Assembly (NCBI GenBank): GCA_964016885.1
Contig: OZ024764.1
Coordinates: forward strand, 19,220,001 to 19,284,000
Length of the DNA: 64,000 nucleotides
Direction of reading: 5' to 3'
Origin: Eledone cirrhosa
Taxonomy: Eukaryota
The notes under the pieces: model-generated
Seen by the model: only the letters and a program-made list of their open reading frames with translations
The model's database searches: none
What the model was told of the DNA's origin: nothing
Shown: piece after piece, positions 1 to 64,000 of the stretch
Numbering within the stretch: position 1 is the first letter of the stretch
Layout of the letters: each line of letters opens with the position of its first letter
Made by a program: the position numbers and the translations under genes

Positions 1-106
1 TAGTAAACAACAGTTTGGAGAAATCTGTAACATTTATTAAACATTCCTCAAGTTTGTCAATTCTATAGCACAATAGTTTGTTAGTTAAAGTGTTTAGTTA
101 GATGTT

Positions 107-468
107 CTACATATAAAGAAGAGAGAATACTTTACCACAAATATTACAGTGGTATAATGATTTTCCCATCTCTTCTGGAAAATATTCCTATGTTGATGTA
201 AATATTTCTATTGTTCATAATTTTATCAAATGTGATCTTTGTCAATATCCAAATATTTTGAAAACTCCTTTGTAAATATCTAAAGTTTAATCAGAATGTA
301 AAATCATCTTGTAAATATTCCAGACAGTGAAAAAGGAAAATATTTATCTCAATTCAGAAGAAATATTTCACCATAATTCACCACAGACTAAACAAGTTTA
401 TATCACTTGTATGTAACATCTTTCTGTTGTCTTTAAAAGACTCTTTTCTGTCAAGGTCATGTGATATT
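107..468 (-). pseudogene. Relic ZNF exon: acceptor, ZNF-type 5' leader and half finger [20 protein letters not shown]
   Basis: Acceptor ...ctactatttcag ending at 469 resembles the real one; shares tgtctggaat..tacaagatgatttt motif; mini-ORF 169-107. Confidence 0.75.
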
Positions 469-589
469 CTGAAATAGTAGAGAAACATTATTAAGATATT
501 TAGAAAATAGAGATACAACAGTGAAAACTTTACTACATCTCTATATTAATAGATATAAACCTTACATGGTGACACAAACACTGCAACAC

Positions 590-1380
590 TAACTTACAGG
601 AAAACATCTAGTTACTTGATCTAGTTACTTCAATCAGGTGAAGAGATAAACTAGATTGACTTCATTCTCATCAGAAAACAGGATAGACAGATGGTTGGGA
701 ATATTAACTCCTTTACTGGAGAAGGACATACCACTCAACATAGACTAGATACTAGGTGTAAGATCTAGAGGGACTGACAGATACAAGACTAGCTGGAGAT
801 AGAAGGGTTGGAGAGTAAAAGATCTCCCTGTTAAATATAAGATCTAGAGGGACTGTGAGAGAGGTACAAGACAACCTAGAGAAAAGGGAAGGGATAGTAA
901 AAGATCTCCGTGTTAAATATAAGATATAGCGGGACTGTGAGAGAGATACAAGACAACCTAAATAAAGAGTAGAGATAATAAAAGATCTTCCTGTTAAATA
1001 TAAAATCTAGAAGGGCAGTGAGAGAGGTACAAGACAACTTAGAGAAAAGGGTAGGGATAGTAAAAGATCTCCCTGTTAAATATAAGATCTAGAGGGACTG
1101 TGAGAGAGGTACAACACCACCTAGAGAAAAGGGTAGGGATAGTAAAAGATCTCCCTGTTAAATATAAGATCTACAGGGACTGTGAGAGAGGTACAAGACA
1201 ACCTAGAGAAAAGGGTAGGGACAGTAAAAGAGCTCCCTGTTAAATATAAATTCAGAGATGTTCTACATGATACATATGATAAGGAGGAGGAGATTGATAG
1301 CTATGACATAGAAGATATCTGGAAGTTTCTTTCTGCCAGCAAGATGAATGTTGCCTTGGTGATGGAATAGTACAGTAGAT
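590..1380 (+). mobile_element. Old RTE LINE fragment (endonuclease C-terminus/linker) containing an 82-bp minisatellite
   Basis: IDFILIRKQDRQMVGNINSFTGEGHTTQHRL; KELPVKYKFRDVLHDTYDKEEEIDSYDIEDIWKFL aligns to KDLSLKYKFRKALQDVYDEKEDDLESYDMDDNWNFL of the RTE at ~15740. Confidence 0.75.
761..1250. repeat. ~82-bp minisatellite, ~6 units (also ~25157-26636 and ~45725-47458, interrupted by an RTE insertion)
   Basis: Unit agatctagagggactgtgagagaggtacaagacaacctagagaaaagggtagggatagtaaaagatctccctgttaaatata. Confidence 0.92.
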
Positions 1381-1580
1381 AGAAGTTGAAATCTAAAAGA
1401 CCTGAAGAGACAGGAGGGGAACAACAATATCAAATAGTTAAAATGGAAGCTAGATATTGATTACAAGTTATTGATTTCTGTTGTTATTGTTAAAATCTGT
1501 TTAATCTGTGATATTTGAGACAATGTACAGGACAATAGAATTAATATCAATGTCAGACTAGCAACAACAAAAGTTTTCAT

Positions 1581-1586
1581 TTTATT
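1581..1586 (-). terminator. Polyadenylation signal of ZNF copy 1 (equivalents 27384-27389, 48215-48220)
   Basis: AATAAA on minus strand ~270 nt after stop, followed by TTTTGTTGTTG; conserved in all three copies. Confidence 0.6.
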
Positions 1587-1855
1587 GGCAGGTTTAAATT
1601 ACAGAAGTTCCCAACCTTTACTAAAAATACAAATATATATCTTACCTGTTAAAGTATAATAAATCAAAGTTTAATGTGAAAAACTTTAATTTACACAAAA
1701 TCTTCAAACACTGCTTCAAAAATGGAAACCTGGTGTTTATGATCCCTGTCATAGGTAAAACCTACAAGGTTAACCCCAGTTTTAGCAAGGATGATGGATC
1801 TACACATTGGTTGTTGTTGTTGTAGTATGATGTAATGAGTTTGATATTGATACAG

Positions 1856-2737
<882 letters not shown>

Positions 2738-3537
2738 TCAATGACCTCAGTTTCTCACATAATTCACAATTTTAATATTTTTCTCCTCTTAATATATGGA
2801 TATTTTTCTTCTTTATATTTATAATATTATTCCTAAAATATATTCCTCCAGATATATTTCTATCAACTTTGGTCTTTCTTTATATTTAAAGATGATACAA
2901 AATGTTTTGTAGATCTCTTCAAGTTTAATATACATATAAAATCATCTTGTACAAATTCCAGACAATGAAGAATCTAATTTTTCTAGTTTTCATTTGATTA
3001 GTTATTCCTGTAATAATGGAAATATTTCTACTCCTGTAGTTCCATCAACTATCATCTTTGTCAATATATGAAGATCTTACAAAATCATTTGTAAATTTCT
3101 TCTGCTTTATTTTGTATCTTCTACATATTCCAGACAGCAAAGAATAGAAGGGTTATTGAGTTTACAAGAAATATTTCCCAGTATTTCTCCCATAGATTTA
3201 TATAAACAAGGTTGTATCTGTTCTGTATAACAGCTTCCTTTAGTCTTTAAATAATGGTGTTGATGAAACAACTGATATAAATGTGTTTTATCCTTTTCAT
3301 ACCAGTCTTTATATTTATCTAAAAACTTTCCATTATAACTTCATGAAATTGTGCAAATTTATGTTCCAAATAGCAGCTTAATACTGAGAACTTTAGTTAT
3401 ATTACTAAATCCCTTCAAAGTGTTGAGTGTTTTCAAAATTATTTGAAAATGATGGGTAGTGTCTTTCATTAGAAAGGGTTAATATTGAGGATATGTCTGA
3501 TGTAACGTGCTCTTTAATGCCAATGTCCTCTGGTATT

Positions 3538-3560
3538 CTGAAATAATAAAAGAACATTAT
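3538..3560 (-). promoter_or_regulatory. Splice acceptor of ZNF exon (exon starts 3537; equivalents 29843 and 50675)
   Basis: ttcttttattatttcAG|aatacc on minus strand, conserved in three copies and mirrored by the relic exon. Confidence 0.7.
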
Positions 3561-3681
3561 AAGATATTCAGAAACTTGTAATACATCAGTACAAATTTCA
3601 TATAATATTTCTATATAGGTAAATGGACTGTAATAAATACTAAGGCCTTCCTTGGTGAAGAATGTGCTGACTAACATAGGT

Positions 3682-6600
3682 TAGTTATTAGTGGCAGTAG
3701 ATTATACTGACTGATAAAAGTAGTTATTAGTGGCAGTAGATTAAACTGACTGATAAAAGTAGTTATTAGTGACAGTAGATTAAACTGACTGATAAAAGTA
3801 GTTATTAGTGGCAGTAGATTAAACTGACTGATAAAAATAGTTATTAGTGACATTAGATTAAACTGACTGATAAAAGTAGTTATTAGTGACATTAGATTAT
3901 ACTGACAGATAAAAGTTGTTATTAGTGATATTAGATTAAACTGACTGATAAAAGTAGTTATTAGTGATATTAGATTAAACTGACTGATAAAAGTAGTTAT
4001 TAGTGATATTAGATTAAACTGACTGATAAAAGTAGTTATTAGTGATATTAGATTAAACTGACTGATAAAAGTAGTTATTAGTGACATTAGATTAAACTGA
4101 CTGATAAAAGTAGTTATTAGTGACATTAGATTAAACTGACTGATAAAAGTAGTTATTAGTGACATTAGATTAAACTGACTGATAAAAGTAGTTATTAGTG
4201 ACATTAGATTAAACTGACTGATAAAAGTAGTTATTAGTGACATTAGATTATACTGACTGATAAAAGTAGTTATTAGTGACATTAGATTATACTGACTGAT
4301 AAAAGTTATTAGTGACATTAGATTAAACTGACTGATAAAAGTAGTTATTAGTGGCAGTAGATTAAACTGACTGATAAAAGTAGTTATTAGTGACATTAGA
4401 TTAAACAGACTGATAAAAGTAGTTATTAGTGACATGAGATTATACTGACAGATAAAAGTAGTTATTAGTGACTTTAGATTAAACTGACTGATAAAAGTAG
4501 TTATTAGTGACATTAGATTATACTGACAGATAAAAGTAGTTATTAGTGACATTAGATTATACTGACAGATAAAAGTAGTTATTAGTGGCAGTAGATTAAA
4601 CTGACAGATAAAAGTAGTTATTAATGAGATTAGATTAAACTGACTGATAAAAGTAGTTATTAGTGACATTAGATTATACTGACTGATAAAAGTAGTTATA
4701 AGTGACAGTAGATTATACTGACTGATAAAAGTAGTTATTAGTGACATTAGATTATACAGACTGATAAAAGTAGTTATTAGTGACATTAGATTATACTGAC
4801 TGATAAAAGTAGTTATTAGTGACATTAGATTATACAGACTGATAAAAGTAGTTATTAGTGACATTAGATTATACTGACTGATAAAAGTAGTTATTAGTGA
4901 CATTAGATTATACTGACTGATAAAAGTAGTTATTAGTGACATTAGATTAAACTGACTGATAAAAGTAGTTATTAGTGACATTAGATTATACTGACTGATA
5001 AAAGTAGTTATTAGTGGCAGTAGATTATACTGACAGATAAAAGTAGTTATTAGTGAGATTAGATTAAACTGACTGATAAAAGTAGTTATTAGTGACAGTA
5101 GATTAAACTGACTGATAAAAGTAGTTATTAGTGACATTAGATTAAACTGACTGATAAAAGTAGTTATTAGTGGCAGTAGATTATACTGACTGATAAAAGT
5201 AGTTATTAGTGACGTTAGATTATACTGACTGATAAAAGTTGTTATTAGTGACATTAGATTATACTGACTGATAAAAGTAGTTATTAGTGACATTAGATTA
5301 AACTGACTTATAAAAGTAGTTATTAGTGGCATTAGATTAAACTGACTGATAAAAGTAGTTATTAGTGACATTAGATTATACTGACAGATAAAAGTAGTTA
5401 TTAGTGATATTAGATTAAACTGACTGATAAAAGTAGTTATTAGTGACATTAGATTATACTGACAGATAAAAGTAGTTATTAGTGATATTAGATTAAACTG
5501 ACTGATAAAAGTAGTTATTAGTGACATTAGATTAAACTGACTGATAAAAGTTGTTATTAGTGACATTAGATTAAACTGACTGATAAAAGTAGTTATTAGT
5601 GGCAGCAGATTAAACTGACTGATAAAAGTAGTTATTAGTGACGTTAGATTAAACTGACTGATAAAAGTAGTTATTAGTGATATTAGATTAAACTGACTGA
5701 TAAAAGTAGTTATTAGTGACATTAGATTATACAGACTGATAAAAGTAGTTATTAGTGACATTAGATTATACTGACTGATAAAAGTAGTTATTAGTGACAT
5801 TAGATTATACTGACTGATAAAAGTAGTTATTAGTGACATTAGATTAAACTGACTGATAAAAGTAGTTATTAGTGACATTAGATTAAACTGACTGATAAAA
5901 GTAGTTATTAGTGACATTAGATTATACTGACAGATAAAAGTAGTTATTAGTGACATTAGATTATACTGACTGATAAAAGTAGTTATTAGTGACATTAGAT
6001 TATACTGACTGATAAAAGTAGTTATTAGTGACTTTAGATTATACTGACTGATAAAAGTAGTTATTAGTGACATGAGATTATACTGACTGATAAAAGTAGT
6101 TATTAGTGACATTAGATTATACTGACTGATAAAAGTAGTTATTAGTGACATTAGATTAAACTGACTGATAAAAGTAGTTATTAGTGACATTAGATTATAC
6201 TGACTGATAAAAGTAGTTATTAGTGACATTAGATTATACTGACTGATAAAAGTAGTTATTAGTGGCAGTAGATTATACTGACTGATAAAAGTAGTTATTA
6301 GTGGCATTAGATTATACTGACTGATAAAAGTAGTTATTAGTGACATTAGATTAAACTGACTGATAAAAGTAGTTATTAGTGACATGAGATTAAACTGACT
6401 GATAAAAGTAGTTATTAGTGGCAGTAGATTATACTGACTGATAAAAGTAGTTATTAGTGACATTAGATTATACTGACTGATAAAAGTAGTTATTAGTGGC
6501 AGTAGATTATACTGACTGATAAAAGTAGTTATTAGTGACATTAGATTATACTGACTGATAAAAGTAGTTATTAGTGACATTAGATTAAACTGACTGATAA

Positions 6601-9600
6601 AAGTAGTTATTAGTGACATTAGATTATACTGACTGATAAAAGTAGTTATTAGTGACAGTCGATTAAACTGACTGATAAAAGTAGTTATTAGTGACATTAG
6701 ATTAAACTGACTGATAAAAGTAGTTATTAGTGACATTAGATTAAACTGACTGATAAAAGTAGTTATTAGTGACATTAGATTAAACTGACTGATAAAAGTA
6801 GTTATTAGTGACATTAGATTAAACTGACTGATAAAAGTAGTTATTAGTGACATTAGATTAAACTGACTGATAAAAGTAGTTATTAGTGACATTAGATTAA
6901 ACTGACTGATAAAAGTAGTTATTAGTGACATTAGATTAAACTGACTGATAAAAGTAGTTATTAGTGACATTAGATTAAACTGACTGATAAAAGTAGTTAT
7001 TAGTGGCAGTAGATTATACTGACTGATAAAAGTAGTTATTAGTGACATTAGATTAAACTGACTGATAAAAGTAGTTATTAGTGGCAGTAGATTATACTGA
7101 CAGATAAAAGTAGTTATTAGTGACATTAGATTAAACTGACTGATAAAAGTAGTTATTAGTGACATTAGATTAAACTGACTGATAAAAGTAGTTATTAGTG
7201 GCAGTAGATTATACTGACTGATAAAAGTAGTTATTAGTGACATTAGATTATACTGACTGATAAAAGTAGTTATTAGTGACATTAGATTAAACTGACTGAT
7301 AAAAGTAGTTATTAGTGGCAGTAGATTAAACTGACTGATAAAAGTAGTTATTAGTGACATTAGATTAAACTGACTGATAAAAGTAGTTATTAGTGACATT
7401 AGATTATACTGACTGATAAAAGTAGTTATTAGTGACATTAGATTAAACTGACTGATAAAAGTAGTTATTAGTGGCAGTAGATTAAACTGACTGATAAAAG
7501 TAGTTATTAGTGGCAGTAGATTAAACTGACTGATAAAAGTAGTTATTAGTGACATTAGATTATACTGACTGATAAAAGTAGTTATTAGTGACATTAGATT
7601 ATACTGACTGATAAAAGTAGTTATTAGTGACATGAGATTATACTGACTGATAAAAGTAGTTATTAGTGACATTAGATTATACTGACTGATAAAAGTAGTT
7701 ATTAGTGACATTAGATTAAACTGACTGATAAAAGTAGTTATTAGTGACATTAGATTATACTGACTGATAAAAGTAGTTATTAGTGACATTAGATTATACT
7801 GACTGATAAAAGTAGTTATTAGTGGCAGTAGATTATACTGACTGATAAAAGTAGTTATTAGTGGCATTAGATTATACTGACTGATAAAAGTAGTTATTAG
7901 TGACATTAGATTAAACTGACTGATAAAAGTAGTTATTAGTGACATGAGATTAAACTGACTGATAAAAGTAGTTATTAGTGGCAGTAGATTATACTGACTG
8001 ATAAAAGTAGTTATTAGTGACATTAGATTATACTGACTGATAAAAGTAGTTATTAGTGGCAGTAGATTATACTGACTGATAAAAGTAGTTATTAGTGACA
8101 TTAGATTATACTGACTGATAAAAGTAGTTATTAGTGACATTAGATTAAACTGACTGATAAAAGTAGTTATTAGTGACATTAGATTATACTGACTGATAAA
8201 AGTAGTTATTAGTGACAGTCGATTAAACTGACTGATAAAAGTAGTTATTAGTGACATTAGATTAAACTGACTGATAAAAGTAGTTATTAGTGACATTAGA
8301 TTAAACTGACTGATAAAAGTAGTTATTAGTGACATTAGATTAAACTGACTGATAAAAGTAGTTATTAGTGACATTAGATTAAACTGACTGATAAAAGTAG
8401 TTATTAGTGACATTAGATTATACTGACTGATAAAAGTAGTTATTAGTGACATTAGATTAAACTGACTGATAAAAGTAGTTATTAGTGGCAGTAGATTAAA
8501 CTGACTGATAAAAGTAGTTATTAGTGACAGTAGATTATACTGACTGATAAAAGTAGTTATTAGTGACATTAGATCAAACTGACTGATAAAAGTAGTTATT
8601 AGTGACTTTAGATTAAACTGACTGATAAAAGTAGTTATTAGTGACATTAGATTAAACTGACTGATAAAAGTAGTTATTAGTGACATTAGATTAAACTGAC
8701 TGATAAAAGTAGTTATTAGTGACATTAGATTATACTGACTGATAAAAGTAGTTATTAGTGACATTAGATTATACTGACTGATAAAAGTTATTAGTGACAT
8801 TAGATTAAACTGACTGATAAAAGTAGTTATTAGTGGCAGTAGATTAAACTGACTGATAAAAGTAGTTATTAGTGACATTAGATTAAACAGACTGATAAAA
8901 GTAGTTATTAGTGACATGAGATTATACTGACAGATAAAAGTAGTTATTAGTGACTTTAGATTAAACTGACTGATAAAAGTAGTTATTAGTGACATTAGAT
9001 TATACTGACAGATAAAAGTAGTTATTAGTGACATTAGATTATACTGACAGATAAAAGTAGTTATTAGTGGCAGTAGATTAAACTGACAGATAAAAGTAGT
9101 TATTAATGAGATTAGATTAAACTGACTGATAAAAGTAGTTATTAGTGACATTAGATTATACTGACTGATAAAAGTAGTTATAAGTGACAGTAGTTTATAC
9201 TGACTGATAAAAGTAGTTATTAGTGACATTAGATTATACTGACTGATAAAAGTAGTTATTAGTGACATTAGATTATACTGACTGATAAAAGTAGTTATTA
9301 GTGACATTAGATTATACAGACTGATAAAAGTAGTTATTAGTGACATTAGATTATACTGACTGATAAAAGTAGTTATTAGTGACATTAGATTATACAGACT
9401 GATAAAAGTAGTTATTAGTGACATTAGATTATACTGACTGATAAAAGTAGTTATTAGTGACATTAGATTATACTGACTGATAAAAGTAGTTATTAGTGAC
9501 ATTAGATTATACTGACTGATAAAAGTAGTTATTAGTGGCAGTAGATTATACTGACAGATAAAAGTAGTTATTAGTGAGATTAGATTAAACTGACTGATAA

Positions 9601-12600
9601 AAGTAGTTATTAGTGACAGTAGATTAAACTGACTGATAAAAGTAGTTATTAGTGACATTAGATTAAACTGACTGATAAAAGTAGTTATTAGTGGCAGTAG
9701 ATTATACTGACTGATAAAAGTAGTTATTAGTGACGTTAGATTATACTGACTGATAAAAGTTGTTATTAGTGACATTAGATTATACTGACTGATAAAAGTA
9801 GTTATTAGTGACATTAGATTAAACTGACTTATAAAAGTAGTTATTAGTGGCATTAGATTAAACTGACTGATAAAAGTAGTTATTAGTGACATTAGATTAT
9901 ACTGACAGATAAAAGTAGTTATTAGTGATATTAGATTAAACTGACTGATAAAAGTAGTTATTAGTGACATTAGATTATACTGACTGATAAAAGTAGTTAT
10001 TAGTGACATTAGATTATACTGACTGATAAAAGTAGTTATTAGTGGCAGTAGATTATACTGACTGATAAAAGTAGTTATTAGTGGCATTAGATTATACTGA
10101 CTGATAAAAGTAGTTATTAGTGACATTAGATTATACTGACTGATAAAAGTAGTTATTAGTGACATTAGATTATACTGACTGATAAAAGTAGTTATTAGTG
10201 ACATTAGATTAAACTGACTGATAAAAGTAGTTATTAGTGACATGAGATTAAACTGACTGATAAAAGTAGTTATTAGTGGCAGTAGATTATACTGACTGAT
10301 AAAAGTAGTTATTAGTGACATGAGATTAAACTGACTGATAAAAGTAGTTATTAGTGGCAGTAGATTATACTGACAGATAAAAGTAGTTATTAGTGATATT
10401 AGATTAAACTGACTGATAAAAGTAGTTATTAGTGATATCAGATTAAACTGACTGATAAAAGTTGTTATTAGTGACATTAGATTAAACTGACTGATAAAAG
10501 TAGTTATTAGTGGCAGTAGATTAAACTGACTGATAAAAGTAGTTATTAGTGACGTTAGATTAAACTGACTGATAAAAGTAGTTATTAGTGATATTAGATT
10601 AAACTGACTGATAAAAGTAGTTATTAGTGATATTAGATTAAACTGACTGATAAAAGTAGTTATTAGTGACATTAGATTATACTGACTGATAAAAGTAGTT
10701 ATTAGTGACATTAGATTAAACTGACTGATAAAAGTAGTTATTAGTGACATTAGATTAAACTGACTGATAAAAGTAGTTATTAGTGACATTAGATTATACT
10801 GACAGATAAAAGTAGTTATTAGTGACATTAGATTATACTGACTGATAAAAGTAGTTATTAGTGACATTAGATTAAACTGACTGATAAAAGTAGTTATTAG
10901 TGACTTTAGATTATACTGACTGATAAAAGTAGTTATTAGTGACATGAGATTATACTGACTGATAAAAGTAGTTATTAGTGGCAGTAGATTAAACTGACTG
11001 ATAAAAGTAGTTATTAGTGGCAGTAGATTAAACTGACTGATAAAAGTAGTTATTAGTGACAGTAGATTATACTGACTGATAAAAGTAGTTATTAGTGACA
11101 TTAGATCAAACTGACTGATAAAAGTAGTTATTAGTGACTTTAGATTAAACTGACGGATAAAAGTAGTTATTAGTGACATTAGATTAAACTGACTGATAAA
11201 AGTAGTTATTAGTGACATTAGATTATACTGACTGATAAAAGTAGTTATTAGTGGCAGTAGATTATACTGACTGATAAAAGTAGTTATTAGTGACATTAGA
11301 TCAAACTGACTGATAAAAGTAGTTATTAGTGACTTTAGATTAAACTGACGGATAAAAGTAGTTATTAGTGGCAGTAGATTAAACTGACTGATAAAAGTAG
11401 TTATTAGTGACATTAGATTAAACAGACTGATAAAAGTAGTTATTAGTGACATGAGATTATACTGACAGATAAAAGTAGTTATTAGTGACTTTAGATTAAA
11501 CTGACTGATAAAAGTAGTTATTAGTGACATTAGATTAAACTGACAGATAAAAGTAGTTATTAGTGACATTAGATTATACTGACTGATAAAAGTAGTTATT
11601 AGTGACATTAGATTATACTGACAGATAAAAGTAGTTATTAGTGGCAGTAGATTAAACTGACTGATAAAAGTAGTTATTAGTGACATTAGATTAAACTGAC
11701 TGATAAAAGTAGTTATTAGTGACATTAGATTATACTGACAGATAAAAGTAGTTATTAATGAGATTAGATTAAACTGACTGATAAAAGTAGTTATTAGTGA
11801 CATTAGATTATACTGACTGATAAAAGTAGTTATAAGTGACAGTAGATTATACTGACTGATAAAAGTAGTTATTAGTGACATTAGATTATACAGACTGATA
11901 AAAGTAGTTATTAGTGACATTAGATTATACTGACTGATAAAAGTAGTTATTAGTGACATTAGATTATACAGACTGATAAAAGTAGTTATTAGTGACATTA
12001 GATTATACTGACTGATAAAAGTAGTTATTAGTGACATTAGATTATACTGACTGATAAAAGTAGTTATTAGTGACATTAGATTATACTGACTGATAAAAGT
12101 AGTTATTAGTGGCAGTAGATTATACTGACTGATAAAAGTAGTTATTAGTGACGTTAGATTATACTGACTGATAAAAGTTGTTATTAGTGACATTAGATTA
12201 TACTGACTGATAAAAGTAGTTATTAGTGACATTAGATTATACTGACTTATAAAAGTAGTTATTAGTGGCATTAGATTAAACTGACTGATAAAAGTAGTTA
12301 TTAGTGACATTAGATTATACTGACAGATAAAAGTAGTTATTAGTGATATTAGATTAAACAGACTGATAAAAGTAGTTATTAGTGACATTAGATTATACTG
12401 ACAGATAAAAGTAGTTATTAGTGATATTAGATTAAACTGACTGATAAAAGTAGTTATTAGTGATATCAGATTAAACTGACTGATAAAAGTTGTTATTAGT
12501 GACATTAGATTAAACTGACTGATAAAAGTAGTTATTAGTGGCAGTAGATTAAACTGACTGATAAAAGTAGTTATTAGTGACATTAGATTATACTGACAGA

Positions 12601-15087
12601 TAAAAGTAGTTATTAGTGACATTAGATTATACTGACTGATAAAAGTAGTTATTAGTGACATTAGATTATACTGACTGATAAAAGTAGTTATTAGTGACTT
12701 TAGATTATACTGACTGATAAAAGTAGTTATTAGTGACATGAGATTATACTGACTGATAAAAGTAGTTATTAGTGGCAGTAGATTATACTGACTGATAAAA
12801 GTAGTTATTAGTGGCATTAGATTATACTGACTGATAAAAGTAGTTATTAGTGACATTAGATTAAACTGACTGATAAAAGTAGTTATTAGTGACATGAGAT
12901 TAAACTGACTGATAAAAGTAGTTATTAGTGGCAGTAGATTATACTGACTGATAAAAGTAGTTATTAGTGACATTAGATTAAACTGACAGATAAAAGTAGT
13001 TATTAGTGACATGAGATTAAACTGACTGATAAAAGTAGTTATTAGTGGCAGTAGATTATACTGACTGATAAAAGTAGTTATTAGTGGCATTAGATTATAC
13101 TGACTGATAAAAGTAGTTATTAGTGACATTAGATTAAACTGACTGATAAAAGTAGTTATTAGTGACATGAGATTAAACTGACTGATAAAAGTAGTTATTA
13201 GTGGCAGTAGATTATACTGACTGATAAAAGTAGTTATTAGTGACATTAGATTAAACTGACAGATAAAAGTAGTTATTAGTGACATGAGATTAAACTGACT
13301 GATAAAAGTAGTTATTAGTGGCAGTAGATTATACTGACTGATAAAAGTAGTTATTAGTGACATTAGATTAAACTGACTGATAAAAGTAGTTATTAGTGAC
13401 ATGAGATTAAACTGACTGATAAAAGTAGTTATTAGTGGCAGTAGATTATACTGACTGATAAAAGTAGTTATTAGTGACATTAGATTAAACTGACAGATAA
13501 AAGTAGTTATTAGTGACATGAGATTAAACTGACTGATAAAAGTAGTTATTAGTGGCAGTAGATTATACTGACTGATAAAAGTAGTTATTAGTGGCATTAG
13601 ATTATACTGACTGATAAAAGTAGTTATTAGTGACATTAGATTAAACTGACTGATAAAAGTAGTTATTAGTGACATGAGATTAAACTGACTGATAAAAGTA
13701 GTTATTAGTGGCAGTAGATTATACTGACTGATAAAAGTAGTTATTAGTGACATTAGATTAAACTGACAGATAAAAGTAGTTATTAGTGACATGAGATTAA
13801 ACTGACTGATAAAAGTAGTTATTAGTGGCAGTAGATTATACTGACTGATAAAAGTAGTTATTAGTGACATTAGATTAAACTGACAGATAAAAGTAGTTAT
13901 TAGTGACATTAGATTAAACTGACTGATAAAAGTAGTTATTAGTGACATTAGATTATACTGACTGATAAAAGTAGTTATTAGTGACAGTCGATTAAACTGA
14001 CTGATAAAAGTAGTTATTAGTGACATTAGATTAAACTGACTGATAAAAGTAGTTATTAGTGACATTAGATTAAACTGACTGATAAAAGTAGTTATTAGTG
14101 ACATTAGATTAAACTGACTGATAAAAGTAGTTATTAGTGACATTAGATTAAACTGACTGATAAAAGTAGTTATTAGTGACATTAGATTAAACTGACTGAT
14201 AAAAGTAGTTATTAGTGACATTAGATTAAACTGACTGATAAAAGTAGTTATTAGTGACATTAGATTAAACTGACTGATAAAAGTAGTTATTAGTGACATT
14301 AGATTAAACTGACTGATAAAAGTAGTTATTAGTGACATTAGATTAAACTGACTGATAAAAGTAGTTATTAGTGACATTAGATTAAACTGACTGATAAAAG
14401 TAGTTATTAGTGACATTAGATTAAACTGACTGATAAAAGTAGTTATTAGTGACATTAGATTAAACTGACTGATAAAAGTAGTTATTAGTGACATTAGATT
14501 AAACTGACTGATAAAAGTAGTTATTAGTGACATTAGATTAAACTGACTGATAAAAGTAGTTATTAGTGACATTAGATTATACTGACTGATAAAAGTAGTT
14601 ATTAGTGACATTAGATTATACTGACTGATAAAAGTAGTTATTAGTGGCAGTAGATTATACTGACTGATAAAAGTAGTTATTAGTGACATTAGATTAAACT
14701 GACTGATAAAAGTAGTTATTAGTGACATTAGATTATACTGACTGATAAAAGTAGTTATTAGTGACATTAGATTATACTGACAGATAAAAGTAGTTATTAG
14801 TGAGATTAGATTAAACTGACTGATAAAAGTAGTTATTAGTGACATTAGATTAAACTGACTGATAAAAGTAGTTATTAGTGACAGTAGATTAAACTGACAG
14901 ATAAAAGTAGTTATTAGTGACATTAGATTATACTGACTGATAAAAGTAGTTATTAGTGACATTAGATTAAACTGACTGATAAAAGTAGTTATTAGTGACA
15001 TTAGATTATACTGACTGATAAAAGTAGTTATTAGTGACATTAGATTATACTGACAGATAAAAGTAGTTATTAGTGACATTAGATTAA
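3682..15087. repeat. 39-bp minisatellite, ~292 units, predicted intronic
   Basis: Unit ctgactgataaaagtagttattagtgacattagatta(a/t)a, contiguous with no spacers. Confidence 0.99.
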
Positions 15088-15222
15088 CCCTTTAGTATTC
15101 ACATTACTCTATATTTACTATTATATTTTCACAGTAAATGCTTTATCTCACATAATATCAAATCTATGAGATTTTGATGTTATTTATTTTGAGAACAATA
15201 CCTTAACATAAGTATAAGTGAA

Positions 15223-16928
15223 AAGTTCTAACAATATACTTAGCCAAAACTACAGTGCTAATGGATAGGAGAGAAGACCCTGACCCCTTCAGGAAAGTGG
15301 CCCTGCTCCATATGTAGAAAAGGAATAAGTAGAGATAACCACAATGACAGAGACCTAGTTATAATAGCAGGGGACTTCAATGGTCATGTTGGACAGCTCC
15401 AGGATGGATATACTGGGGTACATGGTGGTCATGGTTATGGCTCAAGAAATGAAGAAGGAGTGAGGCTTCTTGTATTTTGTGATGCAAGTGAACTAACCAT
15501 TTGCCACACTTCAAGAAACCTACCAACCACCTAATAACCTACCAATCAGGTGAGCACATGAGACAGATTGACTTCTTGCTAGTTAGGGAGTAAGACAGAT
15601 AGATGGTGTCAAATACTAAGGCATACCCCAGGGTACAATGTACCCCACCAACATAGGTTAGTCGTTAGTGACATCTCAGTAAGCAAGAGACAAAGTGAGA
15701 CATACAAGAAGGTTTGAAAAAGGAAGGTCTGGAAACTAAAAGACCTTTCACTAAAATATAAATTTAGGAAAGCCCTTCAAGATGTGTATGACGAAAAAGA
15801 AGACGATTTAGAGTCATATGACATGGATGATAACTGGAATTTCTTACGTTACAACTTACTGCAGGTTACTGAAGAAACTTGTGGCTGGAGCAGAGCTCCA
15901 ACCAGACAGAGGGTGACCTGGTGGTGGAACAGTACGGTAGATAGAGCCATTAGAGACAAAAGGCTTGGAAAAATGGTAGGGGTAGAGTCCGATACACAGC
16001 CGCTAAGAGAGAAGCTAGATGTCAGGTCTACTTAACATGCAGGGAGGCTGAGAGTAGAAGGTTTGCCAATGTCCTGCGATGGGGAGATCAGAAATGTGCG
16101 GTGTTCCACATTGCAAGGCAGTGTGTCAGTGTAAATCCCGATGTTGGTGCACTTAGTGTCACTGATTCTCAAAAAAAAGGGGGCCTGGAAATGTCATTAT
16201 GAGAGACTGATGAATGTGGAGAATGAAAGGGAGAGAAACTACCTTCAGTAGACCTGACAGAGGGACCAGCTATTGAGATTGACGACTATAGGGTCCAAGA
16301 GGCAATTAAGGAAATGAAAAATGGTAAGTCCGCTAGACCGTTGGGGATAGTTGCTGAGATGATGAAGGCATCAAGACAAGTAGGAATTAAACTGGTTGCA
16401 CGCATCATTAATCAAGCTATATATGGTGGTGTCATACAGAAGAGTTTTAAGACTGGCTGCCCATGGGAACTTCTCTATGCTGACGATCTGGTTCTTATAG
16501 CAGAATCAGTAGAGGAGCTAGAGAATAAATTCCGGCTATTGCAACAGCAGTTGGAATCAAGAGGACTGAGAGTGAACCTAGCTAAGACTAAAGTGTTGAT
16601 GAGTAGAAAAGAGGACAAAACTCTGATTCCATCAGGGAAATGGCCATGCTCGATATGTAGAAAAGGAGTTGGCATAAATTCTATAATGTACACAATGCAG
16701 ATCTTGGGTACACAAGAGATGTAGTTGGATAGCATGCAAACTAACAGGTAGGGAAAACTACATATGCAGTAGATGTACAGGGAAATTTGAGAGTAGAAGT
16801 TGCAGTGATAGACACATTTTTCAAATGCAGATGGGTTCTACAGAGGTGGTTGATTGTTTCCGATACCTAGGCGATCAGATTAGCAAGGAGGAGGGTGCTG
16901 TGAGGCCATAATATCTAGAGTAACGACG
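15223..16928 (+). mobile_element. Decayed RTE-clade LINE (endonuclease + RT fragments, internal deletion)
   Basis: AGDFNGHVG endonuclease motif, TWWWN, MKNGKS, CPWELLYADDLVLIAES, GLRVNLAKTKVL; frameshifts and stops. Confidence 0.92.
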
Positions 16929-16975
16929 AGTTGTCCTCACCAACAGGCCTCTAATTATAAAGGTTATTATTGACC

Positions 16976-17045
16976 AACACTAACACCCCCCAGGGTGGAC
17001 TGGACCAAGCCTAACACCCCCCAGGGTGGACTGAACCAACACGAA
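16976..17045. repeat. ~31-bp tandem repeat (also ~36583-36705, ~57830-57925)
   Basis: Unit aacactaacaccccccagggtggactgaacc, 2-4 copies. Confidence 0.8.
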
Positions 17046-17275
17046 TACCAAACGGATACCAAACGAATACCAAACGGAAACCCTAACCCTAATACTGGGG
17101 AATAAAACGTCTCTTGCAAGTATCTAAGGGGTTCAAAGAAAATATTCAAAAGGGGTCTAGAAAGAATTCTAAGAAAAATAATTATTTCCCACCCAACGTG
17201 AGGTGTGAGTAGATCTGTGAAACTACATCTCTTTGTATACTTTCACCCTACTTTTTCTACAAATCTAGTCGTTTC

Positions 17276-17500
17276 CGTGAGGGTACCTGGTGATCTCAGC
17301 ACCTTAGCCTCACCTTACTGAGGTGTCAGGTGATACCCGTGAGGGTACCTGGTTATTTCAGCACCTTAGCCTCACCTTAATGAGGTGTCAGGTGATACCC
17401 GTGAGGGTACCTGGTTATTTAAGCACCTTAGCCTCACCTTACTGAGGTGCTAGGTGACACCCGTGAGGGTACCTGGTTATTTCAGCACCTTAGCCTCACC
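17276..17500. repeat. 62-bp tandem repeat, ~3.6 units (also ~37927-38150, ~60451-60668)
   Basis: Unit cgtgagggtacctggttatttcagcaccttagcctcaccttactgaggtgtcaggtgatacc. Confidence 0.9.
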
Positions 17501-17600
17501 ATCACCAGTGTGTTGGCTTGCCTCAATGTAGTTAACCCCTAAGGTGTGAGGTAAAATATAGATAATTACCATAACATTTTATATTTCCAGTAATGAAACA

Positions 17601-18300
17601 CCATATCAATTGCTCCAATGCAGTTTATCATCTCGCCAAACTTGTTGGCACCAACTCTCTGTCGCCAAAGACTGCAATGTAAGATAGAAATAAAGCAGCT
17701 CTGGTACCATGTTGGCTCTCGTCGATCTCGACAATGATGGACTCACCATTGTCATCGAAGCCTCCAAGTTGTTGGCGATTTTCCTCCAAATATTGCTCGC
17801 AAATGTCTCGAATAAAATTGCACCAGTCAATAATTGTCGGTTGGGAGACTCCCGTTTCTCGAATCATCTCAGCTTGTGTATAATTGTAGCACCACATGTA
17901 TAAAATAAAAATAAGGTGATCGAGTGGCACATGGCTTCCTTGAAAAAAACAATTATGTCGCACTGCTTGGGAGACATTGTCGGGGTTACATCGCCATCTC
18001 CATTTCTTGTGAGTCTCAGAATAATGGTTTAATGTGCAGGTTTCATTACAAACAGGACAATTGACACTGTCACTGCCGTCTTACCAGCCACTCTAACATA
18101 GATTGTCATCGTGTATGACAGGTATAAGAGTAACAATTGTAATATTCTCATTAACGATGTCATTTACATCCAAAACATCAACTAACGTAGTGCCAGCCCG
18201 TAGTCGTCCAACCAGTTTTTGTATTCAGATAAACAATAGTTTTTAATGAATCGAAAATGAAAATAAATTTCATTTCTGACGTGAGACTTAAGGTTGAGCG
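17601..18300 (-). mobile_element. Merlin/IS1595 (ISXO2-like) transposase fragment
   Basis: CPVC...WRWRC zinc-ribbon-like region, GVSQPTIIDWCNFIRDIC helix region, LGG...IVEIDES first catalytic motif; segment absent from copy 3. Confidence 0.8.
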
Positions 18301-18362
18301 AAGAAAATATATATTTGTGATGTGAAAAGTGAGCTTAAATCTACAATATTAATAGACATTAT

Positions 18363-18495
18363 ACTTACATTATAGTTTCAGGTGTTTAGTATTTACAGAA
18401 ATGTTTTCTAAATGTTGTTGTAGGAAGACTAACACGTGGACAGGAAGTCGACAACTGCACCACTGCGCATGCTTCAATGTGTTTTTGTGACGTAA
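18363..18495 (-). promoter_or_regulatory. Predicted promoter and short non-coding exon 1 of ZNF copy 1
   Basis: TGACGT, TGCGCATG (NRF1-like), CAGGAAGT (ETS-like) and CACGTG within ~65 bp in CpG-poor DNA; AAT|GTAAGT donor at 18368 on the ZNF strand. Confidence 0.55.
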
Positions 18496-18865
18496 AAATA
18501 TTTTTACCGAATTAAATTCTGTAAAGTTTGTAATAAAAAAATAAAGTTGAAAACAGTAAATGTAATTAAAATAGAGAAAGTAAGGTGTTGGTGGTGAGGA
18601 ATGGACGGTAGACGTTTTACCTCAGTCTAGGTAGTGTATTTTACCTGTGTCACTCGGACAATAGCCAGCGATGACCACTACACCAACCACTCTCTCCTTC
18701 AGGTGGTGTCCACTTTCGTGAGTCTGTAGAATAACAGGGCAGTTGGAAGACAGAGGACAGCAGAGGAGGTCTTGACTTGAAAAGAGTATCACTTGATACC
18801 TCTATATAACCTGTTGGTAGAAATAGTAGGGTGCTGGATCAATCGAGTACCCTGGCATAGATCCC

Positions 18866-19027
18866 CGGGTATGTCGGTAAGATAGGGTCATATGGGGGCT
18901 AAACCGCCAGAACAGCTAAGTACGCTGGCAGAGATCACCGGGTACTTCGGTAAGATCGGGTCATGTGGAGGCTAAACCGCCAGAACAGCTAAGTACCCTC
19001 ACAAGAGTCATCGGGTATCTCGGTAAA
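18866..19027. repeat. ~72-bp degenerate tandem repeat (also ~39515-39676; ~4 units at ~61885-62125)
   Basis: Unit gggtatctcggtaagatcgggtcatatggaggctaaaccgccagaacagctaagtaccctgacagagatcacc. Confidence 0.8.
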
Positions 19028-20386
19028 GCCAGCTGCCAACAGTGACAACTTCGTTGTCAGCAGCCCAGCTTCTCAAATATTCACAGACTGGAATAAATTA
19101 CTGCCGATAATTACTGGTAGTTTAGCTTTTATTTTGTTCGTCTACGGAAGCAGTGACCCTCACTTTTACTACAGCATGTAGGATGTGGGAGGGAGAGAAA
19201 AACATCACTAACTGGGGTCTCACAAATGTGACAGTTAGTTTTGAAAATATATATACAAGATACAAGATAAATGACTAGACTGAAATATATTTGATAGGGA
19301 ATAAAGAGTAGAATATTCTAGTCTGTGGTGTTGGAGAAGTTTGGAGGAGATAGGTCCCTGACAACGAGGTTCTTGTTATCGTTGGCAGCTCTCCTTACCG
19401 AGGTGTCAGGTGATACATATGAGGGTGTTTGGTAGTTCCAACATCTTAGCCTTGCTATCACTCGAGGTAAGACTGTCTCAGAAAGTATTAGAGGGAGACT
19501 CCGGCACCCCATGTGATGTGAGACTGATTGACAGAGTGTTGACTTAATATTTTCATTTGTTGTGATTTTATGTGAAATATGTCTCTATATAAGTAACTTG
19601 GTTACGTGAATCATTGTGAATCTCGTAAATACTTAAACAGAAATCTACTTAGGACACAAAATAAAGCAGATTCCATTGAACAAAGTATTTAAAGGACGTA
19701 AATCAAAAAGAAGGGGGCGATGTAACGAGAGTTGTCTCCCCTTACATATGTTTTATGTTTTACTGTAGTAGGGGTATAGATGTGTTTGTCTGTCTCTCTC
19801 TCGGTATAAACTACCATTTGCACTGCCTCTGTTTTTTGTTCCTGTCTAATATTTAACTATATATATATATCCATCCCTCCAAAAATGATCAATTTAATTC
19901 TCTTTAACTCACTACATTCCACGACATGAAGTCTGCTATCAAAACTGACCAAAGAATCCTGCCACCTCTACCCCTCCCTCCATCTCAGTTTGTCACTCTA
20001 CTTCCTACCTCTTCCCCCTTCCTCTCTCTCTATACTATTCCGTCTGTCCCCTCACCTTCTGATTCCTCTCTCTCTATACTAGTAAATACAATTCCAAATA
20101 AATGTTTTTCTCTATATATTAAGAATTATTTCAAGAGTAACTTACTATTTTGAAAATTTGGACTGTGAACAACAATTATAATTGAGTGGCTGCTATTTGC
20201 AGGATAGAAATATAAGGTTGCACTTACCAATGAAACGGTCGTAAATACCTGGATAAAATCCTTCTCTTAATGCTTACCTGTGTTTTCTCTTTTATACTAT
20301 ATATACATATATACATATATATAATGGAATACTGTTGGCTTTTTGCTACAATAATTTCTATATTCTTCATTTATATATATATATAT

Positions 20387-20464
20387 CTTGAGGTTGTGAG
20401 TTCGATTCCTGGACGAGGCGATGCGTTATGACCTTGAGCAAGACACTTTATTTCACGTTGTTCC
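20387..20464 (+). mobile_element. tRNA-derived SINE 5' fragment (missing in copy 2)
   Basis: B-box-like gagttcgattcc followed by ccttgagcaagacactttatttcacgttg. Confidence 0.6.
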
Positions 20465-20580
20465 TTCTACCTGGAGTTGCGACCGATAGTACTAGCAATT
20501 GGAAAGACCAATGGAAACATTGCTTCCTCGGTCCGATTTGACGAAAGTCGATCGTTCCTTCATATATATATATACACACA

Positions 20581-22470
20581 CTGTGGTACCTTGACTTAAG
20601 AATATAATTTGTTCCGTGGACGACCTCGTAACTTAAATTACTCGTATGTCAAATCAATTTTCCCCACTGAAATAAATTAAAATGCCATTAATCCGTTCCA
20701 GACCCCCCAAAAACCACAGTTTCTTTTGTTACGTGTTTTTAAATAAGAAAAATGTACTTATAAATAACAAATATTGTATATAAAAAACAATACAATAGAA
20801 TGTACTACAATAAACTAGTTTTATTAAGTATAATGTACAGCATCTATCTTGGAGATCAGACGACTTGAGGATGTTGACGGAGGAGAAAGGATGAACTGAA
20901 TAACTGAATCTTATTCGCTGATTTTTGCCCTTTTCGCCACGCGTTCCTCACTTTTATCTGCAGGGATTTTCAATAAAAACCTGTCTAATGAGATTTGTTT
21001 CATCTCACTTGTTGAGATAACCTCCTCTGTGTCACCTATTTCCTTCAAAAACTCCGTGTGTTGCTGTGTCTGTAGCTCCTTTAATTCCTTCGTTGTCATC
21101 TCCTCGGAGTGCTCCTCGATGAGCTCGTTGATGTCACCTTCATCCATGTCCAGGCCCATGGAGTTACCGAGGGGTACAATCTCCTCCACCACTGCCGCTT
21201 CGGGTTCGAGTCTTTCAAAGTCTGTTTTAGACACAACTTCAGGCCACAGCTTCTTCCATGTAGAGGTCAAGGTCCTCTTTGTAAGACCCTGCCAGGTCAT
21301 ATCGATAATTCTGAGGCATATCACGATGTTATAATGGTCCTTCCAGACCTCTCAAGGGTGAAGTTTGTGCTCTCCGTCACTTCAAAGCAGCGACTGAACA
21401 GGTGCTTGGTGAAGAGCTTCTTGAAATTAGAAAGTACCTGCTGGTCCTTGGGCTGTAGGATAGGGGTGGTGTTTGGTGGAAGGTAGAGGACCTTTATAAA
21501 CTTGAACTCTTCGAGGTTAGGTGGGTGAGCAGGTGTATTGTCCAGAACAAGAAGGGTTTACAGGGGTAGGTTATTTTCATGGGGATATTTTTTAATGTCA
21601 GGACCAAATTCACCCAATCCACAACGAACTGCCTGGTGACCCATGCCCTCGGGTTTGCCCTCTACATAGCCTGCAGTTTTTCTTTCAGAATCTTATGTGA
21701 CTTAAAGTTTTCCGAATGATAAACGAGCGGCAACTTAATCTTACAGTCAACGTTCACAGTGGCACAGTGCGAGGGTTAGCCTATCCTTCATGGGTTTGTG
21801 GCCAGGCATCCTCTTCTCCTCTGCCGTTATATAAGTCCTCCTTGGCATCTTCTTCCAAAAAAGTCCTGTTTCATCACAGTTAAAGACTTGCTGAGGGATG
21901 TATCCTTTGGCTGCTATAATTCAGGCAAAGGTTTTGAGGTAATCCTCAGCTGCCTTCATATCCGCGCTCGCTGCCTCACCATGCCTGACAACGGAGTGAA
22001 TCCCGGTCCTCTTTTTAAAATTCTCAAACCAACCCTGACTGGCATTAAAGGGCTTGCCGATGGCTCGTCCGTAGAAGTACTTGGGGTCTGCTGCAGCAAA
22101 TCAGCGTAAATAGTTCGTGCCTTCTCACATATAATCTTCATCACGGTATCTCTTGCGAGCTGCTTCTCCATATTTTCATGGATAGAGGTCCGCTGTTTAG
22201 AAATTATTTTACCACCCTTAGCTGGGGTTATAGCCTTTATCAAGTCCACTACACACACACCTTGGACATGTTTTTCTATAATTTCTTTCTTTAATTCAAT
22301 ACACATCATCTGCTTCTTCTTCTCAGCACTGTCCTTCGCCCTCACTTTCTTCGAACCCATGGGATGCTGGACGAGTGTTATGGTATTCCCTGTGGCGGTC
22401 GCTATGCCAACTAGAACTGGAACTCAACGCAAAAAATCAGCCGAGGGACGGCTCGTATCTCGAAAAACTC
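20581..22470 (-). mobile_element. Tigger/pogo-type DNA transposon, decayed
   Basis: CENP-B-type HTH start (IELKKEIIEKH), DDE_1-like pieces (PLVYHSEN, RANPRAWVT, WKKLWPE), terminus ctgtggtaccttgacttaag. Confidence 0.88.
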
Positions 22471-22594
22471 TTTATGTGTGTGTTTGTATGTGTGTTTATA
22501 TGTATATTATAAAATTATAATATAGAAAACAGCGATCTTCTGATTACTGAAGCTGGTGCATTAGATATTTCACTGCCAACACTGTAAAGAGGTT

Positions 22595-23606
22595 GTGTAG
22601 GTGTCATGACAAAAAGTACCCAGTCCACACTGTAAAGTGGTCATCTAGATGTCACAACAAAAAGTACCCAGTCCACACTGTAAAGTGGTCATGTAGGTGT
22701 CACAACAAAAAGTACCCAGTCCACACTGTAAAGTGGTCATATAGGTGTCACAACAAAAATTACCCAGTCCACCCTGTAAAGTGGTCATGTATGTGTCACA
22801 ACAAAAAGTACCCAGTTCACACTCTAAAGTGGTCATGTATGTGTCACAACAAAAAGTACCCAGTACACACTGTATAGTGGTCATGTAGGTGTCACAACAA
22901 AAAGTACTAAATCCACACTGTAAAGTGGTGATGTAGGTGTCACAACAAAAAGTACCCAGTCCACACTGTAAAGTGCTCATGTAGGTGTCACAACAAAAAG
23001 CACCCAGACCACACTGTAAAGTGGTCATGTATGGTTATATTATAAATGTATGTATATGTGTGTGTATGTATGTATGTGTCACGACAAAAAGTACCCAGTC
23101 CACACGGTAAAGTGGTCATGTAGGTGTCACGACAAAAAGTACCCAGTCCACACGGTAAAGTGGTCATGTAGGTGTCACAACAAAAAGTACCCAGTCCACA
23201 CGGTAAAGTGGTCATGTAGGTGTCACAACAAAAAGTACCCAGTCTACACGGTAAAGTGGTCATGTAGGTGTCACAACAAAAAGTACCCAGTCCACACGGT
23301 AAAGTGGTCACATTGGTGTCATGGCAAAAAGTACCCAGTCCACACTATAAAGTGGTCATGCAGGTGTTACGAAAAAAAGTGCCCAGTTCACCCTGTAAAG
23401 TGGTCATGTAGGTGTCACGACAAAAAGCACCCAGTACTCAATGTAAATAAGGTTGGTGCTAGGAAGGGCATCCAGCTGTAGAAACCAAACCAAAATTGGT
23501 TCTGTAGGAGCAACACGTGGTCACCTGACCTGGCATTGCTTACAACAGGATAACTCGTCTAACCCATGCCAGGGTGGAAAAACTGATGTTAAACAGTGAT
23601 GATGAT
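22595..23606 (+). repeat. 48-bp minisatellite expanded from an RTE 3' UTR, followed by the RTE tail
   Basis: Unit gtgtcacaacaaaaagtacccagtccacactgtaaagtggtcatgtag matches ~58455-58540 of an RTE 3' end; continues into ggttggtgctaggaagggcatccagctgtagaaa...gatgatgat. Confidence 0.88.
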
Positions 23607-24010
23607 ATAACATTTGTTTAATGATGAATTCCAATCTCCTTGTTAACAGCTATAGATGTCAGGATGTGAACCTTTTTACTGAAATATCTTCTCCATGTTA
23701 GTGGTTGAAGAAGATTTAGAAAACTTTCACACAATAACTGTATTCCCTAACTTCTCCCCTAAAAAATACAAGACGAGCAGGGCCAGACTTTTACCTACTG
23801 AAGCCCTAAGTTATATGAAGTTAGAGGTTATTTTCTAAAAATATATAATTATCTTTTATATTAATGTTAATTATAAAGAATAAATAATATAATAAATATA
23901 CCACCATAGGTGCTGAGGTGGCTAGCTGCTGGTGTGAACCTCACAAGATGGAATAGCTCTTCCAGCACATCTAGAACATGACCCTCTAATATCTAGTATT
24001 TAGTAACAAA

Positions 24011-24381
24011 CTAGACCACCCGGGACCTGTTGGGTCACGTTCCCTTAAAACTATTTTTTAAAAGTCATTTTAAAATAGTTTTTAAATAGTTAAAATATAC
24101 ACATACATATATATATATCTATACACATACGTTTATATATATATATATACACACACATATTTTATTAAACAACACCACCAGCTCCCTCTCTCTCACAACC
24201 ACTATCTCTTTCTCTCCCTATATTTATCAAGGTACCCAGAAAACCCCGTATCTTGGGAACCTGTGCTCCAATTTATACAAAACTTGTTTTATTCCTTTCA
24301 AAGTATTTCCCCATTATGCACCGTTTTAGCTGTATTAAATTACGGACAAGACACAATCACAGAGTTTTAGTAGTATATAGA
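24011..24381 (-). mobile_element. Non-autonomous Helitron-like element (second copy 44568-44936)
   Basis: On minus strand A|TCTATATACTACTAAAACTC at 5' end; subterminal hairpin gacc-caaca-ggtc then CTAG|T at 3' end; no TSD. Confidence 0.75.
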
Positions 24382-24509
24382 TAATATAGCTTCAAATTAA
24401 AGTTAGTAAACGACAGTTTGGAGAAATCTGTAACATTTATTAAACATTCTTCAAGTTTCTCAATTCTATACAACAATAGTTTGTTAGTTAAAGTGTTTAG
24501 TTAGATGTT

Positions 24510-24877
24510 CTACATATAAAGAAGAGAGAATACTTTACCACAAATATTACAGTGGTATAATGATGTTCCCATCTCTTCTGGAAAATATTCCTATGTTGAT
24601 GTAAATATTTCTATTGTTCATAATTTTATCAAATGTGATCTTTGTCAATATCCAAATATTTCGAAAACTCCTTTGTAAATATCCAAAGTTCAATCAGAAT
24701 GTAAAATCATCTTGTAAATATTCCAGACAGTGAAAAAGGAAAATGTTGTTATTTATCTCAATTCAGAAGAAATATTTCACCATAATTCACCACAGACTAA
24801 ACAAGTTTATATCACTTGAATGTAACATCTTTCTGTTGTCTTTAAAAGACTCTTTTCTGTCAAGGTCATGTGATATT
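24510..24877 (-). pseudogene. Relic half-finger ZNF exon, copy 2
   Basis: Near-identical to 107-468; [20 protein letters not shown] at 24572-24510. Confidence 0.75.
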
Positions 24878-25349
24878 CTGAAATAGTAGAGAAACATTAT
24901 TAAGATATTTAGAAAGTAGAGATACAACAGTGAAAACTTTACTACATCTCTATATTAATAGATATAAAACTTACATGGTGACACAAACACTGCAACACTA
25001 ACTTACAGGAAAACATCTAGTTACTTCAATCAGGTGAAGAGATAAACTAGATTGACTTCATTCTCATCAGAAAACAGGATAGACAGATGGTTGGGAATAT
25101 TAACTCCTTTACTGGAGAAGGACGTACCACTCAACATAGACTAGATACTAGGTGTAAGATCTAGAGGGACTGACAGATACAAGACTATCTGGAGATAGAA
25201 GGGTTGGAGAGTAAAAGATCTCCCTGTTAAATATAAGATCTACAGGGACTGTGAGAGGTACAAGACAACCTAGAGAAAAGGGTAGGGACAGTAAAACATC
25301 TCCCTGTTTAATATAAAATCTAGAGGGACTGTGAGAGAGGTACAAGACA

Positions 25350-26418
25350 TCATCATCATCATCGTTTAACGTCCATGTTCCATGCTTGCATGGGTTTGGA
25401 CGGGAGTTTTCCCACTTGAGGCAAGAGTGGTTGTCTTGCTCGCATAGGACTGTCTGGCGGGTTTTCTACAGTTGGATGCCCTTCCTAACACCAACCGCAT
25501 TTACAGTGTGGGGCTGGGAGGTTTTTACCGTGTTGCCTACACGGCCACATTACAGCGTGGACTGTCTGGCTGGTTTTCTACAGCTGGATGCTCTTCCTAA
25601 CACCAACCACATTTACAGTGTGCGACTGGGAGGTTTTTACCGTGTTGCCTACACGGTCATATTACAGCGTGGACTGTGTTTTTTTTTGTCGTGAGACCTA
25701 CACGATCTCATTTGTTTCGGCCTGGATTTTGTGGCACCAACATAACTTTACATTGAAAGGGGCGGTGTGGATGGGGTGGGGGTGGTATATTTTGTTAGAG
25801 ATGCCTACTGACTGTAGTAGGTTTTACTTTGTATTTAGGTAAGGCGGGTCTTCTCTATTACTGAGTACCGCCAAAGCTCTCGGTCCAGTGACATTGTCTT
25901 GGAGAGGTGTAAGTGTGTGAGGTCGGAATTTATCAGCTCGTCCCAGGTTTTTCTGGGTCTGCCTACTCCGTGGCTACCGTCTATCTTTATTGCCCTGCAC
26001 TTTGCTATACAGCTGTCGTCTTTCATGCGCATCATGTGACCATACCAACGTAGCCTTCTCTCGAGTAAACAACATTCGCGTATATTACTATTACATATCC
26101 AGCGGAGCATGCAAGCTTCGTTCCTCTCTAGTCTGCGTATATCCTCTGCACACAATGCCCAGGTCTCACTGCCATGCAACATTGCTGTTCGTATGCAGGC
26201 ATCATACAACCTGCCTTTCATTTTTAGGGAGAACCCTTTTTCCATCCAGTTCTGACTCTAGCTACTGTACTTTCGGAGCACCCTCCCCCACTGCTGATTT
26301 TGTCACCCAGGTAACGGAAGCTGTCCACTATTTCTATAGAACCCTCTGCGCAGTTGAAAGAGCTAGTATTTTCTGGGCACTTGCTGCTACTTATTGCACC
26401 AGAGCACCGGCCACATGT
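25350..26418 (-). mobile_element. 5'-truncated RTE LINE inserted in the 82-bp minisatellite
   Basis: (GAT)n tail, GRLYDACIRTAMLHGSETW, RRLRWYGH, GRPRKTW; TSD aagaca; empty site in copy 1. Confidence 0.9.
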
Positions 26419-26818
26419 AAGACAACCTAAATAAAGGGTAGGGATAGTAAAAGATCTCCCTGTTAAATATAAAATCTAGAAGGACTGTGAGAGAGGTACA
26501 AGACAACCTAGAGAAAAGGGTAGGGATAGTAAAATATCTCCCTGTTAAATATAAGATCTAGAGGGACTGTGAGAGAGGTACAAGACAATCTAACAGAAGG
26601 GTAGGGACAGTAAAAGATCTCCCTGTTAAATATAAATTCAGAGATGTTCTACATGATACATATGATAAGGAGGAGGAGATTGATAGCTATGACATAGAAG
26701 ATATCTGAAAGTTTCTTTCAGACAGCCTGTTGTGAACCACTGATGAGATCTGTAGCTGATGTAAGCTGCCAGCCAGATGAATGTTGCCTTGGTGATGGAA
26801 TAGTACAGTAGATAGAAG

Positions 26819-27178
26819 CCGACCTTACCCAATTACACCTCTCAAAGGCAATGACACACGACCGTGACCTCTGGCGTCAAGCAGTAATACAGAGTACCCG
26901 ACCTCCCATGGGTACAAGCTGAAGCATATAGACAATATGCCCCCACCGCAAAAAAGCACCCAGTAAAGTGGACGTGTAGGCGCCACGAAAAAGCACCCAG
27001 CACTCACTGTAAATGAGGTTGGTGTTAGGAAGGACATCCAGCTGTAGAAATCAAGCCAAATCAGTTCCTGTATGAGCAAGGCATGGTCAGCCAACCAGAC
27101 ACTGCCCACAACAGGACAATCCGTCTAACCAATGCTAGCGTGGAAGAACGGACGTAAAACGGTGATGATGATGATGAT
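26819..27178 (+). mobile_element. Short RTE 3'-end insertion (copy-3 equivalent 47641-48009)
   Basis: (GAT)n tail, 8-bp TSD gatagaag, empty site at ~1378-1385. Confidence 0.88.
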
Positions 27179-27656
27179 GATAGAAGTTGAAATCTAAAAC
27201 ACCTGAAGAGAAAGGAGGAGAACAACAATATCAAATAGTTAAAATGGAAGCTAGATATTAGGCTTACAAATTATTGATTTCTGTTGTTATTGTTAAATTC
27301 TGTTTAATCTGTGATATGTGAGACAATGTACAGGACAATAGAATTAATATCAATGTCTGACTAGCAACAACAAAAGTTTTCATTTTATTGGCAGGTTTAA
27401 ATTACAGAAGTTCCCAAACCTTTACTAAAAATACAAATATATATCTTACCTGTTAAAGTATAATAAATCAAAGTTTAATGTGAAAAACTTCAATTTACAC
27501 AAAATCTTCAAACACTACTTCAAAAATGGAAACCTGGTGTTGATGATCCCTGTCATAGGTAAAACCTACAAGGTTAACCCCAGTTTTAGCAAGGATGATG
27601 GATCTACACAATTGTTGTTGTCGTAGTATGATGTAATGAGTTTGATATTGATACAG

Positions 27657-29189
27657 CTAAACTTCTGTATGAATACGCACATGCTTGGTTAAGTTACCAC
27701 TTTGAGAGAATGATTTACCACAGATGTCACAGTGATATGGCTTCTCTCTTGTATGAGTACGTTTGTGGGTAGCTAAGCTACTTCTGTCAGCGAATGATTT
27801 ACCACATATGTCACAATGATATGGATTCTCCCCTGTATGAGTACGTTTGTGGCTAGTTAAGCCACTTCTGTTAGTGAATGATTTACCACAGATGTCACAG
27901 TGATATGGCTTCTCTCCTGTATGAGTACGTTTGTGGGTAGCTAAGCTACTTCTGTCAGCGAATGATTTAACACAGATGTCACAATGATATGGCTTCTCCC
28001 CTGTATGAATACGTTTGTGAGTAGTTAAGGTTATACTGCGACTGAATGATTTACCACAGATGTCACAGTGATATGGCTTCTCTCCTGTATGAATACATTT
28101 GTGAGTAGTTAGGCCACTACTATGAGAGAAGGATTTATCACAGATGTCACAGTGATATAGGTTCTCCCCTGTATGAATACGTTTGTGAGTAGTTTTGGTA
28201 CTATTGTGACTGAATGATTTACCACAGATATCACAGTGATATGGCTTCTCTCCCGTATGAATACGTTTGTGAGTAGTTAGGTGACTAATATGAGAGAATG
28301 ATTTACCACAGATATCACACTGATATGGCTTCTCTCCTGTATGAATACGTTGGTGTGTAACAAAGCTACTTCTGTGAGAGAATGTTTTACCACAGATATC
28401 ACAGTGATATGGTTTCTCTCCTGTATGAATATGTTTGTGGCTAGTTAAGGTATTAATGAGACTGAATGATTTACCACAGATGTCACAGTGATATGGTTTC
28501 TCCCCTGTATGAACACGTTTGTGAGTAGTTAAGGTACTACTGCGACTGAATGATTTACCACAGATGTCACAGTGATATGTCTTCTCTCCTGTATGAATAT
28601 ATTTGTGAGTAGTTAGGCCACTACTCTGAGAGAAGGATTTACCACAGATGTCACAGTGGTATGGCTTCTCTCCTGTATGAATATGTTTGTGAGTAGTTAA
28701 GGTACTACTTTGCCTGAATGATTTACCACAGATGTCACAGTGGTATGGCTTCTCTCCTGTATGAATATGTTTGTGAGTAGTTAGGTGATTATTAATAGAG
28801 AATGTTTTACCACAGATATCACAGTGATATGGTTTCTCTCCTGTATGAATATGTTTGTGACAAGCTAAGCTACTACTTTGGCTGAATGATTTACCACAGA
28901 TATCACAGTGATATGGCTTCTCTCCTGTATGAATACGTTTGTGATTAGTTAAGCTATCTCTGCAAGAGAATGATTTACCACAGATGTCACAGTGATGTGG
29001 CTTCTCTCCTGTATGAATTTGTTTGTGAACTCTGACGCTACTACTGTGACTGAATGATTTGTTACAGATATCACACTTATAAGGCTTCTCTCCTGTATGA
29101 ATACATTTGTGAGTGGTTAGGTGATTACGAGAGAATGATTTACCACAGATATCACAGTGGAATGGTGATTTTACTATATTTTTCGACAT
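27657..29189 (-). CDS. C2H2 zinc finger protein, 18 tandem fingers
   Basis: 510-aa ORF with ATG and TGEKP linkers; same N-terminus ([10 protein letters not shown]) and C-terminus (RIHTEV) as 1856-2719; finger 1 is one residue short. Confidence 0.94.
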   Translation of the reverse strand: MSKNIVKSPFHCDICGKSFSRNHLTTHKCIHTGEKPYKCDICNKSFSHSSSVRVHKQIHTGEKPHHCDICGKSFSCRDSLTNHKRIHTGEKPYHCDICGKSFSQSSSLACHKHIHTGEKPYHCDICGKTFSINNHLTTHKHIHTGEKPYHCDICGKSFRQSSTLTTHKHIHTGEKPYHCDICGKSFSQSSGLTTHKYIHTGEKTYHCDICGKSFSRSSTLTTHKRVHTGEKPYHCDICGKSFSLINTLTSHKHIHTGEKPYHCDICGKTFSHRSSFVTHQRIHTGEKPYQCDICGKSFSHISHLTTHKRIHTGEKPYHCDICGKSFSHNSTKTTHKRIHTGENLYHCDICDKSFSHSSGLTTHKCIHTGEKPYHCDICGKSFSRSITLTTHKRIHTGEKPYHCDICVKSFADRSSLATHKRTHTGEKPYHCDICGKSFTNRSGLTSHKRTHTGENPYHCDICGKSFADRSSLATHKRTHTREKPYHCDICGKSFSQSGNLTKHVRIHTEV

Positions 29190-29987
29190 ATCTCCTACTA
29201 AAAGATATCAATCACCTCAGTTTCTCACATAATTCACAGTTTTAATATTTTTCTCCTGTCAATATATGAATATATGGATATTTTTCTTCTTTATGTTTAT
29301 AATATTATTCCTAAAACATATTCCTCCAGATATATTTACATCAACTTTGGTCTTTCTTTATATTTAAAGATGATACAAACTGTTTTGTAGATCTCTTCAA
29401 GTTTAATATACATATAAAATCATCTTGTACATATTCCAGACAGCAAAGAATAGAAGTGTTATTGAGTTTACAAGATATATTTCACAGTATTTCTCCCCTA
29501 GATTTATATAAACAAGGTTGTATCTGTTCTGTATAACAGCTTCCTTTAATCTTTAAATAATAGTGTTGATGAAACAACTGATATAAAAGTGTTTTATCCT
29601 TTTCATACCAGTCTTTATATTTATCTAAAAACTTTCCATTATAGCTTCATGAAATTGTGCTAAGTTATGTTCCAAATAGCAGCTTAATACTGAGAAATTT
29701 AGTTATATTACTAAATTCCTTCAAAGTGTTGAGTGTTTTCAAAATTATTTGAAAACGATGGGTAGTGTCTTTCATTAGAAATGGTTAATGTTGAGGATAT
29801 GTCTGATGTAACGTGCTCTTTAATGCCAATGTCCTCTGGTATTCTGAAATAATAAAAGAACATTATAAGATACTGAGAAACTTGTAATACATCAGTACAA
29901 ATTTCATATAATATTTCTATATTGATAAATGGACTGTAATAAATACTAAGGCCTTCTTTGGTGAAGAATGTGCTGACTAACATAGGT

Positions 29988-32900
29988 TAGTTATTAGTGG
30001 TAGTAGATTATACTGACTGATAAAAGTAGTTATTAGTGGCAGTAGATTAAACTGACTGATAAAAGTAGTTATTAGTGACATTAGATTAAACTGACTGATA
30101 AAAGTATTTATTAGTGACATTAGATTAAACTGACTGATAAAAGTAGTTATTAGTGACATTAGATTAAACTGACTGATAAAAGTAGTTATTAGTGACATTA
30201 GATTAAACTGACTGATAAAAGTAGTTATTAGTGACATTAGATTAAACTGAAAGATAAAAGTAGTTATTAGTGACTTTAGATTAAACTGACTGATAAAAGT
30301 AGTTATTAGTGACATTAGATTAAACTGACTGATAAAAGTAGTTATTAGTGACATTAGATTAAACTGACTGATAAAAGTAGTTATTAGTGACATTAGATTA
30401 AACTGACTGATAAAAGTAGTTATTAGTGACATTAGATTAAACTGAAAGATAAAAGTAGTTATTAGTGACATTAGATTAAACTGACTGATAAAAGTAGTTA
30501 TTAGTGACATTAGATTAAACTGAAAGATAAAAGTAGTTATTAGTGACATTAGATTATACTGACAGATAAAAGTAGTTATTAGTGACATTAGATTAAACTG
30601 AAAGATAAAAGTAGTTATTAGTGACATTAGATTAAACTGACTGATAAAAGTAGTTATTAGTAACATTAGATTAAACTGACTGATAAAAGTAGTTATTAGT
30701 GACATTAGATTAAACTGACTGATAAAAGTAGTTATTAGTGACATTAGATTATACTGACTGATAAAAGTAGTTATTAGTGACATTAGATTAAACTGAAAGA
30801 TAAAAGTAGTTATTAGTGACATTAGATTAAACTGACTGATAAAAGTAGTTATTAGTGACATTAGATTATACTGACTGATAAAAGTAGTTATTAGTGACAT
30901 TAGATTAAACTGAAAGATAAAAGTAGTTATTAGTGACATTAGATTAAACTGACTGATAAAAGTAGTTATTAGTGACATTAGATTAAACTGACTGATAAAA
31001 GTAGTTATTAGTGACATTAGATTAAACTGAAAGATAAAAGTAGTTATTAGTGACTTTAGATTAAACTGACAGATAAAAGTAGTTATTAGTGACATTAGAT
31101 TAAACTGACTGATAAAAGTAGTTATTAGTGACATTAGATTATACTGACTGATAAAAGTAGTTATTAGTGACATGAGATTAAACTGACTGATAAAAGTAGT
31201 TATTAGTGACATTAGATTAAACTGACTGATAAAAGTAGTTATTAGTGACATTAGATTATACTGACAGATAAAAGTAGTTATTAGTGACATTAGATTAAAC
31301 TGACTGATAAAAGTAGTTATTAGTGACATTAGATTAAACTGACTGATAAAAGTAGTTATTAGTGACATTAGATTAAACTGACTGATAAAAGTAGTTATTA
31401 GTGACATTAGATTATACTGACTGATAAAAGTAGTTATTAGTGACATTAGATTATACTGACAGATAAAAGTAGTTATTAGTGACATTAGATTAAACTGACT
31501 GATAAAAGTAGTTATTAGTGACATTAGATTAAACTGACTGATAAAAGTAGTTATTAGTGACATTAGATTAAACTGACTGATAAAAGTAGTTATTAGTGAC
31601 ATTAGATTATACTGACTGATAAAAGTAGTTATTAGTGACATGAGATTAAACTGACTGATAAAAGTAGTTATTAGTGACATTAGATTAAACTGACTGATAA
31701 AAGTAGTTATTAGTGACATTAGATTATACTGACAGATAAAAGTAGTTATTAGTGACATTAGATTAAACTGACTGATAAAAGTAGTTATTAGTGACATTAG
31801 ATTAAACTGACTGATAAAAGTAGTTATTAGTGACATTAGATTAAACTGACTGATAAAAGTAGTTATTAGTGACATTAGATTATACTGACTGATAAAAGTA
31901 GTTATTAGTGACATTAGATTATACTGACAGATAAAAGTAGTTATTAGTGACATTAGATTAAACTGACTGATAAAAGTAGTTATTAGTGACATTAGATTAA
32001 ACTGACTGATAAAAGTAGTTATTAGTGACATTAGATTAAACTGACTGATAAAAGTAGTTATTAGTGACATTAGATTATACTGACTGATAAAAGTAGTTAT
32101 TAGTGACATTAGATTAAACTGACTGATAAAAGTAGTTATTAGTGACATTAGATTAAACTGAAAGATAAAAGTAGTTATTAGTGACTTTACATTAAACTGA
32201 CTGATAAAAGTAGTTATTAGTGACATTAGATTAAACTGACTGATAAAAGTAGTTATTAGTGACATTAGATTAAACTGACTGATAAAAGTAGTTATTAGTG
32301 ACATTAGATTAAACTGACTGATAAAAGTAGTTATTAGTGACTTTAGATTAAACTGACTGATAAAAGTAGTTATTAGTGACATTAGATTAAACTGACTGAT
32401 AAAAGTAGTTATTAGTGACATTAGATTAAACTGACTGATAAAAGTAGTTATTAGTGACATTAGATTATACTGACTGATAAAAGTAGTTATTAGTGACATT
32501 AGATTAAACTGACTGATAAAAGTAGTTATTAGTGACATTAGATTAAACTGAAAGATAAAAGTAGTTATTAGTGACTTTAGATTAAACTGACTGATAAAAG
32601 TAGTTATTAGTGACATTAGATTAAACTGACTGATAAAAGTAGTTATTAGTGACATTAGATTAAACTGAAAGATAAAAGTAGTTATTAGTGACTTTAGATT
32701 AAACTGACAGATAAAAGTAGTTATTAGTGACATTAGATTAAACTGACTGATAAAAGTAGTTATTAGTGACATTAGATTAAACTGACTGATAAAAGTAGTT
32801 ATTAGTGACATTAGATTATACTGACTGATAAAAGTAGTTATTAGTGACATTAGATTAAACTGACTGATAAAAGTAGTTATTAGTGACATTAGATTAAACT

Positions 32901-34691
32901 GACTGATAAAAGTAGTTATTAGTGACATTAGATTAGACTGACTGATAAAAGTAGTTATTAGTGACATTAGATTAAACTGACTTATAAAAGTAGTTATTAG
33001 TGACATTAGATTATACTGACTGATAAAAGTAGTTATTAGTGACATTAGATTATACTGACTGATAAAAGTAGTTATTAGTGACATTAGATTAAACTGACTG
33101 ATAAAAGTAGTTATTAGTGACATTAGATTAAACTGACTGATAAAAGTAGTTATTAGTGACATTAGATTATACTGACTGATAAAAGTAGTTATTAGTGACA
33201 TTAGATTAAACTGACTGATAAAAGTAGTTATTAGTGACATTAGATTAAACTGACTGATAAAAGTAGTTATTAGTGACATTAGATTATACTGACTGATAAA
33301 AGTAGTTATTAGTGACATTAGATTAAACTGACTGATAAAAGTAGTTATTAGTGACATTAGATTAAACTGAAAGATAAAAGTAGTTATTAGTGACTTTAGA
33401 TTAAACTGACTGATAAAAGTAGTTATTAGTGACATTAGATTAAACTGACTGATAAAAGTAGTTATTAGTGACATTAGATTAAACTGACTGATAAAAGTAG
33501 TTATTAGTGACATTAGATTATACTGACTGATAAAAGTAGTTATTAGTGACATTAGATTAAACTGACTGATAAAAGTAGTTATTAGTGACATTAGATTAAA
33601 CTGACTGATAAAAGTAGTTATTAGTAACATTAGATTAAACTGACTGATAAAAGTAGTTATTAGTGACATTAGATTAAACTGACTGATAAAAGTAGTTATT
33701 AGTGACATTAGATTATACTGACTGATAAAAGTAGTTATTAGTGACATTAGATTATACTGACAGATAAAAGTAGTTATTAGTGACATTAGATTAAACTGAC
33801 TGATAAAAGTAGTTATTAGTGACATTAGATTAAACAGACTGATAAAAGTAGTTATTAGTGACATTAGATTATACTGACTGATAAAAGTAGTTATTAGTGA
33901 CATTAGATTATACTGACAGATAAAAGTAGTTATTAGTGACATTAGATTAAACTGACTGATAAAAGTAGTTATTAGTGACATTAGATTATACTGACTGATA
34001 AAAGTAGTTATTAGTGACATTAGATTATACTGACTGATAAAAGTAGTTATTAGTGACATTAGATTATACTGACTGATAAAAGTAGTTACTAGTGACGTTA
34101 GATTATACTGACAGATAAAAGTAGTTACTAGTGACATTAGATTAAACTGACTGATAAAAGTAGTCATTAGTGGCATTAGATTAAACTGACTGATAAAAGT
34201 AGTTATTAGTGACATTAGATTAAACTGACTGATAAAAGTAGTTATTAGTGACATTAGATTATACTGACTGATAAAAGTAGTTATTAGTGGCAGTAGATTA
34301 AACTGACTGATAAAAGTAGTTATTAGTGAGATTAGATTAAACTGACTGATAAAAGTAGTTATTAGTGACATTAGATTATACTGACTGATAAAAGTAGTTA
34401 TTAGTGACATTAGATTAAACTGACTGATAAAGGTAGTTAATAGTGACATTAGATTATACTGACTGATAAAAGTAGTTATTAGTGGCAGTAGATTAAACTG
34501 ACTGATAAAAGTAGTTATTAGTGACATTAGATTAAACTGACTGATAAAAGTAGTTATTAGTGACATTAGATTAAACTGACTGATAAAAGTAGTCTTTAGT
34601 GGCATTAGATTAAACTGACTGATAAAAGTAGTTATTAGTGACAGTAGATTATACTGACTGATAAAAGTAGTTATTAGTGACATTAGATTAA
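29988..34691. repeat. 39-bp minisatellite, ~120 units
   Basis: Same unit; array-specific variant ctgaaagat. Confidence 0.99.
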
Positions 34692-34826
34692 CCCTTTAGT
34701 ATTCACATTACTCTATATTTACTATTATATTTTCACAGTAAATGCTTTATCTCACATAATATCAAATCTATGAGATTTTGATGTTATTTATTTTGAGAAC
34801 AATACCTTAACATAAGTATAAGTGAA

Positions 34827-36536
34827 AAGTTCTAAGAATATACTTAGCCAAAACTACAGTGCTAATGGATAGGAGAGAAGACCCTGACCCCTTCAGGAAA
34901 GTGGCCCTGCTCCATATGTAGAAAAGGAATAAGTAGAGATAACCACAATGACAGAGACCTAGTTATAATAGCAGGGGACTTCAATGGTCATGTTGGACAG
35001 CTCCAGGATGGATATACTGGGGTACATGGTGGTCATGGTTATGGCTCAAGAAATGAAGAAGGAGTGAGGCTTCTTGTATTTTGTGATGCAAGTGAACTAA
35101 CCATTTGCAACACTTCAAGAAACCTACCAACCACCTAATAACCTACCAATCAGGTGAGCACATGAGACAGATTGACTTCTTGCTAGTTAGGGAGTAAGAC
35201 AGATAGATGGTGTCAAATACTAAGGCATACCCCAGGGTACAATGTACCCCACCAACATAGGTTAGTCGTTAGTGACATCTCAGTAAGCAAGAGACAAAGA
35301 GAGACATACAAGAAGGTTTGAAAAAGGAAGGTCTGGAAACTAAAAGACCTTTCACTAAAATATAAATTTAGGAAAGCCCTTCAAGATGTGTATGACGAAA
35401 AAGAAGACGATTTAGAGTCATATGACATGGATGATAACTGGAATTTCTTACGTTACAACTTACTGCAGGTTACTGAAGAAACTTGTGGCTGGAGCAGAGC
35501 TCCAACCAGACAGAGGGTGACCTGGTGGCGGAACAGTACGGTAGATAGAGCCATTAGAGACAAAAGGCTTGGAAAAATGGTAGGGGTAGAGTCCGATACA
35601 CAGCCGCTAAGAGAGAAGCTAGATGTCAGGTCTACTTAACATGCAGGGAGGCTGAGAGTAGAAGGTTTGCCAATGTCCTGCGATGGGGAGATCAGAAATG
35701 TGCGGTGTTCCACATTGCAAGGCAGTGTGTCAGTGTAAATCCCGATGTTTGTGCACTTAGTGTCACTGATTCTCAAAAAAAAAGGGGGCCTGGAAATGTC
35801 ATTATGAAAGATTGATGAATGTGGAGAATGAAAGGGAGAGAAACTACCTTCAGTAGACCTGACAGAGGGACCAGCTATTGAGATTGACGACTATAGGGTC
35901 CAAGAGGCAATTAAGGAAATGAAAAATGGTAAGTCCGCTAGACCGTTGGGGATAGTTGCTGAGATGCTGAAGGCATCAAGACAAGTAGGAATTAAACTGG
36001 TTGCACGCATCATTAATCAAGCTATATATGGTGGTGTCATACAGAAGAGTTTTAAGACTGGCTGCCCATGGGAACTTCTCTATGCTGACGATCTGGTTCT
36101 TATAGCAGAATCAGTAGAGGAGCTAGAGAATAAATTCCGGCTATTGCAACAGCAGTTGGAATCAAGAGGACTGAGAGTGAACCTAGCTAAGACTAAAGTG
36201 TTGATGAGTAGAAAAGAGGACAAAACTCTGATTCCATCAGGGAAATGGCCATGCTCCATATGTAGAAAAGGAGTTGGCATAAATTCTATAGAAGGTACAC
36301 AATGCAGATCTTGGGTACACAAGAGATGTAGTGGGATAGCACGCAAACTAACAGGTAGGGAAAACTACATATGCAGTAGATGTACAGGGGAATTTGAGAG
36401 TAGAAGTTGCAGTGATAGACACATTTTTCAAATGCAGATGGGTTCTACAGAGGTGGTTGATTGCTTCCGATACCTAGGTGATCAGATTAGCAAGGAGGAG
36501 GGTGCTGTGAGGCCATAAGATCTAGAGTAAGGACGA
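34827..36536 (+). mobile_element. Decayed RTE-clade LINE, copy 2 (same deletions as copy 1)
   Basis: ORF 35919-36518 with YADD and CSIC..C..C..WVHKRC. Confidence 0.92.
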
Positions 36537-36728
36537 GTTGTCCTTACCAACAGGCCTCTAATTATAAAGGTTATCATTGACCAACACTAACACCCCCCCA
36601 GGGTGGACTGAACCAAGCCTAACACCCCCCAGGGTGGACTGAACCAACACGAATACCCCCCAGGGTGGACTGAACCAACACTAATACCCCCCAGGGTGGA
36701 CTGAAATAACTGTATTACCCTATCATGA

Positions 36729-37174
36729 TACTATAACATTATAAACCTAAAACTCTGTGATTGTGTCTTGTCTGTAATGTAATACAGCCAAAACGGGGCA
36801 TAATGGGGAAATAGTTTGAAAGGAATTTGACCCTGAAATGGGAATACAGATGGGATAAAATAAGTTTCATGTAAATCAGAGCATAGGTTCCCGAGATATG
36901 GGGTTTGTTTCTGGTACCTTCATAAATAGAGAGAGAGAGAGAGCTGGTGGTGTTGTTGAACGAAATTTTAAAATTATAACAAGCGACTTGTGTGTGTGTG
37001 TCTGTGACATATATATACACACACACATATATATATACACACACGCATATATATATATATACATGGGCCTACCTACTAATTTCATTTTAGATTATATACA
37101 TGTCTGTGTATATTTTAATTATTTAAATATTATTTTTAAAGGGAAAGTGACCCAACAGGTCACAGGGTTTCTAG
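36729..37174 (+). mobile_element. Non-autonomous Helitron-like element, same family (copy-3 equivalent ~57968-59821 carries nested insertions)
   Basis: Reverse-complement homology to 24011-24381; gtgacc-caaca-ggtcac hairpin then CTAG|T. Confidence 0.72.
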
Positions 37175-37239
37175 TAAGATTATAAATACAAACACACAAA
37201 AAGATAGAATCTACTCAAACGTTAATATCTCAGACCTCA

Positions 37240-37385
37240 TTAGATTACTGGAACTTTAATTTATCCACCCTGTTAGAATGAAAGACAAAGTTAACTTTGG
37301 TGGGATTTGAACTCATAACATAAAGGGTTGAAATCCCGCCGAGGTTAGCTTTGCCCTTCATCTTTACGGGGTTGATTTAAGATCT
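37240..37385. mobile_element. Two adjacent inverted SINE-like fragments (also ~59890-60030)
   Basis: aatgaaagacaaagttaactttggtgggatttgaa followed by its approximate reverse complement; homologous to 61255-61431. Confidence 0.6.
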
Positions 37386-38251
37386 TATAATAGTTTCTGA
37401 TTTAGACACAAGGTCGACAATGTTTGGGGGGAATAAGTTGATTAAATCAAACACAATTACTGTGAGATCACTTCTTTGATAGTTTGTTTAAAAATAACTG
37501 ATTCACAATTTACGTATGAAAAGTTGACAAAGATTTACAAGTGGTGTTATCAATAAATAGGGCCTTCAAAGTAGCAGGAAACGACTAGATTTTTGAAGTG
37601 GGAGACAGGATTATCAGAGTTAAGAAGAGCTACACACTTCTCCTGTTGGCTGGGAAATAATTATCTTTCCTTAATTTTATTTCTCAACCTCTTAGATGTT
37701 TGCAATCGACTTTTCTTCCTGAAAACGGAAACCCTAACCCTAATACTGGGGAATAAAACGTCTATTGCAAGTATATAAGGGGTTCAGAGAAAATATTGAA
37801 AAGGGGTCTAGAAAAAAATCTAAGAAAAATAATTATTTCCCACCCAACGTGAGGTGTGAGTAGATCTATGAAACTACATCTCTTTGTATACTTTCACCCT
37901 ACTTTTTCTACAAATCTAGTCGTTTCCGTGAGGGTATCTGGTTATTTAAGCACCTGAGCCTCACGATACTGAGGTGTCAGGTGATACCCGTGAGGGTACC
38001 TGGTTATTTCAGCACCTTAGCCTCACCTTACTGAGGTGTCAGGTGATACCCGTGAGGGTACCTGGTTATTTAAGCACCTTAGCCTCACCTTACTGAGGTG
38101 TTAGGTGACACCCGTGAGGGTACCTGGTTATTTCAGCACCTTAGCCTCACCATCACCAGTGTGTTGGCTTGCCTCAATGTAGTTAACCCCTAAGGTGTGA
38201 GGTAAAATATAGATAATTACCATAACATTTTATATTTCCAGTAATGAAACA

Positions 38252-38951
38252 CCATATCAATTGCTCCAATGCAGTTTATCATCTCGCCAAACTTGTTGGC
38301 ACCAACTCTCTGTCGCCAAAGACTGCAATATAAGATTGAAATAAAGCAGCTCTGGTACCATGTTGGCTCTCGTCGATCTCGACAATGATGGACTCACCAT
38401 TGTCATCGAAGCCTCCAAGTTGTTGGCGATTTTCCTCCAAATATTGCTGGCAAATTTCTCGAATAAAATTGCACCAGTCAATAATTGTCGGTTGGGAGAC
38501 TCCCGTTTCTCGAATCATCTCAGCTTGTGTATAATTGTAGCACCACATGTATAAAATAAAAATAAGGTGGTCGCGTGGCACATGGCTTCCTTGAAAAAAA
38601 CAATTATGTCGAACTGCTTGGGAGACATTGTCGGGGTTACATCGCCATCTCCATTTCTTGTGAGTCTCAGAATAATGGTTTAATGTACAGGTTTCATTAC
38701 AAACAGGACAATTGACACTGTCACTGCCGTCTTACCAGCCACTGTAACATAGATTGTCACCGTGTATGACAGGTATAAGAGTAACAAGTGTAATATTCTC
38801 ATTAACGATGTCATTTACATCCAAAACATCAACTAACGTAGTGCCAGCCCGTAGTCGTCCAACCAGTTTTTGTATTCAGATAAACAATAGTTTTTAATGA
38901 ATCGAAAATGAAAATAAATTTCATTTCTGACGTGAGACTTAAGGTTGAGCG
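38252..38951 (-). mobile_element. Merlin/IS1595-like transposase fragment, copy 2
   Basis: Near-identical to 17601-18300. Confidence 0.8.
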
Positions 38952-39013
38952 AAGAAAATATATATTTGTGATGTGAAAAGTGAGCTTAAATCTACAATAT
39001 TAATAGACATAAT

Positions 39014-39145
39014 ACTTACATTATAGTTTCAGGTGTTTAGTATTTACAGAAATGTTTTCTAAATGATGTTGTAGGAAGACTAACACGTGGACAGGAAGTC
39101 GACAACTGCACCACTGCGCATGCTTCAATTTTTTTTTGTGACGTA
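39014..39145 (-). promoter_or_regulatory. Predicted promoter/exon 1 of ZNF copy 2
   Basis: Same motif cluster; donor at 39019. Confidence 0.55.
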
Positions 39146-41172
39146 AAAATATTTTTACCGAATTAAATTATGTAAAGTTTGTAATAAAAAGTGAAGTTGA
39201 AAACAGTAAATGTAATTAAAATAGAGAAAGTAAGGTGTTGGTGGTGAGGAATGGACGGTAGACGTTTTACCTCAGTCTAGGTAGTGTATTTTACCTGTGT
39301 CACTCGGACAATAGCCAGCGATGACCACTACACCAACCACTCTCTCCTTCAGATGGTGTCCACTTTCGTGAGTCTGTAGAATAACAGGGCAGTTGGAAGA
39401 CAGAGGACAGCAGAGGAGGTCTTGACTTGAAAAGAGTATCACTTGATACCTCTATATAACTTGTTGGTAGAAATAGTAGGGTGCTGGATCAATCGAGTAC
39501 CCTGACATAGATCCCCGGGTATGTCGGTAAGATAGGGTCATATGGGGGCTAAACCGCCAGAACAGCTAAGTACGCTGACAGAGATCACCGGGTACTTCGG
39601 TAAGATCGGGTCATGTGGAGGCTAAACCGCCAGAACAGCTAAGTACCCTCACAAGAGTCATCGGGTACTACGGTAAAGCCAGCCGCCAACAGTGATAACA
39701 ACTTTGTTGTCAGCAGCCCAGCTTCTCAAATATCACAGACTGGAATAAATACTTTGCCGATAATTACTGGTAGTTTAGCTTTTATTTCGTTCGTCTACAG
39801 AAGCAGTGACCCTCACTTGTACTACAGCATGTAGGATGTGGGAGGGAGACAAAAACATCACTAACTGGGGTCTCACAAATGTGACAGTTAGTTTTGAAAA
39901 TATATATACAACATACAAGATAAATGACTAGACTGAAATATATTTGATAGGGAATAAAGAGTAGAATATTCTAGTCTGTGGTGTTGGAGAAGTTTGGAGG
40001 AGATAGGTCCCTGACAACGATGTTCTTGTTATCGTTGGCAGCTCTTCTTACCGAGGTGTCAGATGATACATATGAGGGTGTTTGGTAGTTCCAACATCTT
40101 AGCCTTGCTATCACTCGAGGTAAGACTGTCTCAGAAAGTATTAGAGGGAGACTCCGGCACCCCATGTGATGTGAGACTGATTGACAGAGTGTTGACTTAA
40201 TATTTTCATTTGTTGTGATTCTATGTGAAATATGTCTCTATGTAAGTAACTTGGTTACGTGAATCATTGTGAATCTCGTAAATACTTAAACAGAAATCTA
40301 CTTAGGACACAAAATAAAGCAGATTCCATTGTACAAAGTATCTAAAGGACGTATATCAAAAAGAAGGGGGCGATGTAACGAGAGTTGTCTCCCCTAAGAT
40401 ATGTTTTATGTTTTACAGAAGTAGGGGTTGAGATGTGTTTGTCTGTCTCTCTCTCGGTATAAACTACCATTTGCACTGCCTCTGTTTTTTGTTCCTATCT
40501 AATATTTAACTATATATATATATCCATCCCTCCAAAAATGATCAATTTAATTCTCTTTAACTCACTACATTCCACGACATGAAGTCTGCTATCAAAACTG
40601 ACCAAAGAATCCTGCCACCTCTACCCCTCCCTCCATCTCAGTTTGTCACTCTACTTCCTACCTCTTCCTCCTTCCTCTCTCTCTATACTATTCCGTCTGT
40701 CCCCTCACCTTCTGATTCCTCTCTCTCTATACTAGTAAATACAATTCCAAATAAATGTTTTTCTCTATATATTAAGAATTATTTCAAGAGTAACTTACTA
40801 TTTTGAAAATTTGGACTGTGAACAACAATTATAATTGAGTGGCTGCTATTTGCAGGATAGAAATATAAGGTTGCACTTACCAATGAAACGGTCGTAAATA
40901 CCTGGATAAAATCCTTCTCTTAATGCTTACCTGTGTTTTCTCTTTTATACTATATATACATATATACATATATATAATGGAATACTGTTGGCTTTTTGCT
41001 ACAATAATTTCTATATTCTTCATTTATATATGTTATATATTTATATATGTTGTTCCTTCTACCTGGAGTTGCGACCGATAGTACTAGCAATTGGAAAGAC
41101 CAATGGAAACATTGCTTCCTCGGTCCGATTTGACGAAAGTCGATCGTTCCTTCATATATATATATACACACA

Positions 41173-43058
41173 CTGTGGTACCTTGACTTAAGAATATAAT
41201 TTGTTCCGTGGAGGACCTCGTAACTTACATTACTCGTATGTCACATCAATTTTCCCCACTGAAATAAATTAAAATGCCATTAATCCGTTCCAGACCCCCA
41301 AAAACCACAATTTGTTTTGTTACGTGTTTTTAAATAAGAAAAATGTACTTATAAATAACAAATATTGTATATGAAAAACAATACAATAGAATGTACTACA
41401 ATAAACTGGTTTTATTAAGTATAATGTACAGCATCTATCTTGGAGATCAGACGACTTGAGGATGTTGACGGAGGAGAAAGGATGAACTGAATAACTGAAT
41501 CTTATTCGCTGATTTTTGCCCCTTTTCGCCACGCTTTCCTCACTTTTATCTGCAGGGATTTTCGATAAAAACCTGTCTAATGAGGTTTGTTTCATCTCAC
41601 CTATTTCCTGCAAAAACTCCGTGTGTTGCTGTGTCTGTAGCTCCTTTAATTCCTTCGTTGTCATCTCCTCGGAGTGCTCCTCGATGAGCTCGTTGATGTC
41701 ACCTTCATCCATGTCCAGGCCCATGGAGTTACCGAGGGGTACAATCTCCTCCACCACTGCCGCTTCGGGTTCCAGTCTTTCAAAGTCTGTTTCAGACACA
41801 ACTTCAGGCCACAGCTTCTTCCATGTAGAGGTCAAGGTCCTCTTTGTAAGACCCTGCCATGTCATATCGATAATTCTGAGGCATATCACGATGTTATAAT
41901 GGTCCTTCCAGACCTCTCAAGGGTGAAGTTTGTGCTCTCCGTCACTTCAAAGCAGCGACTGAACAGGTGCTTGGTGAAGAGCTTCTTGAAATTAGAAAGT
42001 ACCTGCTGGTCCTTGGGCTGTAGGATAGGGGTGGTGTTTGGTGGAAGGTAGAGGACCTTTATAAACTTGAACTCTTCGAGGTTAGGTGGGTGAGCAGGTG
42101 TATTGTCCAGAACAAGAAGGGTTTACAGGGGTAGGTTATTTTCATGGGGATATTTTTTAATGTCAGGACCAAATTCACCCAATCCACAACGAACTGCCTG
42201 GTGACCCATGCCCTCGGGTTAGCCCTCCACATAACCTGCAGTTTTTCTTTCAGAATCTTATGTGACTTAAAGTTTTCCGAATGATAAACGAGTGGCAACT
42301 TAATCTTACAGTCAACGTTCACAGTGGCACAGTGCGAGGGTTAGCCTATCCTTCATGGGTTTGTGGCCAGGCATCCTCTTCTCCTCTGCCGTTATATAAG
42401 TCCTCCTTGGCATCTTCTTCCAAAAAAGTCCTGTTTCATCACAGTTAAAGACTTGCTGAGGGATGTATCCTTTGGCTGCTATAATTCAGGCAAAGGTTTT
42501 GAGGTAATCCTCAGCTGCCTTCATATCCGCGCTCGCTGCCTCACCATGCCTGACAACGGAGTGAATGCCGGTCCTCTTTTTAAAATTCTCAAACCAACCC
42601 TGACTGGCATTAAAGGGCTTGCCAATGGCTCGTCCATAGAAGTACTTGGGGTCTGCTGCAGCAAATCAGCATAAATAGTTCGTGCCTTCTCACATATTAT
42701 AATCTTCATCACGGTATCTCTTGCAAGCTGCTTCTCCATATTTTCATGGATAGAGGTCCGCTGTTTAGAAATTATTTTACCACCCTTAGCTGGGGTTATA
42801 GCCTTTATCAAGTCCACTACACACACACCTTGGACATGTTTTTCTATAATTTCTTTCTTTAATTCAATACATATCATCTGCTTCTTCTTCTCAGCACTGT
42901 CCTTCGCCCTCACTTTCTTCGAACCCATGGGATGCTGGACAGGTGTTATGGTATTCCCTGTAGCGGTCGCTATGCCAACTAGAACTGGAACTCAACGCAA
43001 AAAATCAGCCGAGGGATGGCTCGTATCTCGAAAAACTCTTTACTTGGGACACTCGTAT
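41173..43058 (-). mobile_element. Tigger/pogo-type DNA transposon, copy 2
   Basis: Near-identical to 20581-22470. Confidence 0.88.
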
Positions 43059-43200
43059 ATATATATACTGTATATATATATGTGTGTGTTTGTATGTGTG
43101 TTTATATGTATATTATAAAATTATAATATAGAAAACAGCGATCTTCTGATTACTGAAGCTGGTGCATTAGATATTTCACTGCCAACACTGTAAAGAGGTT

Positions 43201-44163
43201 GTGTAGGTGTCATGACAAAAAGTACCCAGTCCACACTGTAAAGTGGTCATGTAGGTGTCACAACAAAAAGTACCCAGTCCACACTGTAAAGTGGTCATCT
43301 AGATGTCACAACAAAAAGTACCCAGTCAACACTGTAAAGTGGTCTGTAGGTGTCACAACAAAAAGTACCCAGTACACACTGTACAGTGGTCATGTAGGTG
43401 TCACAACAAAAAGCACCCAGACCACACTGTAAAGTGGTCATGTATGGTTATATTATAAATGTATGTATATGTGTGTGTATGTATGTATGTGTCACGACAA
43501 AAAGTACCCAGTCCACACGGTAAAATGGTCATGTAGGTGTCACGACAAAAAGTACCCAGACCACACTATAAAGTGGTCATGCAGGTGTTACGACAAAAAG
43601 TGCCCAGTCCACACTGTAAAGTGGTCATGTAGGTGTCACAACAAAAAGCACCCAGACCACACTGTAAAGTGGTCATGTAGGTGTCACAACAAAAAGCACC
43701 CAGTCCACACTGTAAAGTGGTCATGTAGGTGTCGCGACAAAAAGCACCCAGTACTCAATGTAAAGTGGTCATCATGGTGAGATGGTAAAAAGCACCCAGC
43801 CTACACTGTAAAGTGGTGGTGCTGGTGAGATGTTAAAAAGCACCCAGTCCACACTGTAAAGTAGTGGTGCTGGTGAGATGTTAAAAAGCACCCAGTCCAC
43901 ACTGTAAAGTGGTCATGTAGGTGTCACAACAAAAAGTACCCAGTCCACACTGTAAAGTGGTCATATAGGTGTCACGACAAAAAGCACCCAGTACTTAATG
44001 TAAATAAGGTTGGTTCTAGGAAGGTCATCCAGCTGTAGAAACCAAACCAAAATTGGTTCTGTAGGAGCAAGACGAGATCACCTGACCTGGCATTGCTTAC
44101 AACAGGATAACTCGTCTAACCCATGCCAGCGTGGAAAAAATGATGTAAAACAGTGATGATGAT
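43201..44163 (+). repeat. 48-bp minisatellite plus RTE tail, copy 2
   Basis: Same unit with different copy numbers on each side of the (TA/TG) interruption. Confidence 0.88.
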
Positions 44164-45064
44164 ATAACATTTGTTTAATAATGAATTCCAATCTCATTGT
44201 TAACAGCTATAGATGTCAGGATGTCAAACTTTTTACTGAAATATCTTCTCCATGTTAGTGGCTGAAGAAGATTTAGAAAACTTTCACACAATAACTGTAT
44301 TCCCTAACTTCTCCCCTAAAAAATACAAGACAAGCAGGGCCAGACTTTTACCTACTGAAGCCCTAAGTTATATGAAGTTAGAGGTTATTTTCTAAAAATA
44401 TATAATTATCTTTTATATTAATGTTAATGATAAAGAATAAATAATATAATAAATATACCACCATAGGTGCTGAGGTGGCTAGCTGCTGGTGTGAACCTCA
44501 CAAGATGGAATGGCTCTTCCAGCACATCTAGAACATGACCCTCTAATATCTAGTATTTAGTAACAAACTAGACCACCCGGGACCTGTTGGGTCACGTTCC
44601 CTTAAAACTATTTTTTAAAAGTCATTTTAAAATAGTTTTTAAATAGTTAAAATATACACATACATATATATATCTATACACATACGTTTATATATATATA
44701 TATACACACACATATTTTATTAACCAACACCACCAGCTCCCTCTCTCTCACAACCACTATCTCTTTCTCTCCCTATATTTATCAAGGTACCCAGAAAACC
44801 CCGTATCTTGGGAACCTGTGCTCCATTTTATACAAAACTTGTTTTATTCTTTTCAAAGTATTTCCCCATTATGCACTGTTTTAGCTGTATTAAATTACGG
44901 ACAAGACACAATCACAGAGTTTTAGTAGTATATAGATAATATAGCTTCAAATTAAAGTTAGTAAACGACATTTTGGAGAAATCTGTAACATTTATTAAAC
45001 ATTCTTCAAGTTTGTCAATTCTATAGCACAATAGTTTGTTAGTTAAAGTGTTTAGTTAGATGTT

Positions 45065-45432
45065 CTACATATAAAGAAGAGAGAATACTTTACCACAAAT
45101 ATTACAGTGGTATAATGATTTTCCCATCTCTTCTGGAAAATATTCCTATGTTGATGTAAATATTTCTATTGTTCATAATTTTATCAAATGTGATCTTTGT
45201 CAATATCCAAATATTTTGAAAACTCCTTTGTAAATATCCAAAGTTCAATCAGAATGTAAAATCATCTTGTAAATATTCCAGACAGTGAAAAAGGAAAATG
45301 TTGTTATTTATCTCAATTCAGAAGAAATATTTCACCATAATTCACCACAGACAAAACAAGTTTATATCACTTGTATGTAACATCTTTCTGTTGTCTTTAA
45401 AAGACTCTTTTCTGTCAAGGTCATGTGATATT
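45065..45432 (-). pseudogene. Relic half-finger ZNF exon, copy 3
   Basis: Near-identical to 107-468; mini-ORF 45127-45065. Confidence 0.75.
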
Positions 45433-45999
45433 CTGAAATAGTAGAGAAACATTATTAAGATATTTAGAAAGTAGAGATACAACAGTGAAAGCTTTACTAC
45501 ATCTCTATATTAATAGATATAAACCTTACATGGTGACACAAACACTGCAACACTAACTTACAGGAAAACATCTAGTTACTTGATCTAGTTACTTCAATCA
45601 GGTGAAGAGATAAACTAGATTGACTTCATTCTCATCAGAAAACAGGATAGACAGATGGTTGGGAATATTAACTCCTTTACTGGAGAAGGACGTACCACTC
45701 AACATAGACTAGATACTAGGTGTAAGATCTAGAGGGACTGACAGATACAAGACTATCTGGAGATAGAAGGGTTGGAGAGTAAAAGATCTCCCTGTTAAAT
45801 ATAAGATCTACAGGGACTGTGAGAGGTACAAGACAACCTAGAGAAAAGGGTAGGGAAAGTAAAACATCTCCCTGTTTAATATAAAATCTACAGGGACTGT
45901 GAGAGAGGCTCAAGACAACCTAGAGAAAAGGGTAGAGATAGTAAAATATCACCCTGTTAAATATAAGATCTAGAGGGACTGTGAGAGAGGTACAAGACA

Positions 46000-47162
46000 T
46001 CATCATCATCATCATCATCATCGTTTAACGTCCATGTTCCATGCTTGCATGGGTTTGGACGGGAGTTTTCTCACTTGAGGCAAGAGTGGTTGTCTTGCTC
46101 GCATAGGACTGTCTGGCGGGTTTTCTACAGTTGGATGCCCTTCCTAACACCAACCACATTTACAGTGTGGGGCTGGGAGGTTTTTACCGTGTTGCCTACA
46201 CGGCCACATTACAGCGTGGACTGTCTGGCTGGTTTTCTACAGCTGGATGCTCTTCCTAACACCAACCACATTTACAGTGTGGGACTGGGAGGTTTTTACC
46301 GTGTTGCCTACACGGTCATATTACAGCGTGGACTGTGTTTTTTTTTGTCGTGAGACCTACACGATCTCATTCGTTTCGGCCTGGATTTTGTGGCACCAAC
46401 ATAACTTTACATTGAAAGGGGCGGTGTGGATGGGGTGGGGGTGGTGTATTTTGTTAGAGATGCCTACTGACTGTAGTAGGTTTTACTTTGTATTTAGGTA
46501 AGGTGGGTCTTCTCTATTACTGAGTACCGCCAAAGCTCTCGGTCCAGTGACATTGTCTTGGAGAGGTGTAAGTGTGTGATGTCGGAATTTATCAGCTCGT
46601 CCCAGGTTTTTCTGGGTCTGCCTACTCCGTGGCTACCGTCTATCTTTATTGCCCTGCACTTTGCTATACAGCTGTCGTCTTTCATGCGCATCACGTGACC
46701 ATACCAACGTAGCCTTCTCTCGAGTAAACAACATCTGATCCCTCTTATTTCTAATTTTTTCCTTAGTTCGTTTATGCTTTGCCGTTCGCGTATATTACTA
46801 TTACACATCCAGCGGAGCATGCAAGCTTCGTTCCTCTCTAGTCTGCGTATATCCTCTGCACACAATGCCCAGGTCTCACTGCCATGCAACATTGCTGTTC
46901 GTATGCAGGCATCATACAACCTGCCTTTCATTTTTAGGGAGAACACTTTAGCGGCTAATAGTGGTATAAGCTCTCTGAACTTTTTCCATCCAGTTCTGAC
47001 TCTAGCTACTGTACTTTCGGAGCACCCTCCCCCACTGCTGATTTTGACACCCAGGTAACGGAAGCTGTCCACTATTTCTATAGAACCCTCTGCGCAGTTG
47101 AAAGAGCTAGTATTTTCTGGGCACTTGCTGCTACTTATTGCACCAGAGCACCGGCCACATGT
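46000..47162 (-). mobile_element. Same RTE insertion, copy 3
   Basis: ORF 46494-47072; same TSD. Confidence 0.9.
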
Positions 47163-48481
47163 AAGACAACCTAAATAAAGGGTAGGGATAGTAAAAGATC
47201 TCCCTGTTAAATATAAAATCTAGAAGGACTGTGAGAGAGGTACAAGACAACCTAGAGAAAAGGGTAGGGATAGTAAAATACCTGTTAAATATAAGATCTA
47301 GAGGGACTGTGAGAGAGGTACAAGACAATCTAACAAAAGGGGTAAGGACAGTAAAAGATCTCCCTGTTAAATATAAGATCTAGAGGGACTGTGAGAGAGG
47401 TACAAGACAATCTAACAGAAGGGTAGGGACAGTAAAAGATCTCCCTGTTAAATATAAATTCAGAGATGTTCTACATGATACATATGATAAGGAGGAGGAG
47501 ATTGATAGCTATCACATAGAAGATATCTGAAAGTTTCTTTCAGACAGCCTGTTGTGAACCACTGATGAGATCTGTAGCTGATGTAAGCTGCCAGCCAGAT
47601 GAATGTTGCCTTGGTGATGGAATAGTACAGTAGATAGAAGCCGACCTTACCCAATTACACCTCTCAAAGGCAATGACACACGACAGTGACCTCTGGCGTC
47701 ACGCAGTAATACAGAGTACCCGACCTCCCATGGGTACAAGCTGAAGCATATAGACAATATGCCCCCACCGCAAAAAAGCACCCAGCCCACACTCTAAAGT
47801 GGACGTGTAGGCGCCACGAAAAAGCACCCAGCACTCACTGTAAATGAGGTTGGTGTTAGGAAGGACATCCAGCTGTAGAAATCAAGCCAAATCAGTTCCT
47901 GTATGAGCAAGGCATGGTCAGCCAACCAGACACTGCCCACAACAGGACAATCCGTCTAACCAATGCTAGCGTGGAAGAACGGACGTAAAACGGTGATGAT
48001 GATGATGATGATAGAAGTTGAAATCTAAAACACCTGAAGAGACAGGAGGAGAACAACAATATCAAATAGTTAAAATGGAAGCTAGATATTAGGCTTACAA
48101 ATTATTGATTTCTGTTGTTATTGTTAAAATCTGTTTAATCTGTGATATTTGAGACAATGTACAGGACAATAGAATTAATATCAATGTCTGACTAGCAACA
48201 ACAAAAGTTTTCATTTTATTGGCAGGTTTAAATTACAGAAGTTCCCAAACCTTTACTAAAAATACAAATATATATCTTACCTGTTAAAGTATAATAAATC
48301 AAAGTTTAATGTGAAAAACTTCAATTTACACAAAATCTTCAAACACTACTTCAAAAATGGAAACCTGGTGTTGATGATCCCTGTCATAGGTAAAACCTAC
48401 AAGGTTAACCCCAGTTTTAGCAAGGATGATGGATCTACACATTTGTTGTAGTATGATGTAATGTGTTTGATATTGATACAG

Positions 48482-49849
48482 CTAAACTTCTGTATGAATA
48501 CGCACATGCTTGGTTAAGTTACCACTTTGAGAGAATGATGTACCACAGATGTCACAGTGATATGGCTTCTCTCCTGTACGAGTACGTTTGTAGGTAGCTA
48601 AGCTACTTCTGTCAGCGAATGATTTACCACAGATGTCACAATGATATGGCTTCTCCCCTGTATGAGTACGTTTGTTGCTAGTTAAGCCACTTCTGTCAGT
48701 GAATGATTTACCACAGATGTCACAGTGATATGGCTTCTCTCCTGTATGAGTACGTTTGTGGGTAGCTAAGCTACTTCTGTCAGCGAATGATTTACCACAG
48801 ATGTTACAATGATATGGCTTCTTCCCTGTATGAATACATTTGTGAGTAGTTAGGCCACTACTCTGAGAGAAGGATTTATCACAGATGTCACAGTGATATA
48901 GGTTCTCTCCTGTATGAATACGTTTGTGAGTAGTTAAGGTACTATTGTGACTGAATGATTTACCACAGATATCACAGTGATATGGCTTCTCTCCCATATG
49001 AATACGTTTGTGAGTAGTTAGGTGACTACTATGAGAGAATGATTTACCACAGATATCACACTGATATGGCTTCTCTCCTGTATGAATACGTTGGTGTGTA
49101 ACAAAGCTACTTCTGTCAGAGAATGTTTTACCACAGATATCACAGTGATATGGTTTCTCTCCTGTATGAATATGTTTGTGGCTAGTTAAGGTACTACTGC
49201 GACTGAATGATTTACCACAGATGTCACATTGATATGTCTTCTCTCCAGTATGAATATATTTGTGAGTAGTTAGGCCACTACTCTGAGAGAAGGATTTATC
49301 ACAGATGTCACAGTGGTATGGCTTCTCTCCTGTATGAATACGTTTGTGAGTAGTTAAGGTACTACTTTGGCTGAATGATTTACCACAGATGTCACAGTGA
49401 TATGGGCTCTCCCCTGTATGAATATGTTTGTGAGTAGTTAGGTGATTATTAATAGAGAATGTTTTACCACAGATATCACAGTGATATGGTTTCTCTCCTG
49501 TATGAATATGTTTGTGACAAGTTAAGCTACTACTTTCGCTGAATGATTTACCACAGATATCACAGTGATATGGCTTCTCTCCTGTGTGAATACGTTTGTG
49601 ATTAGTTAAGCTATCTCTGCAAGAGAATGATTTACCACAGATGTCACAGTGATGTGGCTTCTCTCCTGTATGAATTTGTTTGTGAACTCTGACTCTACTA
49701 CTGTGAGTGAATGATTTGTTACAGATATCACACTTATAAGGCTTCTCTCCTGTATGAATACGTTTGTGAGTAGTTAGGTGATTACTACGAGAGAATGATT
49801 TACCACAGATATCACAGTGGAATGGTAATTTTACTATATTTTTCGACAC
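48482..49849 (-). pseudogene. C2H2 zinc finger gene, 16 fingers; start codon ATG>GTG and two fingers with lost His ligands (candidate decaying paralog)
   Basis: Plus strand reads cac at 49847-49849 where paralogs have cat; in-frame TGA seven codons upstream; fingers 14/15 read LTSNKRTH and LATYKRTR. Frame otherwise open, so pseudogene status is uncertain. Confidence 0.6.
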
Positions 49850-50819
49850 ATCTCCTACTAAAAGATATCAATCACCTCAGTTTCTCACATAATTCACAGT
49901 TTTAATATTTTTCTCCTGTCAATATATGAATATATGGATATTTTTCTTCTTTATGTTTATAATATTATTCCTAAAACATATTCCTCCAGATATATTTACA
50001 TCAACTTTGGTATTTCTTTATATTTAAAGATGATACAAACTGTTTTGTAGATCTCTTCAAGTTTAATATACATATAAAATCATCTTGTACATATTCCAGA
50101 CAGTGAAGAATCTAATTTTTCTGGTCTTCATTTGATTAGTTATTCCTGTAATAATGGAAATATTTCTACTCCTGTAGTTCCATCTACTATCAACTTTGTC
50201 AATATATGAAGATCTTACAAAATCATGTGTAAATTTCTTCAGCTTTATTTTGTATCTTCTACATATTCCAGACAGCAAAGAATAGAAGTGTTATTGAGTT
50301 TACAAGAAATATTTCCCAGTATTTCTCCCCTAGATTTATATAAACAAGGTTGTATCTGTTCTGTATAACAGCTTCCTTTAATCTTTAAATAATAGTGTTG
50401 ATGAAACAACTGATATAAAAGTGTTTTATCCTTTTCATATCAGTCTTTATATTTATCTAAAAACTTTCCATTGTAACTTCATGAAATTGTGCAAAGTTAT
50501 GTTCCAAATAGCAGCTTAATACTGAGAAATTTAGTTATATTACTAAATCACTTCAAAGTGTTGAGTGTTTTCAAAATTATTTGAAAATGATGGGTAGTGT
50601 CTTTCATTAGAAATGGTTAATGTTGAGGATATGTCTGATGTAACGTGCTCTTTAATGCCAATGTCCTCTGGTATTCTGAAATAATAAAAGAACATTATAA
50701 GATACTCAGAAACTTGTAATACATCAGTACAAATTTCATATAATATTTCTATATTGATAAATGGACTGTAATAAATACTAAGGCCTTCTTTGGTGAAGAA
50801 TGTGCTGACTAACATAGGT

Positions 50820-53800
50820 TAGTTATTAGTGGCAGTAGATTAAACTGACTGATAAAAGTAGTTATTAGTGACATTAGATTATACTGACTGATAAAAGTAG
50901 TTATTAGTGAGATTAGATTAAATTGACAGATAAAAGTAGTTATTAGTGACATTAGATTAAATTGAATGATAAAAGTAGTTATTAGTGACATTAGATTAAA
51001 CTGACTGATAAAAGTAGTTAGTAGTGACATTAGATTAAACTGACTGATAAAAGTAGTTATTAGTGACATTAGATTAAGCTGACTGATAAAAGTAGTTATT
51101 AGTGACATTAGATTAAACTGACAGATAAAAGTAGTTATTAGTGACATTAAATTAAACTGAATGATAAAAGTAGTTATTAGTGACATTAGATTAAACTGAC
51201 TGATAAAAGTAGTTATTAGTGACATTAGATTAAACTGACTGATAAAAGTAGTTATTAGTGACATTAGATTAAACTGACTGATAAAAGTAGTTATTAGTGA
51301 CATTAGATTAAACTGAATGATAAAAGTAGTTATTAGTGACATTAGATTAAACTGACTGATAAAAGTAGTTATTAGTGACATTAGATTAAACTGACAGATA
51401 AAAGTAGTTATTAGTGACAGTAGATTAAACTGACTGATAAAAGTAGTTATTAGTGACATTAGATTATACTGACTGATAAAAGTAGTTATTAGTGACATTA
51501 GATGAAACTGACTGATAAAAGTAGTTATTAGTGACATTAGATTAAACTGACTGATAAAAGTAGTTATTAGTGGCAGTAGATTAAACTGACTGATAAAAGT
51601 AGTTATTAGTGACATTAGATTAAACTGACTGATAAAAGTAGTTATTAGTGACATTAGATTAAACTGACTGATAAAAGTAGTTATTAGTGGCAGTAGATTA
51701 TACTGACTGACAAAAGTAGTTATTAGTGACATTAGATTAAACTGACTGATAAAAGTAGTTATTAGTGACATTAGATTAAACTGACTGATAAAAGTAGTTA
51801 TCAGTGGCAGTAGATTAAACTGACAGATAAAAGTAGTTATTAGTGACTTTAGATTAAACTGACTGATAAAAGTAGTTATTAGTGACATTAGATTATACTG
51901 ACTGATAAAAGTAGTTAATAGTGACTTTAGATTAAACTGACTGATAAAATTAGTTATTAGTGACATTAGATTAAACTGACTGATAAAAGTAGTGATTAGT
52001 GACATTAGATTATACTGAATGATAAAAGTAGTTATTAGTGACATTAGATTATACTGACTGATAAAAGTAGTTATTAGTGACATTAGATTATACTGACTGA
52101 TAAAAGTAGTTATTAGTGGCAGTAGATTATACTGACTGATAAAAGTAGTTATTAGTGACATTAGATTATACTGACTGATAAAATTAGTTATTAGTGACAT
52201 TAGATTATACTGACAGATAAAAGTAGTTATTAGTGACATTAGATTATACTGACTGATAAAAGTAGTTATTAGTGACATTAGATTATACTGACTGATAAAA
52301 GTAGTTATTAGTGAGATTAGATTAAATTGACTGATAAAAGTAGTTATTAGTGACATTAGATTAAATTGAATGATAAAAGTAGTTATTAGTGACATTAGAT
52401 TAAACTGACTGATAAAAGTAGTTAGTAGTGACATTAGATTAAACTGACTGATAAAAGTAGTTATTAGTGACATTAGATTAAGCTGACTGATAAAAGTAGT
52501 TATTAGTGACATTAGATTAAACTGAATGATAAAAGTAGTTATTAGTGACATTAGATTAAACTGACAGATAAAAGTAGTTATTAGTGACATTAGATTATAC
52601 TGACTGCTAAAAGTAGTTATTAGTGACATTAGATTATACTGACTGATAAAAGTAGTTATTAGTGACATTAGATTAAACTGACTGATAAAAGTAGTTATTA
52701 GTGACATTAGATTAAACTGACTGATAAAAGTAGTTATTAGTGGCAGTAGATTAAACTGACTGATAAAAGTAGTTATTAATGACATTAGATTAAACTGACT
52801 GATAAAAGTAGTTATTAGTGACATTAGATTAAACTGACTGATAAAAGTAGTTATTAGTGGCAGTAGATTATACTGACTGATAAAAGTAGTTATTAGTGAC
52901 ATTAGATTAAACTGACTGATAAAAGTAGTTATTAGTGACATTAGATTAAACTGACTGATAAAAGTAGTTATTAGTGGCAGTAGATTAAACTGACAGATAA
53001 AAGTAGTTATTAGTGACTTTAGATTAAACTGACTGATAAAATTAGTTATTAGTGACATTAGATTATACTGACTGATAAAAGTAGTTAATAGTGACTTTAG
53101 ATTAAACTGACTGATAAAATTAGTTATTAGTGACATTAGATTAAACTGACTGATAAAAGTAGTTATTAGTGACATTAGATTGTACTGAATGATAAAAGTA
53201 GTTATTAGTGACATTAGATTATACTGACTGATAAAAGTAGTTATTAGTGACATTAGATTATACTGACTGATAAAAGTAGTTATTAGTGACATTAGATTAT
53301 ACTGACTGATAAAAGTAGTTATTAGTGACATTAGATTATACTGACTGATAAAATTAGTTATTAGTGACATTAGATTATACTAACTGATAAAAGTAGTTAT
53401 TAGTGACATTAGATTAAACTGACTGATAAAAGTAGTTATTAGTGACATTAGATTAAACTGACTAATAAAAGTAGTTATTAGTGACATTAGATTATACTGA
53501 CTGATAAAAGTAGTTATTAGTGACTTTAGATTAAACTGACTGATAAAAGTAGTTAATAGTGACATTAGATTATACTGACTGATAAAAGTAGTTATTAGTG
53601 ACTTTAGATTAAACTGACTGATAAAAGTAGTTAGTAGTGGCATTATATTAAACTGACTGATAAAAGTAGTTATTAGTGACTTTAGATTATACTGACTGAT
53701 AAAAGTAGTTATTAGTGGCAGTAGATTATACTGACTGATAAAAGTAGTTATTAGTGACATTAGATTAAACTGACTGATAAAAGTAGTTATTAGTGACATT

Positions 53801-54587
53801 AGATTAAACTGACTGATAAAAGTAGTTATTAGTGACTTTAGATTAAACTGACTGATAAAAGTAGTTATTAGTGACTTTAGATTAAACTGACTGATAAAAG
53901 TAGTTATTAGTGACTTTAGATTAAACTGACTGATAAAAGTAGTTATTAGTGACTTTAGATTAAACTGACTGATAAAAGTAGTTATTAGTGACTTTAGATT
54001 ATACTGACTGATAAAAGTAGTTATTAGTGACATTAGATTAAACTGACTGATAAAAGTAGTTATTAGTGACATTAGATTAAACTGACTGATAAAAGTAGTT
54101 ATTAGTGACTTTAGATTAAACTGACTGATAAAAGTAGTTATTAGTGACATTAGATTAAACTGACTGATAAAAGTAGTTATTAGTGGCATTAGATTATACT
54201 GACTGATAAATGTAGTTATTAGTGACAGTAGATTAAACTGACTGATAAAAGTAGTTATTAGTGGCAGTAGATTATACTGACTGATATAAGTAGTTATTAG
54301 TGACTTTAGATTAAACTGACTGATAAAAGTAGTTATTAGTGACTTTAGATTAAACTGACTGATAAAAGTAGTTATTAGTGACATTAGATTAAACTGACTG
54401 ATAAAAGTAGCTATTAGTTACATTAGATTAAACTGACTGATAAAAGTAGTTATTAGTGGCAGTAGATTAAACTGACTGATAAAAGTAGTTATTAGTGACG
54501 TTAGATTAAACTGACTGATAAAAGTAGTTATTAGTGGCAGTAGATTATACTGACTGATAAAAGTAGTTATTAGTGATATCAGATTAA
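50820..54587. repeat. 39-bp minisatellite, ~97 units
   Basis: Same unit; array-specific variants ctgaatgat and aaaattagtt. Confidence 0.99.
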
Positions 54588-54795
54588 CCCTTTAGTATTC
54601 ACATTACTCTATATTTACTATTATATTTTCACAGTAAATGCTTTATCTCACATAATATCAAATCTATGAGATTTTCATGTTATTAATTTTGAGAACAATA
54701 CCTTAACATAAGTATAAATGACCAGTTACAGCCAGTTTGAACAGAAAGATGTGGGAGAATTCTGGCCAGATATGGCCAGTTTATATACTAAAGGT
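54588..54795. mobile_element. TTAA-flanked MITE (piggyBac-like); truncated copies at ~15088-15220 and ~34692-34824
   Basis: ttaa|ccctttagtat ... atactaaaggt|ttaa: imperfect TIR with TTAA on both sides. Confidence 0.7.
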
Positions 54796-54799
54796 TTAA

Positions 54800-57390
54800 A
54801 GAGATTAGGTGTAGAAGAATGGCTTGTGAGAAGCTGTCAGTAAAGTGTGTCTAGTGAGGAATTGAAGGTACAGGTAGGAATTCATCATGGTTTAGTTCTT
54901 AGCCCACTGTTGTTCATCATAGTTCTCCAAGCCATAACAGAGAGGTTTAAGACTGGCTGTCTATGGAAACTTCTCTATGTAGATGACCAACTATAGATAT
55001 AGAATTTGAAATGGTAAGTTCTGAGAATATACTTAGCCAAAACTAAAGTGCTAATGGATAGGAGAGAAGACCCTGACCCCTTCAGGAAAGTGGCCCTGCT
55101 CCATATGTAGAAAAGGAATACGTAGAGATAACCACAATGACAGAGACCTAGTTATAATAGAGGGGACTTCAATGGTCATGTTGGACAGCTCCAGGATGGA
55201 TACACTAGGGTACATGGTGGTCATGGTTATGGCTCAAGAAATGAAGGAGTGAGGCTTCTTGTATTTTGTGATGCAAGTGAACTAACCATTTGCAACACTT
55301 CAAGAAACCTACCAACCCCCTAATAACCTACCAATCAGGTGAACACCTGAGACAGATTGACTTCTTGCTAGTTAGGCAGTAAGAGAGATAGATGGTGTCA
55401 AATACTAAGGCATACCCCAGGGAACAATGTAACCCCCCAACATAGGTTAGTCGTTAGTGACATCTCAGTAAGCAAGAGACAAAGAGAGACATACAAGAAA
55501 GTGTGAAAAAGGAAGGTCTGGAAACTAAAAGACCTTTCACTAAAATATAAATTTAGGGAAGCCCTTCAAGATGTGTATGACGAAAAAGAAAACGATTTAG
55601 AGTCCTATGACATGGACGATAACATGAATTTCTTACGTGACAACTTACTGCAGGTTACTGAAGAAACTTGTGGCTGGAGCAGAGCTCCAACCAGACAGAG
55701 GGTGACCTGGTGGTGGAACAGCACGGTAGATAGAGCCATTAGAGACAAAAGGCTTGGAAAAATGGTAGGGGTAGAGACCGATTCACAGCCACTAAGAGAG
55801 AAGCTAGATGTCAGGTCTATTTAACATGCAGGGAGGATGAGAGTAGAAGGTTTGCCAATGTCCTGCGATGGGGAGATCAGAGATGTGCAGTGTTCCGCAT
55901 TGCAAGGCAGTGTGTCAGTGTAAATCAGGATGTTGGTGCACTTAGTGTCACTGATTCTCAAAAAAAAGGAGGCCTGGAAATGTCATTATGAGAGACTGAT
56001 GAATGTGGAGAATGAATAGGAGGGGAGCTACCTTCAGTAGACCCGACAGAAGGACCAGCTATTGAGATTGATGACTATAGGGTCCAATTAAGGAAATGAA
56101 AAATGGTAAGTCCGCTGGACTGTTGGGGATAGTTGCTGAGATGCTGAAGGCATCAAGAGAAGTAGGAATTAAACTGGTTGCATGCATCATTAATCAAGCT
56201 ATATATGGTGGTGTCATACCCAAAGACTGGTGCAGCAGTATTCTCATAAATTGAGGTAAAGGTAAAGGGGATGTTCTGGAGGGGAGTAATTATAGGGGTA
56301 TAAAACTGATGGATCAGGTTATGAAAGTGACAGAAAGAATACTAGCGCAACTTAGAGAAAGAGTCAAATAGATGCCCTCTTCTTAGTGAGACAACTACAA
56401 GAGAGGTTCTTAGAGAAGAAAACCACTATACTTAGTTTTTGTTGACCTAGAGAAGGCCTTTGATAGAGTACCCCAATCTGTCATCTGGTGGTCCCTAAGG
56501 AAACTAGGTGTAGAGGAATAGTTTGTGAAGACAGTGCAAGCTATGTACAGAGGTGCTGTCAGTAAAGTGAGGGTAGGCATGGAGTTTAGTGAGGAATTAC
56601 AGATGCAGGAGTACATCAGGGTTCGGTCCTCAGCCCGCTCTTGTTCATTATAGTCCTCCAAGTCATAACAGAGAAGTTTAAGACTAGGTGCCCATGGGAA
56701 GTTCTCTATGCTGACGATATGGTTCTTATAGCAGAATCAGTAGAGGAGCTAGAGAATAAATTCTGGCTATTGCAACAGCAGTTGGAATCAAGAGGACTGA
56801 GAGTGAACCTAGCTAAGACTAAAGTGTTGATGAGTAGAAAAGAGGACAAAACTGTCATTCCATCAGAGAAATGGCCTTGTTCAATATGTAGAAAAGGAAC
56901 TGGCATAAATTCTATAATGTACACAATGCAGATTTTGGGTACACAAGAGATGTAGTGGGATAGCAGGCAAACTAACAGGTAGGGAAAAATACATATGTAG
57001 TAGATGTACAGGGAAATTTGACAGTAGAAGTCGCAGTGATAGACACATTTTTCAAATGCAAATAGGTTCTATAGAAGTGGTTGATAGCTTCCGGTATCTA
57101 GGTGATCAAATTAGCATGGGAGGAGGGTGCCCAGAGGCCACAGTATCTAGAATAAGGACGGGTTGGAAGAAGTTTAGGGAGCTGCTTCCTATGTTGACAA
57201 AGAAGGGTTTCTCTCTAAGAACGAATGGCTTGTGATGCCTGCGTGAGATGTGTGATGCTGCACGGTAGTGAGACATGGACAGCAACTGCGGAGGATATGC
57301 AACGGCTGGAGAGAGATGAAGCAAGTATGCTCCGTTGGATGTGCAATGTCAATGTGCATCAACGACCAAGCATAGATGAGTTGAGAGAGA
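54800..57390 (+). mobile_element. Decayed RTE-clade LINE, copy 3 (more complete; preceded by a separate RT fragment ~54800-55125)
   Basis: Retains NYRGIKLMDQVMKV, FVDLEKAFDRVP, YADD and LHGSETW regions. Confidence 0.92.
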
Positions 57391-57439
57391 ATGCACAACA
57401 TGGCCATACCACTGCATGTGTCTCCTGTGAAACACATCC

Positions 57440-57795
57440 TTGAGGTTGTCGATCAGCAGTTTTTTTAGGAGCTCAGTTGAGCTGACATCATCCTCAATGG
57501 TCACACTACACATCCAGTGGATCATAGCTCTGTCATTTCTTCAGAGTCAATTCAGACAGTCAGACAACATGGCCCAGGTCTCGCTGGCATGAAACAACAC
57601 ACTTCTCCCACAGATGTTATAAATCTGCCCCATGGTGACTAATGGTAGCCAGCATGTCTTGAGGATTAGGAGAAGCTGCCTAAACTTGTTACCTGTGGAG
57701 TGGCACAGCACGATGGCAGTGAACTTGGCTCCACTTCCAGCTGACATGTCACACAGGTAGCAGAAAGATGTCACCACTTCCAGCTTGTCCTCACC
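57440..57795 (-). mobile_element. RTE RT C-terminal fragment of a second family, inverted relative to its neighbour
   Basis: VTSFCYLCDM...KFRQLLLIL...GQIYNICGRSVLFHASETWA. Confidence 0.75.
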
Positions 57796-58044
57796 AACAG
57801 GCCTCTAGTTATAAAGGTTATCATTGACCAACACTGACACCCCTCAGGGTAGACTGAACCAACACTTACACCCCCCAGGGTGTACTGAACGAACACTAAC
57901 ACCCCCCAGGGTGGACTGAACCAACATTTACCACAGGTCTATAAATAACTGTATTACCCTATCATGATACTATAACATTATAAACCTAAAACTCTGTGAT
58001 TGTGTCTTGTCTGTAATGTAATACAGCCAAAACGAGGCATAATT

Positions 58045-58705
58045 GCATAGATTAGAATGAAATGAAGCCTGCATGCTCTGTTGGATGTGTAATAGTAATA
58101 TACGTGAACGGCAAAGCATAACCGAATTGAGAGAGAGACTGAGCATAAGAGGAATCAAATGCTGTGTGCAGGAGAGGTGGTTGCGTTGGTATGGACATGT
58201 GATGCGTATGAAGGATGACAGCTGCATAAAAAGGTGCAGAGCACTAGAAGTCGATGGAAGCCGTGGAGTGGGGAGACCCAAGAAGACCTGGGATGAGGTG
58301 ATAAAAGCCGACCTTACCCAATTACACCTCTCAAAGGCGATGACACACGACCGTGACCTCTGGCGTCATGCAGTAATACAGAAGACCGACCACCCCACGG
58401 GTACAAGCTGAAGCTGAAGCATATAGACAATATGCTCCCACGCCCTCGTGGAGGTGCCACGACAAAAAAGCACCCAGCCCACACTGTAAAGTGGACATGT
58501 AGGCACCACGGAAAAAAAGCACCCAGCACTCACTGTAAATGAGGTTGGTGTTAGGAAGGGCATCCAGCTGTAGAAATCAAGCCAGAATCAGTTCCCATAT
58601 GAGCAAGACAAGGTCAGCTGACCGGACACTGCCCAAAACAGGACAACCTGTCCGACCCATGCTAGCATGGAAGAAGGGACGTAAAACGGTGATGATGATG
58701 ATGAT
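58045..58705 (+). mobile_element. RTE 3' fragment nested in the Helitron-like element
   Basis: ORF 58073-58411 (WLRWYGHVMRM, GRPKKTW), (GAT)n tail; replaces ~125 bp present in copy 2. Confidence 0.88.
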
Positions 58706-58825
58706 ATATATAGAGAGAGAGAGCTGGTGGTGTTGTAGAACGAAATTATTACTTGTGTGTGTGTGTGCGTGTGTATGAGTGTGTCTGTGACTAGGGTATT
58801 AAAACCACAGACACACACATATATA

Positions 58826-59676
58826 CAGAGTGCGGACGATATTTGTTCGCAAGATTACTGTCTAGGAAAAAATAAGACAGTAGTTTTATTTTTTAAGATA
58901 TATTTATCAAACTTGTGTCAGTTTGTCTTCATGACTTGTTCTTTCGATCTCACTCCATAAACCCGCCATTGGCTTTGATAACGGCCTCGGAACCAGCTAC
59001 AGGCCTTCGTCACAGTCCCCCGACTTAGGCCCCTAAAGGCACTTGTGATCCTGGCCTTCAGATCGCCTTTCGTATTGCAGCTACATCTGTTGGTGTCTCG
59101 TTCCACTGCGCCCCACACAAAGAAGTCGAGGGGGTTGCAGTCAGGCAAGCTGGGAGGCCAGATGTCAGGTGAAGTGTGGTCGACGAAGTTCTCTGACAGC
59201 AAGGCTTGGGTCTTGCTGCCACACGTACAGCCTACCTGCAGCTACCTGGTCGATCCAGGGCTTTACTACCTCACTCAGAACGTGGATGTAGCCATCGGTG
59301 TTCAGCTTGAGGTCCTCAGGGAAGAAGGGAGGTGGCTTGACGTCACCTTGACTGCTCATGACACCAAAGACCAATGTTGTCGCTGGAAACTTTGTCTGCA
59401 TGACTCTGGGCAGGTCTTTGGATGAGACAGCGAACCACCTGTTGTTCTGGGAGTTGATCTTCTGGTCCTTATTTGTCCTCCAGGCGCGGATTCCAAGAGG
59501 AACACTGTCTCTTCCACAAATTTGGAGGTTCAAAATTATTCATAATCAATTATTCGGAAAATAAATAATGGAAATATAGTCGCTGTTTTTATGAAGACAA
59601 GAGTGACAACGGAAGTAAAAACAATTTGCATAAATTTAGCAGTTGAAAATTGCGAACAAATATCGTTCACACCCTG
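58826..59676 (-). mobile_element. Tc1/mariner element (maT/DD37D-like), internally deleted, both TIRs present
   Basis: TA|cagagtgcggacgatatttgttcgcaa ... ttgcgaacaaatatcgttcacaccctg|TA; YVWQQD and WPPSLPDCNPLDFFVWG motifs; empty site in copy 2. Confidence 0.9.
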
Positions 59677-61200
59677 TATATACACACACACGCATATATA
59701 TAATTATATATATATGGGCCTAATAATTTCATTTTACATTATATACATGTCTGTGTATATTTTAATTATTTAAAAATTATTTTTAAAGGGAATGTGACCC
59801 AACAGGTCACAGGTGTTCTAGTAAGATTATAAATACAAACACACAAAAGATAGAATCTACTCAAACGTTAATATCTCAGACCCCAGTAGATTACTGGAAC
59901 TTTAATTTATCCACACCGTTAGATTGAAAGAGAAAGTTAACTTTGGTGGGATTTGAACTCATAACATAAAGGGTTGAAATCCCGCCGAGGTTAGCTTTGC
60001 CCTTCATCTTTATGGGGTTGATTTAAGATCTAATAATAGTTTCTGATTTAGACACAAGGTCGACAATGTTTGGGGGGAATAAGTTGATTAAATCAAACAC
60101 AGTTACTGTGAGATCACTTCTTTGATAGTTTGTTTAAAAATAACTGATTCACAATTTACGTATGAAAAGTTGACAAAGATTTACAAGTGGTGTTATCAAT
60201 AAATAGGGCCTTCAAAGTAGCAGGAAACGACTAGATTTGTAGATAAAGAAGTGGGAGACAGGATTATCAGAGTTTAGAAGAGCTACACACTTCTTCAGTT
60301 GGCTGGGAAATAATTATCTGTCCTTAATTTTATTTCTCAACCCCTTAGATGTTTGCCATCGACTTTTCTTCCTGAAAACGGAAACTCTAACCCTAATACT
60401 GGGGAATAAAACGTCTATTGCAAGTATCGAAGGGGTCCAGAGAAAATACTCGTGAGGGTACCTGGTTATTTCAGCACCTTAGCCACACCTTACCGAGGTG
60501 TTAGGTGATACCCGTGAGGGTACCTGGTTATTTCAACACCTTAGCCTCACCTTACCGAGGTATCAGGTGCTACCCGTGAGAGTACCTGGTTATTTCAGCA
60601 CCTTAGCCTCACCTTACCGAGGTGTCAGGTGATACCCGTGTGGGTACCTGGTTATTTCAACACCTTAGTAATGCTGCCAGTGTGTTGGCTTGCCTCAAAG
60701 TGTGTAGTTAACCCCTAAGGTGTGAGGTGTGGCCTATTATCACACCTGGTGGTCAATTGCCATCTCCCACTGTGTTTTTCTTTCCTTTATCATTATTGTT
60801 CAATAAATTATATTATTATACACAGTTTAGACAATATATTTGTAATGTCTTTCTCAAGGAATTGCCAGCAATTTATAATGTTATTTACACACTTATGTTA
60901 TTTATGTATATATTTAAAACATATTTACAACGTTATTCTACTGTAAATTTATACAATTGTAATAAAATATATTAATTATATCATCACATAATATAAAAAC
61001 GACCTTTAGAATATTTAAATATTTAGTTTTGTTAATTTATTTTTCAGCAACAACAAAAGTTTTCACTTTAATTAATTAGAGGTAGGCAAAATATAGATAA
61101 TTACGATAACATTTTATATTTCCAGTAATGAAACAAACAAGAAAATATATATTTGTGATGTGAAAAGTGAGCTTAAATCTAGAATATTAATAGACATAAT

Positions 61201-61515
61201 ACTTACATTATAGTCTCAGGTGTTTAGTATTTACAGAAATGTTTTCTAAATGATTGTTTCTACTTTAGGCACAAGGCCAGCAATTATCCAGTGCATTACT
61301 GGTACTTTATTTTATCGACCCCGTAAGGATGAAAGGCAAAGTCAACCTCGGCGGGATTTGAACTCAGATCGTAAAGGGACGTAACTATGCTGGAAAGCAT
61401 GGCGTCCGACCCTCTACCGATACTGCCAATCATGATGTCGTAGGAAGACTAACACGTGGACAGGAAGTCGACAACTGCACCACTGCGCATGCTTCAATGT
61501 TTTTTTTGTGACGTA
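61201..61515 (-). promoter_or_regulatory. Predicted promoter/exon 1 of ZNF copy 3, interrupted by a SINE-like insertion
   Basis: Same motif cluster at 61441-61515; donor at 61206. Confidence 0.5.
61255..61431 (-). mobile_element. SINE-like insertion with 5-bp TSD atgat
   Basis: Absent in copies 1/2; contains reversed B-box-like gagttcaaatcc. Confidence 0.75.
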
Positions 61516-63129
61516 AAAATATTTTTACCGAATTAAATTATGTAAAGTTTGTAATAAAAAAATGAAAGTTAAAAACAGTAAATGTAATTAAAATAGAGAA
61601 AGTAAGGTATTGGTGGTGAAGAATGGACGGTAGACGTTTCACCTCAGTCTAGGTAGTGTATTTTACCTGTGTCACTCGGACAATAGCCAGCGATGACCAC
61701 TACACCAACCACTCTCTCCTTCAGGTGTTGTCCACTTTCGTAAGTCTGTAGAATAACAGGGCAGTTGGAAGACAGAAGACAGCAGAGGAGGTCTTGACTT
61801 GAAAAGAGTATCACTTGATACCTCGATATAACCTGTTGGGAGAAATAGTAGGGTGCTGGATCAATCGAGTACCCTGGCAAAGATCACCGGGTATCTCGGT
61901 AAGATCGGGTAGTATGGAGGCTAAGTTGCCAGAAGAACTAAGTACCCTGACAGAGATAACCGGGTATCTCGGTAAGATCGGGTCATATGGAGAATAAGCT
62001 GCCAGGACAGCTAAGTACGCTGAAAGAGATCACCAGGTATCTCGTTAAGATCGGGTCATATGGAGGCTAAACCGCCAGAACAGCTAAGTACCCTCACAAG
62101 AGTCATCGGGTATCTCAGTAAAGCCAGCCGCCAACAGTGACAACAACTTCATTGTCAGCAGCCCAGCTTCTCAAACATCACAGACTGGAATAAATACTTT
62201 GCCGATAATTACTGGTAGTTTAGCTTTTATTTCGTTCGTCTACGGAAGCAGTGACCCTCACTTTTACTACAGCATGTAGGATGTGGGAGGGAGACAAAAA
62301 CATCACTAATGTGACAATTAGTTTTGAAAATACATATACAAGATACAAGATAAATGACTAGACTGAAATATATTTGATAGGGAATAAAGAGTAGAATATT
62401 CTAGTCTGTGGTGTTGGAGAAGTTTGGAGGAGATAGGTCCCTGACAACGAGGTTCTTGTTATCGTTGGCAGCTCTCCTTACCGAGGTGTCAGGTGATACA
62501 TATGAGGGTGTTTGGTAGTTCCAACATCTTAGCCTTGCTATCACTCGAGGTAAGACTGTCTCAGAAAGTATTAGAGGGAGACTCCGGCACCCCATGTGAT
62601 GTGAGACTGATTGACAGAGTGTTGACTTAATATTTTCATTTGTTGTGATTCTATGTGAAATATGTCTCCATGTAAGTAACTTGGTTACGTGAATCATTGT
62701 GAATCTCGTAAATACTTAAACAGAAATCTACTTAGGACACAAAATAAAGCAGATTCCATTGAACAAAGTATTTAAAGGACGTATATCAAAAAGAAGGGGG
62801 CGATGTAACGAGAGTTGTCTCCCCTTACATATGTTTTATGTTTTACTGTAGTAAAGATGTTTTCAAACAAACACGTGTACAAAATCCTATTGTGTTAAAA
62901 GTAATAATTACGTATGAAACAAATTATTCATTAAAGTAATTAGCAAATACGTTTTTATATATGGTGTCTCGCAGGGAGACCCACTCGCCTCACTCCTATT
63001 GGTGCTGACAGTTGACAACATGGTCTAGTTACCCCTGTCTGGTACCTAGATGACACAACCCTTAGTGGCCCGGCTGTGACAGGTTAAGGCCTCTCTATAC
63101 CCCAGTATATTACAGTCCAACATAACTGG

Positions 63130-63325
63130 GATGACATCAATTGTAGGTCTCTTCACACCAGTCACCTTCGAGACCTCAGAAGTACTTGGACCCCGTACTG
63201 CCAAGCTCCTCTGTAAGATCAGAACGTTGGTGGCCCTTCTGAAGAGGGAGTCCCATGAGGTTGGGGTGGCTGTTGCAGTGGGTGTCACTGTCCATCGTCC
63301 GGGGCGAATACTTTTGCAATCTTAT
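63130..63325 (+). mobile_element. C-terminal remnant of an RLE-type (CRE-like) non-LTR retrotransposon
   Basis: FTPVTFETSEVLGPRTAKLL then, in a shifted frame, WLLQWVSLSIVRG, resembling F.P...ET.G..G and QRLS.AI.RGN motifs. Confidence 0.55.
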
Positions 63326-63527
63326 CCACAGGGCGCAGCACTTCTGCCCCCTTGACCTAGACCCAAAGCTCAATTATTTGCTTGTTGCTGTGAGGACTTT
63401 CGTATTTAGTTCTTTTATGACCCTTCTTTGAAATGTAGTCTTTGTCTCATGTGGTGACCTCCTGGTAGTTAATGTAGCAGAAGACACTGAAGGACATGCT
63501 GCCCTCCCTAGTGTTGGTAACCTACAT

Positions 63528-64000
63528 CAGACATGTCAAACATGCGGCCCTTTGCAAGCAAACCTGCGGCCCACGCAAAGGTTTTTACAGTGCGAGCATG
63601 TTTCATTTTCGTAATATAAAATTTAAAACATTTTCAATACAATTATTTTTTTGTGCAATTTTTGTCAACTACTTTTAACTGCCATTAATCACGTGCAGCT
63701 CATTAACAGAAAACTTTCTTTCAAAATTTCAAAAGTTTTTGTTTTTGAAATGGTTAGTGCTCCTCCAGCTAAGAGAAAAAGGAAACTGAACGAAGAAGGG
63801 CAAGTGTTTCAAGAAAAGTGGGAATTACAGTATTTTTGCTCAACGCTGAACAGAAAGATACACTGTTTAATTTGCAACAACTACATCGCCACACCAAAAG
63901 AGTACAATTTAAAAAGACATTATGAAACAAACCCTCGATCTTACGATAAATATGAAGGCCCAATGTGTGTTTCAAGACTCAAGGAAATGAAGGTTAACTT
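63528..64000 (+). mobile_element. hAT (Buster/SPIN/GTF2IRD2-like) transposon left end; transposase ORF starts 63750 and runs off the window
   Basis: Terminus cagacatgtcaaacatgcggccc after accTAcat; MVSAPPAKRKRKLNEEGQVFQEKWELQYF...CLIC...KEYNLKRHYET. Confidence 0.82.

Follow-up and report, generated by a model that had tools for sequence, protein, structure and literature searches.

A probable hybrid unit in a tandem C2H2 zinc-finger cluster of Eledone cirrhosa with an ancestry switch at a 39-bp minisatellite

Hybrid genes formed by unequal crossover are known from textbook cases such as Hb Lepore and anti-Lepore, the L/M opsins and CYP11B1/B2, and also from the CYP21A1P/A2 chimera. Those hybrids are recent or segregating and have known phenotypes, whereas the event considered in our study has had time for 1.4% divergence and for its arrays to turn over. 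Eichler and colleagues reportedly described in 1998 a human zinc-finger (ZNF) cluster at 19p12 with beta-satellite arrays, which were linked to its expansion, and Albertin and colleagues are said to have noted in 2015 that a 70-90-bp tandem repeat is associated with the C2H2 clusters of octopus, the breakpoints not being mapped. The DNA analyzed here (the window) is a stretch of 64,000 nt from Eledone cirrhosa (GCA_964016885.1, contig OZ024764.1, positions 19,220,001-19,284,000 of the forward strand). As is reported for the 19p12 cluster, the C2H2 cluster in the window is young and each of its units comes with a tandem-repeat array. However, the beta-satellite at 19p12 reportedly lies between KRAB genes, with no single crossover mapped, whereas the switch in the window falls in an array of a 39-bp unit whose predicted position is within an intron. 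Similar to the octopus clusters, 73- and 82-bp arrays adjoin each gene in the window, but the unit of the switch array is 39 bp.

In the KIR cluster, tandem paralogs with conserved introns recombine unequally and change in copy number, and hybrids such as KIR2DL1/2DS1, KIR2DL3/2DP1 and KIR2DL5A/3DP1 have been described, a hybrid carrying the promoter of one parent and the coding part of the other (available part of PMC2816608). The present locus is similar in its tandem paralogs and probable unequal recombination, the join of promoter and coding part resting here on a predicted promoter. The KIR breakpoints are narrowed to short intervals (93 bp, within an Alu), and transcription of a hybrid was confirmed (same part of PMC2816608), whereas here the interval is a 4.7-kb minisatellite and the hybrid is known from genomic sequence. 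The event itself would be an ordinary one; promoter-switching hybrids that arose by unequal crossover are already documented in the KIR cluster. For the octopus clusters, very large C2H2 families of about 1,800 and 2,289 genes (PMC6279123) and the clustering of C2H2 genes with tandem duplication (PMC9795677) are described in the accessible parts of these two papers. No report of minisatellite breakpoints in cephalopod ZNF clusters was found in the literature covered, most subscription literature, including the 2015 octopus genome paper, lying outside that coverage.

Three tandem units and their arrays

The window holds three tandem C2H2 zinc-finger units, each with its own array of a 39-bp unit. 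The paralogs lie in direct orientation in the order A, hybrid, B, as in an NAHR duplication product of the anti-Lepore type. The genes, arrays and predicted elements are as follows.

1856..2719, minus strand: C2H2 ORF of gene 1, 10 fingers, finger order unlike genes 2 and 3
27657..29189, minus strand: C2H2 ORF of gene 2, starting with the ATG at 29189, 18 fingers, of which finger 1 lacks one codon
48482..49849, minus strand: C2H2 ORF of gene 3, 16 fingers
3682..15087, unstranded: array A1 of the 39-bp unit, about 293 units
29988..34691, unstranded: array A2 of the 39-bp unit, about 121 units, bearing private variants and a higher-order repeat of its own
50820..54587, unstranded: array A3 of the 39-bp unit, about 97 units
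39020..39145, minus strand: promoter and non-coding exon 1 predicted for gene 2 from motifs, GT donor at 39019
29190..29843, minus strand: leader of gene 2, between its finger ORF and a splice acceptor predicted at 29844 (predicted splicing)

The fingers in these ORFs are joined by TGEKP-type linkers. Pfam named the fingers and an RTE piece (RVT_1), while four of the six proteins searched got no name. Among the best 120 of 7999 protein matches, most were vertebrate ZNFs with 37-61% identity and none was from octopus. Genes 1 and 2 begin with ATG, gene 3 has GTG at the same place, and zinc-binding histidines are missing from its fingers 14 and 15. The finger order is common to genes 2 and 3, in agreement with the first-pass annotation. 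Between these two genes, whose ORFs are open, dN/dS was 0.82 (28 nonsynonymous and 9 synonymous changes; p = 0.54 against neutrality), and by this comparison their divergence appears near-neutral. Each unit also holds a decayed paralog, with an 82-bp array at the matching position before its exon.

The motif cluster upstream is taken as the predicted promoter, and by this model the 39-bp array would be intronic, between the promoter and the finger exon. The motifs at 39020..39145 are presumably CRE-, NRF1-, ETS- and E-box-like. The predicted core promoter motifs are identical across all three copies, in a block with 3.4% divergence, and a 182-bp insertion lies within the predicted exon 1 of the gene 3 copy. 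The leader has stops in all frames and 10 upstream ATGs, and a second candidate acceptor lies about 10 bases ahead of the gene 2 ATG. On the gene strand the arrays stay open for 3806, 1572 and 856+345 codons. The reading of the array as a coding exon was rejected because such openness is explained by chance: only 3 of the 117 possible single changes in the unit give a stop, with 48 distinct variants. It is also contradicted by the frame, which stops before the finger exon, and by a stop in A3.

Ancestry on the two sides of the middle array

The three copies were compared on both sides of A2, and the following features carry the comparison.

29958..34779, unstranded: main ancestry-switch interval, copy 2 like copy 3 leftward and like copy 1 rightward
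25349..26422, minus strand: RTE-like insertion 1, in copies 2 and 3 (copy 3 about 46000-47166), absent in copy 1
26811..27178, plus strand: RTE-like insertion 2, in copies 2 and 3 (copy 3 47633-48009), absent in copy 1
34688..34826, unstranded: MITE with TTAA ends adjoining the array, intact in copy 3 (54584-54798) but truncated in the other two copies
36042..36538, plus strand: two RTE-internal deletions, 449 bp at 36042 and 622 bp at 36537, in copies 1 and 2
38243..38950, minus strand: transposase fragment of the Merlin/IS1595 type, present in copies 1 and 2 and probably lost from copy 3 by deletion
39496..40424, unstranded: 73-bp array (39496-39676) with the adjoining tract past it, in which copies 1 and 3 are the closest pair (second ancestry switch)

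The left three-way alignment (3442 columns) contained 174 sites with copy 1 odd, 27 with copy 2 odd, 27 with copy 3 odd and 5 with all copies different. On the right (3677 columns), the corresponding numbers were 24, 31, 144 and 2, counted in BLAST-homologous blocks at sites away from gaps, because the raw value of 738 was inflated by non-homologous columns. The best single split of the 356 informative sites, array and near-gap columns being excluded, fell between 29957 and 34780 (chi2 183.7) and was matched by none of 10,000 permutations. The last copy-1-odd site left of A2 is 29957, and the earliest copy-3-odd sites are 34681 and 34684, in the last array unit, followed by 34780. The array makes up 4.70 of the 4.82 kb in this interval. 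The parent switches at homologous positions without a junction scar, as in NAHR hybrids. The first-pass annotation had described copy 2 as similar to copy 3 on the left up to about 29958, which the split-test sites bear out (162 copy-1-odd against 26 copy-3-odd). Its description of the right flank as copy-1-like holds by 144 copy-3-odd against 24 copy-1-odd sites, but fails at 39677-40424, where copy 2 is the odd one.

The insertions and deletions gave the same division. Both left RTE-like insertions, noted before at 25350 and 26819 without a counterpart in copy 1, were found; they have a GAT-repeat tail and short target duplications, and are derived marks uniting copies 2 and 3. On the right, the truncation of the MITE is a 293-bp loss common to copies 1 and 2, and the 449- and 622-bp RTE losses are likewise derived in these two copies, copy 3 being ancestral in each case, so that the earlier link between copies 1 and 2 by these marks was confirmed as three derived deletions. 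Two derived insertions in copies 2 and 3 against three derived deletions in copies 1 and 2 fit no single tree. Together, the site split and the derived marks on both sides supported the proposed pattern, with A on the left, B-left/A-right in the middle and B on the right, switching in the array. The Merlin fragment kept its label (1 match among 174 candidates, to a PF12762 protein at 67% identity), but not its value as a shared derived mark, because copy 3 seems to have lost the segment by deletion. The Tigger piece, to which the Pfam search gave no name, was unscorable, since the homology of copy 3 stops before it, at 62853 (40424 in copy 2).

Moreover, the switch is not a single clean one over the whole unit. 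The three-way comparison of diagnostic sites, which had been suggested as a check, placed a switch in the array and also revealed a second one outside it, at the 73-bp array upstream of the predicted promoter (Fisher 5.6e-9), with the main switch retained. Over 704 columns at 39677-40424, copy 2 is odd (13 vs 4 vs 6 sites), which in the three-way view confines the copy-1-type tract to about 5 kb beside the 39-bp array. This second switch is compatible with later conversion. A far-left switch at the 82-bp array (copy 1, 1-758) was not accepted, with 6/7/3 sites in 733 columns; for this block, 4550 of 10,000 permutations did as well, the rate test gave p = 0.02, and the copies were about equidistant.

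Array composition and the spacers

Among the 505 whole units of A1-A3, just two 3-bp deletions were found, and this near-absence of indels suggests accurate long reads behind the assembly. Both array ends are alike in all three copies. The overall unit composition of A2 leans toward A3, although its longest exact match to A1 is 215 bp and that to A3 is 183 bp. A variant at unit position 29 occurs in 0/291 units of A1, 11/119 of A2 (units 6-86) and 7/95 of A3. The private variants of A2 run from unit 6 through unit 93 of 119, which indicates that over that range A2 was not newly spliced together from two arrays. Narrowing the switch interval by unit variants was rejected: no block of variants longer than 5 units is shared among the arrays, and the split test inside A2 placed no junction (1766 of 10,000 permutations as good).

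Between the arrays lie two spacers.

15088..29987, unstranded: spacer S1, one of two copies of a probably duplicated segment, with the predicted promoter of gene 1, then the gene 2 finger exon
34692..50819, unstranded: spacer S2, the sister copy, with the predicted promoter of gene 2, then the gene 3 finger exon

S1 and S2 align end to end, from array to array, with 158 substitutions in 11,090 non-tandem columns (1.42%), and differ by indels of 1043 bp, 172 bp and two fingers. Their distance is 1.0% right of the arrays and 1.4% left; similar distances on both sides are the prediction of one event. By comparison, the parent-like copies 1 and 3 differ by 4.7% on the right and 2.7% on the left outside tandem repeats. 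The S1/S2 differences are nevertheless unevenly distributed (chi2 p = 1.6e-4), which together with the second switch points to a history with more than one event.

The array accounts for 36-63% of the three-way alignable sequence within the window. Its length is therefore enough to expect one crossover in it, and a single event does not speak for a hotspot. Copies 1 and 3 share 3893 exact 100-mer pairs in the arrays, and 253 and 230 in the flanks. However, the longest identical runs of these copies were 233 and 317 columns in the flanks and 158 bp in the arrays, and the array therefore offers no longer perfect homology today.

Origin of the middle unit

The middle unit is probably a hybrid produced by unequal crossover within the array, with duplication of a 15-16-kb spacer plus an array. 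Two neighboring paralogs would have mispaired and crossed over inside their 39-bp arrays, and the predicted promoter of gene 1 would have become joined to a finger exon of the gene 3 type. The finger exon of the middle unit is closest to gene 3 as its sister, while the 5 kb across the array are sister to gene 1. The array likely acted as the largest stretch of about 95% homology, the flanks of the parents being broken by insertions and deletions. Array turnover would have followed, with losses of 1043 bp in copy 1 and 172 bp in copy 2 and a shift of two in finger count, and gene conversion likely swapped the short tract past the 73-bp array between copies 1 and 3. As to the earlier proposal of unequal crossover between the arrays of two paralogs, the pattern and the location of the switch stand, while crossover is the simplest cause of the A, B/A, B order. 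The site pattern does not bear out its further claim that every such event adds a gene, since a duplicated two-gene block with a later deletion between arrays would have the same outcome, and its promoter shuffling would depend on a promoter predicted from motifs common to all three copies. From genomic sequence we infer both the crossover and the gain of a gene by it.

An assembly artefact is an unlikely alternative, in which only two genes exist, S1 and S2 are alleles of one spacer, and two haplotypes were joined through the array. A misjoin would give the identical site pattern, and the S1/S2 divergence of 1.0-1.4% is near the heterozygosity reported for octopods (0.95-1.10% in three species and 0.08% in a fourth, in the accessible part of PMC9795677); the dN/dS of 0.82 for genes 2 and 3 fits alleles as well as young copies. 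However, the window contains no N, and A2 is just 4.7 kb long, has a higher-order repeat of its own and carries private variants across units 6-93. In addition, the exact sharing between arrays, at most 158-215 bp, would be too little for an exact-overlap join, and alleles would need the 1043-bp, 172-bp and two-finger indels.

Less probable still is a history in two steps, in which a block A-B became A-B-A-B and a deletion from a B array to the next A array followed, so that the array event removed a gene. It likewise predicts the A, B/A, B order, with a single level of S1/S2 divergence, and the ends of the larger block would fall beyond the window, but two events are needed where one suffices, and no trace of a fourth unit was found within the window. 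A pre-existing set of three genes, with long conversion tracts ending in the arrays that copied the 15-16-kb spacer at constant gene number, is the most improbable reading: short exchange is visible at 39677-40424, divergence is uneven, and NPIP paralogs show frequent interlocus conversion (available part of PMC12790995), yet the tract would have to cover 15 kb with five shared indels, and no remnant of an older spacer type was found in the S1/S2 alignment.

With unequal crossover as the preferred origin, the locus is one clear example of the process in a young invertebrate ZNF cluster, with the breakpoint confined to a minisatellite. A wider reading, which we regard as doubtful, is that gene-linked arrays are working joints of the ZNF cluster, each gene having an intronic recombination cassette. 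It draws on the position of both switches at arrays (39-bp and 73-bp) and on the 82-bp arrays of the decayed paralogs, which match in place. One window alone is insufficient for this reading; if breakpoints were enriched in arrays across the cluster, the association between satellites and ZNF clusters would become a mechanism, and a route for reassorting expression pattern and DNA-binding specificity would be given. If arrays are working joints, crossovers would keep giving promoters new finger arrays, which would explain the growth of cephalopod C2H2 clusters and why short satellites accompany them.

Organization of the locus and the switch of ancestry in the middle unit

Three zinc-finger units, all in direct orientation, were found in the window, which contained no N bases. 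In each unit (copies 1 to 3, from left to right), an array of 39-bp units lay 0.8-1 kb upstream of a C2H2 ORF. The element order was left flank, A1, S1, A2, S2, A3, and right flank. Both the fingers and the repeats are octopod in appearance; a protein search did not bear this out in its best 120 hits.

C2H2 ORFs, 39-bp arrays (A1 to A3), and spacers between the arrays (S1, S2)
1856-2719, minus strand: gene 1 C2H2 ORF, 10 fingers
3682-15087: array A1
15088-29987: spacer S1
27657-29189, minus strand: gene 2 C2H2 ORF, 18 fingers
29988-34691: array A2
34692-50819: spacer S2
48482-49849, minus strand: gene 3 C2H2 ORF, 16 fingers
50820-54587: array A3

Sites at which one copy differed from the other two were counted in a three-way alignment. 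Left of the arrays (3442 columns), copy 1 was odd at 174 sites, copy 2 at 27, and copy 3 at 27, the rightmost copy-1-odd site being 29957. The bulk of the copy-1-odd sites sat in the finger exon and an 82-bp array; with tandem repeats left out, 36 were counted against 18 and 10 of the other two classes (2155 columns), and in the 802 columns adjoining the array, 21 against 7 and 6. Right of the arrays, copy 3 was odd at 144 sites, copy 2 at 31, and copy 1 at 24 (3677 columns, homologous blocks only). Furthermore, the best split of the 356 informative sites fell between 29957 and 34780 (162/26 left, 24/144 right), and was matched by 0 of 10,000 permutations. The last unit of A2 carried two more copy-3-odd sites (34681 and 34684).

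On the left, copies 2 and 3 shared two RTE-like insertions with target duplications, and on the right, copies 1 and 2 shared deletions of 293, 449, and 622 bp, where copy 3 retains the longer, ancestral state. These polarised marks are incompatible with any single tree. The first-pass annotation had described copy 2 as a chimera switching within its array, marked by RTE insertions on the left and by a truncated MITE and RTE deletions on the right; the site split and the concordant polarised marks bore this out. The chimera is real in the window sequence, and the switch is located in the array. The Merlin label was supported, but the fragment was a weaker mark than claimed, as it appears deleted in copy 3; the Tigger piece, which sits past the end of copy-3 homology, was also weaker.

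On the gene strand, the 39-bp arrays ran without a stop for as many as 3806 codons (3671-15091, 29977-34695, and 50809-54417, minus strand), because few possible changes create a stop (3/117), and their sole indel preserved the reading frame. On the minus strand, every unit read CTAAT, a T-rich run, and CAG, resembling a branch point and splice acceptor. The large higher-order repeats of A1 (3682-15087), with recurring blocks of 12-20 units and one duplicated 3-bp deletion, showed active turnover inside the array. A MITE with TTAA ends, presumably piggyBac-like, delimited the promoter-side end of each array and was located at a TTAA of an array unit.

54584-54798: MITE
34688-34826: truncated MITE copy
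15084-15222: truncated MITE copy

Probable duplication of a spacer and its origin

S1 and S2 were alignable end to end and differed at 158 of 11,090 non-tandem columns (1.42%), in addition to 1043-bp, 172-bp, and two-finger indels. This points to a tandem duplication of a spacer together with an array, each end of the duplicated segment lying within an array. If the arrays of two older paralogs, A and B, crossed over unequally, one step would yield the duplication and the pattern A, B-left/A-right, B, in which the middle gene becomes a hybrid. Such unequal crossover, a known mechanism, is the probable cause. The parents showed 4.7% divergence on the right side against 2.7% on the left (tandem repeats left out), and insertions and deletions broke their flanks into blocks, while the arrays supplied kilobases at ~95% identity in many possible registers. 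Exact 100-mer pairs between copies 1 and 3 numbered 3893 in the arrays and 253 and 230 in the flanks.

A misassembly joining two haplotypes through the array, which predicts an identical site pattern, is unlikely. The S1/S2 divergence of 1.0-1.4% is close to the heterozygosity reported for three octopods, 0.95-1.10%; a fourth has 0.08% (PMC9795677). However, the sequence ran without a gap, only two 3-bp deletions occurred in 505 whole array units, and A2 comprised 4.7 kb, had a higher-order repeat of its own as well as private variants (units 6 to 93), and matched either neighbour array exactly over at most 215 bp. Duplication of an A-B block followed by array-to-array deletion, with the same product and one gene removed, is very unlikely, and long gene conversion is highly improbable.

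Second switch and the possible role of the arrays

The first-pass annotation had considered that diagnostic sites might switch outside the array; the main switch lay inside it, but a second lay at a 73-bp array (39496-39676), ~0.4 kb upstream of the predicted promoter. Between 34692 and 39495 (2383 columns), 99 copy-3-odd, 9 copy-2-odd, and 12 copy-1-odd sites were counted, against 4, 13, and 6 at 39677-40424 (704 columns; Fisher 5.6e-9; 0/10,000 permutations). Beyond the 73-bp array, copies 1 and 3 were the closest pair (1.4% vs 2.4-2.7%). The tract terminated in a purine run and then TG, which we take to resemble an LTR start. A short conversion involving copies 1 and 3 is the best reading of the second switch. 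Interlocus conversion is described as frequent in a young gene family (PMC12790995).

39496-40424: second-switch region, copy 2
18846-19770: second-switch region, copy 1
61868-62853: second-switch region, copy 3
39085-39145: predicted promoter of gene 2, a cluster of motifs taken to be CRE-, NRF1-, ETS-, and E-box-like

The stronger proposal, that the array itself favours such events, gained no support. The array made up 36-63% of the three-way alignable sequence within view, so a single crossover inside it is expected from length, and perfect matching of copy 1 to copy 3 ran on for longer in the flanks (maxima of 233 and 317) than in the arrays (158). One unit variant, present in 0/291 A1 units, 11/119 A2 units (units 6-86), and 7/95 A3 units, gave a hint of a junction close to the end of A2 that faces the predicted promoter. 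Variants common to A1 were interleaved within A2, and the junction was not visible from unit variants (split test, 1766/10,000 permutations, not significant).

Each unit also held a second, decayed zinc-finger exon relic (44990-45682, minus strand; ~24430-25110; 30-720), homologous to the main-gene leader (422/579 aligned bases; score 318, against 246.5 for the best of 200 base shuffles). An 82-bp tandem array lay directly upstream of it, in the place of the 39-bp array in the main gene.

Predicted gene models and comparison with other clusters

Both the "intronic" position of the array and the "promoter" are predictions. A GT donor at 39019, after the motif cluster, was kept in 3/3 copies, and candidate acceptors were found at 29844 and about ten bases ahead of the ATG; the former would imply a leader of 654 bases, interrupted by stops in every frame and holding 10 upstream ATGs. 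The predicted promoter swap may change little, since the core motifs were identical in the three copies; copy 3 differed by 3.4% in the predicted promoter block and by a 182-bp insertion (61250-61431, visually SINE-like) that occurs in gene 3 alone, within its predicted exon 1.

Genes 2 and 3 may be decaying: of the changes between them, 28 were nonsynonymous and 9 synonymous (dN/dS 0.82; p = 0.54 against neutrality), and gene 3 had GTG at 49849 in place of the start ATG and fingers 14 and 15 without zinc-binding histidines (48482-48700). In the last finger of gene 1, Q replaced H, and the first finger of gene 2 was one codon short.

Eichler reportedly proposed in 1998 that satellite arrays were linked to zinc-finger cluster growth in human 19p12, and the 2015 octopus genome paper is said to note the same kind of link for repeats of 70-90 bp. 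In cephalopods, no breakpoint mapped to such an array was found in the literature listings. Previous studies described octopus C2H2 expansions and clusters (PMC6279123, PMC9795677) and treated ZNF growth in relation to transposons (PMC10547256). The KIR cluster has documented hybrid genes whose promoters were switched by unequal crossover (PMC2816608), and the present middle gene, with its predicted promoter, would be like them. A bolder reading, resting on two events and doubtful, is that gene-linked arrays would be recurrent joints of the zinc-finger cluster; the second switch at the 73-bp array and the decayed paralog with its 82-bp array lend it some colour.
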